Positions 1 through 64,000 of a DNA stretch of 64,000 bases are shown piece by piece. The stretch covers positions 19,959 to 83,958 of the forward strand of contig CAYILA010000003.1 of NCBI GenBank assembly GCA_964364265.1, written 5' to 3'. A program made the position numbers and the translations under genes. How positions within the stretch are numbered: the stretch's first letter is position 1; the number at the start of each line of letters is the position of its first letter. The notes under the pieces were generated by a model. The model saw only the letters and a list, made by a program, of their open reading frames with translations. It was not told the DNA's origin and did not search any database. The stretch is from an uncultured Candidatus Saccharibacteria bacterium. GTDB taxonomy: Bacteria > Patescibacteriota > UBA1384 > XYA2-FULL-43-10 > 1-14-0-10-43-13.

Positions 1-102
1 ACCCGATTTGTATTCGACCGCTTCTCTTTGTTTCTTGTTAAGGTCTTCGAGTATATTTTTGTCGTTATTTTCAAAGTCGATTTTAAGCTGCATGGAGCCC
101 AT
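1..102 (-). CDS. UvrD/PcrA-like helicase, N-terminal fragment running off the window's left edge
   Basis: Reverse translation gives M(G S M)QLKIDFENNDKNILEDLNKKQREAVEYKSG, which matches the helicase-family N-terminus pattern LN.eQ.eAV...GP. Only about 30 aa are visible. Confidence 0.4.
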   Translation of the reverse strand, partial: MGSMQLKIDFENNDKNILEDLNKKQREAVEYKSG

Positions 103-263
103 TATAACATAACCAATACAAAAACGAGCACAAAAAAGCTCTTTGGAGGTCCCCCATTCTTGCGAATGAGGGATGCTTCAAAGAGCTTTGACGGCTTAGA
201 CACCGAGGTATCTAATTAGTCAACGCACATATACTAGCATATTTGGGGAAAATAGTCAATCCT

Positions 264-707
264 CTACTTTTTCAGCTTCTCTGCCTCCGTCTGAAACTTT
301 TTAGCAGATCCGAAACCTTTGTAAACAGATAAAAATCTAAGATAGGCGACTTCGTCGACGCTTTTTAATTTATCCAAAACCATATTACCTATTTGGCGGG
401 ATGGAATCTTTTTTATATTTGAGACCAAAAGCATGCCCTCAATTTCATCAACGAAGTTCTCAATCTGTTCTTTAGAAAACGGTCTTTTTTCAAAGGCGCG
501 ATGCATGCCGCGGGAAAGTTTTTCTTTTTCGTAATCTTGAATCGAGCCGTCTCTTTTAATCACATGAAGTTTGACCGGCTCTATTTTTTCATATGTGGTA
601 AAACGATAATGACATTTGATGCACTCTCTTCTGCGTCTGACAAAACTATCCTCGTCTCGCGAGTCAATGACCTTGGTATCGGATTTTTTACAGGCAGGAC
701 AAAACAT
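264..707 (-). CDS. nrdR: Transcriptional repressor NrdR
   Basis: N-terminal zinc ribbon (CPAC...C..C) followed by an ATP-cone. MFCPACKKSDTKVIDSRDEDSFVRRRRECIKC is the NrdR signature. Confidence 0.85.
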   Translation of the reverse strand: MFCPACKKSDTKVIDSRDEDSFVRRRRECIKCHYRFTTYEKIEPVKLHVIKRDGSIQDYEKEKLSRGMHRAFEKRPFSKEQIENFVDEIEGMLLVSNIKKIPSRQIGNMVLDKLKSVDEVAYLRFLSVYKGFGSAKKFQTEAEKLKK

Positions 708-826
708 ATGAGTTAATATGATATAAGTTACAAGTTATAAGTATAATAGCACAAAAAAAGAGAGGAATCTGCTATTATTCCACTCTTGCGCCTTTTATCT
801 TCTTTCTTATATCCTCTATCTTGTAA

Positions 827-1987
827 TTATTTCAATTTGCGTCGTATGAAAGCCGGAACCTCGAGCTCTTCCTCGTCGTCGTTTTCTTCCGGTTCAGCCG
901 GTTTTTGCGGCTCCGGAGTGGCCGAAGATCCGAACAAAGGTCGTTCGGTTCTTCTGATTATCTGCGAGCTTGGAATATCAGAGATTGGCGTTTCGCTTTG
1001 AGCTAGATTTTTCTTTGGATATTTAACCTGTTCCGATTCAAAACCGGTGGCTATGACAGTAATTTTTACTTCGCCTTGCATTGCTTCATCAATAATGGCG
1101 CCGAATATGATATTGGCGTCGGTATCGGCCGCTTCGGTGATTGCTTTGGCCGCTTCATCAATCTCATACATACCGAGATCGGGACCGCCGGTGATATTAA
1201 ATAATATACCCTTGGCGCCGTCGATTGAAAGCTCAAGAAGCGGCGAATCGATTGCGGCTCGCGCTGCTTCAATCGCTCGATTGTCGCCGGTTCCGTGGCC
1301 GATTCCCATCAAAGCCGAACCGGCATCGGACATAATCGCCTTAACATCAGCAAAGTCAACATTGATAATGCCGTGATAGATAATTAAGTCGGCAATACCT
1401 TGAACGCCCTGTCGTAAAACGTCATCAACAACGCCGAACGCGTCAAAAAGCGATGTTTTCTTATCGATGACCTGCAATAAACGGTCATTTGGAATAGTGA
1501 TTAAGGTGTCAACCTTGTCTTTCATCTCCGCAATTCCAAGATCGGCGATTTTTCGGCGTCTCATACCTTCAAATGAAAAAGGTTTAGTAACGACACCGAC
1601 AGTCAAGGCGCCCAACTCTTTGGCTATTTCAGCCACAAAAGGAGCAGCACCGGTTCCGGTTCCACCGCCCATACCACAAGTAACAAAGACCATATCTGCG
1701 CCTTTGAGTGTTTCGTAGACCTCTTCTTTATTCTCTTCAATTGCTTTTCTGCCAACCTCCGGATCGGCGCCGGCGCCTAACCCGCGAGTTGTTTCTTTGC
1801 CGATTTGAATTTTTTGGGGGGCTTCGTTAAAGGCGAGAGCTTGAGCGTCGGTGTTGACGGCTATGAATTCAACTCCTCGAAGTTTGGATGTTATCATTCT
1901 AGTCACGGCCGAACAGCCGGAACCGCCGACTCCAACAACACGAATGACTGCAAAATTTTCTAGCTCAGAAGATCTTTTTTCTGCCAT
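827..1987 (-). CDS. ftsZ: Cell division GTPase FtsZ
   Basis: GGGTGTG tubulin signature, [12 protein letters not shown]-terminus, and an acidic C-terminal tail. Confidence 0.95.
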
Positions 1988-2040
1988 CTCTTTCCTTAAT
2001 TATTAATCGACATTAAAAGGATTATAGTGGGATAAAATAT

Positions 2041-3273
2041 TTATGGCAAGAAGTGTCTAAAGAAGTTCCTGGTTTTGTCAATAAATCCACCCATTCCAGG
2101 TATATCAAAATCGAAGGAACTCCCTCCCTCGTTCTTATTTTTACCCCATAACATCAACCCTATGGCCGTAGCATATACTGGATCATCAAGCTTGTCAATA
2201 AGGCCGGAAATTTCTAATATCGGTCGACCAACTTGAGCTGGCAGATGCATGGTAGATTTGGTCAACTCAACCACGCCTTCGATTTTTGCCCCGCCTCCGG
2301 TCAGAACTACACCCGCCGGAAGAGCGCCGTCACGGTCTATTCGCGTCAATCTCTCCTTTACGATCATTAGTATTTCATTCAATCTCGCTTCGATAATCTC
2401 CGAAATATATTTGACATTAGCCGTACCCTCTTCGTTTTTATCGAGCTTTCTAAGGTCGATTTCTTCCTTCTCATCGATTTTATCAGGAATAGCGTAGCCG
2501 TATTTTAGCTTAATTAGGTCGGCAAGATCGATATTGGTTCGTAGTCCAATGGCGATATCGTTTGTGATATGGATTGAACCGATCGGAATGACTTCGGAAA
2601 TAATCATATCTCCTTCCTCGAATACCGAGTATGAAGTTGATCCGGCGCCGATATCGATCAGGACTACGCCGATATCCTGTTGTCGCTTCGAGAGGAGAAG
2701 CCCGGCTGTTGAAATTGGAGAATAAACCAGTCCGGAGATACTGACTCCGGCTTGGGTAACGGCCCTAGTTAAGCTTTTTAAAGCATTGGTTGACGTTGAA
2801 ATAACACTGGCAATGACCTCGAGGCGGATGCCGGTCATACCGACCGGATCCTTGATTTCTTCATGACCATCGATTATGAAGTATCTGGGAATGACATGAA
2901 GAATTTCCCGATTTGGTTGGCTCGGTGTCGTTTTAGTGGACTCGATTACTTTTTCGACATCAACCTCGCCTATTTCACCATCTGCCTTGGAAACAGCGAT
3001 TACTCCTTTGGTATCCTCTGATTGGATATGGGCCCCCGATATTCCGACAAAGGCGTTTGCAACTTTCATACCGGACATTTTTTCAGCTTCAACCAACGAG
3101 GCGGAGATTGCAGAAACGGTCTCCTCCACATCAACAATAACGCCCCTCCTGATGCCTTGATTTAAGCTCGAACCGAGTCCAATTATATCGGTGATGCCGT
3201 TTTCGAATTTACCGATACAGGTGATGACTTTCGTGGTGCCGATATCAATTCCGACCGACAAATTATTTCGCAT
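2041..3273 (-). CDS. ftsA: Cell division protein FtsA (actin-like ATPase)
   Basis: IDIGTTKV N-terminus, actin-fold motifs (LTGGGA), and position immediately upstream of ftsZ. Confidence 0.9.
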   Translation of the reverse strand: MRNNLSVGIDIGTTKVITCIGKFENGITDIIGLGSSLNQGIRRGVIVDVEETVSAISASLVEAEKMSGMKVANAFVGISGAHIQSEDTKGVIAVSKADGEIGEVDVEKVIESTKTTPSQPNREILHVIPRYFIIDGHEEIKDPVGMTGIRLEVIASVISTSTNALKSLTRAVTQAGVSISGLVYSPISTAGLLLSKRQQDIGVVLIDIGAGSTSYSVFEEGDMIISEVIPIGSIHITNDIAIGLRTNIDLADLIKLKYGYAIPDKIDEKEEIDLRKLDKNEEGTANVKYISEIIEARLNEILMIVKERLTRIDRDGALPAGVVLTGGGAKIEGVVELTKSTMHLPAQVGRPILEISGLIDKLDDPVYATAIGLMLWGKNKNEGGSSFDFDIPGMGGFIDKTRNFFRHFLP

Positions 3274-3380
3274 TAAAACCCTCCAAACATATCATCAAAA
3301 ACAAAATATGGCAGATTTTGCTTTATTTCAAACTCTCATTTACTCTATTTTATTACAGACAGGTATCTTTAAGCAAGTGT

Positions 3381-3776
3381 TTAGACAAATATTTGTTTTA
3401 TGTAGGGCAGAAAAACCAGTAACGCTACAACTACTGCAATAACGGCGCTGATTAGAACGGCGCCGGCCATAGCGTCCTTAACCCTGGCGATAATATGGTG
3501 GTCTTCGGGGTGGCAGACATCGCAGACCTTTTCGATTGCCGTGTTGATAATTTCAATTGCGAAAACTAAAACGACGGCGATGAATAGAACGGCGGCCTCT
3601 ATTCGGGTAACCCCTAAAACATAAGCGAAGATGCCGACCAAAACCGTGGCAACCGCGTGAATTCTGGCATTTTTCTCTGAAATTAACAGAAAAATAACCC
3701 CCCTAAACGCATAATGAAAGCTTTTAAACATTTTTCGGATTGTAAACTTATTATAATTCATATTTATAGTCCGCAA
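3381..3776 (-). CDS. Diacylglycerol/undecaprenol kinase family membrane protein (DgkA-like)
   Basis: Small 3-TM protein with a FKSFHYAFRGV N-terminal amphipathic helix and the E..A.D conserved core. The true start is possibly the internal MFKSF. Confidence 0.65.
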   Translation of the reverse strand: MRTINMNYNKFTIRKMFKSFHYAFRGVIFLLISEKNARIHAVATVLVGIFAYVLGVTRIEAAVLFIAVVLVFAIEIINTAIEKVCDVCHPEDHHIIARVKDAMAGAVLISAVIAVVVALLVFLPYIKQIFV

Positions 3777-4159
3777 TTAATTAATTTAGCCGTCCTATCC
3801 CATTCTTGCTGATTCTGTTCATGATCGTAACCTAACAGATGCAATAGACCGTGTTTGATAACATCATCCAAATTTTCATCTTTTTCGTTAACGATTTTCA
3901 AAGAGATGATTATGCTTCCCAGCACATTATCAGGCGTCGAGATATCGTTCTCCGGAAAAGAAAGAACATCGGTAGGGGCGTCGATTCGGCGATATTTTTT
4001 ATTTAGAGCCGCTATATCTTTCTCTGTGACGAAACCGATTTCGACTATCCGGTCGGAATCTTTCGATAATTTTTCCACCGATTCGGACAAAAGTTGTCCA
4101 ATATGCTTTTTGTTCATTCCCCAATCATCGGGAAAATCAGCTAAAAATTCTAGTTTCAT
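3764..4159 (-). CDS. ybeY: rRNA maturation endoribonuclease YbeY
   Basis: HGLLHLLGYDHE zinc-binding H..H..G..H motif. Confidence 0.85.
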   Translation of the reverse strand: MKLEFLADFPDDWGMNKKHIGQLLSESVEKLSKDSDRIVEIGFVTEKDIAALNKKYRRIDAPTDVLSFPENDISTPDNVLGSIIISLKIVNEKDENLDDVIKHGLLHLLGYDHEQNQQEWDRTAKLINCGL

Positions 4160-4160
4160 A

Positions 4161-4607
4161 CTAATTACCGGCTAAATATTCATTTACCAAGCGGGCGACC
4201 AATCCACCGTCGGCCCTACCCTTTACTTTACTCATCACTTCACCAATTGCCCGGCCGGTCTGTTCCTTTGTATAGCTTTTGACCGAAAGCGTTTCAGATA
4301 CAATCGTTCGGATTTCATCTTCGCCCATCTGTTCCGGAAGATATTTTGACAAGATTACGATTTCATCTTTCTCTTTCCCTGCCAAATCCTGCCGCCCGCC
4401 CTTTTCATACTCGATTGAAGCCTCACGACGCTGTTTGATCTCTTTAGTAATTACTGTTATGGCGTCTTGGTTGGTAAGTTCGGTTTTCTTTTCTATCGAG
4501 AGATTTTTTAATGCTGTTTTGAGTAAACGTAAAACAGAGACCGTAAGCTCATCTTTATTTTTATAGGCCTCAATGTAGTCAGAATCTATTTGTAAGATTA
4601 AAGACAT
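4161..4607 (-). CDS. GatB/YqeY domain protein
   Basis: YqeY-like helical protein (...KEIKQRREASIEYEKGGRQDLA...GLVARLV). Confidence 0.75.
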   Translation of the reverse strand: MSLILQIDSDYIEAYKNKDELTVSVLRLLKTALKNLSIEKKTELTNQDAITVITKEIKQRREASIEYEKGGRQDLAGKEKDEIVILSKYLPEQMGEDEIRTIVSETLSVKSYTKEQTGRAIGEVMSKVKGRADGGLVARLVNEYLAGN

Positions 4608-4614
4608 GGCGCTC

Positions 4615-4809
4615 CTAATATCCCCTTTTAGATTGTCTGATGGCGGATTTACGAATTGCCGACTTTCTGCGCTGAAGCCGGTTGGGTTCCTGTTCGTGGT
4701 AACGTTTAGTTTTTGCCACAGTTAAAACGCCGCTTTGCTGAACCTCGCGGTTAAAACGACGAAGCATGACATCAAATTTTTCCTCGCCCTTCTTCTTCAC
4801 TTCTATCAA
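4615..4809 (-). CDS. rpsU: 30S ribosomal protein S21
   Basis: Basic 64 aa protein with the ...RYHEQEPNRLQRRKS... S21 pattern. TTG start preceded by GGAAGGTGGTGA SD. Confidence 0.8.
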   Translation of the reverse strand: MIEVKKKGEEKFDVMLRRFNREVQQSGVLTVAKTKRYHEQEPNRLQRRKSAIRKSAIRQSKRGY

Positions 4810-5005
4810 TTAGAATCACCACCTTCCAGATACGCTTATTTGAACAAATACAACTATACCTAAAGATATCATATATGGCAATAGTCGTGCCTATTTGAAA
4901 GCTGTAATTCACGCCAGAATTTGATATCACGCCTACGCAGGCCATTTAACTGATTTGTACATGATAATATTACGTCTCACAATGAATAAATACTATTAAA
5001 AGCTA

Positions 5006-5034
5006 TTGACAGACGAGGATAAGTGTGCTAGTAT
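5006..5034 (+). promoter_or_regulatory. Sigma-70-type promoter: TTGACA, 17 bp spacer, TGcTAGTAT (extended -10)
   Basis: Perfect -35 TTGACA at 5006-5011 and TAGTAT at 5029-5034 with an upstream TG. Lies about 90 nt upstream of the 5128 ORF. Confidence 0.5.
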
Positions 5035-5127
5035 ACTCGTGTCGACCAGAAGTCGATTTTTTAATTAATAAGGATATTTGGATCAAGAGATTCTCCGAAA
5101 ATTCTAGCTCGAAGTCCAAATCAATAA

Positions 5128-5811
5128 ATGACTTTAGGTAATTGGAAGGTCAGGAGTTGGGAAATAGATTTTACTAAAATTGGTAAGGTCTTAAAAAATG
5201 TATCTTTATCAGTCATACTTTTCGCCATGTTGCCCACCTCGTTTGCCCCGATTTCCGGTGTGACTGAGGCCAACACTCAAAAAGGTACATTGCTCAATGT
5301 TAAGTTTGATAGGGCCAATCCGTTAAGTGTTGATACCAAAATTTCAACAATAACGCCGGGTGAATCAAAAATAGAAAAAAATGTTCGTTTAGCCGCTGAA
5401 GCCGAAGCCGCCGCCAGAAACACCGTTTCTCGAGGCACGAGAATTCATGTCGACCCGTCTAACTTTGATGAGATGTATCAAAGGGCCGGTGCGGCTTACG
5501 GTGTCTCCCCCGCTCTTCTGAAGGCCGTCCACATTGTTGAAACCGGAGCTTCCGGTTCGACAAGCAGGGCCAACCCTTCAGGCGCGACTGGTCCTATGCA
5601 GTTCTTGCCTAGTACCTTTAGAGCTTACGGTGTTGATGGTAATGGCGACGGTGTGAAAGACATTTGCAATGTCGAAGACGCTGTTTTCTCCGCCGCCCGA
5701 TACTTGAAGGCCTGTGGATATCCGAATGTCAAGTTAGCTTTGTATGGTTATAACCCATCTTCGCGTTATGTGAATAAGGTTGCCAACCTGGCCTACTCAT
5801 TCGGTATGTAA
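5128..5811 (+). CDS. Secreted lytic transglycosylase (SLT domain) protein
   Basis: Hydrophobic N-terminal segment. SLT-like core GATGPMQFLPSTFRAYGVDGNGDG...AARYL. Confidence 0.75.
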   Translation: MTLGNWKVRSWEIDFTKIGKVLKNVSLSVILFAMLPTSFAPISGVTEANTQKGTLLNVKFDRANPLSVDTKISTITPGESKIEKNVRLAAEAEAAARNTVSRGTRIHVDPSNFDEMYQRAGAAYGVSPALLKAVHIVETGASGSTSRANPSGATGPMQFLPSTFRAYGVDGNGDGVKDICNVEDAVFSAARYLKACGYPNVKLALYGYNPSSRYVNKVANLAYSFGM

Positions 5812-5828
5812 TATGGAAAAAAAGAAAA

Positions 5829-5861
5829 ACCGCCCAGCGATCACATCAAGGGCGGTTTTTT
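5829..5861 (+). terminator. Rho-independent terminator after the SLT gene
   Basis: CCGCCC...GGGCGG stem followed by TTTTTT. Confidence 0.6.
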
Positions 5862-5868
5862 CGTCGCA

Positions 5869-5912
5869 TCAAAAAGCACCGTGTAAGGGGGGTGAACACG
5901 GTGCTTTTTGTC
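5869..5912. terminator. Bidirectional hairpin terminator
   Basis: AAAAAGCACCGTG...CACGGTGCTTTTT. An 8-bp stem with A-run and T-run flanks on both sides. Confidence 0.5.
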
Positions 5913-6034
5913 TAACACACCCTAATACGCAACATTTAAGAAAAAGTTTTGCCGTTTTGACCTATCGTATTTTAATCAATAAAGACCAGAGGCATCAATT
6001 TTTGATGATTCTGGTCTTCCGCCGACACCGGATT

Positions 6035-6442
6035 TTAATGTCGGCGGGGATCCTCCATTCCTATCTTACAGATAAACTTTCGCCCGTTCGTGTGGACATG
6101 ATAGACCACATAACGAATCTCTTGGCACTCCAGAAATATAATTATTTCATGAAGGCCAAGACGATTGAGCAGTCCGTCCGGAATACTGTACGGCCCCTCA
6201 ATAACAGGAGCTTCATCCATATCCCAATCCCAAAGTGTTTTGACCTTGGCAGTCATTCTGGAGTTGTAGGCTGATATACCAGCATGACTTCCATCATTAT
6301 AAACTCTGGCTAGAACCATGGATGTGTCGCCGGCTTGGCTTATGATCCAGACCTCTTTCGGCGCTCTGAATGCTGGTTCGTTGCCTCTTCCCTTTGGCCG
6401 TCCCCGGGGACGGCCGGTTCTTGATGTCGCCAAAGCGATCAC
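6035..6442 (-). CDS. Hypothetical protein with tandem AT-hook-like N-terminus (GRPRGRPKGRG)
   Basis: ORF with no recognisable domain except RGRP AT-hook cores. Locally elevated GC. Stop codon sits inside a 9-bp GC hairpin. Confidence 0.45.
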   Translation of the reverse strand: MIALATSRTGRPRGRPKGRGNEPAFRAPKEVWIISQAGDTSMVLARVYNDGSHAGISAYNSRMTAKVKTLWDWDMDEAPVIEGPYSIPDGLLNRLGLHEIIIFLECQEIRYVVYHVHTNGRKFICKIGMEDPRRH

Positions 6443-6513
6443 CTGTCTTTCTATCGCACCGATGAGAATATTTGATAAATGGCTATTTTGTTTCGGATTG
6501 CGAAAACGACTTA

Positions 6514-7824
6514 TTACATCGATGTAAAGCCCTGGTTATCAGCTGTGTCCCAGGTAGCGAATTTAGCGTTAGTCCCCTCTTTTTCTTCGATTTCCATCAG
6601 CCGGTTATATTTTGCGGTACGCTCGGAGCGGCAAGGGGCACCTGATTTGATTACACCGCAACCGGTGGCGACAGCAAGGTCGGAGATGAAATCATCTTCA
6701 GTTTCACCTGAGCGGTGTGAAACGATGACTTTAAAACCGGATTGTTCAGCCAGTTTAATAGTTTCCAAAGTTTCCGATAAAGTTCCGATTTGATTTGGCT
6801 TGATCAGAATACCGGTTGTCGAATGTTGGGCGACACCTTTTGCCAAGAGTGTCTTATTTGTGGCATAAAGATCGTCGCCGATCAATTCAACCTTATGACC
6901 AATCCTTTGAGTTAGTTCCTGCCAGCCGGTCCAGTCGGTTTCGTCCATCGCGTCTTCAATAGAAATAATCGGATATTTTTCTGTCCAGCTCTCATAAAAC
7001 TCTACCATTTTTTGGGTCGTCAAAGTTCTGTTTTCTCGATGGAGAGTGTAAAGGTCCTCCTGATAGAAACGGCTGGCGGCCGGATCAAGCGCGATAAAAA
7101 CATTCTCGCCGGGATGGTAGTTGGCCTTTTTAATTGCCATCACTAAAAGTTCCATTGCTTGTTCGTTTGAGAATAAAGCCGGGGCGTAACCGCCCTCATC
7201 TCCGACTAAGGGTTGATAGCTTCTTTCTTCAAGAATTTTTCCCAGCGCGTGAAAAATCTCGGAGCCGACCCGGATTGCTTCCCGAAAGGTTGTAAACTTA
7301 ACAGGAACAATCATAAACTCCTGAAAATCAGTCGATCCGACAGCGTGTTTTCCGCCGTTTAGAATATTTAAAAATGGAATTGGTATAGTCCATGAGGTTG
7401 TCGGTTTTCCCATCAGCCGGGCTAAATATTTATAAAATGGCATTTTGGCGCTTTTTGATGCCGCTTTAGCCACTACAAGAGATACCGAGAGAATTGCATT
7501 TGCTCCCAGCTTGGATTTGTTTGGAGTTCCATCTAACGACAGCATTTTCTGATCAATCGCTAGGATGTTATCCACATCCATTCCCGCTACCGCTTGTTTG
7601 ATCGGACCGTTCACATTGGCAACTGCTTTCAATACTCCCCTACCGCCGTAACGATTCGGATCGCCGTCGCGAAGTTCTAGAGCTTCGTTTTCTCCAGTCG
7701 ATGCGCCGGAAGGCACAAAACTTAAGGAATGAGTATCGTCTTCCAAAACAATTTCACAGGAAACGGTTGGATTTCCGCGCGAATCGAGTATTTCTCGCGC
7801 CATTAAGTTTTGAATTTTTGACAT
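6514..7824 (-). CDS. eno: Enolase
   Basis: REILDSRGNPTV N-terminus and enolase signature SHRSGETED. Confidence 0.95.
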   Translation of the reverse strand: MSKIQNLMAREILDSRGNPTVSCEIVLEDDTHSLSFVPSGASTGENEALELRDGDPNRYGGRGVLKAVANVNGPIKQAVAGMDVDNILAIDQKMLSLDGTPNKSKLGANAILSVSLVVAKAASKSAKMPFYKYLARLMGKPTTSWTIPIPFLNILNGGKHAVGSTDFQEFMIVPVKFTTFREAIRVGSEIFHALGKILEERSYQPLVGDEGGYAPALFSNEQAMELLVMAIKKANYHPGENVFIALDPAASRFYQEDLYTLHRENRTLTTQKMVEFYESWTEKYPIISIEDAMDETDWTGWQELTQRIGHKVELIGDDLYATNKTLLAKGVAQHSTTGILIKPNQIGTLSETLETIKLAEQSGFKVIVSHRSGETEDDFISDLAVATGCGVIKSGAPCRSERTAKYNRLMEIEEKEGTNAKFATWDTADNQGFTSM

Positions 7825-7846
7825 ATTATCTCCTCATAATACCTAC

Positions 7847-9013
7847 TTACTCGATTGTTACGGTTGACTCGGGAGGAACCACCGCTATCCAAAACTGTCC
7901 GCGATTGAATTTGATTTCGCTGCCGGCAGAATCGTAAAATATCTCGCGATCGGTTTTAGAGTTTTTCTTCCAGGTGGCTTCGATCATGGTTCCGTTGTAA
8001 ATAATCTTAGCGGCACCGCTTCCGATCGTGGTCATTTCATAACCGGCTTCATTAATTCGAGTGATAGTCGCTTTTCTCTTTACGGTCATTACAATTATGT
8101 TTGTCGGATTAATTTGTGTTTTGGTAATTTGATCGACATGGGCTTTGTCGGCCAATGAGCGTTTGTAGGAATTCTTTGTTCTATCATAATCAAATACTGC
8201 CTTGTATTGATTGGTTGAAAAATTGATCGTTATCTTTTGAGATTGGGGCAAGGCAGTCTTTTGGCTGTCATCTATATCTTCGTTGAATTTGTAAACCGTA
8301 TAATTGTTGGCGGTGGAAAATTTCTTGTCGGAAGCGGTTTTGCGGAGCTTAACGGTCGATGTGAACATTGTATGCTCACTAGCTAAATTCTTTGTTCTTT
8401 CTCTCCAGTATGGACTTGGATTACTAAATTGATCCAGATCCAATACTTTTTCTTTTTGAATTTGATCAAGTGCATCAATGTTGCCACCGACATGAGCTAA
8501 ATAAGCATCATAACCGCGAGCCCAATCGACGAAGTAAGTTCTAGCAGATCGGATAGGACCGACTTTTTCTGCTTCAAAAGTACCAAAAATAGCCATGAAT
8601 CGGGTGATGCCGCCTTCGGCGATCGCTTCATAGATTATACTGGCTTTATCTAAGCCGGCTTGAGGACGGGCATCGGGATGGTTTTCAACTACGACAGCAA
8701 GAGGATGTCTTGCCGAGGATTCCTTGGTAGTCATAATTCCATCGAGGGGAGCTTGATAGATTAAATCATTCGTCTCTTCTGTCGTATTTGTATTTTCTGT
8801 CGGTGTGATATTATCCTTTGTTAAAAATCTTATTCCCAGATAGAATAAACTGATAATAATTAAACCGAGTACGATTAAAAAAACAAGCCGCTTTTTGGGG
8901 TTTGCAAAAAAATCCTTAATTCGTTCTTTAAGTTTTTTTCTAGGACCTTTATTATTGACTGTCACATTTTCATTATTTGATTCAGTAGCGGTCGTTGTCT
9001 CTTCTTCAGGCAT
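7847..9013 (-). CDS. Membrane-anchored DUF3048 (YerB-like) domain protein
   Basis: N-terminal TM helix. The block LAVVVENHPDARPQAGLDKASIIYEAIAEGGITRFMAIF is characteristic of DUF3048. Confidence 0.55.
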   Translation of the reverse strand: MPEEETTTATESNNENVTVNNKGPRKKLKERIKDFFANPKKRLVFLIVLGLIIISLFYLGIRFLTKDNITPTENTNTTEETNDLIYQAPLDGIMTTKESSARHPLAVVVENHPDARPQAGLDKASIIYEAIAEGGITRFMAIFGTFEAEKVGPIRSARTYFVDWARGYDAYLAHVGGNIDALDQIQKEKVLDLDQFSNPSPYWRERTKNLASEHTMFTSTVKLRKTASDKKFSTANNYTVYKFNEDIDDSQKTALPQSQKITINFSTNQYKAVFDYDRTKNSYKRSLADKAHVDQITKTQINPTNIIVMTVKRKATITRINEAGYEMTTIGSGAAKIIYNGTMIEATWKKNSKTDREIFYDSAGSEIKFNRGQFWIAVVPPESTVTIE

Positions 9014-9037
9014 TTCTCCTCCTATATTCGTATTAAA

Positions 9038-9961
9038 TTAATGCCAATCGGCAATAATTCCTTTTTTACCTTCTAATTTTTGAATATAATCAAACGCGGA
9101 GAGCGCCGCCTTGGCGCCTTCTCCGGCTGATATAACGACTTGCTTATACGGGGTTTGGGTGAGATCGCCGGCGGCAAATATCCCGGGAACAGAAGTTTGT
9201 TGGCGGTTATCGACTATTATCTGATTGGTTTGATCGATATTGACCAAACCCTCTGCTAATTTTCGGTCTACGACATATCCGACTTCGACCATTACTCCGC
9301 CGACCGGAATTTCTTTTCCATCTTTAAGTATAACAGAAGTTACGGTATTGTCTCCCTTAATTTCTAAAACTTCAGTGTTAAATATTATCTCAATGTTCGG
9401 ATTTGATTTCAATCGGTCGATAAGATGTTGTTCGCCGCGAAACTCGGCAGTGCGGTGGATTATGTAAACACGCGAGGCGTATTTTGAGAGCAGTAAGGCC
9501 GCATCCAGAGCGGAGCTGCCGCCTCCGATGACAGCCACATCCCTTCCTTTGTAAAACGGAGCGTCGCATGTGGCGCAATAAGATATTCCATGTCCTTTCA
9601 GCTTCTCCTCGCCAGGCACGGCAAGCTCTCTTGGTTTTTTACCGAACGCAAGTATTATCGATTTTGTATCGTATGACGCGGAAGCGGTTGAAACAATAAA
9701 TGTTCCGTTTTTGGGTTCAATTTTTTTAACTTCGGCATTTTCAATTTTAGCGCCGAATTTAGTCGCTTGCTCCCGAAATTTAGAGATTAAATCCAATCCA
9801 GAGATATTATCGAAACCGGGATAATTTTCAATATCATAGGTTTTTATAACCTGACCGCCAATATCGGCGCTGATTATTAAAGTTGAGAGCGATCTTCTGG
9901 ATGTGTAGATGGCGGCGGTCAAACCAGCCGGTCCGGCGCCGATTATGATTACATCTAGCAT
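9038..9961 (-). CDS. trxB: Thioredoxin-disulfide reductase
   Basis: GAGPAG FAD motif, CATC redox-active disulfide, second GGG.SA NADPH motif. Confidence 0.9.
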
Positions 9962-10117
9962 AAAATTCTACCTGATTAAGTTCAAACCGATCTCATCGTT
10001 CTTTGTTCTGTTGATCGTATGCAATTTTTCAAGAAATATCGCACAAGTTGCGGAAACAATCTCGTCTCCTTTATTGGGGCGCAATATGTATTTTTCTTTT
10101 GAGCAATTCATTAAAAA

Positions 10118-10378
10118 CTAAAAAACACTTTGAATTCGTGTCAATAAGAATTTTATCACAATAACAATGATATTGCCAATATGCATTGCTGCCGGCCAAG
10201 TTGCCGGCAAAAGCAAGATAAGCGTTGCGATAATAATCCAATGACCGCTTTTAAAAGTATGCCAGATTTGGATGACAAGAAATATAAGAAATAGTAGAGA
10301 GATAAGCGCTTGAGTCATCGGTGGTAGCGGCGATATGATTTTATCATAAAAAGAGAACACGACATCAAGATATGTCAT
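10118..10378 (-). CDS. Small hypothetical membrane protein (3 predicted TM)
   Basis: Hydrophobic 86 aa ORF that overlaps the upstream gene by 1-3 nt. Confidence 0.35.
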   Translation of the reverse strand: MTYLDVVFSFYDKIISPLPPMTQALISLLFLIFLVIQIWHTFKSGHWIIIATLILLLPATWPAAMHIGNIIVIVIKFLLTRIQSVF

Positions 10379-10379
10379 A

Positions 10380-11183
10380 TTATTTCTTCCCGACTACAAC
10401 GACTGCCGTATACTTGCCGGCAATCGCGTCTGACTGCTCGATAGTTACTGATCGGGCAGAAAGAGAGGTTTTTACCAATTCCGCAAAAGCCTGCTTGTCC
10501 GTTTGATAATACACGATTGTTGTCTGATAAGAAAACTTCCTGGCGTTCGTGACCGACAAAACCGTGAACCCGTCGGCAGTTAAAGTTGCTTTCACCTTTG
10601 CGGCCTCTCCTGCGACACCGTTACCGTTCAATACTTGCAGAGTGCCGTCCGCCTTTGTTGCGGTAGCGGTCGTTGCGGCGGCTGGAGCGGCAGTTTGAGT
10701 CGAGGCAGGAGTTGTGGCCTGTGAAGTCGCAGCAGTCGAGGTTTTTGCTGTTTCTTCTTGAGTGATTGTTTCCCCCTCGTATGAATTTTTAGTTGATGAA
10801 TTGCTGGTTGAATCAGTTGATTTGGTATCGTTTGATCTTAAGGGGTTGTAAGGACTTTTATAAATGGCCAATAATATTAACCCGGAAATTACCAATAACC
10901 AGACAAAAGTTTTAATACAGGAATGCTTCTTTTTGGGTTTTGGATTTGGCATATCATCAAAAAAACCGCTCTTGGAAGTTTTTTCGTTGGATCCGGTATT
11001 CTCAGGAACAAAAAAATCAGGAGAATCGGCCTCGTCTTTTTTGTCTTTCTTTTCATTCCCGACTTCCTCTTTGGGCTTTTCTGGTTCGGGTTTAGAAAAA
11101 GAGATCGGTTTTTCAGGATCATCTGAAAAACCAACACCCTTGTGTTTCTTTCGATGCGGCCTTATGTCGTCTGAAATTCCCAT
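10380..11183 (-). CDS. LytR_C (cell-envelope-related attenuator C-terminal) domain membrane protein with Thr/Ala-rich linker
   Basis: Single TM, low-complexity TSTAAT... linker, and a C-terminal GTLQVLNGNGVAGEA...GFTV...Y block typical of LytR_C. Confidence 0.6.
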   Translation of the reverse strand: MGISDDIRPHRKKHKGVGFSDDPEKPISFSKPEPEKPKEEVGNEKKDKKDEADSPDFFVPENTGSNEKTSKSGFFDDMPNPKPKKKHSCIKTFVWLLVISGLILLAIYKSPYNPLRSNDTKSTDSTSNSSTKNSYEGETITQEETAKTSTAATSQATTPASTQTAAPAAATTATATKADGTLQVLNGNGVAGEAAKVKATLTADGFTVLSVTNARKFSYQTTIVYYQTDKQAFAELVKTSLSARSVTIEQSDAIAGKYTAVVVVGKK

Positions 11184-11218
11184 TTCCCCTCAATTTATTT
11201 ACTTGATTATAACACTTA

Positions 11219-12127
11219 TTACCGCCATTTTCTAATCCGTTCGAAATCTTTAGGTTTTTTAAAGTCAACAATATGCTCCCGCCAGTCATCCCCGATTATG
11301 AAATGATTGTTGATGTCGCCTGCCCCCAAAAGTGAAAGATATCCGATATCTTCAATCTTAATATTCATCAGGTTGCAAGCCAGCCAATCGGCGGCCAAGG
11401 GATCTGAAGAAACTATCGAGTAATGAGCCGGCACCATGTCGCCATGTACCGGTCCCTCGCCTTCCATACATTCGAAACCGTCTAACACGGAAAGCTTTAG
11501 CTTGATATGTTCGAAAAGAGTGGCAATGTTTTCATTTAAAGCGGGAGTGCCCTGATGGATTAAGGATTTATTGTCTTTTAATTTCGAAAAATTCATCCCT
11601 AATTTAGCGGATAGTCCGAAATAAGGTTTGATCAGCCCGCCGACAGCCACATTTTTAATTGCGCCGGTATAAATCACTTCATTATGTGTTTTGGGCAAAG
11701 CGATTGAAATTAAGTAATCGGAGTTTAATAATGTTTTGGAAAATTGCGCCCGGATCTTATTGTTTTTTTTATCCAAGATTTCAATCGTTTCGAATTCATC
11801 GGTGTTAAGATCAACCAAAGCCAAATCGTATTTTTCCTGTAATGAAAAATACCCGTAGTTTTCAAATGCGGTTATAGTGTTGCCTTCGCCGGTTCCTTCG
11901 GCAAGGATAATTTGTGATTTTACATAAGGAGAGATGAAATTCAACAAAGCGTCGAGGGCGTCAACGTGGGTTGATGAAAGCTGGATATCTTCATGGACGC
12001 AATTCGGTTTGACGACGACGCTTTTTGCGCCGCGAAGACCGGAAATGATTTCACCTTTAATCAAAGAGAGAGCCCTCTCGATGTTGTATTTGCGGTCGTT
12101 GGAAGAAATAAAAGCAATTTTACTCAT
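11219..12127 (-). CDS. DUF362 domain protein
   Basis: VVVKPN and LPKTHNEVIYTGAIKNVAVGGL motifs match the DUF362 pattern (KPN ... KtH ... KN). Confidence 0.55.
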   Translation of the reverse strand: MSKIAFISSNDRKYNIERALSLIKGEIISGLRGAKSVVVKPNCVHEDIQLSSTHVDALDALLNFISPYVKSQIILAEGTGEGNTITAFENYGYFSLQEKYDLALVDLNTDEFETIEILDKKNNKIRAQFSKTLLNSDYLISIALPKTHNEVIYTGAIKNVAVGGLIKPYFGLSAKLGMNFSKLKDNKSLIHQGTPALNENIATLFEHIKLKLSVLDGFECMEGEGPVHGDMVPAHYSIVSSDPLAADWLACNLMNIKIEDIGYLSLLGAGDINNHFIIGDDWREHIVDFKKPKDFERIRKWR

Positions 12128-12274
12128 CGCCAGTATATTATATCAAAAGAGGAGCATCGATTCATATTACCTGCTCTAAATCATAATATTCAATATAGGA
12201 TGAGATGATTGTGTTATTGATATCATTATTCACAAACCCTCCAGTTTGTTATTGATTAAGGGTTTGTTTTTGTT

Positions 12275-12886
12275 TTAGCGGCCGAATTTCCGTATCATAC
12301 CGCGGACTTTGCCTTGGATTGTGACTCGGTTTCTGGCGAAGCGCATCGCCGACATTGACTTATTGGCCGGTTGAAGCCGGATGCCGCCCTTCTCCTCATA
12401 GAATCTTTTTAAGGTGGCATTTTGATTATCAACTAGGGCAACGACGATGTCGCCATTTTTGGCGGAAGAAGTTTGCTCAATAATGATGTAATCGCCGTCA
12501 AGTATGCCATCATCGATCATCGATTCGCCGCGGACTCGAAGGGCAAAGGTTTTTTTACCCATCATATCACGCGGGATATCGATCGTCTCCGATGTTCTTA
12601 TCGCTTCGATTGGCCGACCGGCGTCGATTACGCCCTCAAGCGGAATAGTAAATATACCCGCGCCATCGTCAAAACTAGGCGTTAATTGAATTGCCCGCGC
12701 CTCCATCGCCTCTTTAGTCAGATAACCCTTTTCCTGTAAGATATTGATATACTCGGCAATCGTGCCGGTTGAAGAAAACTCAAAGTAATGGGCTATTTCG
12801 CGGTAGCTGGGGGCGTAGCCGTTCTCATCGATAAAACCGCGTATGTAGTCCAATATCTCTTTTTGTCGCTTTGTCAGTGGATCCAT
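12275..12886 (-). CDS. lexA: LexA repressor (S24 peptidase)
   Basis: wHTH N-terminus (LTKRQKEILDYIRGFIDENGYAPS). S24 catalytic Ser/Lys (GESM...K). Start placed at the ATG at 12886; the ORF track extends upstream through a TTG. Confidence 0.85.
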   Translation of the reverse strand: MDPLTKRQKEILDYIRGFIDENGYAPSYREIAHYFEFSSTGTIAEYINILQEKGYLTKEAMEARAIQLTPSFDDGAGIFTIPLEGVIDAGRPIEAIRTSETIDIPRDMMGKKTFALRVRGESMIDDGILDGDYIIIEQTSSAKNGDIVVALVDNQNATLKRFYEEKGGIRLQPANKSMSAMRFARNRVTIQGKVRGMIRKFGR

Positions 12887-12896
12887 TTGGCTCCCT

Positions 12897-12933
12897 GTGT
12901 TCGTAATGTGTTCGGTATATCTATTATCGAACA
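12897..12933. promoter_or_regulatory. Candidate SOS/LexA operator: GTTC-N7-GTTC direct repeat overlapping a TGTTCG-N13-CGAACA palindrome
   Basis: Lies 11-47 nt upstream of the lexA ATG. Both motif classes are known LexA-box architectures in other phyla. Confidence 0.3.
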
Positions 12934-13032
12934 AAAACCAAACATCTGTCAATATCTATGTAGCCGTGTGGTTGTGGATAACTTGAAAATATGGTAGAAT
13001 TGGAAAAGGCAAGATGTGAAAATTTAATGTAG

Positions 13033-13082
13033 ACAAAAAAAATAAATATCGGAAGACGATTCGGGAAACTCGATCTTCCGAT
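13033..13082 (-). terminator. Rho-independent terminator downstream of rlmD
   Basis: On the minus strand, ATCGGAAGA...TCTTCCGAT 9-bp stem followed by a T8 run. Confidence 0.55.
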
Positions 13083-13128
13083 ATTAGACAATTCACATCT
13101 TGCAAAGTAATTATCCGGGACCGGCGAT

Positions 13129-14472
13129 TCAGCCGGTCCCATTTCTTTTTAATAGGCCAACACATTCAATGTGGTGGGTTTGCGGGAACATATCGATCGG
13201 CTGGACTTTTTTGAGTCCTATCCCCCTTTTTTCAAATAATACGATATCACGGGCGAATGTAGCTGGATTGCAGGAGACGTAGATTAGACGGTCAAAATCA
13301 ATTTTTGATATTGATTCTATGGTTTCCGGCCTTAATCCCGCCCGCGGCGGATCAATGACAATCACAGAATTGTTAAACCCGCCTACCGGCGAGGCAGGTT
13401 GTTTGATTGTTAAATTGTTGTTCAGATATTTTTCGGAATCCTCCCTTATGAATTCAACATTATGGATATGATTAATCATAGCATTGTCTTTCGCGTCGCG
13501 GACAGCTTCCGGAATAATTTCAACGCCGGTAACATTTTTTGCCATCGGCGATAAATAGATTGCGATCGAACCGGTGCCGCAGTAGAGGTCTAAGACCACA
13601 TCTTTTGGAGTGACGGCAGCGTATTCCTTGATTTTATTATAAAGCGTTTTGACACCGAGCGAATTTGTCTGGAAAAAAGATTCCGGCGAAATTTGAAACA
13701 GAAGCGAACCTATTTTTTCGTAAATAACCGGCGAACCGAATAAAAGATATCGCTTCATATTCGTAAGCGATTTGGCCGGCGCGACAGTATGATAAATTGA
13801 TTTAACGCCGGTAATTTCCTTTATGCAATTAGCAATACCCTCTTTATCTGGCAGGGTTTCGGTGCTGGTGATAATCTCAACCATAAAATCACCGGTTGCT
13901 TTGCCTTCGCGGATTTTTAACTGCCAAAATGATCCCTTATTTTCAACATTTTCATTAATATATTGTTTTAATTTGGGCAAAATCTCATTTGCGGTTACGG
14001 ATTGTAAGAAACATTTATCTACCTCAACCAATCCTTTTTTATAATCGAAGTTTTGGCGGGCGAAGCCGATATCGCCATCCGGTTTATCGATGAAGAAAAA
14101 CCGAATCGAATTGCGGTAAAAGAACGGGTGATTAGATCCGGGTATTATTTTCTCTGATTTTGTATCTATCCTTTGTTTTTTGAGAATTTCAGTAAATATC
14201 TTGCCTTTAAATCTTAGCTGAACGTCGTAAGGGATATTTTGATGCTCGCAGCCGCCGCATTTATCAAAAAATTGACAACGCGGTTTTATCCGAATCGGTG
14301 ATGGATTAATAATCTCCTTGATAATGCCGTTGGCATAATTCTTTTTATCTTTAGTAATATACGCCTCGACTTCATCACCGGGTACTGATTTCTTAACCAA
14401 AACGACCTTGCCGTCTTTTGAACAGCCCAATCCCCAACCTTCGTAAACTAGTTTTTCAATTTTGATTTTCAT
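13129..14472 (-). CDS. 23S rRNA (uracil-C5)-methyltransferase RlmD/RumA family (TRAM + Fe-S + SAM MTase)
   Basis: TRAM N-terminus. 4-Cys cluster C..FDKCGGCEHQ. SAM motif DLYCGTGSIA. Nucleophile VSCNPAT. Confidence 0.85.
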   Translation of the reverse strand: MKIKIEKLVYEGWGLGCSKDGKVVLVKKSVPGDEVEAYITKDKKNYANGIIKEIINPSPIRIKPRCQFFDKCGGCEHQNIPYDVQLRFKGKIFTEILKKQRIDTKSEKIIPGSNHPFFYRNSIRFFFIDKPDGDIGFARQNFDYKKGLVEVDKCFLQSVTANEILPKLKQYINENVENKGSFWQLKIREGKATGDFMVEIITSTETLPDKEGIANCIKEITGVKSIYHTVAPAKSLTNMKRYLLFGSPVIYEKIGSLLFQISPESFFQTNSLGVKTLYNKIKEYAAVTPKDVVLDLYCGTGSIAIYLSPMAKNVTGVEIIPEAVRDAKDNAMINHIHNVEFIREDSEKYLNNNLTIKQPASPVGGFNNSVIVIDPPRAGLRPETIESISKIDFDRLIYVSCNPATFARDIVLFEKRGIGLKKVQPIDMFPQTHHIECVGLLKRNGTG

Positions 14473-14605
14473 TTATTTAGTAACGAATATATAAGAATAC
14501 CCGTAGCGACGGCGACATTTTCGGCTGAACGGACACTGTCTAAAACAAAATAAACCTCCAAAAGAGGCTTATCTGTTATTTTCAGCTGATTTTTATTAAA
14601 TCCGT

Positions 14606-15892
14606 TCACTTATCAATTCTTTTTTTAACCTCGGATGCTAATGAACTTGAGGGAAATGTCTCTTGAGTCGAGGCGGAGAGATCGCGCAAAATCGCTTCGT
14701 CCTTCATCGCTTCGCGCTGACCGATGATAACAACATATTTTGCCCCTATCCTTGAAGCGGATCCCAGCTGTTGGCGCAATCCATCGTTTGAAGGAACGAA
14801 AAATACATTCAGATCCGCTTTGGTCAATTCGTCGTAAATATTTTTCGAGGCCTCCTTGGCCTTCTCGCCCAACTGTAGGATGCAGACATCAACCCCTCTT
14901 TTTAGGGGAAGTTTGATTTTTTGTTCTTTCATTAGAGAAATAATTCTTTCAATGCCAAGGGAATATCCGACCGCCGGCGTGCTTATGCCTCCTAGAAGCT
15001 CGACTAAGCCGTTATAGCGACCGCCGCCCCCGATTGAACTTTGCCGGCTTTTGTCATCTTTTGAGCCGATCTCAAAAACAGTATTGGTGTAGTAATCCAA
15101 ACCTCTGACCAATTTAGGATCAAGGTCGTAGCGGATATTGAAATAATCCAAATACTCCAAGGTGTTTTGAAAATGTGTTTTACATTCACTACAGAGCGAA
15201 TCTAAAGTGGTGGGAGCGTTTTTGGACAGATTCTGGCACTTTTCCTCTTTGCAATCCAAAAGCCGGAGCGGGTTTTTCTCATACCTTCTGATACAATCTT
15301 CACAGAGGTTTTTAATCTTGTCTTTGTAATATTTTTTTAGTTTTGCCTGAAACTTCGGACGGCACTTTTGGCAGCCGATTGAATTAGTATAAACGATAAT
15401 ATCCTTGAGTCCTAGACGGTTTAAAATCTCCCAAGCGGACATTATGGCCAGATAATCTGATTTCGGCGAGGGATCGCCAACGATCTCTACTCCAAGTTGA
15501 TAAAATTCCCGGTATCTGCCCTTTTGGGGGCGTTCTCGGCGGAACATCGGTCCATAATAATAGAGTCGAACCGGTTGCGGCCATGAACTCATTCCGTTCT
15601 GAATATAAGACCGGATAACGCCGGCCGTGCCTTCCGGACGAAGAGCGTAAGCGACGCCTTCATCGCCGCCGGTCTTTTCGAGCATAAACATCTCTTTCGT
15701 TACTATATCGCTGTCCAGACCAATTCCTCTCCCGTATATTTCGGCATTTTCAAAATAAGGAACATCGATTCGCTCGATGCCCAATCCTTCTAATATTTTA
15801 AATGATTCATCCGCGACTCTCTGCCAGTATTGCTGGTCTGTCGGAAGTATGTCTTTCGTACCTCTTGGCGATTGATATGATTGCTTACTCAT
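14606..15892 (-). CDS. hisS: Histidyl-tRNA synthetase
   Basis: PRGTKDILP motif and class II motifs (FRRERPQKGRYREFYQ). Confidence 0.95.
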   Translation of the reverse strand: MSKQSYQSPRGTKDILPTDQQYWQRVADESFKILEGLGIERIDVPYFENAEIYGRGIGLDSDIVTKEMFMLEKTGGDEGVAYALRPEGTAGVIRSYIQNGMSSWPQPVRLYYYGPMFRRERPQKGRYREFYQLGVEIVGDPSPKSDYLAIMSAWEILNRLGLKDIIVYTNSIGCQKCRPKFQAKLKKYYKDKIKNLCEDCIRRYEKNPLRLLDCKEEKCQNLSKNAPTTLDSLCSECKTHFQNTLEYLDYFNIRYDLDPKLVRGLDYYTNTVFEIGSKDDKSRQSSIGGGGRYNGLVELLGGISTPAVGYSLGIERIISLMKEQKIKLPLKRGVDVCILQLGEKAKEASKNIYDELTKADLNVFFVPSNDGLRQQLGSASRIGAKYVVIIGQREAMKDEAILRDLSASTQETFPSSSLASEVKKRIDK

Positions 15893-15979
15893 AACTACTC
15901 CTTTTTTTGACTATAAAAAGCCAAGTTAGCAAGCTAACTGCGCCAATAGTAGCAATAATTAAGTAAAAAATCAAAGAAA

Positions 15980-18493
15980 TTAAAGGATCTTAAACTTTAA
16001 TCCGTCGTTTTTACTAAATGAGATCTTTATTTTATTTCCGTTGCTTAACTCTTCAGTCAGGATTTTTTCTGCTATGACCGATTCAATTTTATCAGAGATC
16101 AATTTTCTTATCGGTCTAGCGCCAAAGTCCGGATTAAATCCCTCCTTTGCGATCCATTTTGTGACCGATTTATCGTACTCGATTGAAATCATTTGTTTAA
16201 GGATCCGGTCTTTCAATTCCTTCATTTGTAATTCGACAATCTCTTCGATTGAAGAATTTGAAAGAGGACGGAAAACAATAATCTTATCTACTCTGTTTAA
16301 GAATTCAGGTTTAAAAAATTCTTTGAGCTCTTCATGCACCTGATCCTTCATTTTTTCATAGGCGTCGTCGATATTTTTTTCGTTGGCGAATCCAATCAAC
16401 GATCGTTTATCAAAGATATTTGTTCCCATATTCGATGTCATTACAAGAATCGTATTTTTAAAATCGACTTTTCTGCCTCTGGCATCGGTTAATTCGCCGT
16501 CTTCCATAATCTGGAGAAGGATATTAAATACCTCCTGGTGAGCTTTTTCAATCTCATCGAAAAGAATCACGGAGTACGGTTGTCTCCGGACAAGCTCGGT
16601 CAGTTTGCCACCCTCTTCATATCCGATATAGCCGGCCGGGGCGCCGATTAATCTCGAAACATTATGGCGCTCCATAAACTCCGACATATCGATTTTTATC
16701 AATGCGTTGCGATCGCCGAGTATCTCTTCGGCTAAAACCTTTGCCAATTCCGTTTTACCGACACCGGTCGGACCTAGAAAGATGAATGAACCGTTCGGAC
16801 GATTCGGATTGGCAATCCCGACTCTGGCGCGTCGGATGGCTCTTGAAATCTCGACCACCGCCTCGTCTTGGCCTATAATATGTTTTTTAATTCTTTTCTC
16901 CAAATCCAAGTAACGCTTCTTTTCTTTAATCGTCAGGTCGGTTACCGGTATCCCTGTCCATTTTGAAACAACAACCCCGATTTGCTCTGCCGAGATAATA
17001 TTTATCTTATCAAGAGAATCATTTTTCTTAATCTCTTTGATCGCGTTTTCAATTTTAATCTCCCTCTCCCGAAGCTTGGTCGCTCTTTCGTATTGTTCCG
17101 CCAAAATGCTTTCTTCTTTTTCGCGCAATAATTCTCTAAGTTGTGTTGTAAGTTGAGCTAATCTGGCGGATGCCGGAGAAACCGTATTTGTGGCCGCCGC
17201 CGCTTCGTCGATTAAATCAATTGCTTTATCAGGTAGATTTCTGTCATTAATATAGCGCTTCGAAAGGTATACCGCCGCTTCGATCGCTTCCGGAGTATAA
17301 GTAACATTGTGGAAGCTTTCATACCGGCTCTTGATACCCTTAAGAATCTCAACGCTTTCGGCTGGAGTGGGTTCTTTGACAATAATCGGCTGGAATCGAC
17401 GCTCGAAAGCCGGATCTTTCTCAATATATTTTTTATATTCATCAGTGGTTGTGGAACCGATTAAGTGGAGTTCGCCTCGAGCTAGCATCGGTTTCAATAA
17501 ATTTGCGGCATCGATTGATCCCTCTGTCGAACCGGCGCCGACAACAGTGTGTATTTCATCGATAAATAAAATCATCTTGCCGTTTTTCTTAATTTCGGAC
17601 AGCAATTTTTTGACGCGGCTTTCAAATTGCCCTCGATACATTGTACCGGCTAGAATAGAGCCCATATCAATAGATAAAATTTCCCGGCCATGCAGTTTAT
17701 TTGGAACTTGTCCGGTTATGATCTTTTGAGCCAAACCCTCCACAATTGCCGTCTTTCCAATCCCCGGTTCGCCGATCAGGACGGGATTGTTCTTAGTCCT
17801 CCGGCATAATATTTGAATTAACCGCTCTGTTTCCCTTTCTCGGCCGATAACCGGGTCAAGTTTTCCGGACTGGGCCAACTTCGTTAAATTTGTGGTGAAC
17901 GAGGTTAGGATTGAATCGGTTTTGGTTTTGGCATATGTCGATCCGCCCATGGCGGGACCGATCGGGCCGAACCCTTCCTCTCCCATTTCGAACGAGGGCT
18001 CAAAATCAGGTCTTGGCTCGGATTCGGGAGGTTTCATATCGGTTAGGGTATCGCGTATTCCTCCAAAAATTGTCTCAATCTGCTTTTTAATCTCATCAGG
18101 TTTAACACCCATCCGTTCGATTATCGAATATGAAACAAAATTCTTATTCGATAAAAGAGCCAAAAGCAAATGCTCGGTATCAATTGTAAAGTGACCGTAT
18201 TTTGATGCCTCAAGCACGGCTGATTTAATCGCTTCTTTTCCGTCGTCGGTAAGGCCGTCCGGAGCGTTTCTGACCATTTTTTTGGAAACCAAAGACGAAA
18301 TCAGTGCTGCCCTTTCGGTACTGACATCAAATGAGGATAATATTTCGTAGGCGAGAGTTTCTCTAGCTAAAAGCATCGCGACAAGCATATGCTCGGTATC
18401 CAGCACCGCGTTTTGTTCGTGGGAAATTCTTTCAGCCGAGACCAGTACCTTCTTTAGATTTTCAGAAAATTTTCTAAATAAATTCATATCCAT
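15980..18493 (-). CDS. clpC: ATP-dependent Clp protease ATP-binding subunit ClpC
   Basis: Two Clp_N repeats. Two AAA+ modules (GEPGIGKT; GPTGVGKT) separated by a UVR-like linker. Confidence 0.9.
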   Translation of the reverse strand: MDMNLFRKFSENLKKVLVSAERISHEQNAVLDTEHMLVAMLLARETLAYEILSSFDVSTERAALISSLVSKKMVRNAPDGLTDDGKEAIKSAVLEASKYGHFTIDTEHLLLALLSNKNFVSYSIIERMGVKPDEIKKQIETIFGGIRDTLTDMKPPESEPRPDFEPSFEMGEEGFGPIGPAMGGSTYAKTKTDSILTSFTTNLTKLAQSGKLDPVIGRERETERLIQILCRRTKNNPVLIGEPGIGKTAIVEGLAQKIITGQVPNKLHGREILSIDMGSILAGTMYRGQFESRVKKLLSEIKKNGKMILFIDEIHTVVGAGSTEGSIDAANLLKPMLARGELHLIGSTTTDEYKKYIEKDPAFERRFQPIIVKEPTPAESVEILKGIKSRYESFHNVTYTPEAIEAAVYLSKRYINDRNLPDKAIDLIDEAAAATNTVSPASARLAQLTTQLRELLREKEESILAEQYERATKLREREIKIENAIKEIKKNDSLDKINIISAEQIGVVVSKWTGIPVTDLTIKEKKRYLDLEKRIKKHIIGQDEAVVEISRAIRRARVGIANPNRPNGSFIFLGPTGVGKTELAKVLAEEILGDRNALIKIDMSEFMERHNVSRLIGAPAGYIGYEEGGKLTELVRRQPYSVILFDEIEKAHQEVFNILLQIMEDGELTDARGRKVDFKNTILVMTSNMGTNIFDKRSLIGFANEKNIDDAYEKMKDQVHEELKEFFKPEFLNRVDKIIVFRPLSNSSIEEIVELQMKELKDRILKQMISIEYDKSVTKWIAKEGFNPDFGARPIRKLISDKIESVIAEKILTEELSNGNKIKISFSKNDGLKFKIL

Positions 18494-18545
18494 AAATTCT
18501 CCGTCATCAAAACAGATTTATTACCCCGCCGTATTGGTAATACTC

Positions 18546-19622
18546 TTACTCTTCTGTTTCTGTTTCAATTTTTTCTTCGTCAACCTCGATATCAATGCCC
18601 CAGCCAGTCAATTTTGAGGCCAATCGAACATTCTGACCATTGCGGCCGATAGCCAATGATAAACTCTCCTGATCGACAAAAACAGTCGCTTTGTTGTCCT
18701 TTGCCGAGATCACGATCCTATTTGTTTTGGCCGGTGACAATGCGTTCGAGATAAATTGTGAAACATCTTCATCCCAAAGGACGATATCAATTTTCTCCTC
18801 GCCAATTTCATCCAGAACGGCCTGAACTCTTGTTCCTCTCTGTCCGACACAGGATCCAACCGGATCGATCTTGTCCTCGGTGGCAATAACAGCAATCTTT
18901 GTTCTAGAACCGGCTTCTCTTGAGACATTTTTGATGATAACCGAACCGGCGTTAATCTCCGGAACTTCGATTGCGAACAACCCTAAAATCAAGCCCTCGT
19001 CGGATCTGGATACGACGATTTGAGGCCCCTTAGTCGTTTCGACAACTTCCTTAACGTATGTTTTTAAGCGCTGTCCGACATAATATCTTTCATCTCTGAT
19101 CTGCTCGGAAGGATACATAATTCCATTTGCCTTGCCGAGCGAAACGATAATATTCTTACCGTCAACCTGTTGCACAACAGCCGTAACGACCTCGTGTTCT
19201 TTCTCTTTAAATTCTTTATAGAGCATGTTCCGCTCCGCTTCGCGGAGACGCTGAATAATTACTTGTTTGGCGGTCTGGGCGGCAATCCGGCCAAAATCGC
19301 TTTGTTTCGGAAGCGGAATAGTTACCTCTTCACCAACCTTGGCTTTTTTATTTATTTTTAGGGCCTGATCGAGCGTTAATTGTTGTTCCGGCTCCTCGGC
19401 TTCCTCTTCGCTTTCGACAACCTCATAAACCCGGAACATATCGGCGTCGCCGGTTACCGGATCCATTATGGCCTTAATGATCTGCTTCGGACGACCGTAA
19501 TCTTTTCGATAAGCGGCCGCCAGAGCGGCTTCGACTGTCTCTAACACAATTTCCTTTTCGAGTCCTTTTTCCTCGCAGAGTTCGTCGATTGCGGCGATAA
19601 AGGGGCTGATTTTTTGTGCCAT
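18546..19622 (-). CDS. nusA: Transcription termination/antitermination factor NusA
   Basis: NusA N-terminal domain, S1 domain, and two KH domains (GSCVGQRG, GRNGQNVRLAS). Start is the ATG preceded by GAAGGAG. Confidence 0.9.
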   Translation of the reverse strand: MAQKISPFIAAIDELCEEKGLEKEIVLETVEAALAAAYRKDYGRPKQIIKAIMDPVTGDADMFRVYEVVESEEEAEEPEQQLTLDQALKINKKAKVGEEVTIPLPKQSDFGRIAAQTAKQVIIQRLREAERNMLYKEFKEKEHEVVTAVVQQVDGKNIIVSLGKANGIMYPSEQIRDERYYVGQRLKTYVKEVVETTKGPQIVVSRSDEGLILGLFAIEVPEINAGSVIIKNVSREAGSRTKIAVIATEDKIDPVGSCVGQRGTRVQAVLDEIGEEKIDIVLWDEDVSQFISNALSPAKTNRIVISAKDNKATVFVDQESLSLAIGRNGQNVRLASKLTGWGIDIEVDEEKIETETEE

Positions 19623-19695
19623 TTTTACTCCTTCGGGTAGCAATATTAAAGTTAACCACCCGTAATTAAGATTTAATTTGTAATTTGATTTTGAA

Positions 19696-19727
19696 TAAAA
19701 ATGGTGACCGGACAGGCCACCAAAAAC
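19696..19727 (-). terminator. Rho-independent terminator after ldh
   Basis: Minus strand GGTGGCC...GGTCACC hairpin followed by TTTTT. Confidence 0.5.
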
Positions 19728-19775
19728 ATAACTACAAAGTTATTATAATGGAAAGATTTTTTTAAGTCAAGTATT

Positions 19776-20732
19776 TTAAGATATTTCTTTAATATTATTC
19801 TTTATAATTTCGGCTGATTCTTTCAATTTCTTTTTTTCATCTTCATCTAAACTGATTTCAATAATACGATCAACGCCGTTTCTATTGATGACCGCCGGCA
19901 ATGACAGATAAATATCATCTAGACCATATAAATTGTCTACATAAACGGATACCGGAAAAATATGGTTTTCGTCGAACAATATCGCACGGACAATTTTTGT
20001 TACTGCCAGAGCGATGGCGTAGCAGGTATAACCTTTTTTTTCAATGACGGTGGCGGCGGAATTTTTGGTATCGAGGTAGGCCTTATCGACCTTTTCTTTT
20101 GAATAACCCTCTAAGTTTTCAATCGGTTCGCCCATAACATTGGAATGAGAGATAACCGGCACCTGGCTTTCACCGTGTTCTCCGATTAAAAATGCGCCCA
20201 TACTTTCAGCCGCGATATTGAATTCTTGGGCCAAAAAATACCTGAAACGGGCCGAATCAAGCGTTGTGCCGGTGCCGAAGACCTGATTGGAAGGATAACC
20301 GGATTCCTTGTAAGCAATATATGCAGTAACATCAAGAGGGTTTGTCACCATCAATATTATAGCGCCGGATGTTTGCTTTTTAATCTCGCCCACAATTCCC
20401 TTGACAATTTTAGAATTGGTTTTAGCCAGATCACGGCGGGTTTGGTCCGTCTTTTGGGCAATTCCGGCCGTAATCACAATTACATCGGCGTCCTTGCAGT
20501 CGTCATAACATCCTGCGTGAATATTAGTTTGGGGAACGAACGAAAGTCCGTGTTCAAGATCCAAAACCTCTCCCTCGCATTTTTTGGTATCCAGATCGAT
20601 AAGGACAATTTCAGATGCGATACCTTGAATCATCATAGAGAAAGCGGTCGATGATCCTACGGCTCCGGTGCCGATGATTACCACTTTATTTTTCTCATGC
20701 TCTTTTTCTTTTTTTGAGAATAATTTAAACAT
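19776..20732 (-). CDS. ldh: L-lactate (or malate) dehydrogenase, LDH/MDH family
   Basis: Rossmann motif VVIIGTGAVGSS, GEHGES catalytic loop, ITAGI(A)QK. Confidence 0.85.
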   Translation of the reverse strand: MFKLFSKKEKEHEKNKVVIIGTGAVGSSTAFSMMIQGIASEIVLIDLDTKKCEGEVLDLEHGLSFVPQTNIHAGCYDDCKDADVIVITAGIAQKTDQTRRDLAKTNSKIVKGIVGEIKKQTSGAIILMVTNPLDVTAYIAYKESGYPSNQVFGTGTTLDSARFRYFLAQEFNIAAESMGAFLIGEHGESQVPVISHSNVMGEPIENLEGYSKEKVDKAYLDTKNSAATVIEKKGYTCYAIALAVTKIVRAILFDENHIFPVSVYVDNLYGLDDIYLSLPAVINRNGVDRIIEISLDEDEKKKLKESAEIIKNNIKEIS

Positions 20733-20744
20733 TTCCCCTCTTTC

Positions 20745-21596
20745 CTATCTATTTTTTAAAATCTCTTCATTAATCATTTTGTCTTCAATCGAGCGCATTG
20801 ATTTGCGTCCATGCAAAATGGTGTAAACGGTTAATCGTAATCCTTTAGGCAAAAAGAAAAACAAATATTTTAGCAACGAAAGCAATGGCCATTTTCTTCC
20901 GACCGCTTTTGTTTGATGTAGTAATATCGCTTTTTTCAAATCAAAAACTGTCTTGCCTTCGAAAACAGTGTACCCCTGTCCGATGCCTTCTAAAATATGC
21001 GCGTCGCTTCCGCCGGACTCCGCTTTGTGGACAATTGTCTCGTTTAAAAATCTTGAGGCAAAGTTTTCGTTGCTTGATGTCGGTGTGGCGTTGATCACTT
21101 CGACCGCATCGATTCCATTTCGTTCCCGTATTGTCGATACGGCGCCAATCCCATTATACACCTCCATCCGTCCGCCGTTCATGCGAGTATAGTTAAACGG
21201 ATGCGGTATAACGCTGATTCCACCCTGATCCTTTATATTTTTTAAAGTATCGGAAACTGTCATATGGGGCGAGACCTTTTTCTTCAAGAATAACCCGACG
21301 ATATGTCCTTCTTTAGAGGTGATCTCTTCGCCGATGATGACTTGAAAACGATAATGGCCGTTTTTTACGATCTCCGCGGCTTTTTTTGCGCCCTCAATTG
21401 TATTATGATCGGTAATCGCAATTATTATCAGGTCGGTTTTGTTTTCGGTGTATTCAATAATTTCTTCTATCGTCGGTTTGCCGTCGGAATAATTACTGTG
21501 CATATGAAGATCGGCTTTGCTGACATGAGCCATTTTGCGAAGCTTGTTTATACTGTCCTCATATATTGATTGCCGGATAAATTGTTTTTTTGCCAT
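20745..21596 (-). CDS. PHP-domain metal-dependent phosphoesterase
   Basis: DLHMHSNYSDG and ITDHNT PHP motifs. Confidence 0.75.
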   Translation of the reverse strand: MAKKQFIRQSIYEDSINKLRKMAHVSKADLHMHSNYSDGKPTIEEIIEYTENKTDLIIIAITDHNTIEGAKKAAEIVKNGHYRFQVIIGEEITSKEGHIVGLFLKKKVSPHMTVSDTLKNIKDQGGISVIPHPFNYTRMNGGRMEVYNGIGAVSTIRERNGIDAVEVINATPTSSNENFASRFLNETIVHKAESGGSDAHILEGIGQGYTVFEGKTVFDLKKAILLHQTKAVGRKWPLLSLLKYLFFFLPKGLRLTVYTILHGRKSMRSIEDKMINEEILKNR

Positions 21597-22216
21597 TAAA
21601 ATAGGGTTATTTGCTCGCTGTTTCCCTTTTTACTTTCTAAAACCATATTCTCAATTTTTGTAATTACTTTTGGGATATTATCGAAGTCCGATTTAAAAGC
21701 ATTAAGCAAGTTTGTCGAGCGGAGGGCGGCGGCCGGATGGTACATCGGTATCAATACTCTCTTTTTTTGATTGAATAGTATCCAGCGAGGTTTGCCGTGA
21801 ACCTGAGATATCTTCATTCCGGATCCAAACTTTGCCATCGAAAATCTTCCCAATGTCACGATTATTTTTGGATCGATTATTTCAATCTGCCGGTCGACAA
21901 ATATCTTAAAGGCCTCGATCTCTTCCGGACTCGGATCGCGGTTCTCCGGCGGACGGTAATAAATGATATTTGATATCCAGATTTCGGGCCGCCGGATTCC
22001 AATACCTTCCAAGGTTTCATTTAATAGTTTGCCTGCGCGTCCGACAAAAGGAATACCTTTTTGATCTTCAAAAAACCCCGGCGCTTCGCCCAAAAAAAAG
22101 AGTGACGATCCAATATTTCCGTCTCCGAAAACCATCTGAGTCGCGCCTGATTTAAGCGGCAAATCCGCTTCAATCGCTTCTCTTTTTAATTTATCCAACT
22201 CTTCTTTTTTATCCAT
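21596..22216 (-). CDS. Uracil-DNA glycosylase, family 4
   Basis: GEAPGFFEDQKGIPFVGRAGKLL family-4 UDG motif A. The start codon overlaps the stop codon of the PHP gene by 1 nt. Confidence 0.85.
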   Translation of the reverse strand: MDKKEELDKLKREAIEADLPLKSGATQMVFGDGNIGSSLFFLGEAPGFFEDQKGIPFVGRAGKLLNETLEGIGIRRPEIWISNIIYYRPPENRDPSPEEIEAFKIFVDRQIEIIDPKIIVTLGRFSMAKFGSGMKISQVHGKPRWILFNQKKRVLIPMYHPAAALRSTNLLNAFKSDFDNIPKVITKIENMVLESKKGNSEQITLF

Positions 22217-22240
22217 CGCTACAACTATATCGCGCTTGAA

Positions 22241-23209
22241 CTAAAAAATCAAAACCCGTTTTTTGAATTGTTCCATCAATTCAATCGCTTCTTCCGCTGA
22301 TTTTGCTTTCATTAAAGATATCTTCAAATCTTTTGTGTCGGCGTTTCCCTTTAAGTATGATGCAAAATGTTTATTCATCAAGACAAAATTCTTATCATTT
22401 TCAAAGTATTTATCGAAAGTGCCGGCATGTTCGATCATCACATTTAAAATGGCGCCGATATTAAGATTTTCTTTTCTCGCGCGGCTTGAAAAAACCCAGG
22501 GATTACCGGAACTGGCCCTGCCTATCATCGCGCCGTCGAGTCTATATTTCCGGGAAATCTCTCGAGCTTTATGATATGAATCAATATCGCCGTTTCCGAT
22601 TAAAACCGTGTCATAACCGATAAAGTATTTTTGAATCTTTTTATATACTTCAAAATGATTCGGAACCCTCCACATCTCTTGCTTGGTTCTGGCGTGGATT
22701 GTTAAGGCGGAAATGCCGCAATCCAAAAGTATCGGGATCCATTGTTCGGATGTATCTTTTTCAAAACCGATTCGAGTTTTGACTGAGATCGGAATATTTT
22801 TTAACCCTTCTTTTGTGGCTTTGATAATTCCCCTTGCCTTATCGGGATTTAATATCAATGCCGACCCGGCTCCCATTTTCACCACTGATTTATCGGGACA
22901 ACCCATATTAATATCGACTCCGTCAAACCCGAGCTTTTCAATCTTTTCAGCCGCAATTTTAAATAGTTTTGGATCCGATCCGAACAATTGAGCGACGATC
23001 GGTCGCTCAATTTTATCGTATTGTAAATCAATCTTTATTTTATTAAAACCCGCATCCGAACAGATTCCGTCAACCGAGGCAAATTCGGTAAATATAACAT
23101 CCGGCTGGCCGTATTTGGCGGTGATGAAACGAAAAGCGGCGTCGGTCACTCCTTCCATTGGAGCTAAGGCTAAAAAAGGATAATTTAATTTTTTCCAAAA
23201 GTTTTTCAA
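22241..23209 (-). CDS. dus: tRNA-dihydrouridine synthase
   Basis: LAPMEGVTDAAFR N-terminus, TIM-barrel FMN motifs, catalytic C in NMGCP. Confidence 0.85.
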   Translation of the reverse strand: MKNFWKKLNYPFLALAPMEGVTDAAFRFITAKYGQPDVIFTEFASVDGICSDAGFNKIKIDLQYDKIERPIVAQLFGSDPKLFKIAAEKIEKLGFDGVDINMGCPDKSVVKMGAGSALILNPDKARGIIKATKEGLKNIPISVKTRIGFEKDTSEQWIPILLDCGISALTIHARTKQEMWRVPNHFEVYKKIQKYFIGYDTVLIGNGDIDSYHKAREISRKYRLDGAMIGRASSGNPWVFSSRARKENLNIGAILNVMIEHAGTFDKYFENDKNFVLMNKHFASYLKGNADTKDLKISLMKAKSAEEAIELMEQFKKRVLIF

Positions 23210-23235
23210 GATTTAGAGCGTTATTTTAATCAATG

Positions 23236-23916
23236 TTATTTGACAATCCGGCCGTCAACTACTCGGATAATCCGATGGCAAAGTTTAGCCACATCCGGAT
23301 TATGGGTGACCATCACAAAAGTTTGTCCGGATTCTTTATTCAGTTTAATTATCATATCCATAATCTCTTTTCCGGATTTAGTATCAAGATTTCCGGTCGG
23401 TTCGTCGGCCAATATGATATCGGGGTTGTTTATTAAAGCCCTGGCGATCGCCACTCTTTGCTGTTGGCCGCCTGATAATTCATTGGGTAAATGATTGGCT
23501 CTTTCTAAAAGACCGACTTTTTCGAGTTCTTCCAGCGCGATTTCTTTTGATTTTGATTTCTTGGTTCCGGCGTATTTCAAAGGCAGCATAACATTTTCCA
23601 GAGCGGTTAAGGATGGAATCAGAGAATAATTTTGAAAAATGTAACCGATATGTCGGTTGCGTAGAGCGGCTAACTGTTTGCGCGAAAGTGTTTTTGTTTT
23701 AATGTCTCCGACCATAACCGTTCCGCTCGTCGGTTGATCCAGAATCCCAAGCATATTCAAAAGGGTCGATTTGCCCGAGCCGGAAGGTCCCATAATCGCC
23801 ACCATCTCACCCTTTTTGGCTTCAAAATCCACGCCGCAAAGGGCCTGGACGACATTATCTTTACCCATCTGATAGGATTTCGTTACATCTTTAATTTTAA
23901 GCGCGATATTTTTCAT
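23236..23916 (-). CDS. ABC transporter ATP-binding protein (MacB/LolD-like)
   Basis: Walker A GPSGSGKST, signature LSGGQQQRVAIARAL, Walker B ILADEPT. Confidence 0.9.
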   Translation of the reverse strand: MKNIALKIKDVTKSYQMGKDNVVQALCGVDFEAKKGEMVAIMGPSGSGKSTLLNMLGILDQPTSGTVMVGDIKTKTLSRKQLAALRNRHIGYIFQNYSLIPSLTALENVMLPLKYAGTKKSKSKEIALEELEKVGLLERANHLPNELSGGQQQRVAIARALINNPDIILADEPTGNLDTKSGKEIMDMIIKLNKESGQTFVMVTHNPDVAKLCHRIIRVVDGRIVK

Positions 23917-23922
23917 ATTTTC

Positions 23923-25203
23923 CTATTCCTCCCTTAACGCTTTAACTAGATTCAGACGCGAAGCTCTCCAAGCCGGAATTACGCCTGCTACGATTCCAAG
24001 AATGAAGGAGAAAGCAATCACTTCTACAATAAAATTGGTATCGAGTAAAAATATCTCCGCGCCCTTACTTTCTAATTTATTATTAACCAAAACTATCATA
24101 ATAATACCCATACCAAGCCCGACTATCCCTCCGATCAGTCCTATCATGCCGGCTTCCAGGGTATACTCCCTGGCCACCGCGCCATCGGTCGCTCCGATTG
24201 CCTTCTTAATGCCTATTTCACGAGTTCGTTCAGAGATCGACATAATCATGGTATTGATAATTGAAAAACTTCCGACTATAAGCGCCAGAAGAGCGGCGCC
24301 GAGTATCACGGCATTAAACATAACCATGGCTTTGTCAATCTGTTCGCCCATGGATTTAGGGGATAAAACCGTAACTTTGTCTCCAAATTGATCCTTAATT
24401 CGGTTTGAAACTGTCTCCGAATCATATCCGTCCTTCCATGATACCGAGGCGCCGGTCGAAAGGTCCTCCATCTTGAATGTCTTGGCTTGTTGAAGTTGGG
24501 TTCTGATGTCGGCCGGCAGTTTTGCCATTGCGGCATCGGATGTCTGGGATGCCTTGTCGGATTGTTCCTTCAGAGAATTTAAGAATGGATTTGACAAAAC
24601 CAGCATCTCCCGGGCCGGGTTAATCGACATCATGGCAAAGCTGTCAGGACCGGTCATCGTTTTGTTCATTACACCCAAAACAGTAAATTCCTTGCCGCGG
24701 ATAGTAATTTTATCGCCGGCGCGGACTTTTTTGTCGGTAGCGATACTGATACCGAGAACAACTTGATCGTCTCTATCTCCTCTTTGAAGCATTCTGCCCT
24801 CTTTCATCGACAGAGTGGTCCAGTTGCGGTTTTGGAATGTTGAATTTAGGTCGTATCCCTCGATTGTCGGCGGCACGCCCATATTGAGGCTGATATTATT
24901 CGGATCCGGTTCGGCATACGGCAATTCTACTCCAGCGCCAACCGCCTCGACGCCTTCAACCTCTGCGATTTGATTTAATGTATCAAGCGGTAGAGTGTTT
25001 GTCGCGCTTGGTCCAAAACCGGCGCTACCTTTTGGCATAATTGTAATTTGACCGGTTATATATCTTTTTCCGCCATCAATCATCTTGTTGAATTTTAAGG
25101 CCAAGGAACCCATTACTGTAAAAGCAAATATCCCGATGGCGATGCCCATTATGGTCAAAAAAGTTCTAAATTTCCGGCGCCACATATTTCTAAATATTTC
25201 CAT
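23923..25203 (-). CDS. ABC transporter permease, FtsX/MacB family
   Basis: N-terminal TM, large periplasmic domain, and a C-terminal 3-TM FtsX fold. Confidence 0.85.
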   Translation of the reverse strand: MEIFRNMWRRKFRTFLTIMGIAIGIFAFTVMGSLALKFNKMIDGGKRYITGQITIMPKGSAGFGPSATNTLPLDTLNQIAEVEGVEAVGAGVELPYAEPDPNNISLNMGVPPTIEGYDLNSTFQNRNWTTLSMKEGRMLQRGDRDDQVVLGISIATDKKVRAGDKITIRGKEFTVLGVMNKTMTGPDSFAMMSINPAREMLVLSNPFLNSLKEQSDKASQTSDAAMAKLPADIRTQLQQAKTFKMEDLSTGASVSWKDGYDSETVSNRIKDQFGDKVTVLSPKSMGEQIDKAMVMFNAVILGAALLALIVGSFSIINTMIMSISERTREIGIKKAIGATDGAVAREYTLEAGMIGLIGGIVGLGMGIIMIVLVNNKLESKGAEIFLLDTNFIVEVIAFSFILGIVAGVIPAWRASRLNLVKALREE

Positions 25204-25322
25204 AAGACCTTTCCTTAATTCACTAATTGATTATTGCACAAATATTAAATTATGCAAGTCAGAAAATGTATACGACAACAAAAGAGAGTGTTTTTCAACT
25301 CTCTTTTTAGGAGGAAGATGGA

Positions 25323-25541
25323 CTATTTTTTGCGTCGCCAGATTCCAATTCTGTGAAAACTTCTTCTGGCTAACTGGGCGTGATTTCCCAATGTTCCGAC
25401 CGCTTTTTTGGTCGCAAGTCTCAAACTCTTATAACTTTCCCGCGCACATTCCCCTTTATATATCATTTTCTGTCGGCTGTACGGCGGACTGTTGACAAGG
25501 ACATATACCGGTTCTAGCCTTTGAAATAAATTATTTTTCAT
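25323..25541 (-). CDS. Hypothetical small basic protein
   Basis: 72 aa ORF between the anti-sigma-like gene and the ABC permease. No recognisable domain. Weak call. Confidence 0.25.
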   Translation of the reverse strand: MKNNLFQRLEPVYVLVNSPPYSRQKMIYKGECARESYKSLRLATKKAVGTLGNHAQLARRSFHRIGIWRRKK

Positions 25542-25656
25542 ATAGCTCCTTTTTTGAAAAGGTGCCGGCCGGCTGTTTGTCTCATTGTTTATGTTTTGAG
25601 ACTTTTATTGCCTCTTCACTGACTAATACGAAAATTAAAATATTAAGATTTCATAA

Positions 25657-26373
25657 TTATTTACAACCGGGATGATACTCAATCAGGGATTGGCTTTTAT
25701 AAACTGATTTAATCTTTTCCGGAATAATTTCAGCGTTGTTTTCAACTTTTCCGTAAACCATAACCATTTGACAAGAGCTGGCATAATTTAAAATGTTTCG
25801 ATTGTCGGTGTCCAGCAGCCACAACTGACCATTATAATCTTTGATGTAAATATTGTTCGCTTGCATGACGACACGCCCGACAATAAAGCCCTTTTCCGGT
25901 TCGATCAGATTATTTATTATCTTCTCTTCATAACTATCGTATATGGGCAAAGAAGCCGAACTGAATTTATCCAATATTAAACCGTAACCTCGAATCTGCA
26001 TTAAAAACGCCATCAGGATAATTATTGAAAATGAGAAAATAATCAAGCCCCTTCTTTCGATTCGATAGCCGCATCTTGTTTTCCTGATTATCCAGAAGAA
26101 TAGGTAGGACGAACAGACGAATACGGCAAACCAGAAATAAGGGGCGACAATTGTTAGATATTCCATCAAAGTAATATGGCCGTAATCCAAAATCTCCCAA
26201 TCGGTCTCGAAAATAATGCTGACAATTATTCCAAATGACAAAACCATAAAAAATATCGATATCAACGATATCGACCAGATGGCTTCTTCCTTCAAAGAAA
26301 AACACCAAGCGGGTGTCGGTTTGATTGATTTTGTTTTGATTTCCTTAAAAATTTTCGAACTAAGGTCTTTCAT
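25657..26373 (-). CDS. Putative membrane anti-sigma factor (partner of ECF sigma)
   Basis: Overlaps the 3' end of the sigma gene by 14 nt. Multi-TM N-terminal half and a soluble C-terminal domain. Function inferred from gene context only. Confidence 0.45.
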   Translation of the reverse strand: MKDLSSKIFKEIKTKSIKPTPAWCFSLKEEAIWSISLISIFFMVLSFGIIVSIIFETDWEILDYGHITLMEYLTIVAPYFWFAVFVCSSYLFFWIIRKTRCGYRIERRGLIIFSFSIIILMAFLMQIRGYGLILDKFSSASLPIYDSYEEKIINNLIEPEKGFIVGRVVMQANNIYIKDYNGQLWLLDTDNRNILNYASSCQMVMVYGKVENNAEIIPEKIKSVYKSQSLIEYHPGCK

Positions 26374-26941
26374 TTTTTGGGATTTGTTTTTCTGCCGCTT
26401 TTTTGAACAATTGCTTAGCCCTGTTTATCAATGTGGCGACAGTACCTTTTGGTTTCTTTAAAATATATGAAATTTCGTTATAATTTTTTTCCTCTAAATA
26501 TCTCAGCACCAAAACACTTTTATACTTTGGCTTTAAGGTGTCGAGAACTTTTGCGACACTCATCTTGGTTATCTCTGCTTCTGCTTCCTTTTCGAGGTTT
26601 GTTTGATCCGGAAGCAACTCAAAAATATCGAAATCCTCTTCAAATGATACTACGCTCGGTCTGGCTTTTATTTTTCGGTAATAAGAAATGGCTTCGTTGT
26701 GCGAGATTCTGTAAATCCAACTTGAAAACTTCTGATTTTTGTCGAATGAATTTAAATTCTTATATGCTTTAATAAACACTTCTTGCAAAATATCCTCGAT
26801 GTCTTCGTCGGAGGAGACCAATAATCTTCTGATATACCGAGACAACTTTCCCTCATACCTTTTCATAAGGTAAATATAGTATGAGTCGTCTTTCAATACC
26901 AGATCGATTAGTTTTTCATCACTAATGTTATTTATATTCAT
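26360..26941 (-). CDS. RNA polymerase sigma-70 factor, ECF subfamily
   Basis: Region 2 (FIKAYKNLNSFDKNQKFSSWIYRISHNEAISYYRK) and region 4 HTH (NYNEISYILKKPKGTVATLINRAKQ). Confidence 0.85.
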   Translation of the reverse strand: MNINNISDEKLIDLVLKDDSYYIYLMKRYEGKLSRYIRRLLVSSDEDIEDILQEVFIKAYKNLNSFDKNQKFSSWIYRISHNEAISYYRKIKARPSVVSFEEDFDIFELLPDQTNLEKEAEAEITKMSVAKVLDTLKPKYKSVLVLRYLEEKNYNEISYILKKPKGTVATLINRAKQLFKKAAEKQIPKNERP

Positions 26942-27069
26942 AAATCGTCGATTATCAACTTCGCTTTTAAGATACCATCTTGGAAAAATTAATCAAAGCC
27001 GCCGCACATTATATATAGTGTTTATTTATTGCCGGATTTCCAGTATCATATTGCCAAGAAAGGATAAAT

Positions 27070-28155
27070 ATGAATTATGCTGTAATTATGGCAGGTGGTC
27101 AGGGCACAAGGTTGTGGCCTCTTTCAAGAAAGAACATGCCCAAACAACTCCACCGTTTATCAAGCGATAAATCATTAATTCAGGAAACTGTTGGAAGATT
27201 GTTGCCCATTTTCAAACCGGACCAGATTTTTATTTCCACCACACCTGAATATCAGGAAGAGATTAATAATCAGTTACCGGAAATCCCAGCAAAGAATTAT
27301 ATAATTGAACCGGTCGCCATGGGCAACGCCGCCGCCTGCGGTTTGGCGACAATGCTGATAGCCAAAAAAGATCCGGAAGCGAATATTATTTTCTATCCCG
27401 CAGATCAATCTATTAAAAATGAAGAAAGATTTCAACAAACCTTGCAATATGCATTTCTTCAACTAAACCAACATCCGGATCATATAATTACAATTGGTAT
27501 TGAGCCGAACCGACCGGATACCGGGTTAGGTTATATCCAGATGGCAGAAGAAATCAATTTTGATAAGGAAAAGAATTTACGAATAAATAAGGTTAAATGC
27601 TTTGTTGAAAAACCGGATCAGGAAACTGCAGTTTCATATATCTCCTCGAGTCAATATCTGTGGAACGCTGGCATTTTTATTTGGCAGACAGATAATTTTA
27701 TCAAATTAGTCCAAGATCATCTTCCGAATATTTATTCGGTATTAAAAACTATTACAGATTCATACAATAGCGACAGGTATGATGATGTATTAAATAGTGA
27801 GTATCCCAATATTGAAAACATAACAGTTGATTACGGAATAATGGAGAAGACTGACAAGATTCTTGTGGTTCCGGGTGATTTTGGTTGGAGCGATATCGGC
27901 AACTGGAGCACACTATTTGAAATATTATCTGAAATAGAAGGAACCAATGTTGTATCGCGCGGAGAACATATCAGCATTGAGGATGAAAACTCAATTGTAT
28001 TTTCCGGTGAAAAGTTAATCGCAACTATCGGGTTGAAAGATATCGTGGTGGTAGACACTCCGGACGCCACTCTAATTTGCGACCGGAACCGAGCCCATCA
28101 AGTGAAAGATTTACTCAATAAATTAAAAGAAGAAGGCAAGGAAAATTATTTATAA
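27070..28155 (+). CDS. manC: Mannose-1-phosphate guanylyltransferase
   Basis: IMAGGQGTRLWPLS nucleotidyltransferase motif and a left-handed beta-helix C-terminus. Confidence 0.85.
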   Translation: MNYAVIMAGGQGTRLWPLSRKNMPKQLHRLSSDKSLIQETVGRLLPIFKPDQIFISTTPEYQEEINNQLPEIPAKNYIIEPVAMGNAAACGLATMLIAKKDPEANIIFYPADQSIKNEERFQQTLQYAFLQLNQHPDHIITIGIEPNRPDTGLGYIQMAEEINFDKEKNLRINKVKCFVEKPDQETAVSYISSSQYLWNAGIFIWQTDNFIKLVQDHLPNIYSVLKTITDSYNSDRYDDVLNSEYPNIENITVDYGIMEKTDKILVVPGDFGWSDIGNWSTLFEILSEIEGTNVVSRGEHISIEDENSIVFSGEKLIATIGLKDIVVVDTPDATLICDRNRAHQVKDLLNKLKEEGKENYL

Positions 28156-28163
28156 AGGACTAT

Positions 28164-29525
28164 ATGGGAAAAGAAATACCATCGGAAATATTTAGATCAT
28201 ACGACATTAGAGGATTGTATCCTTTTCAGCTGGATGAAAAACTAGCCTACAGAATCGCTCAAGCTTACGTAAAATATGTTCAACCGGAAGGCAAAATCGT
28301 TGTCGGTTATGATGTTCGAACTTCCTCCCCAAAGCTTCAGGAGTCGGTCATATCGGGTTTAACCGACGCCGGTATCGATGTCGTTAATATCGGGATGGTT
28401 TCAACCGATATGTATTATTTCGCTGCTGGAAACTATAACTATGCTGGCGGAATTATGATTACCGCTTCTCATAATCCGGCTGAATATAACGGTCTTAAGA
28501 TGGTAAGAGAAAATGTTTACCCTCTGTTTGGTGAAGAAGGAATAAATCAAATTAGGGATATGATTTTAAATAACGAAGAGAAAATCAAATCCGAAAATAC
28601 CGGGATAACTGAAAATAAGGATGTATTAAACGACTTCTCTGATTTTGTACAAGGGTTGATTGATGTAGATTCCGTAAAGCCACTAAAAGTTGTAATGAAC
28701 GCGAATTTCGGTTACCAAGCTGTTGTTGCCGACCACATTATTAAAAGAGCAAAACTTCCCATCACTTTAGTGGGTTTAAATGACCAGCCGGATGGAACAT
28801 TTCCGAAAGGAAGGCCTGATCCATATGTCCCAGAAAACAGACCTGAATTTGTTGAGCTTGTTAAATCTGAAAATGCTGATTTTGGCGTTGCTTGGGATGC
28901 GGATGGTGACAGGGTCTTCTTTTGCACCGGCAACGGTGTATTTGTTGACGCATATTATATTAATTCCTTATTGATTAAAGAAATGTTGGCAAAAAGCGAC
29001 GACAAAAATATCATCTATGAACCCCGCTATACCTGGGCAATTATCGATGCAGCAAAAGAAGCCGGTGGAAATGCCATCGCAGAACGCGTCGGCCATTCCT
29101 ATATTAAAGCCAGGATGAAGAAAGAGAACGCAATATTTTGCGGCGAGTCATCGGGGCATACATATTTTAGAGATTTTTGGTACGCCGATGCCGGTATGAT
29201 TCCGTTTATACTAATGCTAGAAATTATTAGTAAATCCGGCAAATCGCTTGATGATCTGATAATGCCGATTATCAACAAATATCCGATTTCCGGAGAGATT
29301 AATTCTACAGTTGACGACAAGGATGCCGTCCTTTCAGAGATTAGAGAGACATATTCTGACGCCGAATTCAATACTCTTGATGGTTTGTCGCTCGAATATC
29401 CTGATTGGCGAGCCAATATCCGTGCTTCTAATACTGAACCTCTATTACGCTTGAATGTCGAGGCCAAGACTAAAGAACTGGTCGAGGATAAGACCCAAGA
29501 GCTCTTAAATATTATCCGTAGTTAA
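28164..29525 (+). CDS. Phosphomannomutase/phosphoglucomutase
   Basis: Active-site TASHNP, metal loop DADGDR, sugar-binding GESSGH. Confidence 0.9.
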   Translation: MGKEIPSEIFRSYDIRGLYPFQLDEKLAYRIAQAYVKYVQPEGKIVVGYDVRTSSPKLQESVISGLTDAGIDVVNIGMVSTDMYYFAAGNYNYAGGIMITASHNPAEYNGLKMVRENVYPLFGEEGINQIRDMILNNEEKIKSENTGITENKDVLNDFSDFVQGLIDVDSVKPLKVVMNANFGYQAVVADHIIKRAKLPITLVGLNDQPDGTFPKGRPDPYVPENRPEFVELVKSENADFGVAWDADGDRVFFCTGNGVFVDAYYINSLLIKEMLAKSDDKNIIYEPRYTWAIIDAAKEAGGNAIAERVGHSYIKARMKKENAIFCGESSGHTYFRDFWYADAGMIPFILMLEIISKSGKSLDDLIMPIINKYPISGEINSTVDDKDAVLSEIRETYSDAEFNTLDGLSLEYPDWRANIRASNTEPLLRLNVEAKTKELVEDKTQELLNIIRS

Positions 29526-29649
29526 GCTGTCCCTCCCCCATTATCTCCTTCTCCTAATCTCAATTAATTAAAAGTACTGATAAGGTATTATAATTAATCA
29601 CCTTTTCTGGACGGCCGTCCAGATTTAGGGATATTAGTTAATATATGTG

Positions 29650-29692
29650 GAATAGAAAAGGCGGAGGATCCCGTGTGGGGAAACTCCGCCTT
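29650..29692 (-). terminator. Terminator hairpin downstream of the LysM-like ORF
   Basis: AAGGCGGAG...CTCCGCCTT 9-bp stem followed by a T-rich run on the minus strand. Confidence 0.5.
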
Positions 29693-29705
29693 CTAAACTT
29701 TGCCG

Positions 29706-30002
29706 CTAGTTTTTTGCTAGTGGCAATTTCACCCGGTCACCCGGGTGAAGCTTCCCCGGGTCAAGCCCGGGGTTTGTCTCTCTGAATACTTCCCGAAGTG
29801 TCCAGAGAGACACTCGATTGTCCTGAAGCAGGCCGGCCCGCTCCAAGAGTCGGTCCTCGCCGTCGCTCGCTTGGACGACGAGGACCACGCGTGGCCGAGC
29901 TAAAAGCTCGGCCTTTACACGAGCCTGGCGGTGTACTGGTGACACCGTCCAGACTGACCAGAGCGCGGCCAGAATGGCCGCGAGGATGAGAAGTTTTTTC
30001 AT
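29706..30002 (-). CDS. Small secreted/membrane-anchored LysM-like protein encoded in a GC-rich islet
   Basis: Start at MKKLLILAAILAALW (signal/TM), preceded by AGGAAGGGAAG SD. C-terminal SLWTLREVFRETNPGLDPGKLHPGDRVKLP fits the LysM consensus (.TLW.IA......NP.L.DP..I.PGQ.L.IP). The ORF track's longer 134-aa version has no upstream SD. Confidence 0.5.
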   Translation of the reverse strand: MKKLLILAAILAALWSVWTVSPVHRQARVKAELLARPRVVLVVQASDGEDRLLERAGLLQDNRVSLWTLREVFRETNPGLDPGKLHPGDRVKLPLAKN

Positions 30003-30493
30003 AACTTCCCTTCCTAGGCGGCCTAGCCGCCGGTCGTGAGCGTTGACCTTTCGGGTCAGCTCGCGCCTGATATTATAAGTTAATAGCAAGCGTGAACTGA
30101 CTCTAAACAACTGGCATTATAGCATAATACTTCGCTTATGTCAATATTAGATTTGCCTATCGGGAAATGCTCGATTCACCAGACTCTTACCTAACAATTA
30201 CGATATCATCTATACCACTTGACTAGGATTACCCCGTCAAAATCTTCTATACAGGCACAATATTGTGTCAAAATTCACGCTGCAGCGTATGTTATGACAC
30301 AAATATACCCAAACTCTGGCGTGAATTCGGGTATATAGTTATTCTTCGAGTGATGCGATGCTGAAATCGGGAAGTATTAATTATTTCTCGATTCCGCCCC
30401 TGGCTCCCCTCGAACAATATAATATTAGGCCTGATTTACTGATTAGCTCCAATCCTTGGTTGGTCGGCCTCGGGCCGAGATTAGCTATCTCTG

Positions 30494-31423
30494 TTATTTT
30501 AAATAAATAATCTCGGTCTCAATCTCTACGCCAAATTTATCTTTGACTGTTTTCTTGGCATACTCGATTAGTTGCAGAACTTCGCTTGATTTGGCGTCTC
30601 CAAGATTAATCAAGAAATTGGGATGCTTTTCGGCAATTTGGGCATTGCCGATTTTTTTGCCTTTCAGTCCGGCTTCACTTAAAAGCAAAGCGACCGGAAC
30701 AACCGAAAAGGGATCGTTTTTGATAAACTCTTTATACTTTTCAGCCAGCTCCGGTGTAACTTTAGAGACCGGTACATTTTTAAAGGTGCTTCCGGCGCTA
30801 GGGTAATTTAAGGGTTGATTGTCAAGGCGGTATCGGATATTTGCTTTAACCTTGGCTTCAATATCGTATTTCTGACCTTTTTTGAAAAAGAAGCCGCAAA
30901 ATAGTATGCATTCGTCTAATTTCTCATTCTTAAAAATACTTCCCCGGTAGGTGAAGGCGCACTCCTCTTTGCTCCTTATTTTTGTTTCCAATGTTTCTAA
31001 ATCCAAACTCTCGACATTTCCTATATTATCCTTTGTCTCTCCGCCAAACGACCCGGCATTACCTCTTACGGCGCCGCCAAGAGATCCCGGCAGGCCGCCG
31101 GCCCATTCAAAGCCAGAGTATTCTTTTTCAATGCAATAATTAATCGCTTTCGAAAACAGCAATCCCGCTCCATATTTTACATTGGGAAAATTATCCGTGA
31201 TCTCGTCGATATCATTATGAAGTATCAGCCCGTCATAACCGCCATCATCTATTAAGAGGTTTGTAACACCGCCGGTTATAAACATTTTGGCAATCCCCTT
31301 TTCCTTTGCTTCTTTCAAACCAGCAATCAATTCATCTTTGTTTTTGAACTTTAGATAATACTTAGCATTGCCGCCGATTTTGTAATAACTTAAATTTTTA
31401 AGAGAAATATTTTCTTCAATCAT
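30494..31423 (-). CDS. murB: UDP-N-acetylenolpyruvoylglucosamine reductase
   Basis: FAD-binding N-terminal YKIGG..ITGGVTNLL and the MurB C-terminal domain. Confidence 0.9.
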   Translation of the reverse strand: MIEENISLKNLSYYKIGGNAKYYLKFKNKDELIAGLKEAKEKGIAKMFITGGVTNLLIDDGGYDGLILHNDIDEITDNFPNVKYGAGLLFSKAINYCIEKEYSGFEWAGGLPGSLGGAVRGNAGSFGGETKDNIGNVESLDLETLETKIRSKEECAFTYRGSIFKNEKLDECILFCGFFFKKGQKYDIEAKVKANIRYRLDNQPLNYPSAGSTFKNVPVSKVTPELAEKYKEFIKNDPFSVVPVALLLSEAGLKGKKIGNAQIAEKHPNFLINLGDAKSSEVLQLIEYAKKTVKDKFGVEIETEIIYLK

Positions 31424-32247
31424 TTTGCTCCTTTTAGTTTTTCGATAAGAATGAGAAACATAAATTTTGGAATCGCCATTTGTCTAGCAATTCTTCTTGG
31501 CTCAATGATTAATCGAAATAACCACTCAAAGCCCAATTTTTGCAACCAGACCGGGGCCCGTGGTTTGATGCCGGCAACAAAATCAAACGAACCGCCCACG
31601 CCCATTCCGATGCGGCAACCGGTATGTTTTAGGTTGGCCGCCAACCACTTTTCTTGTTTTGGTGCGCCGTATGCTACAAATACAATATCGGCTTTGCTCT
31701 TTTTGATCGCTTCGACTATTTCCTCGGTATCCTTAATCGAACCGGAATGGACACCGACGACCCGAAGGTCCGGCAGATCGGTTTGAAGTTTGAGCGAGCA
31801 CCTTTCGGCCACCGTCGGTTCTCCTCCGACAAAAAATATCTCTAAACGATTTTTTGAGGCGTATTCTGATAGGTCCCAAATAAAATCAGAACCGGAGACT
31901 CTGGCTTTTATTGGTCTATTCCCTATCCTGGTGTAAACAGGCATGAATATTATTGAGAGAAACCAAACAGCCAAAAAATAGAAAAATGAAATATACTTAT
32001 CGAAAGCCGGTTTTGTATTTAAGTATTTGGCCGCCCAAATTAATCCGACTCCATCAGTAATATTTAAGGAAGAAGAATGATTTAAAATTTTGAATAATTC
32101 CCTGTCTTTTTGGGCTCTTGTTATTATTTCCGGATTTGGAGTGCAAATAATATGAGTTCCCGACATTGAAAAATCATGAAATATTTTTTCGTATTCCTTT
32201 TTCTCTATAGCATCTAATCTGATTTTTAAGATATTCACTCTATTCAT
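31420..32247 (-). CDS. WecB/TagA/CpsF-family glycosyltransferase
   Basis: IVFVAYGAPKQEKW and the GVGGSFD pattern of the TagA/WecG family. An internal hydrophobic segment is present. Confidence 0.8.
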   Translation of the reverse strand: MNRVNILKIRLDAIEKKEYEKIFHDFSMSGTHIICTPNPEIITRAQKDRELFKILNHSSSLNITDGVGLIWAAKYLNTKPAFDKYISFFYFLAVWFLSIIFMPVYTRIGNRPIKARVSGSDFIWDLSEYASKNRLEIFFVGGEPTVAERCSLKLQTDLPDLRVVGVHSGSIKDTEEIVEAIKKSKADIVFVAYGAPKQEKWLAANLKHTGCRIGMGVGGSFDFVAGIKPRAPVWLQKLGFEWLFRLIIEPRRIARQMAIPKFMFLILIEKLKGAK

Positions 32248-33334
32248 TTTCCAAACATTTTTTTATTTCGGAAATAAATACTTCTTCGGAAAACTTCTCG
32301 GCTTGTTTTCGACAATCTTTCGGTAAGATGTTCTCTCTAATCTTTTCCAATTGCTCTATCGCTTCATTTAAACTATCCGGATTATCATTTTCAAAGAATA
32401 CTCCGGTTTTCCCCTCGACAACCGTTTCGGTGACACCACCCTTTTTATATGCCACTACCGGAACTCCCGATGCCATTGCTTCAATGGGAGTCAGACCGAA
32501 ATCCTCTTCTCCGGGGAATATCAAGGCGATCGAATTTCTCATTTTTTCCACGACAACCCTGTCTGGTTGCCAGTCAAGAAATTCGATATTATTTTTCGCT
32601 AACTTTTTTAATCTTTTTTGATCCGATCCGATGCCTATAATTTTTAATTCCTTGTTATTTATGTTAAATGCTTTTATTGCCAAATCAATCTTTTTATACG
32701 GCTCTAACCTTGAAACCACCAGATAATAATCCCCGGTCTTGCCATCAGAAAGTGGAATATTTTTAATATCAGTTGGGGGATAAATCACTTTTGCATCTTT
32801 CCGGTAATACTTTTTAATCCGTTCGGCCGCCGTATTCGATTGAGCAAGCCAAAGATCGACTCTATCCGCCGAGACACGGTCCCAAATCCTGACATTTTTC
32901 AAAATATTTCTAATATATATCCCCTTAATTCCTTGGCCGATGTTGTGCTCATCCAAATATTCGTGGTACCAATCCCAAGCATAACGCATCGGCGAATAAC
33001 AGTAACAGATATGCTTCGTTTTCGGTTTGGTGATGACGCCGTGGGCAAATGAATTTGAGAAAGATAAGACGGTATCATACTTTGATAAATCAAATTCTTC
33101 AATCGCTTGCGGAAACCGCGGTAATAATAAGCGTGTCTTGCTTCTAATATTTCGGGGCAGTTTTCCGAGGGAGGATTGTGTGACATTATATTTTGAAAAT
33201 ACTTCTTTAGTTCCTTTTTCGTCATACAATAAAGTATAAAGATCAACATTTGGAAAATGTTTTAAGAATATTTGTAGCACTTTTTCAGCACCACCTAATT
33301 TAGTTAAAAAATCGTGAACCACCGCAATTTTCAT
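32240..33334 (-). CDS. Glycosyltransferase family 4 (GT-B)
   Basis: EEDFGLTPIEAMASGVPVVA E-X7-E motif. Confidence 0.85.
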   Translation of the reverse strand: MKIAVVHDFLTKLGGAEKVLQIFLKHFPNVDLYTLLYDEKGTKEVFSKYNVTQSSLGKLPRNIRSKTRLLLPRFPQAIEEFDLSKYDTVLSFSNSFAHGVITKPKTKHICYCYSPMRYAWDWYHEYLDEHNIGQGIKGIYIRNILKNVRIWDRVSADRVDLWLAQSNTAAERIKKYYRKDAKVIYPPTDIKNIPLSDGKTGDYYLVVSRLEPYKKIDLAIKAFNINNKELKIIGIGSDQKRLKKLAKNNIEFLDWQPDRVVVEKMRNSIALIFPGEEDFGLTPIEAMASGVPVVAYKKGGVTETVVEGKTGVFFENDNPDSLNEAIEQLEKIRENILPKDCRKQAEKFSEEVFISEIKKCLENE

Positions 33335-34392
33335 TCAGTACCTTCTTTAATAAAATCAATCAGTTGCTTTGCCGAATTCTGCCAATCAAAATCTTTTAAT
33401 CGTTGAAATCCATCCTTAATCAGTTTTTCTCTTTTAGCTTTATCGGATACAATTTCTTCCATTGCCTTTGCTATCTCACTCGGATCATCCGGATCGATTA
33501 AAATGGCAGAGTTTCCGGCGATTTCTTTCATTGCAGAACAATCAGAAGTTATTACCGGTAAACCAGTTGAGAAAGCTTCTAAAATTGGCATACCGAAGCC
33601 TTCATACAAACTCGGATAGACCAAGGCCGTAGCGTTATTAAATAATTGCTTGACCTTCTGATGCGGTTGATAACCCAATAATTTGATATCATTTTTGTAT
33701 TTAGAATTATCTATTTCTTTTAAAATCTCCCGGAAGCCGAAACCGGCCTTGCCTATCAATATTAATTTTCGCTTGTCGGGATTGCCGCATTTATATTCTT
33801 CAAAAGCTTTAACAATGTTAACAATATTTTTTCGTTTTTCAATTCTGCCGATAAATACAAAATCACCATAAAGATTGGATTTTCCACCGATATTTTCGTA
33901 ACCGCTATAGATTACTTTTATTTTATCCTGATTGATTTTGTATAATTTTATTAAATCTTTTTTAGTTGAATCAGAAACGGTTACTATCTTTGCTCCAAAA
34001 TTAATGTCTTTTTTAATAGCTCTGTTTTGTATGATCAGTTCGGTTTTGGTATATGCCTTCTTAAAGTACTTGAAAGCTAAGTCATGAATGTAGACTATCG
34101 AATTTTTTGGAGCAAAGCCGGGAATTTCGTTGCCAAAAACTATCAGAGCTTCCGGCTTGTCTTTGAACAATGCTAACGGCAAGCGAAATTTATGCCAAAA
34201 TTTTTTAAAAGGGATTATGATATTTTTAAAATTATCGCCTTGCAGTTCTTTGGCCAGCGGCACGCTTGAATAGAGAAAATACTCATTTTCCTTATCGATT
34301 TTTTTCAAACACAAAATCGTCTGATAAGCGACATTTTCTACACCGGTTTTATTTTCCAGCGAAGCGCTGGAAGCGTCAATGGCAATTTTCAT
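33331..34392 (-). CDS. Glycosyltransferase family 4 (GT-B)
   Basis: YEGFGMPILEAFSTGLPVITSD E-X7-E motif. Start set at the internal MKIAIDAS, which abuts the mreB stop. Confidence 0.8.
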   Translation of the reverse strand: MKIAIDASSASLENKTGVENVAYQTILCLKKIDKENEYFLYSSVPLAKELQGDNFKNIIIPFKKFWHKFRLPLALFKDKPEALIVFGNEIPGFAPKNSIVYIHDLAFKYFKKAYTKTELIIQNRAIKKDINFGAKIVTVSDSTKKDLIKLYKINQDKIKVIYSGYENIGGKSNLYGDFVFIGRIEKRKNIVNIVKAFEEYKCGNPDKRKLILIGKAGFGFREILKEIDNSKYKNDIKLLGYQPHQKVKQLFNNATALVYPSLYEGFGMPILEAFSTGLPVITSDCSAMKEIAGNSAILIDPDDPSEIAKAMEEIVSDKAKREKLIKDGFQRLKDFDWQNSAKQLIDFIKEGTE

Positions 34393-34393
34393 A

Positions 34394-35401
34394 TTAATCC
34401 TTCGCCCAAAGAACAGACTTTTTGAACGATTCGAGATTTTCAACCGCAATCCCCGATCCTTTGACCACACATTCCAACGGTTGATTGGCGACTTCGCAGG
34501 GAACGCCGGTAATCTTAGTTAACAAACTATCGATATTTCGAAGCAACGAGCCGCCGCCGGTCAGAACGATTCCCTTATCCATTACATCGGAAGCAAGCTC
34601 CGGAGGCGTCTTTTGCAAGACGTCTTTAACGGCATTGATTATCTCCATTAACGGGCCTTTTATTGCGGTTACGACATCATTTGATGTGATCATGATGCTT
34701 TCCGGAAGTCCGGTAATTGTATTCGATCCGGAAACCTCCATTTTTTCCTCTTTTTTAAGGACTTGGGCTGAACCAATCTGGATTTTAACCTGCTCTGCGG
34801 TTTGTTCGCCGATAATTAAATTATGCTTTTTTCGAATGAAATTAGCGATGGCGGCATCCATTTTATTCCCGCCGACACGAACCGATGATGAAGCCACCAC
34901 ATCGCCCAATGATAATACCGCCACTTCTGTCGTTCCGCCGCCGATATCGATTATCATATTGCCGGCCGGAGTGGCGATCGGAATGCCGGCGCCGAGGGCG
35001 GCGGCAATCGGTTTTTTAATAATATATGTCTGTTTTGCGCCGGCCGCGTTGCAAGCATCAATCACTGCTCTTCTCTCTGTCGAAGTAATGCCGGCCGGAA
35101 CCGAGACCATAATGTCGGGTTTGAATAATTTAATATTTCCGGTCACTTTATTTATAAAGTATTTAAGCATCGCTTCGGCGATACGGTAATTCGCCACCAC
35201 TCCATCTTTCAGGGGCGTGGCTGCGATAATGCTCTCCGGAGTTCGGCCAATCATTTTTCTGGCTTCCTCGCCAATCGCCACGACTTTATTGTCAAAGGCC
35301 TGCAGGGCGACAACGCTCGGCTCGTTTACGATAATCCCCCGTTTTGGAACATAAACTAAAATGTTTGTTGTCCCCAGATCAATTGCGATTTTTCTTACCA
35401 T
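34394..35401 (-). CDS. mreB: Rod shape-determining protein MreB
   Basis: IAIDLGTTN N-terminus and actin-fold motifs (DIGGGTTE). Confidence 0.95.
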   Translation of the reverse strand: MVRKIAIDLGTTNILVYVPKRGIIVNEPSVVALQAFDNKVVAIGEEARKMIGRTPESIIAATPLKDGVVANYRIAEAMLKYFINKVTGNIKLFKPDIMVSVPAGITSTERRAVIDACNAAGAKQTYIIKKPIAAALGAGIPIATPAGNMIIDIGGGTTEVAVLSLGDVVASSSVRVGGNKMDAAIANFIRKKHNLIIGEQTAEQVKIQIGSAQVLKKEEKMEVSGSNTITGLPESIMITSNDVVTAIKGPLMEIINAVKDVLQKTPPELASDVMDKGIVLTGGGSLLRNIDSLLTKITGVPCEVANQPLECVVKGSGIAVENLESFKKSVLWAKD

Positions 35402-35406
35402 TATAT

Positions 35407-36669
35407 TTATTCCGCCCGGACGATATCGGCTCCGACACCAATTAATTTTTTATCAATATTCTCATAACCGCGGTCAATGTATTCGGATTGATTAATTTCA
35501 GTCTGACCTTCGGCAATCAGTGCGGCTACTACTAACGCGGCGCCGCCTCTTATGTCCTGGCAGAGAATTGATGTGCCGTTTAATTTCCTTGAACCGATAA
35601 TCTCGATGATATGAGGACTTAGTATTTGGTCTTTAGCGCCCATTTTTTCAAGTTCGGAAAGATAGAGAAATCTTCCCTCAAATAATGTCTCGAAGATTCG
35701 GCTCTTGCCTTCAGCCTGCGTCATCAAGACCGCAAACGGCGATTGCAGGTCTGTCGGAAAACCGGGATACGTTCTGGTGTCAATATCCTGCGCTTTCAGG
35801 CCGCCATGTTTATAGGTCTGGAAATATTTTGATCCCTCTTTTTCAACTACTTCGAATTTTGCTCCGGCCGCTTCCAGTTTTTTAATTACAATCGACATAT
35901 GTTCCGGTATAACCGGACCGATTGTCAGCTCGGAATTTGTTGCGACGGCGATTATTAAGTATGTAGCGGCTTCGATCCGATCCGGCATTACATCATAAAC
36001 AACACCATCTAATTTTGAAACACCCTCTATTTCAATCTCATGGGTGCCGGCGCCCTTGATCTTTGCGCCCATTTTGTTCAGGAAGTTTGCAAGATCGGCG
36101 ATTTCCGGCTCGGCCGCCGCCATTCTGATTATTGATTTGCCCTTGACAAAAACCGAGGCCATCATCGCATTTTCGGTCGCCGTAACGCTCATTTTGGCTA
36201 ATATTATCTCGGACGGTTTTGGATACCCTTCCAATACATATTTGTCGCCATCTTTGGATACTTTTACACCCATCTGTCGGAAGGCATCAAGATGATCGTC
36301 TATCGGTCTTGCTCCAATTAAGCAACCGCCCGGTTGTGAAAAGACCGCCTTTCCATATCTGGCGAGCAATGGACCGACGACGACAATAGAACCACGCAAT
36401 TTCTTGACCGACTTTTCATCCGGTTTGCAAGACGTTACCTTGGTCGGATTGATTCTAATATTATTTCCATTGGCCTCAATATCGATGCCGATTGACTCCA
36501 AAATCTCCTCCATCTTATTGATATCGGTGATATTCGGGACATTGTTTACATTGACCTCTGAACTGGCTAATATCGAGGCCGGTAAAATCTTTAAGGCGGA
36601 ATTTTTTGCGCCTGAAACCGTAATTGTCCCCGATAATCTCTTTTTACCGTTTATAATGATTTTAGACAT
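35407..36669 (-). CDS. murA: UDP-N-acetylglucosamine 1-carboxyvinyltransferase
   Basis: GAKNSALK N-terminal motif, catalytic Cys in GGCLIGARPID, EPT fold. Confidence 0.95.
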   Translation of the reverse strand: MSKIIINGKKRLSGTITVSGAKNSALKILPASILASSEVNVNNVPNITDINKMEEILESIGIDIEANGNNIRINPTKVTSCKPDEKSVKKLRGSIVVVGPLLARYGKAVFSQPGGCLIGARPIDDHLDAFRQMGVKVSKDGDKYVLEGYPKPSEIILAKMSVTATENAMMASVFVKGKSIIRMAAAEPEIADLANFLNKMGAKIKGAGTHEIEIEGVSKLDGVVYDVMPDRIEAATYLIIAVATNSELTIGPVIPEHMSIVIKKLEAAGAKFEVVEKEGSKYFQTYKHGGLKAQDIDTRTYPGFPTDLQSPFAVLMTQAEGKSRIFETLFEGRFLYLSELEKMGAKDQILSPHIIEIIGSRKLNGTSILCQDIRGGAALVVAALIAEGQTEINQSEYIDRGYENIDKKLIGVGADIVRAE

Positions 36670-36762
36670 ACTTTCTTTCCATATTAATTATATAAACCGG
36701 GTTTTAAAAAGACCGCTTTCTTTAGCTTTATTGTATGGTAATTTGACCGATAATTCAATATA

Positions 36763-37485
36763 ATGGTTCTCGTGAACAACCGCAGGACTAAAAACATATT
36801 TTCAATAATTTTCAAACAATCCTTAGTCGGCCTTTTGATGTTTTTAATCGGTATAAGTATTATTTTCTATGCCCATGGTTATAAATTTAATTTTAAGAAT
36901 TTCAAAATCATTAAAACCGGAATAATCTACGTCTCGTCCGAACAAAGGGAGGCAAATCTTTATGTCAATGGCGTTTTAGTCGCTCCCAAGTTGCCATTCG
37001 CTTATGGCTGTTTGCCGGGATTTTATAATCTTGAAATTAAAAAAGATGGATATCAAAGCTGGAAATCCCGTATTCAAGTAACCGCCGAAAAAGTTTCGTC
37101 GTTTGATTATATCGTCTTGTTTAAAAACAATATTTCAAAAGAACAAACTTCCGACGCCGGAGTCATTAATCAATTGATTTCACCTAACGACGAGTTGTTT
37201 AGAAGCAATAACACCATTTATTACAATGATTATGAGATCTGGGAGGGACAAAATTTAGTTGCGCGCTTCTCAAAACCGATTAATCGCGCCATTTGGTTCT
37301 CTGATAATTACCATATCATTTACCAACAGGGTGATGAAATCAGGGTCATTGAAAAAACCGGAACAAACGATACCTTCTTAATCCGACTTGAAAACAACGC
37401 CATTACCAATTTTGATATCAGTTCAAACGGAAATGAATTGTATTTTAAAGATCTAGGCAGGTATTATAAGGCGGTGATTAAATAA
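36763..37485 (+). CDS. Membrane-anchored PEGA domain protein
   Basis: N-terminal TM. PEGA-like block ANLYVNGVLVAPKLPFAYGCLPGFYNLEIKKDGYQSW. Confidence 0.55.
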   Translation: MVLVNNRRTKNIFSIIFKQSLVGLLMFLIGISIIFYAHGYKFNFKNFKIIKTGIIYVSSEQREANLYVNGVLVAPKLPFAYGCLPGFYNLEIKKDGYQSWKSRIQVTAEKVSSFDYIVLFKNNISKEQTSDAGVINQLISPNDELFRSNNTIYYNDYEIWEGQNLVARFSKPINRAIWFSDNYHIIYQQGDEIRVIEKTGTNDTFLIRLENNAITNFDISSNGNELYFKDLGRYYKAVIK

Positions 37486-37493
37486 TCATAGCT

Positions 37494-38270
37494 CTATCTC
37501 GGAGCCGGCAACTTATTGGAAGTACCAGTGTTTGTTTGTTTTTTATTTCCGGATGGATCGGGGTAAATTTGATCTGAAACGACAATCAGTCTTCGAAGGG
37601 TGGTGCCGATTGGTGTGCAAGTCATTAGAGTCAAGGTTGATTGGTTCTTGCCCTCTAAAACTGACAGATCGTTGGGCGTAACAGTTTTGATCGATGATAC
37701 TTTGTAGAGGTAATCCTTGTTTTGATATTTAAGTTGAACCACGTCTCCGACTGAAAGCTTATTCAATAGAACAAACACATTCTTATAGTTCCCTTTTGAC
37801 CACGGGTAGTCCGAACTGTGTCCGGTAATAAACACATTGCCGGATTCGCCGGGCAATGCCGTGCCATTCAACTGGATCAAACCGTTTGCTAAACCGGCCG
37901 TCACGGCGTCGGGGTTATTTTCAACCCGCCAAGTGACCGGCGCCAAAACATCAATCAGATCGATTTTTAGATGATTATCCGAAATATTCGGGATCAAAGA
38001 CTTATTTGTGTTTGTTATGGATGTTTTTGTCAGAGCGGAAAGCTCTGTAACTTTGGAGTTGTTTGAGTAATTTTGATTTAAATACTCGGTCTTATACCAA
38101 TAAGTTATATTGTCCAGTAATCCGGAGTAATTGATAAAGCCAAAAATTATCAGATACAAAAGAACGAAACTAAAAAAAAACTTCGTAAATGTTTTGAATT
38201 TACCGGGACTTTTCTTTTGGTGTGAAAAAAGTTTTTCCAGTTCCTTTTCATCAAAGTATTCTGTATCCAT
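37494..38270 (-). CDS. Sortase family transpeptidase
   Basis: N-terminal TM, NVFITGHSS catalytic His region, and TLMTCTP (TLxTC) active-site Cys motif. Confidence 0.8.
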   Translation of the reverse strand: MDTEYFDEKELEKLFSHQKKSPGKFKTFTKFFFSFVLLYLIIFGFINYSGLLDNITYWYKTEYLNQNYSNNSKVTELSALTKTSITNTNKSLIPNISDNHLKIDLIDVLAPVTWRVENNPDAVTAGLANGLIQLNGTALPGESGNVFITGHSSDYPWSKGNYKNVFVLLNKLSVGDVVQLKYQNKDYLYKVSSIKTVTPNDLSVLEGKNQSTLTLMTCTPIGTTLRRLIVVSDQIYPDPSGNKKQTNTGTSNKLPAPR

Positions 38271-38375
38271 ATTAGCGGCACCATTTTCTTAAAATAGTTC
38301 AACCCCTTTTTCAATATCGAGTTTTTGAATGATTTAAGTTTAAATTATTCCAGTAAATTTTTCAACAAAAAGTAA

Positions 38376-38414
38376 TTAAAGAATTTACCGCGAAGAGGTA
38401 AATTCTTTTTCGAC
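38376..38414 (-). terminator. Terminator hairpin downstream of the islet ORF
   Basis: AAAGAATTTACC...GGTAAATTCTTT 12-bp inverted repeat followed by a T-rich run on the minus strand. Confidence 0.5.
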
Positions 38415-38478
38415 AAAAAAAGGGCGCCCGCTGATCAAAACTCAATGAGTTTGATTAGGCAGACGCCTTTGTGTGATG

Positions 38479-39657
38479 TTACCGTGATAACTGTTTGCCG
38501 CAGAGAACCTGGGCTAGCTCGGCAAGCGACCTGCCACGGAGATACCGATCGCTGATCTCCATTGCTGCTGTTGAAGCAGTGATGAAATCAGCTTCTTCTT
38601 GCGAGATTTCTGCGATACAAGCGAGTGCGGAATAGATATCTGTTTCATCTGTGGTGCTCTCGAGAAGTATCGCGAAGTCATTCCGATCTCGCGTAATCCG
38701 ACAGAGCTCCATGAAAAGCGAATCAACGCTCTCTGGATTTGACAGAAGGGCTTCTCGAGCAACTGTGATATCGCTCTGGTCAGCGCTGATTTTGGCGAGT
38801 GCGAGAAGGTTAAAGTACCTTCTGAAATCCGCCGACCATCCCTTTTCAATTTCTTGAACTGGGATAGCCGTTATTTCAGCTCTTGCTCTTGCGATATCCC
38901 GAGGGTCACGAGTAGCTTTGGCGATCTTGAGCCAATGTTCCCACGGCTCGCAATCGAATCTCTCTGCGATAGCGCGAGCTGCCAGGATGTCTTCATTTGC
39001 CTGGCTAAACTCGTAAACAGCGAGGTATTCCGAGAGTTGGTAGCAGGGAACCTTTTCCTTGGCTGCCATTTTCCGCGCTTCATCAATCTTGCCCATCGCC
39101 GCCGTGGCTCGTACGCGTATGACGCGCACCACACCTTGTTTGTATGATTGCCGAACAATCCGATCAGCCAGTTTCCTGACCATGTCGGGTTGTGATGTTT
39201 CGGCTATCGTTTCCAAAACGACGAACATGGCGATCTGGCGCTGCACCTTTTGCTCGTCCTCGTCTACATAATCGTCTTCGTCGCCAGTGGTCTTGGCAGT
39301 AAGCGAGGCAAGTTTCAAAGCGTATCCGAGATCTTTCTTTGCCCACCCCCTTATGATGCTCTGTCGTGCGAACACAGCCTCATCGTGGCCTTCAGGACTG
39401 ATCTTCTCGGCAATTTCCTCCGCAACCGCCAGATCACCCGCCAAGGCAAGCGCCTCGACGATGTCGGCTCGAACCTCATCAGCTTCGCTGGGACTCGGGT
39501 CGGAGCTTCTCGTGAGAACAATCCGGCAACCCAGAAAATCCCCGATAGTGTTCTTCCCCAAATGTTCAGCCCGCTGATGGACGATGTCGCCAACTTGGAG
39601 CATCGCCATCTCGATAAGCTCCTCAAACAACCTCTTCTTCCAAAGCAGTTTGTCCAT
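38479..39657 (-). CDS. Hypothetical alpha-helical repeat protein (HEAT/TPR-like) in a GC-elevated islet
   Basis: 392 aa, Ala/Glu/Arg-rich helical repeats, no catalytic motif. Local GC is clearly above flanks. Both strands are riddled with long overlapping ORFs, the signature of high-GC DNA. Confidence 0.45.
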   Translation of the reverse strand: MDKLLWKKRLFEELIEMAMLQVGDIVHQRAEHLGKNTIGDFLGCRIVLTRSSDPSPSEADEVRADIVEALALAGDLAVAEEIAEKISPEGHDEAVFARQSIIRGWAKKDLGYALKLASLTAKTTGDEDDYVDEDEQKVQRQIAMFVVLETIAETSQPDMVRKLADRIVRQSYKQGVVRVIRVRATAAMGKIDEARKMAAKEKVPCYQLSEYLAVYEFSQANEDILAARAIAERFDCEPWEHWLKIAKATRDPRDIARARAEITAIPVQEIEKGWSADFRRYFNLLALAKISADQSDITVAREALLSNPESVDSLFMELCRITRDRNDFAILLESTTDETDIYSALACIAEISQEEADFITASTAAMEISDRYLRGRSLAELAQVLCGKQLSR

Positions 39658-39860
39658 GATTTCTCCTTTTCAAGGTGCCGAAACCCTGACACAAATAATA
39701 GCACATATAGGCACCTCCGTCAAGTTTTGGGCGAAACTAAAACAGAACCTTTTTGCAAGATTCTGCCTTAAAAATCCTATGAAATTTTTCTACCAATTTC
39801 TAAAGACGACTCGATTTCTTTCGAAGCGAGGCGAACCTTTCAAACTTGCAATTTCCTTTG

Positions 39861-39944
39861 TGGTGCCGCGGGTGGGAATCGAACCCACACTCACGAGGAA
39901 CACGATTTTGAGTCGTGCGCGTCTACCAGTTCCGCCACCGCGGC
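39861..39944 (-). tRNA. tRNA-Leu (anticodon CAA), CCA encoded
   Basis: Cloverleaf: acceptor GCCGCGG/CCGCGGC, anticodon stem CACGA/TCGTG with loop CUCAAAA, 13-nt variable arm (type II), T-loop GTGGG-TTCGATT-CCCAC. Confidence 0.85.
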
Positions 39945-39967
39945 ACGTCGTTATTCTAACACAAATC

Positions 39968-40570
39968 CTAGCTTCGCTCAACCCTTTTTAATTCATCTCC
40001 GGTCATGTCGATAATCATTGAAGGAACCGGATTTTCCAGTTGGCCACCATCTACAATCAGATCAATATTGTTGAAATTTTCACCGAATTGCTCTCTCAAT
40101 TCGTCTATTGAAGTTATATTTCCACCGCCGGCTATATTTGCCGATGTTTGGGCGAGAACAAGCCCGCTTTCCCTAATAATTGATAATATCAAGTCGCTGT
40201 CGGGCACTCTAACTCCGATAGTGTCACCTTTCCGGCACAGATTAGATACGCCGTTGCCCGATTTTGATTTCAAGATAAAGGTAAATTTACCGGGAATTTT
40301 TTCTTCAATCAATAGTTTAGATTTTTCATCCAATACCGTGATATTGTTGATTTTATCAATCGAGTCAACGGCCACTCCGATCGGTTTTTCCGGACCTCTT
40401 TGTTTCAGGTCGATTATTCTCCTTACCGCTCCGTCGTTACAGGCATCGGCGCAAATTCCGTAAATCGTATCGAACGGTAAAACCGAAACACCGCCGGATT
40501 TAATGATTTCCGACGCTTTATTTATTACTTCTTCTTGGTTTTGGTCCAATTTTATAATATTATTGAGCAT
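39968..40570 (-). CDS. tsaC: L-threonylcarbamoyladenylate synthase (YrdC/TsaC family)
   Basis: YrdC fold motif VLPFDTIYGICADA, KQRGPEKPIGVAV. Start set at the internal ATG (MLNNII). Confidence 0.8.
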   Translation of the reverse strand: MLNNIIKLDQNQEEVINKASEIIKSGGVSVLPFDTIYGICADACNDGAVRRIIDLKQRGPEKPIGVAVDSIDKINNITVLDEKSKLLIEEKIPGKFTFILKSKSGNGVSNLCRKGDTIGVRVPDSDLILSIIRESGLVLAQTSANIAGGGNITSIDELREQFGENFNNIDLIVDGGQLENPVPSMIIDMTGDELKRVERS

Positions 40571-40638
40571 AATCTGGTGCTTGTTATCATCCCTAAAGAG
40601 TAATATAATCGATTTGAAGTAATTTTTAAAGGAGTAAT

Positions 40639-41676
40639 ATGTCGGATCTTGACACCTCTTCATTGTTTAAATACGACTCTTCAAGAATGATTGATCAAGT
40701 TGAGAGTTTTTCAACTGATTGTATAGACGCCTGGCAACAAGCCGAAAATCTGATACTTCCCTCCTATTATGTCAAAGCCAAAAATATCCTGTTGCTTGGA
40801 ATGGGCGGATCTGGTGTATCAAACGACTTCATTGCCGACTTGCTTTACGGTACCGACCTTTGCATTAATTCAATCCATGGTTACGACATCCCCGGCTTAG
40901 TGGATGAAAATACCTTGGTCATTGCCAATTCATATTCAGGAAATACCGAGGAAGTATTGGCTGGATTTATTTCCGCATACAAGAGAAAAGCTAAATTGAT
41001 TGCCATTACCACCGGTGGCAAACTTGAATCGCTAGCCGAAAAATACAGAGCGCCCCTATTTAAGTACAATTATCCTTCAACCCCGAGAATGGCTGTGCCT
41101 TTTACTTTCGTTTCATTACTTTCGATATTTAAAAAGCTGGGACATTTAGAAATTGATAATTCAATTTTTGACCTTCTTGAAAAAGTCAATCGGCTGACTC
41201 AAAATTACAGACACGAAATCCCAGTCGCCCAAAATCCAGCCAAAGCCCTGGCTCAAAAATTGGAAGGAAATATTCCGATTATTTATTCTAGCTTCTCCTT
41301 AAAATCTCTTGGTTTTCGTGCCAAAAGTCAGTTTAATGAAAATTCAAAAAACCTTTCATTCAGCGAATATTATCCCGAACTAAATCATAATTCGATACAG
41401 GGATATCGTTATCCAAAAGCGCCGGTATTCGTAATATCCGTTGAATCAAATTTAGATGATTCACAGAGTCAAAAACGAGCCAATCTTACAGAAGAAGTTC
41501 TGCGTAAATCAAATATTCCCTGCGAGAGAATCAATTTTTCCTCTGTTACAAATCCAGTTGTAGAAATTTTGAGCTTTATTCAATTCTTTAACTATGTTTC
41601 GATTTATCTTGCGGTTATTAATATGCAAGATCCCACTTCTATGCCTGATATAACTACATTTAAGAGCAAACTTTAG
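40639..41676 (+). CDS. Bifunctional phosphoglucose/phosphomannose isomerase (SIS domain; archaeal-type PGI/PMI)
   Basis: SIS phosphosugar-binding LLGMGGSGVSNDF, the second half typical of the bact-PGI_C family, size about 345 aa. Confidence 0.6.
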   Translation: MSDLDTSSLFKYDSSRMIDQVESFSTDCIDAWQQAENLILPSYYVKAKNILLLGMGGSGVSNDFIADLLYGTDLCINSIHGYDIPGLVDENTLVIANSYSGNTEEVLAGFISAYKRKAKLIAITTGGKLESLAEKYRAPLFKYNYPSTPRMAVPFTFVSLLSIFKKLGHLEIDNSIFDLLEKVNRLTQNYRHEIPVAQNPAKALAQKLEGNIPIIYSSFSLKSLGFRAKSQFNENSKNLSFSEYYPELNHNSIQGYRYPKAPVFVISVESNLDDSQSQKRANLTEEVLRKSNIPCERINFSSVTNPVVEILSFIQFFNYVSIYLAVINMQDPTSMPDITTFKSKL

Positions 41677-41695
41677 TAAAATTTGGAGGGATTGA

Positions 41696-43282
41696 GTGTT
41701 TTTAGGCAGACAAAAAAAACCTGTTGTTCTTGTAATTTTGGATGGTTGGGGCGTCGCCCCGTCTTGGGGAGGCAACGCTATCTCTCAAGCCAATACCAAG
41801 TTTTACGACAAGGTCTGGCAACAAGCTCCCAAAACGACTCTATTGGCATCCGGTGAAGCGGTCGGCTTGCCGGTCAGCGCTCCGGGCAATTCGGAAGCCG
41901 GTCACCTCAATATTGGCGCCGGACATGTCGTCCATCAGGACCAGACTTTGATCGATGCCCAGATCGACAACCAATCCTTCTACAGCAACCCAAAAATCCT
42001 CAATGCGATCGAACACGCCACGCAACACAATTCAAACATTCATCTGATGGGTTTGCTCTCAAAAACCGGAACCCACAGTCATATCAAACATCTTTTTGCC
42101 CTTTTGACGCTGTTCAAAGCTAAAAATTTTAGCCGCGTCTTTATTCACTTGTTTACGGATGGTCGCGATTCCGATCCGATGTCCGGCATCGAAATGGTAG
42201 ACGAAGTCGAACACAAAATAGCCGAGATCGGTGTCGGTAAGATATCGTCAATTGCCGGCCGTTTTTATGCCATGGATCGAGACAACCGTTGGGGCCGTGT
42301 CGCCAGAGCATACAATCTACTAGTCAAGGGCGAGGGTAATATATTTGAATCTCCCAAGACCGCGATTACATCGTCTTACTCCCAAGGCATAACCGATGAG
42401 TTTATTGAACCTCGATTAATATCAAACAAAGGTCAACAGATTACATCGATCAAAAGCAATGATAGTATTATATTTTTCAATTTCAGAAGCGACAGAGCCA
42501 AGGAAATCACCAGAGCATTTTTAGATGAACATTTACCGGAGTTTCCGGATCGCATGAAGTTAAGCAATCTCTATTTTGCAACCTTTGTGATTTATGATGA
42601 TCACTTACTATCCGAACAGATATTTTCTCCCGAGAAGATCGTGTACCCGTTAGCCCGAGTATTATCGGAAAATAACTTGAAACAATTGCACATCGCCGAA
42701 ACTGAAAAATATCCTCATGTCACATACTTTTTAAATGGCGGGACCGAAAAACCTTTTCCGGGTGAAAGCCGCGCAATGATTCCTTCTCCCCAAAAATTCA
42801 AAACTTACGATTATGTCCCAAAAATGAACGCTCCTAAATTAACCGCTCTTATCGTATCCACAATCAAAAAAAACATATATGATTTTACAGTTGTAAATTT
42901 TGCCAATACTGATATGGTCGGACATACTGGCAATCTTGGATCAGCAATAATGGCGGTTGAGTGCGTTGACGAATGCGTTTCTAAGATTGCAGATGAAATC
43001 ATAAGCAAGGATGGAATAATGCTAATTGTTGGCGATCATGGCAATGTCGAGCAAATGATTAATCCCCAAACCGGGGACCCAGATACTGAACACTCAACAA
43101 ATCCCGTCCCTTTTATTATCGTATCTAATGACCCAACTATTAATAAACTAAAAATGCAAGCCGACGGAATATTGGCTTCCGTTTCACCAACAATGCTAGA
43201 TTTGATGCAGATTAAAAAACCGGCTGATATGAGAAACAATTCAATTATTATTAAAGAAATCAATGTCCCAATCGCTAAATAA
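41696..43282 (+). CDS. gpmI: 2,3-bisphosphoglycerate-independent phosphoglycerate mutase
   Basis: ILDGWG metal site, catalytic-Ser motif GNSEAGHLNIGAG, HLFTDGRD, VGDHGN. Confidence 0.95.
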   Translation: MFLGRQKKPVVLVILDGWGVAPSWGGNAISQANTKFYDKVWQQAPKTTLLASGEAVGLPVSAPGNSEAGHLNIGAGHVVHQDQTLIDAQIDNQSFYSNPKILNAIEHATQHNSNIHLMGLLSKTGTHSHIKHLFALLTLFKAKNFSRVFIHLFTDGRDSDPMSGIEMVDEVEHKIAEIGVGKISSIAGRFYAMDRDNRWGRVARAYNLLVKGEGNIFESPKTAITSSYSQGITDEFIEPRLISNKGQQITSIKSNDSIIFFNFRSDRAKEITRAFLDEHLPEFPDRMKLSNLYFATFVIYDDHLLSEQIFSPEKIVYPLARVLSENNLKQLHIAETEKYPHVTYFLNGGTEKPFPGESRAMIPSPQKFKTYDYVPKMNAPKLTALIVSTIKKNIYDFTVVNFANTDMVGHTGNLGSAIMAVECVDECVSKIADEIISKDGIMLIVGDHGNVEQMINPQTGDPDTEHSTNPVPFIIVSNDPTINKLKMQADGILASVSPTMLDLMQIKKPADMRNNSIIIKEINVPIAK

Positions 43283-44765
43283 AAATATAATTCTTTGCCT
43301 TACAGATGGTATTGGAATTTCTTCCGCTTGGCAGGGAAATGTTTTGAATATGGGCAAGTCAAATATAATCGGCCGCTTTCTTAAAGAATACCCTTCCGAA
43401 CTCCTAAAAACCGATATTGAAGGGATTACTAAAATCGGAAATCAGTTGGACACTAACTCGTCCTACCAAAGAATATTTACTGGAAAAAATGTCCTGCCGT
43501 CATATGACCGAATAAATAAATCGATATCGGATAGCTCCCATTATCACGATTTGTTTGAAATGCCGATCAAACATCATTCCTCGCTTCATCTGGTCGGCAC
43601 GCTATCGGCTGATAATTTTTATGGCTCGCAAAAACATTTGGAAGAGATACTAAAACAAGCTAAAGGAAGAGGAATATTTAATTTGAACATTCATCTTCTG
43701 ATTGATAATTCATTTAAAACGAAGGAGGAACTTCTTTCTAAATTACAGGAACTGGAGAACTTCACTACAAAAATAAAACTGGGGCGGGTCGTAACGATAG
43801 CCGGCCGTGACAATCTTCATCAAGATATCAATCTAAAATATTTCAAGGCCCTGCTTGCTTGTTTTGTCGGCGGCAAAACCAATAAATCCCTATCCCCTGA
43901 ACAGATAATTAATTTATCCGATAAAAAAGACGGTTTTTCAAAACTGGCTCCTACCTCAATTGTCGAGGACGGATATCAAAAAGGCCGAATTTCCGGATAT
44001 GATACTGTATTATTTTTTGACTATAACAATGATGATTATGATTATTTAATCAATAAACTTGTATTTGGCTCCGGTCTTTTCGGATTGAAAATCCCAAAGT
44101 CATTAAACATTTTCACTCTTTCAACCTCTAAAGTTGATAAGATAAAAAGCATATTTCCAGCCGAAAATAAAAAAGATATCTTTGACCAGATTTCAAGAGA
44201 CAATAAGATTGCCCTAATTTCAGAGATATCAAGATACGCTTACCTAAAACCCTTTACTGAAAATAATAAGATCGATCCGACATTTATTGATTATGAAAAC
44301 AATGAAAACAATTTTTATCTTAAACTATTGTCCGATCTTAAATCAAAATCAGAGAAGTACGAGTTGACAATTTTGGTAATTCCGACGCTTGATAATGCGG
44401 TTATCTCCGACTCAATGGAAAAAACCATTAAATCCTTAAATCTTTACTATCAATTTCTCGAGGATGTTGAAAAATACATTTTGGAAAAAGATTTATTATT
44501 CATATTGACTTCCAGTTACGGCAGAATTAATAACTTAAATAATAAACGAGATAATTTAATCTTGCCCAATTTTGATCCGGTTCCATTTATTGTCTTGTCA
44601 AAATACAAATCAGAAAGCGCTAATTTGCAAACCGAACCGGAAAATAGCATCGCTTCCAATTATTTAAATTTAAAACACGACATCTTAGATGTGGCGCCGA
44701 CCTTGCTTCAGATGTTTGGTTTGGATATTCCCGATAGTCTGACCGGAACAAGTCTCTTGAATTGA
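43263..44765 (+). CDS. Divergent iPGM-like paralog lacking catalytic Ser and metal-binding His/Asp (probable pseudoenzyme)
   Basis: Collinear with gpmI (LTDGIG, HLVGTLS, IAGRDN, PVPFIV, APTLLQMFGL). GNSEAGH is replaced by GNQLDTNSSYQ and VGDHGN by LTSSYGR. Overlaps the gpmI 3' end by 20 nt. Confidence 0.7.
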   Translation: MSQSLNKNIILCLTDGIGISSAWQGNVLNMGKSNIIGRFLKEYPSELLKTDIEGITKIGNQLDTNSSYQRIFTGKNVLPSYDRINKSISDSSHYHDLFEMPIKHHSSLHLVGTLSADNFYGSQKHLEEILKQAKGRGIFNLNIHLLIDNSFKTKEELLSKLQELENFTTKIKLGRVVTIAGRDNLHQDINLKYFKALLACFVGGKTNKSLSPEQIINLSDKKDGFSKLAPTSIVEDGYQKGRISGYDTVLFFDYNNDDYDYLINKLVFGSGLFGLKIPKSLNIFTLSTSKVDKIKSIFPAENKKDIFDQISRDNKIALISEISRYAYLKPFTENNKIDPTFIDYENNENNFYLKLLSDLKSKSEKYELTILVIPTLDNAVISDSMEKTIKSLNLYYQFLEDVEKYILEKDLLFILTSSYGRINNLNNKRDNLILPNFDPVPFIVLSKYKSESANLQTEPENSIASNYLNLKHDILDVAPTLLQMFGLDIPDSLTGTSLLN

Positions 44766-44803
44766 ATTTTGGCGTTAATTCTGATATATTGAGCTTATTA
44801 ATC

Positions 44804-45124
44804 GGGCCCATAGCTTAGTTTCAGCCAGAGGCTGATCGTCCTCTGGACGAGGTAGGGGAAAATGAATTATGTATACTTTATGAAAAGTCTGCGTAACGGC
44901 AAGGTTTATGTCGGCAGAACGACGAATAAGCCTGACAAGCGAGTTTTGGAACATAATAATGGCAGTAATGTTTGGAGTAGACACAACAAACCTTTTGAAT
45001 TAATCTATTTTGAGGAATATTATTGTGAAATAGATTGTGCGAAAAGAGAAGCCTTCTATAAAACAGGAATCGGCAAGAAGGTGAAAAAGGCAATCATCGA
45101 AACGTTTATAACAGAATAATATAT
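44804..45124 (+). mobile_element. tRNA-associated insertion: 17-bp duplicate of tRNA-Ala 5' end plus GIY-YIG ORF
   Basis: GGGCCCATAGCTTAGTT at 44804-44820 is identical to the first 17 nt of the tRNA-Ala at 45125. The 304 bp between them carry a YhbQ-like GIY-YIG ORF. Confidence 0.55.
44862..45119 (+). CDS. GIY-YIG nuclease superfamily protein (YhbQ/UPF0213-like, 85 aa)
   Basis: VYFMKSLRNGKVYVGRTTNKPDKRVLEHNNG matches GIY...YVG.T.n..rR..eHn. A conserved Glu lies in REAFYK. Confidence 0.8.
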   Translation: MNYVYFMKSLRNGKVYVGRTTNKPDKRVLEHNNGSNVWSRHNKPFELIYFEEYYCEIDCAKREAFYKTGIGKKVKKAIIETFITE

Positions 45125-45200
45125 GGGCCCATAGCTTAGTTGGTAGAGCGCCTCCATGGCATGGAGGAGGTCAGGAGTTCAAGTCTCCTTGGGTCCACCA
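45125..45200 (+). tRNA. tRNA-Ala (anticodon GGC), CCA encoded
   Basis: 76 nt cloverleaf, G3:U70 Ala identity pair, anticodon loop AUGGCAU, T-arm AGGAG-TTCAAGT-CTCCT. Confidence 0.9.
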
Positions 45201-45214
45201 AGAAATTAAAATAT

Positions 45215-47782
45215 ATGAAAAAGTATGAGTTCTCTCAAATAGATAAAAAGTGGCAGGAATACTGGAAGAGTACTAGTTATGGCGTCGCCAAAGATGAGGG
45301 TGGGAATAAACATTACCATCTAATCGAGTTTCCTTATCCTTCGGGCGAGGGTCTGCATGTCGGTCATTGTATGGGTTATGGGGCATCTGATGCATACTGC
45401 CGGATGAAAAGGATGCAAGGTTTCAATGTAATGTTCCCGATCGGTTGGGACGCTTTTGGTCTTCCGACTGAAAATTACGCTATTAAGACCGGCATCCATC
45501 CCCGCCTTGCCACCAAACAAAGTATTGATACATTTAAGAAACAAATCGAATCCCTAGGCTACTCTTTTGACTGGAAAAGAGAGATAAACACCACCGATCC
45601 GGAATACTATAAATGGACACAATGGATTTTTTTGCAGTTTTACAAACACGGCATTGTAGACCCTTCGACAGGCTCAGGGCAAGCTGGAAAATTGATTGAG
45701 GTCGCCGATGATGATACTACCACCCCTCGCCTTGCCTACCAAGCCGAAATGCCGATTAACTGGTGTCCTTCTTGTAAAATAGGGCTAGCCAATGAAGAAG
45801 TTATCGCCGGAAAATGCGAGCGCTGTGGAACCGAAACAATCAAAAAAATGCAGAAGCAGTGGCTGTTACGTATTACGGCGTATGCAGACCGCTTAATTTC
45901 CGACCTTGATACGGTTGATTATTTAGACAAGATCAAAACTCAACAAGTAAATTGGATCGGGCGATCTACTGGAACAAATATTCGCTTTACTGTCATTCCT
46001 GCGAACGCAGGAATCTTAAAGATCCCTGATCAAGTCAGGGATGACAATATTGTCGAAATTTTTACCACCCGTACCGATACTTTATTCGGTTGTACCTATA
46101 TTGTTTTGTCACCCGAGCATCCAATTATTGCAAAACTAAAAACAAATATTGCCAATTGTAATAAAGTTAATCAATATATTGAAGATTCTGCTAAAAAGTC
46201 CGACATGGAACGAACGGAATTGGCCAAAGAGAAAACCGGAGTCAAACTGGAAAGTATTAAAGCCATAAATCCGATTAACAATGAAGAGATCGATGTTTGG
46301 ATTGCCGATTATGTACTCGCTTCATACGGAACCGGCGCAGTAATGGCAGTTCCCGCTCACGACGAACGAGATTTTGAATTCGCCAAGAAATACGATATTG
46401 ATATTAAGCAAGTTATTACCGGCGATAATTATAATGACAATAAAGCTTTTACGGAATACGGCATATTAATTCATTCGGGTGGATTTGACGGCTTGACAAG
46501 TAAAGAAGCACAAGGGAAAATCACTATAAAACTAAAGGAAATTGGTGCCGGAGATTTTACTGTTAATTACAAACTTCGGGACTGGATTTTCTCCCGCCAG
46601 CATTATTGGGGCGAACCGATCCCAATTATTCATTGTGATAAATGCGGTACAATTCCAATGGATGAAAATGATTTGCCGCTAACTTTGCCGGAAGTGGAAA
46701 ATTACCAGCCAACCGTTACCGGCGAATCACCATTGGCTGCTATTCCAAATTGGGTCAACACAACTTGTCCGGAGTGCGGCGGTCCCGCAAAAAGAGAGAC
46801 CGACACTATGCCGAACTGGGCCGGCTCTAGCTGGTATTTCTTGCGTTACTGCGATCCGAAAAATATGAATGAATTTGCTTCGATGGACAAACTCGAATAT
46901 TGGTTAAATCCTGGTTTAGATGCCAGCGAGGCCCCGCGTAGCTCGAAGAGCGGAGGTGGGGTTGATATCTACAATGGTGGGATGGAACACACAACTTTGC
47001 ATTTGTTATATTCCCGCTTCTGGCACAAGTTTTTGTATGATTTAGGGAAAGTTCCTTCGAACGAGCCGTACCAAAAAAGAATCGCTCATGGTATAATACT
47101 GGGTCCCGACGGACAGAAGATGAGTAAGTCCCGCGACAATGTCATCAATCCGGATAAAATCGTAGAGAAGTACGGTTCCGATACTTTGCGTACCTATATT
47201 ATGTTTATCGGTCCATACGACCAGGAGTCCGCTTGGAACACTTCCAGCATCCAGGGAGTCTACCGCTTCCTCAACCGACTTTGGAATAATTATGATTTAG
47301 TCAATAACCAATCGGATGAAAAAGATCTATTAATTAAATTGAACCAAACCATCGATTGTGTTACCGCGGACTTGGAATCATTTAATTTAAATACGGTCGT
47401 CTCCAAATTGATGGAAATGAATAATATGATTGAAAAAATCGGTCATATATCTAAGGATTCGTATTCTAAATATCTTAAACTTATTTTTCCCGTAGCACCC
47501 CACATCTCATCCGAATTATTTGAAATGTTGGAAAAAGGCAAAATTGAAGCAAAAGAATGGCCTAAAACCGATTTAAATTATCTTTCCGCCGACCAGATTG
47601 AAATAGTCGTCCAAATCAACGGCAAGGTCAGGGCTAAAATGATGCTCGATGCCAATATTTCCGATCAGGAGATGGTTGATTTCGCCCTTAATTTACCCGA
47701 AGTGAAAGAATATATCGAAGACAAGAAGATAGTAAAGATAATCCCAGTCGCCAAGAAACTGGTCAGTATCGTAATCGCTTGA
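45215..47782 (+). CDS. leuS: Leucyl-tRNA synthetase
   Basis: HVGHCMGY (HIGH), KMSKS, and the CP1 editing domain. Start set at the ATG 14 nt after the tRNA; the track's 45140 start overlaps the tRNA. Confidence 0.95.
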   Translation: MKKYEFSQIDKKWQEYWKSTSYGVAKDEGGNKHYHLIEFPYPSGEGLHVGHCMGYGASDAYCRMKRMQGFNVMFPIGWDAFGLPTENYAIKTGIHPRLATKQSIDTFKKQIESLGYSFDWKREINTTDPEYYKWTQWIFLQFYKHGIVDPSTGSGQAGKLIEVADDDTTTPRLAYQAEMPINWCPSCKIGLANEEVIAGKCERCGTETIKKMQKQWLLRITAYADRLISDLDTVDYLDKIKTQQVNWIGRSTGTNIRFTVIPANAGILKIPDQVRDDNIVEIFTTRTDTLFGCTYIVLSPEHPIIAKLKTNIANCNKVNQYIEDSAKKSDMERTELAKEKTGVKLESIKAINPINNEEIDVWIADYVLASYGTGAVMAVPAHDERDFEFAKKYDIDIKQVITGDNYNDNKAFTEYGILIHSGGFDGLTSKEAQGKITIKLKEIGAGDFTVNYKLRDWIFSRQHYWGEPIPIIHCDKCGTIPMDENDLPLTLPEVENYQPTVTGESPLAAIPNWVNTTCPECGGPAKRETDTMPNWAGSSWYFLRYCDPKNMNEFASMDKLEYWLNPGLDASEAPRSSKSGGGVDIYNGGMEHTTLHLLYSRFWHKFLYDLGKVPSNEPYQKRIAHGIILGPDGQKMSKSRDNVINPDKIVEKYGSDTLRTYIMFIGPYDQESAWNTSSIQGVYRFLNRLWNNYDLVNNQSDEKDLLIKLNQTIDCVTADLESFNLNTVVSKLMEMNNMIEKIGHISKDSYSKYLKLIFPVAPHISSELFEMLEKGKIEAKEWPKTDLNYLSADQIEIVVQINGKVRAKMMLDANISDQEMVDFALNLPEVKEYIEDKKIVKIIPVAKKLVSIVIA

Positions 47783-47861
47783 CTCTTGATTATTGCTCTA
47801 TATTATGCGATAATATTTAGGTCATCATTAGCTAGATCCCCACTAAAATATTAATGATTGG

Positions 47862-47900
47862 TAGTTTCGTAATTTCGATTAATTCGTAATTTTGTAGGAG
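47862..47900 (+). repeat. TTCGTAATTT-type spacer repeat (rpmF leader)
   Basis: TTTCGTAATTTCGATTAATTCGTAATTTTGTAGGAG: tandem imperfect copies. Confidence 0.35.
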
Positions 47901-47911
47901 TTAGGAAATTT

Positions 47912-48091
47912 ATGGCTGAACCAAAGAAAAGAACCAACAACTCAAAACAAGGCATGCGGAGAATGCACGACAAAGTCGCCGCACCTTCACTTAATTATTG
48001 TCAGAGCTGCCACCAACCAATTCTGCGACATACGGTTTGTTATAATTGCGGTATGTACAAAAACACTAAAGTTCTCGATAAAAAGACATAA
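47912..48091 (+). CDS. rpmF: 50S ribosomal protein L32
   Basis: 59 aa, not in the ORF track. [50 protein letters not shown] is the L32 pattern with a C..C...C..C zinc ribbon. Confidence 0.8.
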
Positions 48092-48101
48092 TGGAGGTTT
48101 G

Positions 48102-48515
48102 ATGAACCGTCATTTGTCCCGTTTAGTCGCCATGCAAACCCTCTATGAGTGGGATTTTCGAAAAGGAAGCGACCTTTCTGAAATAAAAGAAAGAAATATT
48201 GAAGAGTATAAGAATGAACTTGATGCTAACTTTGTTAAAGATATTGTCGATTATGTCTCAAAAAACACCGAGGCTGTCGACAAAGAAATATCCGTATCAG
48301 CTCCCGAATGGCCGATTGAACAAATAGCTTTGATTGATAAGACAATTCTTAGGATCGCCATTTATGAGATGGTCTTCAAAAAAGAAACACCGCCCAAAGT
48401 TATTATTAATGAAGCGATTGAGTTGGCAAAGCAATTCGGCGGCAACAGTTCGTCAAAATTCGTAAACGGAGTTTTAGGAACGCTATACGACAAATCAGGT
48501 AACAAAAAGGAATAA
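48102..48515 (+). CDS. nusB: Transcription antitermination factor NusB
   Basis: NusB all-helical fold with R.LA.Q.LY N-terminus. GGAGG SD lies before the ATG at 48102. Confidence 0.85.
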
Positions 48516-48516
48516 T

Positions 48517-49227
48517 ATGTCCACAACAGATGAATTAGAAAAAGAAATTGGGATACAATTTAAGGATAAAAAGCTATTGGAACAAGTATTTATTCACAGA
48601 TCGTACCTCAACGAACACAGAAACTCTTCACTCGAGCATAATGAACGACTCGAGTTTTTGGGCGATGCCGTTTTGGAATTGGCGGTCACTGAATATCTGT
48701 ATGGAAAATACAACAAGCCGGAAGGCGAACTGACCAGTTGGAGAAGCGCTTTAGTCAAGGGCGAATCTTTGTCCGAAGAAGCAAAACGGCTTGGCATCAA
48801 CGAACTGATTAAAACCTCCCGCGGAGAAGCAAAAAATCTTGGTAAAGCCAGAGATCTCATCTTGGCAAATGCCTTTGAAGCCCTTGTCGGTGGTATTTAT
48901 CTTGATCAAGGGTATGACGTCGTTTCTGAGTTTATTGAGCAAAATATCTGTTACAAATTAAAAGACATCTTAGAAAAAGGTCTTTATTACGATCCGAAAA
49001 GCAAATTCCAGGAACTCTCTCAAGAATCTCTTTCTATAACCCCGACCTATGAAGTCGTCTCGGAAGAAGGGCCGGATCATGCCAAGGTTTTTGTTGTGGC
49101 TGCTTATCTCGGCGACCAAAAAATAGCCGAGGGACAGGGTCCGTCCAAACAAAGAGCCCAATCCGATGCGGCTAAAAAATCCCTTGAATCGTGGGATGAA
49201 ACCATATCAAACTTTAATTCAAAGTAG
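48517..49227 (+). CDS. rnc: Ribonuclease III
   Basis: ERLEFLGDAVLELAV signature and a C-terminal dsRBD. Confidence 0.9.
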   Translation: MSTTDELEKEIGIQFKDKKLLEQVFIHRSYLNEHRNSSLEHNERLEFLGDAVLELAVTEYLYGKYNKPEGELTSWRSALVKGESLSEEAKRLGINELIKTSRGEAKNLGKARDLILANAFEALVGGIYLDQGYDVVSEFIEQNICYKLKDILEKGLYYDPKSKFQELSQESLSITPTYEVVSEEGPDHAKVFVVAAYLGDQKIAEGQGPSKQRAQSDAAKKSLESWDETISNFNSK

Positions 49228-50182
49228 AACTCCACTCAACATTTTGCCAGCCCCAATCGAGCAGTTTTATTGATTCATCAGCCGAGGCGGTGGCATTATC
49301 GGCGGTTGTACGGATGATGACCCCGATTAGGGTGTGGTCGTCTCTCTTCGCCGCCGAAACCAGCACATGTCCCGCTTCCGGCATATAACCGGTCTTGACC
49401 CCGATAGCTCCCATATAGTTATAATCGGCAACCAACCGGTTAGAGTTCGTAACTTCATGCCAGATTGTGCTGTCGATATTTGTAAAGGCGTCTTGTTTGG
49501 TCTTTACAATTGCGGCGAATGTCTCATTTTTCAAGGCATGGCTGGCTGCCAAATACAAGTCATATGCGCTTGAATAACCGGTCGTGTCCAAACCGGCTGG
49601 ATCTTCATAGCGGGTGTCCATCATGCCCAGCTCTTTGGCTTTTTCATTCATTTTATCGACAAATCTGGTTATGCCGATGTCGCCATAACCATTCATCTTT
49701 TCAGCCAATGCATAGGCGGTATCATTACCGGATTTGATCAATAGGCCCTTCAGCAGTTCCCCGACTTTGACCTGTTCTCCCGGTCTGATAAACGTATCGG
49801 CTCCGACCTGACTTGAGGCCGTCTCTGAAATCGTCACAGTATCATCCAGCTTATAGTTTTCCAGGGATACGATCGCGGTCATTATTTTGGTGGTTGAAGC
49901 AATCGGAACGCGGTTCTTGATCCCCTCTTTTAATAAAATCTTGCCCGAATCATTGTCGACTAGGATATACTCGCTGGCGTAGATCAACGGTTTTTCTGCT
50001 CCGAATTTAACTTTGGGACGCGCAAGAATTTGCGGTAACGAAATATCAATATCAGAAGCAACCGCAATGTTTGTCGGATTCGTTTCCTTTACAATTATCG
50101 CTCTGTCGATCCTATCCGAGATCCCGCCAAGCCCTACCGTATTGAGAAGTATCGAGACAAAAATTAATGATTTAACTATCAT
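49214..50182 (-). CDS. D-alanyl-D-alanine carboxypeptidase (S11, PBP5-like)
   Basis: SxxK (ASTTK), SGN (KSGNDTA) and KTG motifs. N-terminal signal/TM. Confidence 0.8.
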   Translation of the reverse strand: MIVKSLIFVSILLNTVGLGGISDRIDRAIIVKETNPTNIAVASDIDISLPQILARPKVKFGAEKPLIYASEYILVDNDSGKILLKEGIKNRVPIASTTKIMTAIVSLENYKLDDTVTISETASSQVGADTFIRPGEQVKVGELLKGLLIKSGNDTAYALAEKMNGYGDIGITRFVDKMNEKAKELGMMDTRYEDPAGLDTTGYSSAYDLYLAASHALKNETFAAIVKTKQDAFTNIDSTIWHEVTNSNRLVADYNYMGAIGVKTGYMPEAGHVLVSAAKRDDHTLIGVIIRTTADNATASADESIKLLDWGWQNVEWSSTLN

Positions 50183-50901
50183 ATGATATCATTTTTCGTT
50201 ATTTGTTTTGTCCGGCCGCTTTTAAGATTTAATTTTGAAAGTTCTAATTTACCGATTCTGATTCTGACCAATTTAGCCACGGATAGTCCGATTTTACCAC
50301 ACATCTTCCTAATCTGTCGATTGTGGCCGGTGTGAAGAACCACATTAAAAATGACATATTTTTGACCGTTTTTGGTCTTCATGCGAAAGCTATCAACACT
50401 ATCGGCTTTCATCAGCTTTTTTTCAATCAATAAACCTCCGGTCATCCTGCCTTTGATTTTGTCAAATTCGACTTTCTCGCCTCGGTCAATCCAAACTTCG
50501 TACTCTTTTTCATGTTGAAATGAGGGATGGGATAATTTTTGGGCCAGATCGCCGTCGTTGGTCAGAATAATCAGGCCTTCCGAATCCTCATCCAATCTTC
50601 CAATCGGGTACAGACGAACACTCTCTGGACCAAAATCGGTTACCTTTTTCCTTCCTTTTTCATCGATCGCCGCCGAAATCACTCCGGTCGGTTTATTTAA
50701 TACGATATAAACTTTCTCTTGATCGAATTCCACTGGTTTATTATTGTAATAGACCTTGTCAGTATCGCCAATGCAATCTCCCGGATCGGCAATTTTTTCG
50801 TTGATTTTAATCTTCCCAGCCAAAACCAGTTCGTCGGCTTTGCGCCGCGAACAAATCCCCGCTTCTGCGAGATATTTATTGATTCTTATCTTCTTAATCA
50901 T
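50179..50901 (-). CDS. Pseudouridine synthase, RsuA/RluB family (S4 + PSI)
   Basis: S4 domain N-terminus and catalytic GRLDEDSEGL. Confidence 0.85.
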   Translation of the reverse strand: MIKKIRINKYLAEAGICSRRKADELVLAGKIKINEKIADPGDCIGDTDKVYYNNKPVEFDQEKVYIVLNKPTGVISAAIDEKGRKKVTDFGPESVRLYPIGRLDEDSEGLIILTNDGDLAQKLSHPSFQHEKEYEVWIDRGEKVEFDKIKGRMTGGLLIEKKLMKADSVDSFRMKTKNGQKYVIFNVVLHTGHNRQIRKMCGKIGLSVAKLVRIRIGKLELSKLNLKSGRTKQITKNDII

Positions 50902-52327
50902 TTGTTTCGGTATCGGCAGTTTTTAACTCTTTACCTTCGGCTTCTTTTGCAAGTCGGATATGAACATCGGCTAATTGCTTTTCTGATACCAAAGACGGAG
51001 CGCCCATCGTTAAATCTTTTGCGTCTCCCGTTTTCGGGAAAGCCATCACTTCGCGGATAACATCTTCGCCTGCCAGTATCGCCGCCAATCGATCAATTCC
51101 CGGCGCGATCCCGCCGTGCGGCGGGGCGCCGTATTCAAACGCCTCCAACATATGGCCGAATCTTCTTCTCTTCTCGTCCTCTGTTACACCAAGCAACTCA
51201 AATATCTTATCCTGAATATCTCTTTTGTGGATTCTGATCGAACCGCCAGCGATTTCATATCCATTCAACACGAGATCGTAACAGTAAGCTTTGACATCTC
51301 TCGGATTGGAATCCAATTTATCTAAATCCTCTTTTTGAGGCATCGTAAAGGGATGGTGAGTTGAAACCAATTTTTTATCGGTCTCTGAATATTTAAATAA
51401 TGGCGCATCAATGATCCAGACAAAAGCCAACTCATTCTTGTCATCCTTGTTTTCGCGCAAGTCCGGCTTGTCGGAGTGATATTTTTCCATCGATTCGGCA
51501 TAAGTCATTCGATGAAACGGTTTGCTTTTAATCTTTTTCTCCGGAAAAACCTTTTCCACCAGGCCCGTCATCATCTCCTCAACCAATGAAAGAATATCTT
51601 CCTGTTCAACGAAACTCATCTCTATATCAAGCTGAGTAAATTCCGGCTGGCGGTCGCCGCGCTGATCCTCGTCCCTAAAACACCGCACAATCTGGTAATA
51701 ACGCTCTATCCCGCCAACCATTAGGAGTTGTTTAAACTGCTGGGGACTTTGTGGTAAAACATAGAAATTGCCCGGGTATAACCGTGAAGGAACGATGTAT
51801 TCTCTGGCCCCCTCCGGTGTCGACTTTGTCAAGTACGGCGTTTCAATCTCTCTAAAATTCTTGTCGTTTAAATAATCGCGAAAATATTTAATAATTTCGT
51901 GCCGTAGAGTAATATTTCTAGTTAATCTCTCGCTTCTCAAGTCTAAATAACGATATTTCAAGCGAAGTTCTTCATCAACTCCGCCGGTATCCTTGTCAAT
52001 TTCAAAAGGTGGTGTCTTGGCTTGGTTCAACACTTCGATATCAATCGCCTCCATCTCAACTTTTCCAGTCGCAATGCTCTCATTGGTAAGATTTTCCGGT
52101 CTTGCTTTGATTTTGCCAATTATTGACAATACCCATTCCGGACGAAGGTCGGTTACCTTTTCATATGCCAAAGATCCCGGCACCATCACCACCTGCAAAA
52201 GGCCCGACATATCGCGAAGATCGATAAAGACAATTTTGCCGTGGTCCCGTCTTTTGTGAACCCAACCGGATATCTTTACCGTTTTGCCGACTTCTGCTAT
52301 TGTTTTTGAAATAAGTGTTCTTTCCAT
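50894..52327 (-). CDS. aspS: Aspartyl-tRNA synthetase (short, archaeal/ND-type architecture)
   Basis: OB anticodon-binding N-terminus. Class II motif 2 FRDEDQRGDRQPEFTQLDIE and motif 3 GGIAPGIDRL. 477 aa, no GAD insertion. Confidence 0.9.
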   Translation of the reverse strand: MERTLISKTIAEVGKTVKISGWVHKRRDHGKIVFIDLRDMSGLLQVVMVPGSLAYEKVTDLRPEWVLSIIGKIKARPENLTNESIATGKVEMEAIDIEVLNQAKTPPFEIDKDTGGVDEELRLKYRYLDLRSERLTRNITLRHEIIKYFRDYLNDKNFREIETPYLTKSTPEGAREYIVPSRLYPGNFYVLPQSPQQFKQLLMVGGIERYYQIVRCFRDEDQRGDRQPEFTQLDIEMSFVEQEDILSLVEEMMTGLVEKVFPEKKIKSKPFHRMTYAESMEKYHSDKPDLRENKDDKNELAFVWIIDAPLFKYSETDKKLVSTHHPFTMPQKEDLDKLDSNPRDVKAYCYDLVLNGYEIAGGSIRIHKRDIQDKIFELLGVTEDEKRRRFGHMLEAFEYGAPPHGGIAPGIDRLAAILAGEDVIREVMAFPKTGDAKDLTMGAPSLVSEKQLADVHIRLAKEAEGKELKTADTETND

Positions 52328-52340
52328 ATTGCTCGCTTTC

Positions 52341-54569
52341 TTAAGAATCCCTTAATTTTGCGCTGTATTGATTTTCAATTTTACTAATTATTTTTGAAAT
52401 AGTCTCATCCGCTTCCACATCGGTCAAGGTCTTTTCCATATCCTGCAGATAAATATGGTAGGCAAGATTTTTCTTACCGGCTCCCAATTTATCTGAAGCA
52501 TATTCGTCAAACAATTCTACTCTGTTTATCTTATCCGAAATCTCCAGAATGGAACCGGATATTTCAGATGGATTTGTATTGGTGTCAACAACAAACGCCA
52601 AATCGCGCGCTACCACCGGATACTTGGAAACCGGTTTGTAATGGTATTCCTTATCATCCAGCCGCAACTCCAAATCATCTTCATTGTCCAAATCGGCTAA
52701 TGAGATTTCAATCGCATAAACAACCGGCTTCCTGATCTTCAACAAAAGCAACTCGCCCCCTTTCAATTCCTTGATTTCGATATTTTCATCATTTTGAATC
52801 TGTGATAACTTCGCGTGAATGTTATCGATTTCTTTTCTGGCATCTTTGCCGGTAGATACGACCGCCAAATTGGTTCGCTCTTTTTCTTCATTAAACACAT
52901 TTCCAATTTCAAATAGTAATATTGGATCGAAAAGACCGTTTTTTGCGACATTTTTCAAAAGGGACGGAATCAATGAATCGCGCAGATATTTGTTTTCATG
53001 TTGAATCGGATTGGCAACCTCGAGCAAATTGTCGGTATTCATATTTTCTGTTTTTATATCCTTTTCAGACAGGAAAGAATAATTCTTAACTTCGGAAAAT
53101 CCCAGATCGGAGATCATGTCTTTCAACCTTTCCTTCTGGTAGTAAATTGATTTTTGCGGCTTTTCCGCTTCGGGAAGTTCTAATCTTTTTAAATTATCGA
53201 TTCCATAAATTCTCTCAACCTCCTCTGCCAAATCCTGCCAGACGGTAATATCGTGTCGCCATGAAGGAATTTTGGCTTCCGCTCCTTCTATTTTAAAACC
53301 GAGGTATTTCAAGGTTGAATTGATATCATCCTCCGATAGATTCAAATCAAGGAGTTGGTTAATTTTTTGATATGGAATGTTTATCTGTCTTTCGATATCT
53401 TTTTCGCCGCTGTACGCAAAACCCAAATCGTCTCCGGCGGCAATTTCAATAATCATCTTGGCCGCTTTAACAAGCGCATTTTTAACCATCGCCGAATCAA
53501 TTCCTCTCTCAAATCGGTAGCTGGCATCGGAAACAATATTATGAGTTTTGGCTATTTTTCTAATTACAGACGAACTAAATTCTGCCGCCTCCAATATGAT
53601 GTTTTTCGTTGTTTCGGTTACGCCTGTATCTTGACCGCCCATTACTCCGGCCAGGGCCAAAGCTTTTTCCTTATCGGCAATTAACAGATCATTTTCTTGA
53701 AGTTTAATATTTTTACCGTCCAATAGCATAATACTTTCACCATCGCGGGAATCCCTAATCGTAATGGTATGACCGGAAACTTTATCGGCATCGAAAGCAT
53801 GAAGCGGATGGCCGAGATCCAACATGATGTAGTTAGTGATATCAACAATATTATTAATCGGTTTGAACCCAAGGATTATAAGTCGTTTTTTAAGCCACTC
53901 CGGAGAAGGGCCGACCGAGATATTATTTATCCGGTATCCGTAATATCGTGGGCAACTTTCTTTCTTTTCGATTTCTATCTTTAGCTCTGCAGTAATTGCC
54001 GCATCTTTACCCTCGTCATTTTTAATTACTGTTTTGCTAAATCCGGCGATTTCCCGAGCTAATCCGAGATGCGACAGGCAGTCGCCACGGTTCGGAGTGA
54101 TTTCCGCCTCAATCACCATGTCGCTCTCTATGTATTTTGATAATTTCTCGCCTATTCGATAATTCTGATCTAGAATTTTAATGCCGCTTCCCTCTTCCCC
54201 CAACCCGAGTTCTTTCTCTGAACAGAGCATCCCATTTGATTTAATACCGCGTATTTCAGCCGCTTTTAAGATTTGACCGCCGATTTTAGACCCAACAAGC
54301 GCCAAAGGGACAATTTGTCCAACTTCAATATTTGGTGCGCCGCAGACAACTTCAAATTCATGGCTACCGTTTGTTACTTTCGCCAACCGTAAACGATCGG
54401 CATTTGGATGAGGGCTGATCTCCAGTATTTTGGCAATAATAATATTGTCATCCAATCCAAAGTCGGCCGATTCGATCTCCGTTCCGGTAACAGTTAACTT
54501 ATCGATCAATTCCTGATCGGATATGCTTATATCAACATAATCTTTCAGCCAGCTTTTTAAATACTTCAT
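52341..54569 (-). CDS. pheT: Phenylalanyl-tRNA synthetase beta subunit
   Basis: tRNA-binding OB N-terminus, B3/B4, B5 and a FDX-ACB-like C-terminus. Start set at the ATG (MKYLKSW). Confidence 0.9.
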   Translation of the reverse strand: MKYLKSWLKDYVDISISDQELIDKLTVTGTEIESADFGLDDNIIIAKILEISPHPNADRLRLAKVTNGSHEFEVVCGAPNIEVGQIVPLALVGSKIGGQILKAAEIRGIKSNGMLCSEKELGLGEEGSGIKILDQNYRIGEKLSKYIESDMVIEAEITPNRGDCLSHLGLAREIAGFSKTVIKNDEGKDAAITAELKIEIEKKESCPRYYGYRINNISVGPSPEWLKKRLIILGFKPINNIVDITNYIMLDLGHPLHAFDADKVSGHTITIRDSRDGESIMLLDGKNIKLQENDLLIADKEKALALAGVMGGQDTGVTETTKNIILEAAEFSSSVIRKIAKTHNIVSDASYRFERGIDSAMVKNALVKAAKMIIEIAAGDDLGFAYSGEKDIERQINIPYQKINQLLDLNLSEDDINSTLKYLGFKIEGAEAKIPSWRHDITVWQDLAEEVERIYGIDNLKRLELPEAEKPQKSIYYQKERLKDMISDLGFSEVKNYSFLSEKDIKTENMNTDNLLEVANPIQHENKYLRDSLIPSLLKNVAKNGLFDPILLFEIGNVFNEEKERTNLAVVSTGKDARKEIDNIHAKLSQIQNDENIEIKELKGGELLLLKIRKPVVYAIEISLADLDNEDDLELRLDDKEYHYKPVSKYPVVARDLAFVVDTNTNPSEISGSILEISDKINRVELFDEYASDKLGAGKKNLAYHIYLQDMEKTLTDVEADETISKIISKIENQYSAKLRDS

Positions 54570-54624
54570 AAGTTTCCCAACTACTACCAATTTACAGATT
54601 TATCCTGTCTGCCGACAGTCAAGC

Positions 54625-54716
54625 GAAATTACGAATCCTACAAATATCAGCGCTAACGAAAGTCAAACCATTCGTATTTTCGTATTTTCGAATTATTCGT
54701 AAATTCGTAGTATTTC
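54625..54716 (+). repeat. TTCGTAATTT-type spacer repeats (pheS-pheT spacer)
   Basis: GAAATTACGAAT (inverted copy), then ATTCGTATTTTCGTATTTTCGAATTATTCGTAAATTCGTAG. Confidence 0.35.
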
Positions 54717-54718
54717 GG

Positions 54719-55402
54719 TTACTTAAATTGTTTTAAGAATCGAAGATCCCCGCTTCTAAATAACCTGATTTCGTCGATATCGTATTTTAACATCGTCAGC
54801 CGGTCAATTCCCATACCCAGAGCGAATCCGGAATATTGGTCGGGGTCAATTTTCATATTTGAAAGAACCTTCGGATAGACCATGCCCGAACCCAAAACTT
54901 CCATCCATTTACCATTGAATTTAATGTCGACATCAATCCCCGGCTCGACAAAAGGATAATGATGGGGGCGGTAGCGAAGTTCAATATTATCGCCGTACAT
55001 TTTCATCAAAAATTTCTCAATCGTCCAAAGAAGATGCCCGACTTTGACATCCTTATCTATATAGAGGGCTTCCAATTGGTACAGTGTTGTCTCATGTTTG
55101 GCGTCTGTCGCTTCATTCCGATAGCAAACTCCCGGCACAATTACCCGAATCGGTGGAGTCTTGTTTTCGCCGTACCGAACTTGTAAATTAGAAGTATGCG
55201 TCCTTAGGACTCTGCCGTCTTTCAGCCAAAAAGTGTCCTGAACATCTCTGGCCGGATGGTCTGAAGGGATGTTTAGTGCATCAAAATTGTACCATTCGGT
55301 ATCTACTTCCGGACCTTCATAGACATAAAAACCAAGTTCCTCAAATATTTTTACCGCTTGGCGCAGATATATTGTAATTGGATGCAGATTACCTTTATTC
55401 AT
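54719..55402 (-). CDS. pheS: Phenylalanyl-tRNA synthetase alpha subunit (catalytic core only, 227 aa)
   Basis: Class II core (HPARD, FRNE, GLGIDRL) with no N-terminal coiled-coil region. Confidence 0.85.
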   Translation of the reverse strand: MNKGNLHPITIYLRQAVKIFEELGFYVYEGPEVDTEWYNFDALNIPSDHPARDVQDTFWLKDGRVLRTHTSNLQVRYGENKTPPIRVIVPGVCYRNEATDAKHETTLYQLEALYIDKDVKVGHLLWTIEKFLMKMYGDNIELRYRPHHYPFVEPGIDVDIKFNGKWMEVLGSGMVYPKVLSNMKIDPDQYSGFALGMGIDRLTMLKYDIDEIRLFRSGDLRFLKQFK

Positions 55403-55796
55403 TTTTTTTTGATCTTTTAGAAATACCCTTCTTTTTTGTTTGGAAAAAAAGTTCCAACAAAGTCACGACTACTACTACCGATATGCCAATCCACCAATCC
55501 AGAACCCGAAAACCTCGTAGGGCGAACATGGCGGTCAGGGCGAAGGAAAATATCATGCCCTGCCTAACAGACGGCCAAAAATATGAATAGATTAGTTTGT
55601 CGGCTTTCGCTTTGATCTTTAAGTAATAGATACCGATCGCCGCAATCCCACCGAATGTCAGAAACATAGAAATATAGAAATTAATAAAGACGGCGGAACC
55701 GGATTGGTACGGATTATTATTAAAAACGTCTAAGACCAGCGAGGCAAAAGCGAATAAGGTAATGGTAAACAAAAAAAATAAATTTCTCTTCAGCAT
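55395..55796 (-). CDS. Hypothetical 4-TM membrane protein
   Basis: Hydrophobic 133 aa ORF between rbfA and pheS. Confidence 0.35.
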   Translation of the reverse strand: MLKRNLFFLFTITLFAFASLVLDVFNNNPYQSGSAVFINFYISMFLTFGGIAAIGIYYLKIKAKADKLIYSYFWPSVRQGMIFSFALTAMFALRGFRVLDWWIGISVVVVVTLLELFFQTKKKGISKRSKKNE

Positions 55797-56137
55797 TATT
55801 TTTTCTCTTTATGAATTTCCTCAATCAAACTCTCTATCTTACTGGCGTATTCCGGCGAATTATCAAGATAAAATCGGATTTTGGGGTGTTTTCGTAATTC
55901 TAATTTCTTTGATAATTCCTTCGTCATTGCTGGACCCTCTCTCTGACATTCAATAATCGTCATTTCGGGATTGTTCAGAGCCGATATCCAAACCTTGGCG
56001 AAGCCGAGATCCTTTGACACTTCGACATTTGTGACAGTTATTATCTGGTCAGCAAATAATTTCAACAGTAATTTTGAAATCTCATGGCCTACCAACTCAT
56101 CGACTTTTTCCATCCTATCACTCATATTACTTTGCAA
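55796..56137 (-). CDS. rbfA: Ribosome-binding factor A
   Basis: KH-like RbfA pattern (...ITVTNVEVSKDLGFAKVWIS...). Confidence 0.8.
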   Translation of the reverse strand: MQSNMSDRMEKVDELVGHEISKLLLKLFADQIITVTNVEVSKDLGFAKVWISALNNPEMTIIECQREGPAMTKELSKKLELRKHPKIRFYLDNSPEYASKIESLIEEIHKEKK

Positions 56138-56167
56138 TTATATCAGAAATATTAACGATTAGCCACA

Positions 56168-56204
56168 TAAAAACCCGATTCCGAAATGATGAATCGGGTT
56201 TTTA
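56168..56204 (-). terminator. Rho-independent terminator after rplM-rpsI
   Basis: AACCCGATTC...GAATCGGGTT 10-bp stem flanked by an A-run and a T-run. Confidence 0.6.
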
Positions 56205-56259
56205 TTATATAGTTAAGATATTTAGCGCTTTGCCAATCCTAGCTTGGCTTTGAAAACGC

Positions 56260-56640
56260 TTAGCGTTTTGCCCATTGAGGCGCTCGTCTGGCGCGCTTCA
56301 GACCTGGTTTCTTCCGCTCTTTTTCCCGCGGATCGCGGGTTAGAAATCCGGCTTTTTTTAAAGTCAATCGGTATTCAGGATCAAACGCCTCAAGAGCTCT
56401 GGCAATACCATGTCTGATGGCCTCCAGCTGGCTTTCCTTGCCACCACCTTTGACTCTAATCGATACTCCGAATATGCCTTTCTTACCAACTAATTCCAGG
56501 GGATAGATGATATTAGCCGGAAGTTCCGTTTCTTTGTCGTTGACGGTAATTTTATTGGGATCTTTGAAAATTCGAACAGTGGCTACCGCCGTTTTTCTTC
56601 GTCCGGTACCGTACCAATATTTTTTTACTTCTTTTTCCAT
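56260..56640 (-). CDS. rpsI: 30S ribosomal protein S9
   Basis: GGGKESQLEAIRHGIARAL and C-terminal ...KKPGLKRARRAPQWAKR. Confidence 0.95.
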   Translation of the reverse strand: MEKEVKKYWYGTGRRKTAVATVRIFKDPNKITVNDKETELPANIIYPLELVGKKGIFGVSIRVKGGGKESQLEAIRHGIARALEAFDPEYRLTLKKAGFLTRDPREKERKKPGLKRARRAPQWAKR

Positions 56641-57056
56641 TATTTTTTCTCGATATTTACAAATTTAACATTTTGATGCGGATGGGAAGGACCGGAATAA
56701 ATTTTTAAACGGGAAGTAACCGCATCCCGCAGTTTATTCTTTGGAATCATCCCGTAAACCGCTTTTTTAATAATCTCTTCGGGATGATACTCTCTCATCT
56801 GTTTGAAAGTTGATTTCTTAAGATTTCCGATATAACCGGTGTGCTTGTAATAAACTTTCTGATCCTCTTTTTTACCGGTAACTTTTACCTTTTTGGCATT
56901 AATTACTACCACCATGTTGCCGTTGTCTTTATTCTTGGCAAAATCGGTTGAAAGCTTGCCACGCAAAGAATCGGCGATCTTTGTTGAGATCCGGCCCAAT
57001 ATTTCGCCTTCGGCGTCGTACAAATACCAACTTTTATTATTTTCCTTGTTTGTCAT
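56640..57056 (-). CDS. rplM: 50S ribosomal protein L13
   Basis: WYLYDAEGEILGR N-terminus, typical of L13. Confidence 0.95.
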   Translation of the reverse strand: MTNKENNKSWYLYDAEGEILGRISTKIADSLRGKLSTDFAKNKDNGNMVVVINAKKVKVTGKKEDQKVYYKHTGYIGNLKKSTFKQMREYHPEEIIKKAVYGMIPKNKLRDAVTSRLKIYSGPSHPHQNVKFVNIEKK

Positions 57057-57516
57057 TCTTGGCTTTCTTGGGCTCTTTTATCATCACATCGACATCTTTG
57101 GTTTTCTTTGTGTCTTTTGTTTCATTCTTATCCTCAACTTTTTCACTCTCCCCCTCTTCTTTAGTCACGAAAACCTTTTTATCAACCAACTCAATCCGAA
57201 CCATTCGGCTATTGTCACCCAGACGATTTTTAAGGTGATAACTTCTTGCAAAACCGCTTTTGCGACCGGCATATCTTGGAACCAACTCTTCAATTACTTT
57301 CTTTACCGCACTTTTATCAAGTAAAATTCCTTCAAGATTTCGGCGGACTGCAAGATCGGCCTTTTTGCTTCTGGCAATAATCCGGTCAAATTGAGATTTC
57401 AAGACTTTTGATTTTGCTTTTGTGGTATCAACTTTTTCATACAATACCAAGGAGGTAAGAATATTTCTTACCATTAATCGTCTATGATCGGCTTTTCGGC
57501 TTAAATTCTTACTCAT
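57037..57516 (-). CDS. rplQ: 50S ribosomal protein L17 with K/E-rich C-terminal extension
   Basis: HRRLMVRNILTSLVLYEKVDTTKAKSK L17 core. Confidence 0.9.
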   Translation of the reverse strand: MSKNLSRKADHRRLMVRNILTSLVLYEKVDTTKAKSKVLKSQFDRIIARSKKADLAVRRNLEGILLDKSAVKKVIEELVPRYAGRKSGFARSYHLKNRLGDNSRMVRIELVDKKVFVTKEEGESEKVEDKNETKDTKKTKDVDVMIKEPKKAKNDKQGK

Positions 57517-58462
57517 ATCTTGATATTACGTCGGCAATTTCAGTGATTCCCTTTTTGCCTAATCCTTTAATCTCTTCAATCTTTAGGGGCGACATTCTTT
57601 TTAAACCGGCAATCGTTTTAATACCGGCATTCAAAAGCGCATTAGTTGTTCTCTGCGAGAAACCGGCTTCTTCTATCTTTACTTTGCTTTCGCCCAGTTG
57701 TTCCTTATCCTCATCCTCTATTAATTTCAGAACCTCCGGGGTCTCAACAATTTCAGATACCTTTTCAGTCAACGATGGATTAAAGCTTGGGTCCGAGATA
57801 ATCGCTTCAAAGTGGTCAACCAAAACTCTTGATGCCTCTTTAATGGCATCTTGCGCGGTAATCGTGCCGTCCGTCGTAATTTCCATGGTGATCTTATCAA
57901 AGTTTGTCATTTGTCCGACACGTGTGTTTTCAATTAAAAAGCTGACGCGTTCGACTGGAGAAAATGAGGCGTCAATTCCGATCCAGCCAATCTCTTTCTT
58001 GTCTTCTTTGGTGCCGGTTGGACGAAAACCTCTGTCTTTTTCAACCATCAGTTCAAGCTGAAGGCTAGCACCCTTATCAACATTGGCGATACGGGCCTCG
58101 GGATTTGAGATTTCAATCTGGCTGTTCGCTTGAAAATCAGCCGCCGTAATCTGGCAAGGCCCCTTCTTGGAAAGGGTCAGTATTACCGGTTCCTCTGAAT
58201 ATGATTTAAAATTAATGCTTTTTAAGTTCAATAGCAATTCGATCATATCCTCTTTAATACCTTTTATGGCTGAAAATTCGTGGTCTACGCCTTCAACTCT
58301 AAAATAAGTTGCGGCTGAACCGACAATAGAGGAAAGCAAAACTCTTCGAATTGCATTTCCGATGGTTGAGCCGTATCCTGGATAAAGCGGTTCGATGACG
58401 AATTTACTTTTGTTATCGCTAATGGCTGTCTCTTTAATTGTTGGCAATCCGATTTTGTCCAT
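57509..58462 (-). CDS. rpoA: DNA-directed RNA polymerase alpha subunit
   Basis: NTD dimerisation domain (EPLYPGYGSTIGNAIRRVLLSS) and a C-terminal alpha-CTD helix-hairpin-helix. Confidence 0.95.
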   Translation of the reverse strand: MDKIGLPTIKETAISDNKSKFVIEPLYPGYGSTIGNAIRRVLLSSIVGSAATYFRVEGVDHEFSAIKGIKEDMIELLLNLKSINFKSYSEEPVILTLSKKGPCQITAADFQANSQIEISNPEARIANVDKGASLQLELMVEKDRGFRPTGTKEDKKEIGWIGIDASFSPVERVSFLIENTRVGQMTNFDKITMEITTDGTITAQDAIKEASRVLVDHFEAIISDPSFNPSLTEKVSEIVETPEVLKLIEDEDKEQLGESKVKIEEAGFSQRTTNALLNAGIKTIAGLKRMSPLKIEEIKGLGKKGITEIADVISRYE

Positions 58463-58485
58463 ATAATCTCCGATCTTTAAATATT

Positions 58486-59082
58486 TTATCTTGAATAGAA
58501 CTCAATAATTAAGTTTTCATTTATTGGCGTGTCGATCTCTTCCCTGATAGGCAGGTGATTGATTTTGCCTTTCAGGTTTTTCTTGTCAAACTCCATCCAG
58601 CTCGGGCAGTGCTCGCTTTTGATTTCAAAAAAGCTTTCTTTCTTTTTCGGTTCGATTTGATCCAACTCTTTTACGGTGTACGACGGAATATTGACCTTTT
58701 TGCCGTTCAATTTGATCAATCCGTGGTTTACCATCTGTCTGGCATGCGCCCGCGAGACGGCAAAACCAAATCTGAAAACCACATTATCAAGTCGAAGCTC
58801 TAAAAGACGCATCAAATTCTCGGCCGTGTTGCCGGAAAGTTTCTCCGCTTTTGTAACATAGTTTCTAAATTGAATTTCTCTAGTGCCGTAAATTTCTTTG
58901 GCGCGTTGTTTTTCGGCTAATTGCCGGCCGTATTCACTCTTTTTGCCTCTCATTTCAGTGGGACCATGGGCACCCGGTCGGTAGGGACGTTTTACCATAG
59001 CGCATTTAGGCGAAAAGCAACGCTCGCCTTTGAGCATCAATTTTTCACCGGCGCTTCTGCATTTTTCACATGAATCCGACAT
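58486..59082 (-). CDS. rpsD: 30S ribosomal protein S4
   Basis: N-terminal zinc ribbon C..C...C..C, then the S4 domain (LDNVVFRFGFAVSRAHARQMVNHG). Start set at the ATG with a GAAGGG SD. Confidence 0.9.
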   Translation of the reverse strand: MSDSCEKCRSAGEKLMLKGERCFSPKCAMVKRPYRPGAHGPTEMRGKKSEYGRQLAEKQRAKEIYGTREIQFRNYVTKAEKLSGNTAENLMRLLELRLDNVVFRFGFAVSRAHARQMVNHGLIKLNGKKVNIPSYTVKELDQIEPKKKESFFEIKSEHCPSWMEFDKKNLKGKINHLPIREEIDTPINENLIIEFYSR

Positions 59083-59087
59083 ATTAA

Positions 59088-59516
59088 TTAGACCCTTCTT
59101 GGTTTCTTTGGACGACAACCGTTATGCGCGATTGGGGTAATATCTTTAATTGTTGAAACACTGATTTTGGCATTAATTAAGGCCCGAACTGCCGATTCCC
59201 GACCCGATCCGACACCGGAGACATAAACCTTGGCTTCCGAAAAGCCCATCGATTTTGCTTTTTCAATCGCAGCCGAGGCGGCCAGTTGGGCGGCGTATGG
59301 AGTCGATTTTTTGGTACCCTTAAATCCGATTGAACCGGCCGAAGCCCAGGAAATAACACCGCCATTATCGTCGGTTATCGAGATAATGGTATTATTGAAG
59401 GTTGACTGGATATAAATACTTCCGGAGTGAACACTTCGCTTTATTTTCTTTTTAACCCGAAGGGGGGCTTTTGGGGCAACCTTCTTCTCTTCTTTTTTGG
59501 GTGCTGCTTTTGCCAT
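59088..59516 (-). CDS. rpsK: 30S ribosomal protein S11
   Basis: [14 protein letters not shown]-type core and the C-terminal ...[13 protein letters not shown]. Confidence 0.95.
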
Positions 59517-59534
59517 AAGTTTCCAAATTCCCTA

Positions 59535-59622
59535 CTAATTTACAAATCTTTCGAAAGTACGAATATTAATGAATTAATTTGTAATTTTGTAATTTCGTTG
59601 AATTCGTACATTCGTAGTGTTT
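59535..59622 (+). repeat. TTCGTAATTT-type spacer repeats (rpsM-rpsK spacer)
   Basis: AATTTACAAATCTTTCGAAAGTACGAAT...AATTTGTAATTTTGTAATTTCGTTGAATTCGTACATTCGTAG. Confidence 0.35.
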
Positions 59623-59631
59623 AGGTTGTTT

Positions 59632-60018
59632 CTATGTCTTCTCTGCCGACGGTTTTCTTCCCGATCCGACAGTAACTTTTTTGCCTCTTTTGGTTCTGGC
59701 ATTCGTTTTTGTTCGCTGTCCTCTGGCTGGCAAATTCTTTGAGTGCCGGTGACCGCGGTAAGAACCGATTTCTTTTAATCTCTTGATATTTCCGGTTACT
59801 TCCATCCGAAGATCCCCCTCTACCCGGTATTCCGAAATGGCTGTTCTGATCTTCTCGAGTTGGGTCGTGGTCAGATCTTTTACTTTAACGGAGTGATCGA
59901 CTCCGGCTTTTTCTAAAACCTTTTTTGAGATAGAAAGTCCGATACCATAAAGATAAGTCAAAGCGATTTCAACTCTTTTTTCATCCGGTAAATTTATGTT
60001 TGCAATTCTAACTGCCAT
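59632..60018 (-). CDS. rpsM: 30S ribosomal protein S13
   Basis: [12 protein letters not shown]-terminus and a basic C-terminal tail. Confidence 0.95.
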
Positions 60019-60023
60019 ATTGT

Positions 60024-60099
60024 GTAATTTCTAATTTCTAATCACTAAACAATTCTCCATTTCCAATTCCTACTTATTTGACATTAGAAATTAGAAATT
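60024..60099 (-). promoter_or_regulatory. Structured rpsM leader: 17-bp perfect inverted repeat (AAUUUCUAAUUUCUAAU / AUUAGAAAUUAGAAAUU) flanking a GGAG-containing loop
   Basis: The arms pair in the mRNA. The 3' arm ends 5 nt before the AUG, and the only SD-like GGAG lies in the loop. A direct repeat TTGACAT x2 is also present on the + strand. Confidence 0.4.
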
Positions 60100-60121
60100 T
60101 GACATTGCCGCCTCTGGCGGC

Positions 60122-60268
60122 CTACCCCTGCCTTTGCTTGTGTTTTGGATTTTCGCAAATAACAAACAAGCGTCTCTTCGCTCCCGGGCGCTTTGTTTTG
60201 CTCATCTTGCTTCGCAAAATTATTTTACATTTGCTGCACATTTTTTTGATTGATGCTTGAACTTTCAT
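60122..60268 (-). CDS. rpmJ: 50S ribosomal protein L36 (48 aa, with about 10-aa insertion in the zinc-ribbon loop)
   Basis: Not in the ORF track. [48 protein letters not shown] matches MKV.aSvKk.C..CkiikRrgrv.[13 protein letters not shown]. Confidence 0.7.
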
Positions 60269-60312
60269 TGTACCTTTTTAACACTAAAAAACGACTAAAC
60301 CAGCTGTCATTT

Positions 60313-60546
60313 TTAGGAATTTCTTTCCGGATTTATTCTTCTCGTAATTCTGCCTCGACTTAAATCGTACGGCGTCAACTCGACGGTTACTTTATCTCCC
60401 GCCATGACTTGAATTCGATTTTGAATCATTCTTCCGGAAAGATAGCCCAATACCATATGACCGTTGTCTAGTTCGATTCTAAGTTTCGAATCAGGCAATA
60501 CCTCTGTCACATTACCCGTTACTTCAATTACATCTTTTCTTGTCAT
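60313..60546 (-). CDS. infA: Translation initiation factor IF-1
   Basis: S1-like OB fold (...GYLSGRMIQNRIQVMAGDKVTVELTPYDLSRGRITRR). Confidence 0.95.
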   Translation of the reverse strand: MTRKDVIEVTGNVTEVLPDSKLRIELDNGHMVLGYLSGRMIQNRIQVMAGDKVTVELTPYDLSRGRITRRINPERNS

Positions 60547-60601
60547 ATTGTGATTTCTTTAAGAATTTAACATATTTGGACATGTAAGTCAACACTTGCG
60601 G

Positions 60602-61360
60602 CTAGCGCGTAACAATAACCGTCTTGCCGTCAATGATTACAACCGTATCTTCAAAATGAGCGCAGTTGGAGCCGTCCTTCATCGTCACTGTCCAGCCGTC
60701 CTCCTTGGTTTTAACTTTGTTTGAACCGGTACTTAACATCGGTTCGATCGCCAAGGCCATGCCGTTTTTAATCGACGGGCCAAGCAATCCGTCGCCGTAA
60801 TTTGGAATCTGCGGTTCCATATGAAGCTCGGTACCAATCCCGTGCCCGACCAATTCTTTAACAACTGACAAACCGCGCTTATTGGCCTCTTCCTCAATCC
60901 TTTTTCCGATCATACCGATATTTTGGTCCGGTTTTGCGGCCGATACACCGATTTCAAGACATTTTTTAGTTATATCAATCAATTCATGGTCATTTTCCGA
61001 TATTTTACCGACTCCGACTGTTCTGGCCATGTCGGTGTGTACTCCTTTGAAATAGGCGCCGGCATCAATCGAAACGATATCGCCTTCCTTTAATACATCC
61101 TCTTTTGAGGGCAATCCGTGGACAAGATCGGCATTTTTCGAGATACAGGAAGAGCTTGGGTAAAATTCTCCGCCGACTTCATAATTCAAAAATGAGGACG
61201 CCGCCCCGCGTTTTTTAAGTTCGGATTCGATGAACTGGTTAATCTCAAAAGTTGAAACACCGGGTTTTACTAGTTTCAAAACAGAATCAAAAACTTCGGC
61301 CAGAATATGGCCGCACACTTTAATATCTTCGATTTGTTTCTGGCTTAAAATTAAAAACAT
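60602..61360 (-). CDS. map: Methionine aminopeptidase type I
   Basis: Pita-bread fold with metal ligands D..D..H..E..E (VCGHI, SIDAGAYFKGVHTD, LVGHGIG). Confidence 0.95.
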   Translation of the reverse strand: MFLILSQKQIEDIKVCGHILAEVFDSVLKLVKPGVSTFEINQFIESELKKRGAASSFLNYEVGGEFYPSSSCISKNADLVHGLPSKEDVLKEGDIVSIDAGAYFKGVHTDMARTVGVGKISENDHELIDITKKCLEIGVSAAKPDQNIGMIGKRIEEEANKRGLSVVKELVGHGIGTELHMEPQIPNYGDGLLGPSIKNGMALAIEPMLSTGSNKVKTKEDGWTVTMKDGSNCAHFEDTVVIIDGKTVIVTR

Positions 61361-61388
61361 ATATTAATATGCCCGATTTTTGATAGTT

Positions 61389-62063
61389 TTAATTATTTGA
61401 AAATTGTAAAAGAGATCTTTCAATTTCTTCTTTGACTTCCTGAATTGATTTTTCGCCGTCGATGATGATCAGACGGCCGGCTTGTTTGAATAACCTGGTA
61501 ACCTCTTCGATTCTTGGAATGTATTGCCCGATTCGTTTTCTGACCACTTCCTCTTTGTCGTCCGCCCGCGAAACCAAAGCGCCGCCGCAGGATTCGCACA
61601 TCGTGGTTTCACTCTCAATATAGATCTTGCCGCAGATTGAACAGACCTTTCTGTGGATGATTCGGTTGACTGAAGATTCGGGATCGATTTTTAAGTAAAT
61701 CACCAGCGGTTCCCGCCACTTTTTCTCTTTAGCATAATTATTTAACATATTTGCTTGTTCAAAAGAAAAAGGGAAGTTATCGAAGATAATGCCGGTTTCT
61801 CTTTTTTCCAATTCTTTCTTAACTAAATCAAAAACAATATCATCGGGTTGGGGAGTTCCCTCGATGTAGCGTTTATTGATTTCAGCGACAAATGGATCTT
61901 TTGGATTAGATGACTCTATTTCTTTTCTAATCAATTCACCGATACCGACAATCGGAAGGTTCTCCTTCCTTGATAAAAATTCCGCCTGCGTCCCTTTTCC
62001 TGAACCGGGCAACCCCAAAATAGTAAATATTTTTCTTTGAATTTCCATATTAATACGCGTCAT
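61389..62063 (-). CDS. adk: Adenylate kinase (zinc-lid type)
   Basis: P-loop GLPGSGKGTQ and LID with C..C...C..C. Confidence 0.9.
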   Translation of the reverse strand: MTRINMEIQRKIFTILGLPGSGKGTQAEFLSRKENLPIVGIGELIRKEIESSNPKDPFVAEINKRYIEGTPQPDDIVFDLVKKELEKRETGIIFDNFPFSFEQANMLNNYAKEKKWREPLVIYLKIDPESSVNRIIHRKVCSICGKIYIESETTMCESCGGALVSRADDKEEVVRKRIGQYIPRIEEVTRLFKQAGRLIIIDGEKSIQEVKEEIERSLLQFSNN

Positions 62064-63321
62064 AAGTATGCATTACGATTTGGGCCTCGATCTGACGCAT
62101 TGTCTCAACTACTACTGAAACGATAATTAAAATTCCGGTACCACCGAGTGAAAAAGTGGTGATGTGGGTAATGCCTTCGACGATGAACGGCAAAATGGCG
62201 ATCAAACCCAAAAATATCGAACCAAAAAGAGTTATTCTGGTAATTACCTTGCCCAAATATTCCCTGGTTTCGCTACCGGGACGGATCCCGGGGATAAATC
62301 CGCTCTGTTTCTGAAGATTTTCGGCAATTTGCTCCGGCTTAAAGACAATACTGGTATAAAAATAAGTGAAAAATACCACCAAAAAAAAGTAGACTATTCC
62401 GTGATAAGTCTGATTAGCAAAAAATTCTCCGACCGCTTTGGCGGAATTGGCGATCCAAGGGGTATAAGCGTTTTCCAAATATTTTGATAGCACTGACGGT
62501 AAGACCAGCAAACTCAAAGCAAAGATAATCGGGATGACGCCGGCGATATTTACCTTGATTGGCAGGAAATTATTGACTGCGCCGCTGCCGGAGTAACGCA
62601 TTTTTCTGGCGTAGGAAATCGGAATTTTCCTCTCCCCCTCTTGAACAAAAACGATTGCGCCGACAACAAATATGATTGCCGCCAGCAGTACGATTGCGCC
62701 GATTATCTTACCGGTATCGCCCGATTGAACCAGAGCGACTGTATTTCTAATCTGAGTCGGCATACCTGAAATAATCCCAAGTGAGATAATTAAGGAAACG
62801 CCGTTGCCGATCCCCTTTTCCGAAATAATTTCACCCAACCACATCAAAAGCATGGTGCCGGCAGTCACTGAAATCAGCATGACGGCAAGGTCGAAAGGCG
62901 TCCAAGTCGGGATAATGCCTTGATTACGAAGCAATACCAACATACTGTAAGCCTGTACCAAAGCCAGCGGCACGGTCGCCATTCGAGTGTATTGGTTGAT
63001 TTTTTTTCGTCCCGCTTCTCCCTCTTTTTGCAACTCCTCGACCGCCGGAAATATCATTCCGAGTAATTGGAAAACGATTGAAGAAGTAATGTAAGGTCCG
63101 ACACCCATCAGAATAATTGAGAAATTACTCATCGTTCCGCCGGAAAACATATTGAGAAGTCCGAAGGCCTGGTTTTGTTCGAAAAAGGTCTGCAGGCGGG
63201 AAATGTCAACGCCGGGAAGCGGGATATGGGCCAAAAGTCTAGTAACCGCCAAAATACCGACTGTTATGATTATTTTCAGCCGCAGGTCTTTATATCTCCA
63301 TATTTTTTCCAGTTTTTCCAT
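62050..63321 (-). CDS. secY: Preprotein translocase subunit SecY
   Basis: 10-TM SecY pattern (GVGPYITSSIVFQLL, plug and hinge motifs). Confidence 0.95.
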   Translation of the reverse strand: MEKLEKIWRYKDLRLKIIITVGILAVTRLLAHIPLPGVDISRLQTFFEQNQAFGLLNMFSGGTMSNFSIILMGVGPYITSSIVFQLLGMIFPAVEELQKEGEAGRKKINQYTRMATVPLALVQAYSMLVLLRNQGIIPTWTPFDLAVMLISVTAGTMLLMWLGEIISEKGIGNGVSLIISLGIISGMPTQIRNTVALVQSGDTGKIIGAIVLLAAIIFVVGAIVFVQEGERKIPISYARKMRYSGSGAVNNFLPIKVNIAGVIPIIFALSLLVLPSVLSKYLENAYTPWIANSAKAVGEFFANQTYHGIVYFFLVVFFTYFYTSIVFKPEQIAENLQKQSGFIPGIRPGSETREYLGKVITRITLFGSIFLGLIAILPFIVEGITHITTFSLGGTGILIIVSVVVETMRQIEAQIVMHTYDAY

Positions 63322-63404
63322 ATTCCTACACTACCCAATCCGTGCCTATAAGTCAATCGTATTGGAGCACATTTAATCCTTCTTTACTATTCTTTTCTCC
63401 AACA

Positions 63405-63815
63405 CTATTGTCCGGCGCCGTATTGACCTGAAAAACCTCCCTTTTTAGGGAGTAATTTTACAGTCAAAACAAACTTCCTCGTCCCGCCGGCCGGATCGGG
63501 GACTTCATCTGTTTGATTTTTTTCCCATTCCCGCAGCAACTCGGCATTTAGGATCTCTTTAATAGTGGAGATCTCCTCCAGATTTTCCCTCATCTCAAGA
63601 GTCAGTTTTTGATTCGGACCGGTACTTACTATATTGTCTTTGATCTGCTTCTTTTTTTGGTTCGCTTCTTTTGATTCTTCAAAAGCTGTCATATACTCGG
63701 GTGAACTTTCCAACTCGCTTTTTAGCATCTCTCGGCAAGCACGCACTTCCTCCTGTAATTTTTCCAGCGCTTCAATTCTTTTCTGGATTGATTGTTCTTC
63801 CATTGCTTCTCCCAA
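63405..63815 (-). CDS. Hypothetical coiled-coil protein at the position normally occupied by rplO
   Basis: E/K-rich coiled-coil N-terminal 100 aa and a Gly-rich basic tail (GGTRKFVLTVKLLPKKGGFSGQYGAGQ). No L15 motifs. Confidence 0.35.
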   Translation of the reverse strand: MGEAMEEQSIQKRIEALEKLQEEVRACREMLKSELESSPEYMTAFEESKEANQKKKQIKDNIVSTGPNQKLTLEMRENLEEISTIKEILNAELLREWEKNQTDEVPDPAGGTRKFVLTVKLLPKKGGFSGQYGAGQ

Positions 63816-63897
63816 ATAATAGATTTATGTACCGAATTTGATCGTTTTAAACATTGTCTCAAACTGTTCGATAAGGCTGCTTCCTGAAGATATCAGA

Positions 63898-64000
63898 TTA
63901 ATCTCCCAAATCGATCCGCTGTTGTTTATAAAATATGTTTTGGTCGTAATCTTTGAATCGGCCTTTACCAGAGGATTTGGAGAGACCAGATATGTCGGTA
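63898..64000 (-). CDS. Unidentified gene, C-terminal fragment running off the window's right edge
   Basis: Minus-strand frame ends ...SGLSKSSGKGRFKDYDQNIFYKQQRIDLGD* with the stop at 63898-63900. Too short to assign. Confidence 0.25.
   Translation of the reverse strand, partial: TDISGLSKSSGKGRFKDYDQNIFYKQQRIDLGD

What the first reader, a model, noticed from the sequence alone, without database searches (positions are those of the whole stretch)
43263..44765. Tandem, divergent iPGM paralog that has lost catalytic Ser and Mn-binding residues (candidate pseudoenzyme)
The 500-aa ORF is collinear with the upstream gpmI (DG.G, HL.G.LS, IAGR, PVPFI, APT.L.M.GL blocks are retained). The phosphoserine motif GNSEAGH is replaced by GNQLDTNSSYQ, HLFTDGRD by HLLIDNSF, and VGDHGN by LTSSYGR. 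The ORF is intact and overlaps the gpmI stop by 20 nt, which suggests co-translation. A conserved scaffold without chemistry suggests a regulatory, binding or structural role, or a new substrate specificity, rather than a decaying pseudogene.
Basis: partly seen in the sequence, partly recalled or inferred. Interest (0 to 1): 0.6.

Follow-up and report, generated by a model that had tools for sequence, protein, structure and literature searches.

The report
Dead iPGM paralog beside active iPGM
Next to its working phosphoglycerate mutase gene, this tiny-genome groundwater bacterium keeps a second full-length copy that has lost the chemistry but kept the shape; related bacteria keep the same pair, so the dead copy very probably has a non-catalytic job, most likely linked to the live enzyme.

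Summary
ORF 43263-44765 (+) encodes a 500-aa protein collinear with the upstream canonical GpmI (41696-43282) at 21% identity. It overlaps the gpmI stop by 20 nt and keeps only 4 of 16 catalytic, metal or substrate residues. It is not a decaying pseudogene: a stop-free frame of this length has P ~1e-16, AlphaFold gives pLDDT 92.8, and the model matches the full iPGM fold (TM 0.75). It is not an orphan either. An exhaustive search found at least 60-73 distinct clusters of equally degenerate iPGM-like proteins. In all 9 lineages where the upstream DNA could be read, the dead copy lies directly downstream of a canonical iPGM (gap -20 to +4 nt in 8 of 9, mostly no SD motif), inside a PGI-gpmI-X central-carbon operon of Patescibacteria. 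The dead copies form one clade, share sister pairs with their partners' tree, and evolve about 3.7x faster. None of 78 single-copy, mostly non-CPR control loci with readable flanks has a second copy. Other Patescibacteria carry two fully canonical tandem iPGMs. No description was found in the searchable literature. Best reading: a conserved pseudoenzyme, translationally coupled to iPGM and probably acting as its non-catalytic partner. The physical partnership is inferred, not shown.

The parts
43263..44765 (+). Degenerate iPGM paralog (PAR/X), 500 aa, full two-domain iPGM fold without the catalytic apparatus
   Evidence: ORF; 21% id to GpmI; PF06415 59 bits, TIGR01307 102 < 331; 4 of 16 functional residues kept; AlphaFold pLDDT 92.8, pTM 0.91; Foldseek 1o98/1ejj TM 0.75, E 1e-32
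41696..43282 (+). Canonical gpmI (2,3-BPG-independent phosphoglycerate mutase), the presumed active partner
   Evidence: TIGR01307 607 bits; PF01676 + PF06415; 16 of 16 functional residues. Belongs to a 99/100-bootstrap clade (C) whose members all carry a degenerate copy downstream
43263..43282 (+). 20-nt overlap of the PAR start (ATG 43263) with the gpmI 3' end (TAA 43280-43282); no SD-like motif upstream, so a translational-coupling junction
   Evidence: Sequence. Junctions in the 9 lineages: -20, +4, -4, -17, -14, +58, +2, +1, +1 nt, with no SD-like motif in 8 of 9
43263..43349 (+). N-terminal 29 residues (first beta-strand and the DGIGISSAWQGN loop), omitted by the public gene call, which starts at M30 (43350)
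   Evidence: P0001 is 471 aa and matches residues 30-500. Residues 7-29 align with the family motif xGxGLSxSWxGNA. Strand 9-14; pLDDT 96 for residues 11-20
43437..43469 (+). GNQLDTNSSYQ (res. 59-69), replacing the phosphoserine motif GNSEAGH
43692..43715 (+). HLLIDNSF (res. 144-151), replacing HLFTDGRD (substrate-binding Arg153/Asp154 lost; H144 and D148 kept)
44505..44525 (+). LTSSYGR (res. 415-421), replacing (I/V)GDHGN (metal ligands Asp444/His445 lost). S417 is a family-specific conserved residue
   Evidence: S417 in 59 of 63 degenerate proteins against Ala in canonical
40639..41676 (+). Bifunctional phosphoglucose/phosphomannose isomerase, first gene of the conserved PGI-gpmI-X array
   Evidence: PF10432 125 bits, NF006425 264 bits. 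The same order occurs in L002, L004/5, L006 and L009

Best explanation
The ORF encodes a pseudoenzyme, a folded but catalytically dead paralog of cofactor-independent phosphoglycerate mutase. Selection keeps it directly behind the active gpmI in one clade of Patescibacteria. It cannot do iPGM chemistry, because it has no Ser nucleophile in context, 2 of 7 metal or nucleophile positions, and 1 of 8 substrate-contact residues. Its start codon lies inside or within a few nucleotides of the gpmI stop, usually without its own ribosome-binding site. Ribosomes finishing gpmI would therefore reinitiate on it, and the two proteins would be made together. The most likely function is as a non-catalytic partner of the neighbouring iPGM, a 'prozyme-like' stabilising or regulatory subunit that uses the conserved iPGM scaffold as an interaction module. 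Shown: homology, loss of the catalytic residues, retained fold, a conserved family, conserved tandem position and tight junctions, shared ancestry with the partner, and restriction to Patescibacteria. Inferred: translational coupling, physical association with GpmI, and any effect on its activity.
For: Catalytic loss. The family as a whole keeps only 15 of 54 near-invariant canonical columns, mostly Gly, Pro or structural. Former His ligands become Tyr/Phe and the Ser most often becomes Pro, so the pocket is filled in, not rebuilt. Selection for a folded protein: open frame P ~1e-16; pLDDT 92.8 from a 57-sequence family alignment; full iPGM fold; site entropies correlate with canonical iPGM, r = 0.40, p = 3e-19; at least 60-73 separate 50%-identity clusters of intact proteins. 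Link to gpmI: 9 of 9 lineages have the dead copy immediately downstream on the same strand. Junction gaps are -20 to +4 nt in 8 of 9, with no SD-like motif in 8 of 9. Partner clade C 99/100 and X clade 100/100 bootstrap, with shared sister pairs L006+L003, L004+L002 and L090+L008; mirror-tree r = 0.59, p = 0.026. All 9 sampled C-clade genomes retain X even though C-C identity is only 49-69%. C and X share a rare Trp (W24/W23) that is absent from 54 U and D copies. Controls: 78 single-copy, mostly non-CPR loci with readable flanks have no second copy. Precedent for dead paralogs that activate their live partner: PMC5201418, PMC3663545.
Against: Bacterial iPGM is described as active as a monomer (PMC2964296). 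The partner GpmI keeps every catalytic residue and shows only 10 clade-specific substitutions, fewer than clade U's 13, so nothing suggests it needs help. X evolves 3.7x faster than its partner (23% against 58% mean identity), which is fast for an obligate interface. The mirror-tree signal is what shared vertical descent alone would give. dN/dS could not be computed, because no relatives above 38% identity are available. Monophyly of X could be inflated by long-branch attraction. The window's protein departs from its own family at two well-conserved positions (D396Y, E423N).
Confidence: 0.42

Rival explanations
1. Independent neofunctionalisation: the scaffold is kept as a binding protein or sensor for a metabolite, or as an enzyme with a new, metal-independent site. 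It would act on its own and sit in the glycolytic operon only for co-regulation.
For: A few polar positions near the old active site are conserved in the dead family: D/E at the D12 position in 49 of 63, S20 in 53 of 63, S417 in 59 of 63, Q214 in 56 of 63, R at the K336 position in 31 of 63. Intermediate paralogs exist that keep either the substrate Args (P0056, P0069, P0092) or the metal site (P0061), so partial functions are plausible within the wider family. The model adopts the closed conformation (best TM to substrate-bound 1o98).
Against: None of the 16 ligand-contacting positions is conserved across the family except D148. No new cluster of His, Cys, Asp, Arg or Lys replaces them. His -> Tyr/Phe and Ser -> Pro look like pocket filling. 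The family's 23% mean identity argues against a precise ligand site. No match to any other enzyme family in Pfam or NCBIfam.
Confidence: 0.25
2. Moonlighting, structural or surface role unrelated to glycolysis: a fast-evolving scaffold protein, for example in cell-cell contact of an episymbiont, that happens to derive from iPGM.
For: Very fast sequence evolution with a retained fold; restriction to Patescibacteria. Moonlighting of glycolytic enzymes is well known (general knowledge; PMC8256278 listed).
Against: The N-terminus is the first beta-strand of the fold and carries no signal peptide or anchor. A strictly conserved position behind gpmI and tight coupling would be unnecessary for an unrelated role. 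There is no repeat, adhesin or membrane domain.
Confidence: 0.1
3. A non-functional remnant: a duplicated gpmI that is decaying and kept open only transiently, or because its translation is needed to express downstream genes.
For: Lower GC at all codon positions than its neighbours (34.7% against 42%) and enrichment in N, K, I and S, as expected under relaxed constraint in an AT-biased genome. A 3.7x faster rate than the partner. dN/dS not measurable.
Against: A 500-codon open frame has P ~1e-16 by chance. The same holds in 9 of 9 syntenic lineages and in at least 60 further clusters that share only ~23% identity yet all keep length, collinearity and fold-determining residues. The AlphaFold confidence comes from family covariation. 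Patescibacteria genomes are small (a 687-kb contig carries P0039), and inert DNA is not expected to persist over such divergence (inference from general knowledge of reduced genomes).
Confidence: 0.05
4. A weakly active iPGM isozyme using T64, S66 or S67 as nucleophile with an altered metal site.
For: MAFFT places Thr64 under the catalytic Ser, and Thr is the nucleophile in phosphopentomutase (fold hits). D15 and D377 (D12/D403 equivalents) remain.
Against: 5 of 7 metal or nucleophile positions and 7 of 8 substrate-contact residues are gone. The Thr is not conserved in the family (P/E/S/R/K). TIGR01307 scores 102 bits against a cut-off of 331.
Confidence: 0.03

Closest known systems
Cofactor-independent phosphoglycerate mutase (iPGM, GpmI/GpmM; TIGR01307; PDB 1EJJ/1O98, Geobacillus stearothermophilus)
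   Same: Same two-domain architecture, length and collinear sequence. Foldseek TM 0.75, E 1e-32. PF06415 above its cut-off. Structural Gly, Pro, His and Asp positions conserved.
   Different: Nucleophile Ser, 5 of 7 metal or nucleophile positions and 7 of 8 substrate contacts replaced. TIGR01307 score is one third of the cut-off. It sits as a second gene behind a bona fide iPGM and evolves 3.7x faster.
Trypanosomatid 'prozymes': catalytically dead paralogs of AdoMetDC and deoxyhypusine synthase that heteromerise with and activate the live enzyme (PMC5201418, PMC3663545)
   Same: A paralog of a metabolic enzyme that lost its catalytic residues, is retained by selection, and coexists with the active copy. 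This is the functional model proposed here.
   Different: In trypanosomatids the complex and the activation were shown biochemically, and the active partner is itself impaired or autoinhibited. Here no complex is shown, the partner looks fully competent, iPGM is normally a monomer, the organisms are bacteria, and the genes form an overlapping operon pair.
Tandem fully canonical iPGM pairs (U/D) in other Patescibacteria (Falkowbacteria, Parcubacteria and others), found here
   Same: Same phylum-level group and the same head-to-tail arrangement with short or overlapping junctions. iPGM duplication is otherwise rare in bacteria.
   Different: Both copies keep 16 of 16 functional residues. The U and D clades lack the W24 signature shared by C and X, so this is probably a separate duplication.
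Other alkaline-phosphatase-superfamily members (phosphopentomutase, archaeal ApgM, alkaline phosphatase, sulfatases)
   Same: Shared core fold of the metal-binding domain (Foldseek hits at E 1e-6 to 1e-9).
   Different: Much weaker structural match (TM 0.3-0.5). They lack the iPGM_N insertion domain that X keeps, and all retain a nucleophile plus a bimetal site, which X lacks.

Membership tests
iPGM enzyme (GpmI, EC 5.4.2.12; TIGR01307 equivalog) | Whole-protein score at or above the curated TIGR01307 cut-off (330.65 bits) | tested here: not met
   102.1 bits for X against 606.9 bits for the upstream GpmI
iPGM enzyme (GpmI, EC 5.4.2.12; TIGR01307 equivalog) | Catalytic Ser (Ser62) in the GNSE(V/A)GH motif | tested here: not met
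   Motif replaced by GNQLDTNSSYQ. The aligned residue is T64 (or Q61) and the column is not conserved in the degenerate family
iPGM enzyme (GpmI, EC 5.4.2.12; TIGR01307 equivalog) | Two Mn2+ sites: D12, S62, D444, H445 and D403, H407, H462 | tested here: not met
   Only D15 (D12) and D377 (D403) remain. H407 -> I, D444 -> S, H445 -> Y, H462 -> P/gap
iPGM enzyme (GpmI, EC 5.4.2.12; TIGR01307 equivalog) | Phosphoglycerate-binding residues H123, R153, D154, R185, R191, R261, R264, K336 | tested here: not met
   Only R182 (R185) is kept. The others are Y, S, F, D, N, D, R
iPGM enzyme (GpmI, EC 5.4.2.12; TIGR01307 equivalog) | Two-domain fold (phosphatase domain plus inserted transferase domain) | tested here: met
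   pLDDT 92.8, pTM 0.91; TM 0.75 to 1o98 and 1ejj over the full length. PF06415 59.3 bits, above the cut-off of 27
iPGM enzyme (GpmI, EC 5.4.2.12; TIGR01307 equivalog) | Interconversion of 3-PG and 2-PG | not testable with these tools
   Needs an enzyme assay. Predicted absent from the residue losses
Pfam Metalloenzyme superfamily domain (PF01676) | Score at or above the gathering threshold of 24.3 bits | tested here: not met
   22.5 bits, E 9e-5. Some family members do pass in precomputed Pfam
Pseudoenzyme partner of an active paralog ('prozyme'-type) | Paralog of an active enzyme encoded in the same genome | tested here: met
   Adjacent canonical gpmI; E 1e-19 between the two
Pseudoenzyme partner of an active paralog ('prozyme'-type) | Loss of the catalytic residues with retention of the fold | tested here: met
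Pseudoenzyme partner of an active paralog ('prozyme'-type) | Maintained by selection across lineages | tested here: met
   Intact ORFs in 9 of 9 syntenic lineages and in at least 60 clusters; open frame P ~1e-16; heterogeneous site conservation. A formal dN/dS was not possible
Pseudoenzyme partner of an active paralog ('prozyme'-type) | Physical complex with the active paralog | not testable with these tools
Only indirect hints: coupling junctions, mirror-tree r = 0.59, pI anticorrelation r = -0.65
Pseudoenzyme partner of an active paralog ('prozyme'-type) | Changes the activity or stability of the active paralog | not testable with these tools
   Requires biochemistry
Decaying pseudogene | Frameshifts or in-frame stops, here or in relatives; loss in related genomes | tested here: not met
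   No stop in 500 codons. All 9 syntenic relatives and the wider family are intact and full length

The most novel reading that the evidence does not exclude
In one clade of Patescibacteria the textbook-monomeric iPGM works as a heteromer with a dead paralog that stabilises or gates it. That would be a bacterial, glycolytic 'prozyme' made by termination-reinitiation from the same mRNA. On this reading the two-active-copy tandems in sister lineages could be a parallel or earlier heteromeric state, so paralog heteromerisation would be a recurrent feature of central metabolism in these ultra-small genomes.
Probability: 0.25. Interest if true: 0.75.

Novelty: new variant of a known kind. Interest (0 to 1): 0.58.

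Why it matters
Patescibacteria have some of the smallest bacterial genomes, yet a whole clade spends 1.5 kb on a dead copy of a glycolytic enzyme, and other clades keep two live copies. Published surveys say iPGM paralogs are rare and confined to large genomes (PMC2964296). Public databases label these proteins either 'hypothetical' or, wrongly, '2,3-bisphosphoglycerate-independent phosphoglycerate mutase', which inflates metabolic reconstructions of CPR genomes. If the dead copy is a partner subunit, it would be a rare bacterial example of the prozyme principle in core carbon metabolism, and it would change how iPGM regulation is viewed in uncultivated episymbionts. The pair is easy to test, since it needs only two soluble proteins and a standard coupled assay.

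Tried and rejected
1. Word-index homolog search with X, with the family alignment and with P0039. These returned only X itself or canonical iPGMs, so the index misses this fast-evolving family. The exhaustive HMMER search was what revealed it.

2. The search for related loci with family alignments A2 and A3. It failed because there is no stretch conserved enough to search with.

3. The search for related loci with X alone in genomes and metagenomes. No relatives were found. I then used the conserved GpmI as bait, which worked.

4. dN/dS. This was abandoned because no X pair exceeds 38% identity, so synonymous sites are saturated.

5. Heterodimer prediction with a GGGGS-linked GpmI-X fusion and paired rows (A4 and A5).

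6. Foldseek against afdb50. The library was unavailable.

7. Origin of X from the D copy of U/D pairs. NJ placement and HMM scores are inconclusive. The shared W24 points instead to the C lineage, so the origin is unresolved.

8. A new active site. I looked for family-specific conserved polar clusters and found only S20, Q214 and S417, with aromatic replacements of the His ligands, so this was rejected as the main reading.

9. Charge or pI trend as a functional clue. There is no consistent direction, only a weak C/X anticorrelation.

10. Rfam and tRNA scans of the window. They found nothing in or next to the gene except tRNA-Ala downstream.

11. Literature. No description of a degenerate iPGM or of tandem iPGMs in CPR was found.
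Full report
**1. What is in the window**

The window is identical to a groundwater metagenome contig (ENA ERZ1292627, Hainich well H51, 0.1 µm fraction). Its gene content is typical of Patescibacteria/CPR. The region reads: Sua5 (−), tRNA-Leu (−), PGI/PMI 40639-41676 (+), gpmI 41696-43282 (+), the ORF in question 43263-44765 (+), a small GIY-YIG gene 44862-45119 (+), tRNA-Ala, then LeuRS.

The upstream gene is an ordinary cofactor-independent phosphoglycerate mutase. It scores 607 bits on TIGR01307 (cut-off 331) and has every catalytic, metal and substrate residue.

**2.

- The second ORF is 500 codons and starts at ATG 43263, 20 nt before the end of gpmI.
- It aligns end to end with GpmI at 21% identity (E 1e-19).
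- It passes Pfam's iPGM_N threshold but reaches only 102 bits on TIGR01307, and it falls just under the Metalloenzyme domain threshold.
- In alignments with 20 and then about 175 iPGM-type proteins, it keeps Asp12, Arg185, Asp403 (Geobacillus numbering) and the first Asp of the DGRD block.
- It has replaced Ser62, His66, His123, Arg153, Asp154, Arg191, Arg261, Arg264, Lys336, His407, Asp444, His445 and His462.
- MAFFT puts a Thr under the catalytic Ser. That column has no consensus in the family (Pro is commonest), and the metal ligands needed to activate a nucleophile are gone.

**3. It is a protein under selection, not a decaying gene**

- At this composition one codon in 14 would be a stop, so 500 open codons have P ~1e-16. 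The other five frames carry 23-56 stops.
- AlphaFold2, given only an alignment of degenerate relatives, returns a confident model (pLDDT 92.8, pTM 0.91).
- The model superposes over its full length on iPGM crystal structures, best on the closed, substrate-bound Geobacillus enzyme (TM 0.75, E 1e-32). Phosphopentomutase and alkaline phosphatase match far more weakly.
- The public gene call starts at Met30. The first 29 residues align with the family N-terminus and are modelled as the first β-strand with high confidence, so ATG 43263 is the real start.

**4. It belongs to a large, previously unnamed family**

The word-indexed search found nothing but itself and canonical iPGMs. The exhaustive HMMER scan of 1.8 billion cluster representatives gave 827 hits.

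- The top tier scores 120-160 bits at 26-31% identity, above any canonical iPGM, and consists of proteins that have also lost the active site.
- 73 of the best ~175 sequences keep at most 3 of the 7 metal or nucleophile residues.
- These proteins share only about 20-30% identity with each other.
- Compared with 69 canonical sequences, 60 strictly degenerate ones keep just 15 of 54 near-invariant columns. Those 15 are Gly, Pro or structural His, Asp and Asn positions.
- Their site-by-site variability still correlates with that of real iPGMs (r = 0.40, p = 3e-19). This is constraint on the fold, not on the chemistry.
- Former His ligands are mostly Tyr or Phe, the nucleophile is most often Pro, and Asp12 stays Asp or Glu in 78% of members.
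- There is a small family-specific signature: S20, Q214, F/Y246 and S417.
- Source databases call these proteins 'hypothetical' or, by transfer, 'iPGM'.

**5. The pairing with a live iPGM is conserved**

The degenerate gene sits immediately downstream of a canonical iPGM on the same strand in every lineage where the upstream DNA is available. These are the window, the loci for P0034, P0035, P0036, P0039, P0054 and P0075, and two loci recovered with GpmI as bait (a Candidatus Berkelbacteria genome, L010, and metagenome contig L090).

- The recurrent order is PGI-gpmI-X, often followed by PTA/acetate kinase or ADP-forming acetyl-CoA synthetase plus pyruvate:ferredoxin oxidoreductase. This is a central-carbon operon.
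- The distance from the gpmI stop to the X start is −20, +4, −4, −17, −14, +58, +2, +1 and +1 nt. Eight of nine X starts have no Shine-Dalgarno-like motif. This is the classic layout for termination-reinitiation coupling. The coupling is inferred, not shown.

**6. Evolutionary pattern**

In a neighbour-joining tree of 105 sequences (502 columns, 100 bootstraps):

- The nine partner iPGMs form a clade (99/100).
- The nine degenerate copies form a clade (100/100), with the caveat that long branches attract each other.
- The two clades share sister pairs: L006+L003, L004+L002 and L090+L008.
- Pairwise distances in the two sets correlate (r = 0.59, permutation p = 0.026).
- Partners are 58% identical on average and degenerate copies 23%, a corrected-distance ratio of 3.7.

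The pair has therefore been inherited together since before these lineages split, the dead copy has never been lost in the sampled members, and it evolves much faster.

A rare Trp (W24 in GpmI, W23 in X) occurs in all nine partners, in their nearest single-copy relatives, and in 41 of 63 degenerate proteins. It occurs in none of 54 U or D copies. This suggests X arose by duplication within the partner's own lineage. HMM-profile scoring and the NJ placement do not settle this.

**7. Wider context found on the way**

- Of 170 loci examined, 43 have two iPGM-like genes. All are tandem and on Patescibacteria-type contigs.
- 78 single-copy, mostly non-CPR loci (Firmicutes, Deltaproteobacteria and others) with room on both sides have no second copy.
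- In 27 loci both tandem copies keep all 16 functional residues.
- Intermediate paralogs also exist. Some have the metal site intact but the substrate residues changed (P0061, also downstream of a canonical iPGM). Others keep the substrate arginines but have lost the metal site (P0056, P0069, P0092).
- A 2010 survey reported that iPGM is active as a monomer and that iPGM paralogs are rare (4 of 702 genomes) and typical of large genomes (PMC2964296). The Patescibacteria pattern runs the other way.

**8. How it most likely works**

*Shown:* a folded iPGM scaffold without nucleophile, metals or substrate site; selection for the fold; obligatory co-location and co-inheritance with an active iPGM; junctions suited to coupled translation.

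*Inferred:* the two proteins are made together and act together. The dead copy would serve as a non-catalytic partner (stabiliser, regulator or scaffold) of iPGM, by analogy with the trypanosomatid prozymes (PMC5201418, PMC3663545). I put this at about 0.4.

*Against it:* there is no evidence of a complex. iPGM is normally monomeric. The partner looks self-sufficient. X evolves fast.

*Rivals:*
- An independent ligand-binding or new-function protein (0.25).
- An unrelated structural or moonlighting role (0.1).
- A non-functional remnant (0.05).
- A residual iPGM (0.03).

The remainder is unassigned.

**9. Comparison and membership**

X is a homolog of iPGM and keeps its fold. It fails every functional criterion that defines the enzyme family: the equivalog score, the nucleophile, the bimetal site and the substrate site. 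It should therefore not be annotated as iPGM.

It meets the testable criteria of a pseudoenzyme paralog: paralogy, catalytic loss and selective retention. The two criteria that define a prozyme-type partner, complex formation and an effect on activity, cannot be tested with these tools.

**10. Novelty and verdict**

I found no description of a degenerate iPGM, or of tandem iPGMs in CPR, in the searchable literature. The kind of thing is known: a dead paralog kept beside its live enzyme. This instance, its family and its phyletic pattern appear to be new, so I rate it a new variant of a known kind.

Interest is 0.58. The finding is solid, conserved and easy to test, and it corrects a systematic mis-annotation. 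Its mechanism is still inferential.

Noticed in passing
Loci L011, L013, L020, L021, L024, L028, L034, L039, L060, L066, L073, L078, L091, L093, L101, L104, L108, L112, L114, L117, L118, L120, L157, L162, L165, L166, L168: Two tandem iPGM genes that both keep all 16 catalytic, metal and substrate residues. The upstream 'U' and downstream 'D' copies are about 45% identical, and the U clade has 90/100 bootstrap support. This is common in Patescibacteria (Falkowbacteria, Parcubacteria and others) and absent from the non-CPR controls. It contradicts the published view that iPGM paralogs are rare and confined to large genomes. Why tiny genomes keep two live copies is unexplained.
   Followed up: partly
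P0061 (locus L171:1771-3333), P0056 (L170:1316-2863), P0069, P0092: Intermediate iPGM paralogs. P0061 keeps the full metal site but only 3 of 8 substrate residues, and sits downstream of a canonical iPGM and upstream of PTA. P0056, P0069 and P0092 keep the substrate arginines but have lost the metal site. The wider family therefore spans a continuum from active to fully dead.
   Followed up: partly
L022:1885-3474 (Candidatus Falkowbacteria MAG): The upstream iPGM copy is split into two overlapping ORFs (1885-2671 and 2649-3474). This is either a genuine frameshifted pseudogene or an assembly error.
   Followed up: no
window 45125-45200 and 45140-47782: tRNA-Ala(GGC) overlaps the 5' end of the mechanically listed LeuRS ORF (TTG at 45140). 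The real LeuRS start must lie downstream of the tRNA, probably at the MKKYEF methionine.
   Followed up: no
window 38479-39657 (-): A 392-aa ORF with no Pfam match, in a stretch of higher GC (46% against about 40%), lying between the sortase gene and tRNA-Leu/Sua5. The syntenic loci L004 and L005 have no gene at this place, so it may be a lineage-specific insertion next to a tRNA.
   Followed up: no
window 44862-45119 (+); L004:7702-7962; L008:3875-4198: A stand-alone ~85-107 aa GIY-YIG protein lies directly after the degenerate paralog in the window and in the P0039 locus, and beside gpmI (opposite strand) in L008. This recurrent neighbour has no known role.
   Followed up: no
window 43263-43349: The public gene call for this protein (P0001, 471 aa) starts at Met30 and cuts off the homologous first beta-strand. 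The ATG at 43263 is supported by the family alignment and the structure model.
   Followed up: yes
nine C/X pairs (window, L002, L003, L004, L006, L008, L009, L010, L090): The isoelectric points of partner and dead copy tend to be opposite. C is 8.5-8.9 with X 5.3-6.3 in L008 and L090; C is 5.9-6.5 with X 6.4-8.7 elsewhere. Pearson r = -0.65, p = 0.056, n = 9, and the points are not phylogenetically independent. This is a weak hint of charge complementarity.
   Followed up: partly
L021, L028, L039, L060, L066, L078, L085: These contigs are labelled 'uncultured Gammaproteobacteria' (TPA MAGs). Six of the seven carry CPR-type tandem iPGM pairs (L085 is single-copy), and the pairs included in the tree cluster within the Patescibacteria U and D clades. 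The taxon labels are probably wrong.
   Followed up: no
window 43263-44765, residues Y396 and N423: The window's protein departs from its own degenerate family at two of that family's best-conserved positions: Asp in 56 of 63 becomes Tyr, and Glu in 54 of 63 becomes Asn. Its GC content is also lower than its neighbours' at all three codon positions (34.7% against 42%). It is among the most diverged members of the family.
   Followed up: partly

What the first reader, a model, noticed from the sequence alone, without database searches (positions are those of the whole stretch)
44804..45200. GIY-YIG mini-nuclease lodged next to tRNA-Ala and flanked by a 17-bp duplication of the tRNA 5' end
The sequence GGGCCCATAGCTTAGTT appears at 44804-44820 and again as nt 1-17 of the intact tRNA-Ala(GGC) at 45125. 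The first copy is followed by non-tRNA sequence with no T-arm. Between the copies lies an 85-aa ORF with a clear GIY-YIG catalytic core (YVY...YVGRT..R..EHN...E) of the YhbQ/UPF0213 type. The ORF has its own SD-like leader (GGTAGGGGAAAATG), and the insertion site directly precedes leuS. This arrangement is what a target-site duplication or a repaired cleavage by a mobile GIY-YIG endonuclease inserting into a tRNA gene would leave. The partial tRNA copy would be the footprint, and the element would provide or replace the leuS promoter region.
Basis: partly seen in the sequence, partly recalled or inferred. Interest (0 to 1): 0.7.

Follow-up and report, generated by a model that had tools for sequence, protein, structure and literature searches.

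The report
Selfish mini-nuclease gene lodged at tRNA-Ala
An 85-residue GIY-YIG nuclease gene sits between a broken-off copy of the start of tRNA-Ala and the intact tRNA-Ala, and the same layout recurs at two dozen kinds of tRNA gene in several bacterial phyla, which points to a widespread and apparently undescribed kind of selfish gene cassette.

Summary
The 17-mer occurs exactly twice (0 expected), the second copy is nt 1-17 of tRNA-Ala(GGC), and the ORF between is a GIY-YIG domain of the UPF0213/bacterial Slx1 type. Independent assemblies carry the same arrangement.

The upstream piece is tRNA nt 1-22, split after nt 17 by a 30-bp double hairpin. That hairpin is a separate palindromic repeat dispersed in Patescibacteria genomes.

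Two relatives with the same leuS-rpmF-nusB-rnc synteny have tRNA-Ala(GGC) before leuS with no insert. A third carries a different GIY-YIG gene (32% identity) at its tRNA-Ala.

Of 92 homologous ORFs in 80 genomes, 70 lie within 100 nt of a same-strand tRNA (control 4.5%), spread over 24 anticodon species. Most cassettes with the tRNA downstream carry a 5' tRNA fragment that starts at +1, ends near nt 23 and holds a hairpin insert. Tandem arrays and fragments from foreign tRNA alleles also occur.

Best reading: a homing-like selfish cassette embedded in a tRNA transcription unit. The cleavage target and the transfer mechanism are inferred, not shown. I found no description of it in the searchable literature.

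The parts
44762..44790 (+). Promoter-like site (TTGAAT, 17 nt, TG-TATATT) just upstream of the tRNA fragment. It is probably the original tRNA-Ala promoter, now driving fragment, ORF and tRNA together.
   Evidence: Consensus scan. Its role is inferred. In L016 and L027 a conserved promoter-like block likewise sits upstream of the fragment, not of the intact tRNA.
44804..44820 (+). Copy of tRNA-Ala(GGC) nt 1-17 (acceptor 5' strand and the first part of the D-arm). It is the left arm of the direct repeat.
   Evidence: Exact 17/17 match to 45125-45141 with 0 expected by chance. The identity stops exactly at tRNA +1 on the upstream side.
44821..44850 (.). 30-bp double hairpin TCAGCCAGAGGCTGA|TCGTCCTCTGGACGA inserted between tRNA nt 17 and 18 of the fragment. 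It is a member of a dispersed palindromic repeat family of Patescibacteria.
   Evidence: As DNA it folds into two 6-bp/3-nt hairpins at -10 kcal/mol, z -4.4. A degenerate pattern hit more than 120 metagenome stretches. Most of the 86 copies examined are far from any GIY-YIG gene or tRNA. The free stem positions covary (85-98% Watson-Crick against 36-57% shuffled).
44851..44855 (+). Resumption of the tRNA copy, nt 18-22 (GGTAG; it would reach nt 24 with one mismatch). The six bases after it (GGGAAA, 44856-44861) precede the ATG.
   Evidence: With the 30-mer removed, local alignment of the upstream region to the intact tRNA covers nt 1-22, leaving a 6-nt gap to the ATG. See also alignment A5.
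44862..45119 (+). GIY-YIG mini-nuclease gene, 85 aa, catalytic domain only, of the UPF0213/bacterial Slx1-like type.
   Evidence: Pfam PF01541 at E 1.1e-13. Family profile against the PDB: 1ywl 2.3e-11, 1zg2 1.4e-10, SLX1 7wme 8.3e-5, I-TevI 0.054. R27, E51 and E63 are invariant and Y5, Y16, G18, H31 and N32 nearly invariant among 30 relatives.
45125..45200 (+). Intact tRNA-Ala(GGC). Its first 17 nt form the right arm of the direct repeat.
   Evidence: ARAGORN and Rfam tRNA at 65.3 bits. It differs at only 2 compensatory positions from the tRNA-Ala at the empty site in L208.
45215..47782 (+). leuS (context only). The order tRNA-Ala(GGC)-leuS-rpmF-nusB-rnc is the ancestral neighbourhood.
   Evidence: The synteny in relatives is shown.

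Best explanation
The locus holds a small selfish gene cassette that lives inside a tRNA transcription unit. Compared with the ancestral state (promoter - tRNA-Ala(GGC) - leuS), 321 bp have been added. The added DNA is a GIY-YIG (bacterial Slx1/UPF0213-type) nuclease gene together with a second copy of the first ~22 nt of the tRNA. The tRNA downstream is therefore still whole, and the old promoter now reads through fragment, ORF and tRNA in turn (inferred). The cassette belongs to a large family found next to at least 24 tRNA species in several phyla. Most likely mechanism, inferred: spread is recombination-dependent and homing-like. The conserved tRNA sequence acts as portable homology on both sides of the ORF, and the nuclease stimulates the recombination by nicking or cutting tRNA-gene DNA. 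Because it has no DNA-binding module, it probably recognises a structure (hairpin or cloverleaf junction) rather than a long sequence. The outcome is a partial tandem duplication of the tRNA with the ORF in between. The redundant copy then decays. The 30-bp double hairpin in the fragment is a separate, dispersed palindromic repeat that landed in the fragment's D-loop. Such interruptions occur in almost every cassette. They may persist because they break the direct repeat that could otherwise delete the ORF, or because they destroy a nuclease site or stabilise the leader mRNA (speculative). Once in place, a cassette can be inherited vertically for a long time.
For: Insertion. L208 and L204 (LeuS 65-68% identical, same leuS-rpmF-nusB-rnc synteny) have tRNA-Ala(GGC) upstream of leuS with no fragment, ORF or hairpin. 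L207 has a different GIY-YIG (32% identity) at its tRNA-Ala(GGC).

Family-wide link to tRNA. Of 92 homologous ORFs, 70 lie within 100 nt of a tRNA, all on the same strand, covering 24 anticodon species. Random windows in the same loci give 4.5%. The nearest-neighbour protein sits at a tRNA for a different amino acid in 27 of 41 cases.

Stereotyped fragment. In 34 of 48 loci with a downstream tRNA, the 5' end of that tRNA recurs upstream of the ATG at p<=0.005. After hairpin removal the fragment runs from nt 1 to nt 19-30. Identity starts at +1 (0-1 nt extension) in 18 of 25 cases.

Recombination and horizontal arrival. Fragments come from foreign tRNA alleles. In L207, nt 1-19 equal the resident tRNA and nt 20-52 carry compensatory stem changes. 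Similar cases are L003, L008 and L018 and L123. Tandem arrays occur in L052, L060 and L063.

Active enzyme. Catalytic residues are conserved, and the ORFs inspected in the related loci are open through the matched region.

Precedent. T4 SegB is a GIY-YIG homing endonuclease inside a tRNA gene cluster that recognises the conserved T-arm motif (PMC2330249).

The hairpin is a separate repeat.
Against: No cleavage activity or target is known, and the intact tRNA next to the ORF would still carry any site that lies within the tRNA. The 85-aa protein lacks the DNA-binding modules of proven GIY-YIG homing enzymes. Cassettes can be old and conserved. L013 and L015 keep the same site and the same hairpin slots, with the ORF 67% identical against 61% for a flanking protein; this also fits a host function. 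How a cassette moves to a new tRNA species while leaving a correct tRNA is not explained. tRNA 5' fragments without any ORF occur at 13 of 125 other tRNAs, so the duplication may not need the ORF. No copy was found in viral contigs, so no vector is known. The protein structure could not be modelled with confidence (pLDDT 59.5).
Confidence: 0.6

Rival explanations
1. The GIY-YIG protein is a host housekeeping factor for tRNA or RNA metabolism, or for DNA repair at highly transcribed, structure-prone tRNA genes. It is co-transcribed with tRNAs because it works with them. The tRNA fragments and hairpins are by-products of palindromic-repeat insertion and local duplication, not of mobility of the ORF.
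For: The site has been retained for a long time under purifying selection (L013/L015; L016/L027). The UPF0213/Slx1-like cluster is described as mostly vertically inherited, and one member is fused to a TrmH-like tRNA Gm18 methyltransferase (PMC1564403). ORF-less tRNA fragments carrying hairpins exist. The ORF always lies on the same strand as the tRNA and directly abuts it.
Against: The protein is present, absent or replaced at the same tRNA-Ala among relatives. It has 24 different tRNA partners, and close protein relatives sit at different tRNAs. Tandem arrays of identical ORFs occur (L052). Two different GIY-YIG genes flank one tRNA-His (L003). Fragments from foreign alleles are found.
Confidence: 0.2
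2. The duplication is a classical target-site duplication made by a transposition-type insertion. Staggered cuts at tRNA +1 and near nt 23 would be followed by fill-in. The GIY-YIG protein would act as a structure-specific nuclease that cuts at the junctions of an extruded tRNA-gene cloverleaf.
For: The repeat starts exactly at +1 in 18 of 25 cases. Fragment ends cluster at the 3' edge of the D-arm (nt 19-30), and 3'-type fragments start at nt 47-55, the 5' edge of the T-arm. These are structural junctions. Slx1-type enzymes are structure-specific flap and junction nucleases (established knowledge; PDB matches).
Against: The duplicate length is not fixed (19-30 nt, about 52 in L207, full length in L039 and L069). 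Fragments from foreign alleles cannot arise by duplicating the target. There are no terminal inverted repeats and no conserved element ends. No GIY-YIG transposase is known.
Confidence: 0.1
3. The partial tRNA is an att-site remnant of an integrase-mediated element (prophage or island) that integrated into tRNA-Ala and was later deleted down to one gene.
For: Partial tRNA genes next to intact ones are the known signature of integrated elements (PMC9897764). Type B loci (intact tRNA - ORF - 3' tRNA fragment) look like attL/attR pairs.
Against: The whole 'island' is 321 bp and no integrase was seen in the genes called around it (iPGM paralogues upstream; leuS, rpmF, nusB, rnc downstream). The same minimal unit recurs in dozens of genomes. 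It is the 5' end of the tRNA that is duplicated, and the repeat starts at +1.
Confidence: 0.04
4. The hairpin-bearing tRNA copy is a functional split or intron-containing tRNA. The double hairpin would be a D-loop intron removed at the RNA level, possibly by the GIY-YIG protein.
For: The insert sits at defined tRNA positions (12/13, 17/18, T-loop) and its stems covary.
Against: Removing the 30-mer restores an ARAGORN-detectable tRNA in only 2 of 58 cases, and both have an acceptor-stem mismatch. In the window the copy stops at nt 22. The same 30-mer is mostly found outside tRNAs. No Rfam family matches it.
Confidence: 0.03
5. The repeat is an assembly artefact.
For: None beyond the general risk in metagenome assemblies.
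Against: The same structure appears in independent assemblies that differ by a nearby SNP, and the same architecture appears in dozens of unrelated genomes.
Confidence: 0.01

Closest known systems
Phage T4 SegB, a free-standing GIY-YIG homing endonuclease in the T4 tRNA gene cluster (PMC2330249)
   Same: Both are GIY-YIG nuclease genes lying between tRNA genes. SegB recognises a site built around a conserved tRNA motif (the T-arm). It spreads by cleavage plus recombination, with co-conversion of the flanking tRNA genes. This parallels the foreign-allele tRNA fragments seen here.
   Different: SegB is a sequence-specific enzyme of the homing-endonuclease branch, recognising a 27-bp site. The protein here is an 85-aa bare catalytic domain of the Slx1/UPF0213 branch. 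The abstract read here mentions no partial tRNA duplication or hairpin insert for SegB, and SegB is a phage gene whereas these cassettes are chromosomal and span phyla. No activity is shown here.
Bacterial Slx1-like / UPF0213 (YhbQ, YazA, EF2693, BH0048) minimal GIY-YIG proteins (PMC1564403; PDB 1ywl, 1zg2)
   Same: These are the best sequence and profile matches. They share the stand-alone ~90-aa domain without accessory domains.
   Different: That family is described as mainly vertically inherited putative repair proteins of unknown function. Neither a link to tRNA genes nor duplicated tRNA fragments is mentioned in the paper that defines it.
Integrase-mediated islands in tRNA genes (attL/attR partial tRNA repeats; PMC9897764)
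   Same: An intact tRNA lies next to a direct repeat of part of the same tRNA, with foreign DNA between them.
   Different: There is no integrase and the insert is only 321 bp. Here the 5' part of the tRNA is repeated, starting exactly at +1. The repeat is interrupted by a hairpin element.
REP/BIME elements with RAYT transposases, and Rickettsia palindromic elements (comparison for the 30-bp double hairpin only)
   Same: All are short, dispersed, structure-conserving palindromic repeats that nest in permissive sites, including loops of other hairpins and RNA genes. A nuclease gene is often flanked by them.
   Different: No Y1 (RAYT) transposase was found. Most copies are not near a GIY-YIG gene, so a REP/RAYT-type partnership with the GIY-YIG protein is not shown.

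Membership tests
GIY-YIG nuclease superfamily (Pfam PF01541) | Profile match above the curated cut-off | tested here: met
   51.7 bits against a cut-off of 22.6, E 1.1e-13, residues 1-68.
GIY-YIG nuclease superfamily (Pfam PF01541) | Catalytic motif residues: Tyr of 'GIY', Tyr-x-Gly of 'YIG', the conserved Arg and the metal-binding Glu | tested here: met
   Y5, Y16-V-G18, R27 and E63 are present. R27 and E63 are invariant and Y5, Y16 and G18 at least 90% conserved among 30 relatives. Assigning E63 as the metal ligand is by analogy.
Bacterial Slx1-like / UPF0213 (YhbQ) cluster | Closest similarity is to UPF0213 and SLX1 rather than to homing-endonuclease or UvrC branches | tested here: met
   Profile A1 against the PDB: 1ywl 2.3e-11, 1zg2 1.4e-10, SLX1 7wme 8.3e-5, I-TevI 0.054. 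Single sequence: 1ywl 1.2e-5.
Bacterial Slx1-like / UPF0213 (YhbQ) cluster | Minimal stand-alone domain with no accessory domain | tested here: met
   The protein is 85 aa and Pfam finds only the GIY-YIG domain.
Bacterial Slx1-like / UPF0213 (YhbQ) cluster | Three-dimensional fold as in 1ywl and 1zg2 | tested here: inconclusive
   The AlphaFold model from a 2-sequence alignment had pLDDT 59.5, too poor for a fold search.
GIY-YIG homing endonucleases (I-TevI / Seg type) | Catalytic domain joined to a sequence-specific DNA-binding module; match to the group I intron endonuclease family model | tested here: not met
   TIGR01453 scores 16.4 bits against a cut-off of 56. There are no residues beyond the catalytic domain. 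PHROG homing-endonuclease matches are weak (E 9e-4).
GIY-YIG homing endonucleases (I-TevI / Seg type) | Presence/absence polymorphism of the gene at a conserved site in relatives | tested here: met
   L204 and L208 are empty, the window is filled, and L207 is filled by another subfamily. These relatives are distant (LeuS 65-68% identical), so this is not an allelic comparison.
GIY-YIG homing endonucleases (I-TevI / Seg type) | Site-specific cleavage of the empty site and nuclease-dependent inheritance | not testable with these tools
   This requires biochemistry and genetic crosses.
GIY-YIG homing endonucleases (I-TevI / Seg type) | Co-conversion of flanking sequence from the donor | tested here: inconclusive
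   Foreign-allele tRNA fragments next to the ORF in L207, L003, L008, L018 and L123 fit co-conversion. In the window the fragment equals the resident tRNA.
Transposon with target-site duplication | Fixed-length duplication, terminal inverted repeats and a transposase | tested here: not met
   Fragment length varies from 19 to 30 nt and reaches about 52 or full length. No conserved ends were seen. The only ORF is the GIY-YIG domain.
Group I intron with an endonuclease ORF in a tRNA gene | Ribozyme core flanking the ORF, with the tRNA split into exons | tested here: not met
   Only 41 + 5 nt of the insert are non-coding. The Rfam E-value scan found no intron family. The downstream tRNA is complete on its own.
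Integrase-borne island at a tRNA gene | Tyrosine or serine integrase between the tRNA repeats | tested here: not met
   The 321-bp insert holds a single 85-aa ORF.
Dispersed palindromic repeat (REP-like), for the 30-bp double hairpin | Many dispersed copies with a conserved structure | tested here: met
The 86 copies examined are mostly away from GIY-YIG genes and tRNAs. Stem covariation is shown.
Dispersed palindromic repeat (REP-like), for the 30-bp double hairpin | A cognate mobilising enzyme (RAYT-type in REP systems) | not tested
   No search for Y1 transposases was made. The GIY-YIG gene is next to only about 8 of the 86 copies.

The most novel reading that the evidence does not exclude
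The cassettes form a distinct, undescribed class of mobile element. A bare Slx1-type GIY-YIG nuclease would recognise the folded (cloverleaf or hairpin) form of tRNA-gene DNA, cut at its structural junctions (+1, the end of the D-arm, the start of the T-arm), and so drive copying of its own ~250-bp gene into tRNA transcription units of any isoacceptor across phyla. It would always regenerate an intact tRNA by partial duplication. The lineage-specific hairpin repeats found in the fragments would be functional partners (immunity or stabilising elements, or non-autonomous passengers as in REP/RAYT), not accidents.
Probability: 0.25. Interest if true: 0.85.

Novelty: new variant of a known kind. 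Interest (0 to 1): 0.68.

Why it matters
If the reading holds, it gives a biological role to part of the large, uncharacterised UPF0213/bacterial Slx1 family. It would also add a new way for a selfish gene to exploit tRNA genes. The cassette does not use the tRNA as an integrase attachment site or as an intron host. Instead it sits in the leader of the tRNA transcript and keeps the tRNA whole through a partial duplication. This would explain many tRNA gene fragments that confuse tRNA annotation in Patescibacteria, Bacteroidota and other phyla. It would show that genome-reduced CPR bacteria tolerate and keep such parasites. It would also provide a very small (85 aa), possibly structure-specific nuclease whose target is easy to test. 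The 30-bp double hairpin is in addition a convenient marker of a dispersed repeat family in CPR genomes.

Tried and rejected
1. Assembly artefact: rejected, because independent assemblies agree.
2. Group I intron or another known RNA: the Rfam E-value scan of 44300-45700 found only the tRNA.
3. D-loop 'intron': excising the 30-mer restores a tRNA in 2 of 58 cases only.
4. I first read the 30-mer in L003, L010 and L016 as the inverted orientation of the window's copy. The family pattern is its own reverse complement, so orientation cannot be defined, and that inference was dropped.
5. A single long hairpin for the 30-mer: covariation supports two short hairpins, not the long palindrome.
6. Empty site via the upstream gene: the 500-aa iPGM-like protein has no relative above 26% identity. 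The comparison succeeded only through LeuS.
7. Phage vector: no relative was found in viral contigs.
8. Defence system: no PADLOC match.
9. Structure prediction: the model was too poor (pLDDT 59.5), so no fold search was run. Deeper alignments could not be submitted under the tool's input rule.
10. The 30-sequence alignment was too diverse for the search for related loci; a 6-sequence alignment worked.
11. Literature: eight searches (GIY-YIG with tRNA gene, CPR, YhbQ, UPF0213, partial tRNA and others) found no description of tRNA-linked mini GIY-YIG cassettes. The library is incomplete, so this is absence of evidence only.
Full report
**1. Observation**

The 17-mer GGGCCCATAGCTTAGTT occurs at 44804-44820 and 45125-45141 and nowhere else in the window, even with two mismatches allowed. 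One hundred dinucleotide-preserving shuffles gave no match. The second copy is nt 1-17 of an intact tRNA-Ala(GGC) at 45125-45200 (ARAGORN; Rfam tRNA 65.3 bits).

Between the copies lies one ORF, 44862-45119 (+), 85 aa. It matches Pfam GIY-YIG with E 1.1e-13. leuS follows, with its real start at 45215.

The sequence comes from a Patescibacteria MAG from Hainich groundwater. Contigs from separate assemblies carry the same arrangement, and L001 differs from L002 and the window at one base nearby. An assembly artefact is therefore excluded.

**2. Corrected anatomy**

The sequence after the first 17-mer is a 30-bp element, TCAGCCAGAGGCTGA|TCGTCCTCTGGACGA (44821-44850). It folds into two adjacent hairpins, each with a 6-bp stem and a 3-nt loop (DNA fold -10 kcal/mol, z -4.4). 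After it the tRNA sequence resumes as GGTAG (nt 18-22), six bases before the ATG.

The duplicated segment is therefore tRNA nt 1-22, split at 17/18 by the hairpin element. A promoter-like site (TTGAAT-17-TG-TATATT, 44762-44790) lies just upstream of the fragment.

**3. The protein**

The word-index search found only one close homologue (62% identity). The exhaustive search found 1,691 representative clusters at E<=1e-3, nearly all 70-130 aa.

A profile of 30 relatives matches the PDB best at the two UPF0213 structures (1ywl 2.3e-11, 1zg2 1.4e-10). SLX1 comes next (7wme 8.3e-5), and I-TevI only at 0.054. R27, E51 and E63 are invariant, and Y5, Y16, G18, H31 and N32 nearly so.

This places the protein in the 'prokaryotic Slx1' cluster of minimal GIY-YIG domains defined by Dunin-Horkawicz et al. 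2006 (PMC1564403). It does not reach the group I intron endonuclease family model (16.4 bits against 56). It has no DNA-binding module.

**4. Empty sites**

The upstream gene has no useful relatives, but LeuS does (65-68% identity). Five of the closest relatives all keep the order leuS-rpmF-nusB-rnc-peptidase_S11.

- L208 has tRNA-Ala(GGC) upstream of leuS. It differs from the window's tRNA only at the compensatory pair 7:66. There is no fragment, no ORF and no hairpin.
- L204 has tRNA-Ala(GGC) 20 nt before leuS, also bare.
- L206 has no tRNA at that position. L205 holds only 51 nt upstream of leuS, so it is uninformative.
- L207 has its tRNA-Ala(GGC) on the other strand, preceded by a different GIY-YIG gene (76 aa, 32% identical) and by a tRNA-Ala fragment covering nt 1 to about 52. 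In that fragment nt 1-19 equal the resident tRNA. Nt 20-52 are a foreign allele with compensatory anticodon-stem changes and a 1-nt insertion in the anticodon loop.

Relative to the empty state, the window carries a 321-bp insertion.

**5. The arrangement is the norm for the family**

A scan of one genome per species returned 80 loci. They come from many Patescibacteria lineages and from genomes labelled Omnitrophota, Bacteroidota, Ignavibacteria/Melioribacter, Chloroflexota, Calditrichaeota and others.

- Of 92 homologous ORFs, 70 have a tRNA gene within 100 nt, always on the same strand (46 downstream, 24 upstream). They cover 24 anticodon species. Random 250-nt windows in the same loci are near a tRNA in 4.5% of cases.
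- The nearest protein relative sits at a tRNA for a different amino acid in 27 of 41 cases.
- Where the tRNA is downstream, its 5' end recurs upstream of the ATG in 34 of 48 loci (p<=0.005 each).
- After hairpin removal the fragment runs from nt 1 to nt 19-30, median about 23, and ends 0-19 nt before the ATG.
- Identity begins at tRNA +1 (0-1 nt extension) in 18 of 25 exact cases.
- Where the intact tRNA is upstream, a full or 3'-partial copy (starting at nt 47-55) follows the ORF.
- Tandem arrays occur: L052 has three identical units of 296 bp, and L060 and L063 also have arrays.
- L003 has two different GIY-YIG genes flanking one tRNA-His.

**6. The hairpin**

In Patescibacteria cassettes the 30-mer sits after tRNA nt 12 or nt 17 of the fragment. 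In L013, L015 and L018 it sits at both positions, and in 3' fragments it sits in the T-loop. Removing it restores a detectable tRNA in only 2 of 58 cases, so it is not an intron of a working tRNA.

Of the 86 copies examined, only about 8 lie next to a GIY-YIG ORF and about 12 near a tRNA. The rest are dispersed, with T-rich left and A-rich right flanks. Twelve of 84 have abutting direct repeats of 5 nt or more (1.5 expected), and some are nested in the loops of other palindromes.

The unconstrained stem positions pair in 85-98% of distinct copies, against 36-57% after shuffling. They do so for two short hairpins, not for one long palindrome. The element is thus an independent, dispersed palindromic repeat.

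A second, degenerate copy lies in the window at 30449-30478, flanked by the 8-nt repeat GATTAGCT.

A hairpin insertion in the fragment's D-arm is found in cassettes of every phylum, with lineage-specific sequences: 19 nt in L052, 37 nt in L065, 65 nt in L040. This regularity is unexplained.

**7. Persistence and turnover**

L013 and L015 (Curtissbacteria) share the site and both hairpin slots. Their ORFs are 67% identical, against 61% for a flanking protein. L016 and L027 (Gottesmanbacteria; flanking proteins 84% identical, tRNA and promoter almost identical) have ORFs only 63% identical, and their hairpins occupy different slots.

Cassettes can therefore be inherited vertically for long periods while their parts turn over. 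tRNA 5' fragments without an ORF occur at 13 of 125 other tRNAs in these loci. They may be relics, or they may show that the duplication does not need the ORF.

**8. Interpretation**

What is shown:
- there is an insertion relative to relatives;
- the protein family is tightly and specifically linked to tRNA genes of many kinds;
- the fragment architecture is stereotyped;
- fragments from foreign tRNA alleles occur;
- tandem arrays occur;
- the catalytic residues are conserved.

What is inferred:
- The cassette spreads by recombination, using the conserved tRNA sequence as homology on both sides. This explains the partial tandem duplication and the donor-type fragments.
- The nuclease promotes this by cutting tRNA-gene DNA. 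The closest precedent is T4 SegB, a GIY-YIG homing endonuclease inside a tRNA cluster that recognises the T-arm motif (PMC2330249).
- The protein here is a bare Slx1-type domain, and the fragment boundaries fall at structural junctions of the cloverleaf (+1, the end of the D-arm, the start of the T-arm). Structure-specific recognition therefore seems more likely than sequence-specific recognition.
- The ORF is probably expressed from the tRNA promoter as part of the tRNA leader.

The main rival is a host function in tRNA or RNA metabolism. It is kept at 0.2 because of the long persistence of some cassettes and the known TrmH fusion in this cluster.

**9. Novelty**

Eight full-text searches found no description of tRNA-linked mini GIY-YIG cassettes or of this fragment architecture. 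The known phenomena nearest to it are SegB and integrase-derived tRNA fragments (PMC9897764).

I rate the finding as a new variant of a known kind, namely free-standing homing-type nuclease genes. There is a 0.25 chance that it is a distinct class of structure-targeting element.

Noticed in passing
window 30449-30478: A second, degenerate copy of the double-hairpin repeat (CCAATCCTTGGTTGG|TCGGCCTCGGGCCGA) lies in an intergenic gap. It is flanked on both sides by the 8-nt direct repeat GATTAGCT, which looks like a target-site duplication.
   Followed up: partly
window 45992-46048 (inside leuS): A 57-nt structured palindromic element (GTCATTCCTGCGAACGCAGGAATC...TCCCTGATCAAGTCAGGGATGAC, two hairpins, fold -30.7 kcal/mol with 15-nt flanks) appears to be inserted in frame in LeuS, adding VIPANAGILKIPDQVRDDN. 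It resembles Rickettsia palindromic elements in proteins. The same ATTCCCGCG...CGCGGGAAT-type repeat hosts a 30-mer in its loop in L156. The stretch PSTGSGQAGKL (45662-45694) may be another insert. No LeuS alignment was made to confirm either insertion.
   Followed up: partly
window 41696-43282 and 43263-44765: Two tandem iPGM-like genes. The second (500 aa, iPGM_N domain only) has no relative above 26% identity outside this organism in a 5.8-billion-protein database, so it is a highly divergent paralogue.
   Followed up: partly
L142 2550-2889: Four tandem 70-nt units lie directly upstream of the intact tRNA-Arg, with no GIY-YIG ORF. Each unit is a tRNA-Arg(CCT) 5' fragment (nt 1-13 and 14-22) split by the 30-mer plus a remnant of another palindromic repeat.
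   Followed up: partly
L003 377-634 and 717-908+: Two different GIY-YIG genes (62% and 41% identical to the window's) flank a single tRNA-His on a 910-bp contig.
   Followed up: no
L059, L061, L066, L068, L081 (around 2960-3270): A GIY-YIG subfamily in which the ORF is bracketed by ~13-nt inverted repeats (for example CCCCCACACCAATT-ATG...TAA-TTGGTGTTGGGGG). Most copies have no tRNA within 100 nt. In L066 the right repeat overlaps the start of tRNA-Tyr.
   Followed up: no
L017 2480-2631: A clean 49-nt tandem duplication of the promoter region plus tRNA-Phe nt 1-23, with neither hairpin nor ORF. It ends at the same tRNA position as the GIY-YIG-associated fragments.
   Followed up: no
L102 4911 and 6099; L105 1385; L156 12592: Copies of the 30-mer sit exactly in the centre (loop) of other, longer palindromes. 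This suggests that the repeat inserts preferentially into hairpin loops, which would also explain the D-loop and T-loop positions in tRNA fragments.
   Followed up: no
Type A loci such as L007, L008, L013-L015, L024, L028, L029, L032, L035: In about 12 of 43 cassettes the ORF has no stop codon of its own and ends at the conserved U8-A9-G10 (TAG) of the downstream tRNA. The mRNA and the mature tRNA therefore overlap by 10 nt. The share (about one third) is what a random reading frame would give.
   Followed up: partly

What the first reader, a model, noticed from the sequence alone, without database searches (positions are those of the whole stretch)
54570..54600. Conserved roughly 30-nt leader motif immediately 5' of the rpmF, rpsK and pheT start codons
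The sense strand upstream of each start reads UGUAAAUUGGUAGUAGUUGGGAAACUUAUG (pheT, at 54570-54600), UGUAAAUUAGUAGGGAAUUUGGAAACUUAUG (rpsK, at 59517-59547) and CGUAAUUUUGUAGGAGUUAGGAAAUUUAUG (rpmF, at 47883-47914). The consensus is GUAAAUU-GUAG-NNG-UU-GGAAAYUUAUG(GC). The GIY-YIG ORF carries a shortened version (GGUAGGGGAAAAUG). Other genes here use ordinary GGAGG or GGTGG Shine-Dalgarno sites (nusA, rpsU, nusB). The motif is therefore not simply this organism's SD. It looks like a shared translational operator or enhancer for a subset of translation-apparatus genes.
Basis: seen in the sequence. Interest (0 to 1): 0.55.

Follow-up and report, generated by a model that had tools for sequence, protein, structure and literature searches.

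The report
Palindromic repeat between Patescibacteria genes
The shared "leader motif" is the gene-facing tip of a short palindromic repeat that has been inserted between neighbouring genes of this ultra-small groundwater bacterium and supplies the ribosome-binding site of the downstream gene; it is not a dedicated, conserved control site for translation genes.

Summary
The three motif copies are real: 3 matches, 0 expected by chance. But they are only the last ~30 nt of a ~57-nt repeat arm built from about 8-nt ATTCGTAA-like units. The window holds five arms. Two lie inverted against the rpsM and pheS stop codons, so the rpsM-rpsK and pheS-pheT spacers are each one palindrome running from stop codon to start codon.

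The organism is a Patescibacteria (CPR) bacterium from Hainich groundwater. The element is missing from the same spacers in its closest available relatives, and PheS here carries one extra codon where the element displaced the native stop codon.

The same arm architecture occurs in many CPR genomes, mostly as 80-130-nt palindromes. They sit between co-directional genes, convergent genes and, more rarely, divergent genes, next to genes of all kinds.

In this population the strict motif does favour translation genes: 8 of 9 carriers (rpmF, rpsK, pheT, rpsS, rplP, rplE, rplS, lysS; also folA).

Best reading: a MITE/REP-like intercistronic repeat, transcribed within operons, whose outer end provides the Shine-Dalgarno-like AGGA and the spacing to the ATG. 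A conserved translational operator is not supported. I found no description of this family in the literature I could search.

The parts
47857..47914 (+). Single repeat arm ending at the rpmF ATG (47912-47914). Units: TTGGTAGT TTCGTAAT TTCGATTAA TTCGTAAT TTTGTAGG AGTTAGGA AATTT-ATG. It has no inverted partner.
   Evidence: nhmmer E = 1.8e-13. Strict motif hit. rpmF identified by TIGR01031. The surrounding RNA has no significant fold, z = -0.66.
47779..47806 (+). Canonical sigma-70-like promoter (TTGACT, 16-nt spacer, TATTAT) about 50 nt upstream of the rpmF arm. If it is used, the arm is transcribed as 5' UTR.
   Evidence: Best match of the consensus scan over 47000-60400, 10 of 12 positions. 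This is a consensus match only, not proof of use.
54567..54637 (-). Start-facing arm of the pheS-pheT palindrome, ending at the pheT ATG (54567-54569).
   Evidence: nhmmer E = 4.8e-7. Strict motif hit. Inverted repeat I1: 27-nt arms, 81% complementary.
54597..54623 (-). Nested 27-nt insertion inside the pheT arm (CTTGACTGTCGGCAGACAGGATAAATC), containing a small hairpin CTGTC-GGCA-GACAG.
   Evidence: Alignment of the five arms and the sequence itself. Analogous GC-rich hairpins are nested in arms of sister copies.
54670..54726 (+). Inverted partner arm. Its outer tip overlaps the pheS stop codon (54719-54721) and the extra final Lys codon of pheS.
   Evidence: nhmmer E = 6.4e-14 and inverted repeat I1. 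PheS ends FLKQFK* here against FLKQF* in three relatives; I read this.
59514..59567 (-). Start-facing arm of the rpsM-rpsK palindrome, ending at the rpsK ATG (59514-59516).
   Evidence: nhmmer E = 4e-11. Strict motif hit. rpsK identified.
59577..59634 (+). Inverted partner arm abutting the rpsM stop codon (59632-59634).
   Evidence: nhmmer E = 8.1e-12. Inverted repeats I1-I3. rpsM identified.

Best explanation
The motif is the gene-proximal tip of one arm of a dispersed palindromic repeat of the MITE/REP kind that is widespread in Patescibacteria.

Architecture (shown). Each arm is a run of five to seven units of about 8 nt: (ATTCGTAW)x2, TTCG-NNNN-A, TTYGTAAW, TTNGTAG. In this lineage the arm continues GAG-ATTAGGAAAYTT up to the ATG. 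Most copies are two arms back to back, with the GTAG ends facing outward and 80-130 nt from GTAG to GTAG.

Insertion (shown for two sites, inferred for the third). In this genome whole palindromes were inserted into the very short spacers between co-transcribed genes rpsM|rpsK and pheS|pheT. A single arm lies in the rpmF leader.

How it works (inferred). The element is transcribed as part of the operon mRNA. The left tip ends at or supplies the upstream stop codon. The two arms pair into one long hairpin that brings the stop and start codons together. The right tip supplies the ribosome-binding region (AGGA, 5 nt, AUG) of the downstream gene. An insertion therefore does not break the operon.

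Why the three leaders look alike. The repeats share ancestry (paralogy) and the arms stay homogeneous within a genome. The likely cause is that the reiterated ATTCG units are recognised by a still unknown protein (a transposase/recombinase or a host factor), or that the arms undergo gene conversion. The similarity does not come from selection for a common operator.
For: Five arms at three spacers:
- Two spacers are stop-to-start palindromes.

Insertion:
- The rpsM-rpsK spacer is 5 nt in the closest relative (S11 92% identical), with the same S13 C-terminus and S11 N-terminus. No arm is present in the 90%-identical relative.
- pheS-pheT spacers in three syntenic relatives are 50, 20 and 35 nt and contain no ATTCG arrays.
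- PheS here has one extra codion-level change: one extra codon plus a new stop codon lying inside the element tip.

Family:
- The pattern TTCGNNNNATTYGTAMWTTNGTAG gives more than 108 loci in GTDB genomes. Almost all are Patescibacteria labelled by their submitters as Uhr-, Berkel-, Sacchari-, Azam-, Falkow-, Doudnabacteria and Paceibacterota.
- There are 61 back-to-back pairs. Among classifiable pairs, 32 lie between a gene end and a gene start, 8 between two gene ends and 4 between two gene starts. The GTAG end is mostly 1-25 nt from a stop codon or 3-30 nt from a start codon.

Hairpin:
- In 32 stop-to-start spacers the RNA folds as one hairpin, median z = -10. A median of 5 nt is left free after the stop codon and 11 nt before the end of the start codon. 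The window copies give -46.3 kcal/mol with z = -3.9, and -18 kcal/mol with z = -1.9.

Transcribed context:
- Canonical sigma-70-like promoters lie upstream of the rpmF arm and of the fusA palindrome on a sister contig.

Copying of whole elements:
- The rpsS, rpsJ and lysS copies share the same nested GC-rich hairpin.
- Subfamilies with a conserved centre exist in Uhrbacteria and in genome STB_112.

Gene neighbours elsewhere are diverse.
Against: - No target-site duplication could be seen at aligned element boundaries.
- No transposase or autonomous parent element was found.
- In two genomes the arms are 88% identical between copies while the central 18 nt are at the random level. A simple recent copy-and-paste burst does not predict this; it needs selection or gene conversion acting on the arms.
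- The arm sequence is very similar across distant CPR classes, which is unusual for neutral selfish DNA.
- In this population 10 of 11 known sites adjoin translation genes, which random insertion does not explain.
- There are no expression data, so transcription through the element, hairpin formation and use of the AGGA as a ribosome-binding site are all inferences.
- The two window palindromes are the weakest hairpins of the set.
Confidence: 0.62

Rival explanations
1. Translational operator or enhancer. The AU-rich (UUCGUAAU)n leader plus AGGAAA is an RNA element selected to boost or co-regulate translation of highly expressed translation-apparatus genes. The inverted partner would act as an anti-enhancer that is opened when the upstream cistron is translated.
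For: - 8 of 9 strict-motif carriers, and 10 of 11 known sites in this population, adjoin ribosomal-protein, elongation-factor or aminoacyl-tRNA-synthetase genes.
- Every site has a start-facing arm at a fixed distance from the ATG.
- The rplB|rpsS spacer is occupied both here and in the distinct Hainich MAG H43-bin163.
Against: - The element is absent from orthologous leaders in the nearest relatives.
- folA is also a carrier.
- In other genomes the same arm precedes unrelated genes at about background frequency: 5 of 31 in the two richest genomes.
- Arms also face gene ends and lie between convergent genes.
- There is no Rfam family and no conserved fold for the single arm.
Confidence: 0.15
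2. Outward-facing promoter cassette. Each arm is a compact promoter with geometry TTYG-N17-TAnnTTnG, resembling the Bacteroidetes -33/-7 type, that fires just after GTAGG and gives 13-14-nt leaders. Pairs would then be bidirectional promoters.
For: - TAATTTTG in the rpmF arm matches the Bacteroidetes -7 consensus TAnnTTTG, with TTCG 17 nt upstream (consensus taken from PMC7366714).
- In genomes carrying the AT-rich arm variant, single arms face gene starts about 16 times against 4 (my tally).
- Many downstream genes are first in their operon or highly expressed.
Against: - Pair contexts follow ordinary intergenic proportions. Eight pairs lie between convergent genes, and 32 have one arm pointing into the 3' end of a gene.
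- The organism has canonical TTGACA/TATAAT-type promoters, including ones upstream of the rpmF arm and of the fusA palindrome.
- The sigma-70 scan finds nothing in the arms on the sense strand.
- Most copies sit inside operons that are co-transcribed in other bacteria.
Confidence: 0.08
3. Arrays of binding sites for a conserved CPR DNA-binding protein. The model is the phased 8-bp operators of ribbon-helix-helix proteins such as MetJ metboxes or ParG boxes. The arrays would mark gene boundaries and serve regulation, nucleoid organisation or recombination. On this view the elements are maintained by the host rather than selfish.
For: - ATTCG recurs with a strict 8/8/9/8 phasing, and the same architecture is found across distant CPR groups.
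- Arms are 88% identical within a genome while the palindrome centre is random.
- There is no target-site duplication and no transposase.
Against: - No candidate protein was identified.
- The element is absent from orthologous spacers of close relatives.
- Subfamilies are copied as whole units, including nested insertions and centres.
- Copy number varies widely between genomes.
- The comparison with ribbon-helix-helix operators rests on my own knowledge only.
Confidence: 0.1
4. Chance similarity of three AU-rich leaders, or simply this organism's Shine-Dalgarno context.
For: GGAAAYTTATG on its own, with one mismatch allowed, occurs no more often than chance: 5 found against 5.5 expected.
Against: - The full motif gives 3 matches against 0 expected.
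- The five arms have E-values down to 6e-14.
- Hundreds of related arms exist in other genomes.
Confidence: 0.01

Closest known systems
REP / BIME / REPIN elements (repetitive extragenic palindromes of E. coli and Pseudomonas)
   Same: - Short non-coding repeats that are dispersed, extragenic and often located inside operons.
- They occur as inverted doublets that fold into a long hairpin in the mRNA.
- The arms are better conserved than the spacer.
- A conserved GTAG is present (for REPs this is from my own knowledge).
- REP hairpins close to stop codons are reported to affect mRNA stability and translation of the upstream gene (my own knowledge; not checked here).
   Different: - A REP unit is itself a small palindrome with GTAG at its 5' head. 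Here each arm is a run of direct ~8-nt units that cannot fold alone, and GTAG is at the outer end.
- No RAYT (Y1 transposase) was looked for or found.
- Here the tips reach and supply the stop codon and the ribosome-binding site.
Bacterial MITEs inserted in operons (Correia/NEMIS of Neisseria, RUP and BOX of Streptococcus pneumoniae, Rickettsia palindromic elements)
   Same: - About 100-150 bp with terminal inverted repeats and no coding capacity.
- Many copies per genome, with presence/absence differences between relatives.
- Co-transcribed with neighbouring genes, and able to supply expression signals or even codons.
- BOX elements are also modular with repeated sub-units (my own knowledge).
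   Different: - No target-site duplication and no cognate IS element were identified.
- The arms are built of phased 8-nt units.
- The centre is not conserved in two genomes.
- The same arm architecture is shared across several CPR classes.
Ribosomal-protein autoregulatory mRNA leaders (for example the S4/alpha-operon, L20 and L10 leaders)
   Same: Located just 5' of ribosomal-protein and translation genes and overlapping the ribosome-binding site.
   Different: - Those leaders are structured mimics of rRNA sites, specific to one operon and conserved at orthologous positions.
- This element is a multi-copy repeat, is absent from orthologous leaders, has no Rfam match and occurs in both orientations.
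Foldback transposons of eukaryotes, compared for architecture only
   Same: Long inverted arms composed of short tandem sub-repeats, with a heterogeneous central loop (my own knowledge).
   Different: A eukaryotic, kilobase-scale, transposase-linked family. No relationship is implied.

Membership tests
MITE (miniature inverted-repeat transposable element) | Terminal inverted repeats bounding a short non-coding element | tested here: met
   The pheS-pheT element has 27-nt tips that are 81% complementary. There are 61 back-to-back pairs in other genomes, spanning 57-214 nt.
MITE (miniature inverted-repeat transposable element) | Multiple dispersed copies, with presence/absence differences between related genomes | tested here: met
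   Three sites in the window and eight more in the same population. Orthologous sites are empty in relatives.
MITE (miniature inverted-repeat transposable element) | Target-site duplication flanking each copy | tested here: inconclusive
   Aligned copies with their flanks show no obvious duplication. A 2-3-nt TT(T) duplication at the pheS-pheT and lysS copies cannot be separated from the tips.
MITE (miniature inverted-repeat transposable element) | A related autonomous IS element with matching ends that encodes the transposase | not tested
   None was noticed in the loci I read, but I made no systematic search for arms flanking a coding region. The IS30-like gene on L002 has no ATTCG arms next to it. 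Whole genomes could not be scanned.
REP / REPIN | The unit is a 20-40-nt imperfect palindrome headed by GTAG | tested here: not met
   Arms are direct arrays of 8-nt units. The single rpmF arm shows no fold, z = -0.66. GTAG is present but at the outer end.
REP / REPIN | Inverted doublets forming a hairpin, located outside genes | tested here: met
REP / REPIN | A cognate RAYT (Y1 transposase) gene in the genome | not testable with these tools
Ribosomal-protein / translational operator leader | Conserved at the orthologous leader in related genomes | tested here: not met
   Absent from the rpsM-rpsK spacer and from the pheS-pheT spacer. Only the rplB|rpsS spacer is occupied in a second species.
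Ribosomal-protein / translational operator leader | Restricted to the regulated gene set | tested here: inconclusive
   8 of 9 strict-motif carriers in this population are translation genes. In the Uhrbacteria genome only 2 of 21, and in genome SO_2017_LW4_138 only 3 of 10, start-facing arms precede translation genes.
Ribosomal-protein / translational operator leader | A defined RNA structure recognised by a regulator | tested here: not met
   No Rfam match at the gathering threshold or at E <= 1. There is no structure in the single arm.
Sigma-70 promoter | -35 and -10 hexamers at 16-18-nt spacing on the sense strand | tested here: not met
   The scan finds none in the arms on the gene strand. 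The only match is a 9-of-12 hit on the opposite strand at 59539-59567. A 10-of-12 promoter lies upstream of the rpmF arm.
Intrinsic terminator | GC-rich hairpin followed by a run of U | tested here: not met
   No terminator-like site is reported at any of the three spacers.

The most novel reading that the evidence does not exclude
The ATTCG-unit arms are reiterated recognition sites for a protein conserved across Patescibacteria. The stop-hairpin-RBS palindromes would then be a lineage-wide, host-maintained intercistronic module that sets translational coupling, mRNA processing or mRNA stability inside highly expressed operons of these streamlined genomes. In this population that means the ribosomal-protein, elongation-factor and aminoacyl-tRNA-synthetase operons. 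On this reading it is a new post-transcriptional control layer, not junk DNA.
Probability: 0.17. Interest if true: 0.75.

Novelty: new variant of a known kind. Interest (0 to 1): 0.5.

Why it matters
Patescibacteria have small genomes with short intergenic regions, and almost nothing is known about their gene-expression signals. This work found a repeat family shared by several CPR groups. It inserts exactly between stop and start codons, even inside ribosomal-protein operons, and carries its own stop codon and ribosome-binding site.

If it is selfish DNA, it shows how such elements survive in very compact genomes. If the arms are protein-binding sites, it points to an unrecognised regulatory or genome-organising system in CPR.

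There are practical consequences too. The repeats coincide with contig ends in at least one MAG (L056 and L057 of genome STB_112), so they may break assemblies. They can also be mistaken for conserved regulatory leaders, as happened here.

Tried and rejected
- **Rfam.** Searches at the gathering threshold and at E <= 1 gave nothing on the elements.
- **Sigma-70 promoter or terminator inside the arms.** Not found. Canonical promoters lie upstream instead.
- **Target-site duplication.** Not visible in aligned Uhrbacteria copies.
- **Pair-specific covariation between the two arms of a palindrome.** Within-pair identity equals between-pair identity in three genomes, permutation p from 0.5 to 0.99. 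So there is no evidence of compensatory evolution. The comparison was ungapped and the arms vary little.
- **Association with the hrcA-grpE-dnaK and groEL loci across genomes.** By my own rough estimate this is not significant after allowing for the number of core gene families, and the element sits at different spacers in each genome.
- **Phage origin.** Only 4 pattern matches in 2.9 million viral contigs.
- **IS30-like transposase on a sister contig (L002).** It has no ATTCG arms beside it.
- **Literature.** Searches for the repeat strings, and for MITE/REP elements in CPR, found no description. Papers on promoters and on the TM7x transcriptome were uninformative.
- **The GGTAGGGGAAAATG before the 85-aa ORF.** It is not a member of the family.
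- **General promoter type of the organism.** Rejected, because only 5 arms occur among about 70 genes and canonical promoters exist.

Full report
**1. The observation**

The three sequences are present as described. The degenerate pattern built from them hits only 47886-47914 (+), 54567-54595 (-) and 59514-59543 (-). None of 100 dinucleotide-preserving shuffles gave a match. The downstream ORFs are L32 (rpmF), PheT and S11 (rpsK). The upstream neighbours are leuS, pheS and rpsM (S13). Most other genes in the window have AGGAG-type Shine-Dalgarno sites. The window is part of a 64,330-bp contig from Hainich groundwater (well H51, 0.1-µm fraction). Its proteins are closest to those of Patescibacteria MAGs.

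**2. The motif is the end of a longer repeat with inverted partners**

- Directly upstream of each motif the sequence continues in an ~8-nt rhythm. For rpmF the units read TTGGTAGT TTCGTAAT TTCGATTAA TTCGTAAT TTTGTAGG AGTTAGGA AATTT-ATG.
- Two further copies lie on the opposite strand in the same spacers, at 54670-54726 and 59577-59633.
- A profile of the arm finds exactly five copies in 64 kb, with E-values from 6e-14 to 5e-7. The next hit has E = 0.36.
- The pheS-pheT spacer (149 nt) and the rpsM-rpsK spacer (115 nt) are therefore each one palindrome running from the stop codon of the upstream gene to the ATG of the downstream gene. The pheS-pheT tips are 27 nt long and 81% complementary.
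- As RNA, the pheS-pheT spacer folds at -46.3 kcal/mol (z = -3.9) and the rpsM-rpsK spacer at -18 kcal/mol (z = -1.9). The lone rpmF arm has no fold.
- The pheT arm carries a nested 27-nt insertion with a small hairpin (54597-54623).

**3. It is an insertion, not a conserved leader**

- In the closest available relative (S11 92% identical) rpsM and rpsK are separated by 5 nt: TAA-AAAAT-ATG. The S13 C-terminus and the S11 N-terminus are the same as here.
- The 90%-identical relative shows no arm in the 48 nt before rpsK.
- Three relatives with identical synteny (rbfA-...-pheS-pheT-aspS-...) have pheS-pheT spacers of 50, 20 and 35 nt with no ATTCG arrays.
- Their PheS ends FLKQF*. Here it ends FLKQFK*, and the extra AAG and the TAA lie inside the left tip of the element (AAGTAACC, which mirrors GGAAACTT). 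I read this. The element therefore displaced the native stop codon and supplied a new one.
- No Rfam family matches at the gathering threshold or at E <= 1.

**4. The family outside this window**

Almost all are Patescibacteria MAGs. One Uhrbacteria genome contributes dozens of arms. Others are labelled by their submitters as 'Patescibacteria group' MAGs from several sites, Saccharibacteria, Berkelbacteria, Azam-, Falkow- and Doudnabacteria, and Paceibacterota. A few non-CPR hits are at about the chance level I estimated, apart from one Saprospiraceae MAG with several loci.
- The architecture is constant: two or three ATTCGnnn units, one 9-nt unit with four free positions, then ATTYGTAM and ATTNGTAG. 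The sequence flavour is specific to each genome.
- I found 185 arms, and 61 back-to-back pairs in CPR loci. GTAG-to-GTAG spans cluster at about 81-90 and 103-112 nt.
- Among classifiable pairs, 32 lie between the end of one gene and the start of the next, 8 between two gene ends and 4 between two gene starts. That is roughly what any intergenic occupant would show, and not what a promoter or leader would show. Gene calls in these loci came from a simple longest-ORF heuristic, so a minority of the classifications may be wrong.
- The GTAG end lies mostly 1-25 nt from a stop codon or 3-30 nt from a start codon, so the element fills the spacer.
- In the 32 stop-to-start cases the spacer RNA folds as one long hairpin (median z = -10). 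It leaves a median of 5 nt after the stop codon and 11 nt before the end of the start codon.

**5. Which genes are neighbours**

- NCBIfam and Pfam identify genes behind start-facing arms as dnaA, rpsS, efp, atpF, nifU, pth, ybaB, prfA, rpsT, folD, def, groEL, grpE, ackA, miaB, tkt, rplR, topA, rplJ and lexA. I chose that sample because the N-termini were recognisable, so it is biased.
- I then took every start-facing arm in the two richest genomes, which is unbiased. In the Uhrbacteria genome 2 of 21 precede translation genes (rplC, hisS). The rest are uvrA, lexA, hrcA, ftsH, scpB, a MacB-type permease, a DsbA-like protein, a host-attachment protein and many proteins without a family. In genome SO_2017_LW4_138 the figure is 3 of 10 (prfA, rpsT, def). 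By my own rough estimate that is about background.

**6. In this population the bias to translation genes is real**

Their coverage (7-8x) is similar, and the arm tips are near-identical to those in the window, so they are probably from the same genome.
- The new carriers are rpsS, rplP, rplE, lysS, rplS and folA. The arm profile adds copies at tuf|rpsJ and in the fusA 5' UTR.
- Known sites are therefore rpsG|fusA, tuf|rpsJ, rplB|rpsS, rpsC|rplP, rplX|rplE, rpsM|rpsK, rpmA|rplS, pheS|pheT, ?|lysS, leuS..rpmF and thyA|folA.
- 8 of 9 strict-motif carriers, and 10 of 11 sites, adjoin translation genes.
- All sites have the GTAGGAG-ATTAGGAAAYTT-ATG tip on the start side. Several have T(A/G)ACCAAATCYCCTAC, with the stop codon inside it, on the other side.
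- rplB|rpsS is also occupied in the distinct MAG H43-bin163.
- The cause of the bias is open. Possibilities are local hopping within the S10-spc-alpha gene clusters, preference for or tolerance in highly expressed tight operons, or function.

**7. Promoter or transcribed element?**

- The arm geometry TTYG-N17-TAATTTTG recalls the Bacteroidetes -33/-7 promoter consensus (consensus from PMC7366714).
- Against a promoter: canonical TTGACT-16-TATTAT lies about 50 nt upstream of the rpmF arm. On the sister contig a terminator plus TTGACA-17/18-TACAAT precede the whole fusA palindrome (read by eye).
- No sense-strand sigma-70 match lies in the arms. Most copies sit inside operons, and eight pairs lie between convergent genes.
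- I conclude that the elements are transcribed as 5' UTR or intercistronic RNA.

**8. Mobile, or maintained by the host?**

For copying of whole units:
- the rpsS, rpsJ and lysS copies share one nested GC-rich hairpin;
- some Uhrbacteria copies, and the copies in genome STB_112, share their centres.

Against a simple recent burst:
- in the Uhrbacteria genome and in SO_2017_LW4_138 the outer 34 nt of the arms are 87-89% identical between copies, while the middle 18 nt are at the shuffled level, 0.40 against 0.40 and 0.49 against 0.47;
- no target-site duplication is visible;
- no transposase was found;
- the arm is similar across distant CPR groups.

These points suggest that the arms are kept by sequence-specific recognition or by gene conversion. 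The 8-bp phasing resembles operators of ribbon-helix-helix proteins (my own knowledge). That is a lead only.

**9. Mechanism I commit to**

Shown:
- it is a dispersed palindromic repeat;
- it was inserted at rpsM|rpsK and pheS|pheT;
- its tips coincide with the stop and start codons.

Inferred:
- it is transcribed within the operon;
- the arms pair and bring the stop and start codons together;
- the right tip provides AGGA, 5 nt and AUG as the ribosome-binding region, so insertion is tolerated and translational coupling may be preserved;
- the sequence identity of the three leaders is paralogy.

The inference of a conserved operator does not.

**10. Novelty**

I found no description of this family. 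String searches for the repeat and searches for MITE/REP elements in CPR returned nothing relevant. It belongs to the known kind 'intergenic palindromic repeats'. It is unusual in four ways: arms made of phased 8-nt units, tips that carry a stop codon and a ribosome-binding site, colonisation of ribosomal-protein operons in very compact genomes, and spread across CPR classes.

Noticed in passing
window 60019-60105: A different palindrome lies immediately upstream of the rpsM ATG. It has a perfect 17-bp stem made of 7-nt ATTAGAA units. The RNA fold is -32.3 kcal/mol with z = -4.55. It is the only such locus in the window.
   Followed up: partly
window 44766-45200: A 5' fragment of tRNA-Ala (gggcccatagcttagtt) precedes an 85-aa ORF at 44862-45119. 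An intact tRNA-Ala(GGC) follows at 45125-45200. This looks like a homing-endonuclease-type insertion with partial duplication of the tRNA gene.
   Followed up: no
window 54719-55796; L118, L120: pheS is split into a 133-aa ORF with no Pfam family and a 227-aa catalytic-core ORF. The same split occurs in syntenic relatives, so it appears to be a feature of the lineage rather than a frameshift.
   Followed up: partly
L004 9798-10001 and 10411-10563: A relative whose S11 is 81% identical has other fillers in the same operon. Its rpsM-rpsK spacer is 202 nt and palindromic. Its rpsK-rpsD spacer holds inverted arrays of GTAAGCT-type ~8-nt units. The architecture is analogous to the element studied here but the sequence is unrelated.
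   Followed up: no
L012, L062, L092, L100, L110 (Saprospiraceae MAG GFS_9243): A Bacteroidota MAG has several loci with tandem ATTCGTAA arrays ending in GTAG. Either CPR contigs were mis-binned into this MAG, or the repeat (or a promoter-like relative of it) also exists outside CPR.
   Followed up: no
L126 2620-2650 and 6560-6600; L131 about 1290-1330; L126 about 10375-10395; window 54597-54623: Small GC-rich hairpins are nested inside arms. The same ~30-nt insert (TCCGCCTCGGCTCGTGCCGACGCGAGACGG) is in the rpsS and rpsJ arms and, inverted, in the lysS copy. Different small hairpins sit in the fusA and pheT arms. This may be a second, tiny repeat family.
   Followed up: partly
L056 1-89 and L057 3766-3854 (MAG STB_112): Two contigs end in the same palindrome followed by the same downstream gene start. 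The repeats coincide with assembly breaks.
   Followed up: no
window 60100-60312 (- strand): By eye, the rpmJ (L36) ORF appears about 10 residues longer than usual because of an internal insertion.
   Followed up: no
L017, L026, L084, L106 (and L067, L088 for groEL): In several CPR genomes the element lies beside the hrcA-grpE-dnaK operon or directly before groEL, though at a different spacer in each. By my rough estimate this is not significant after multiple testing.
   Followed up: partly
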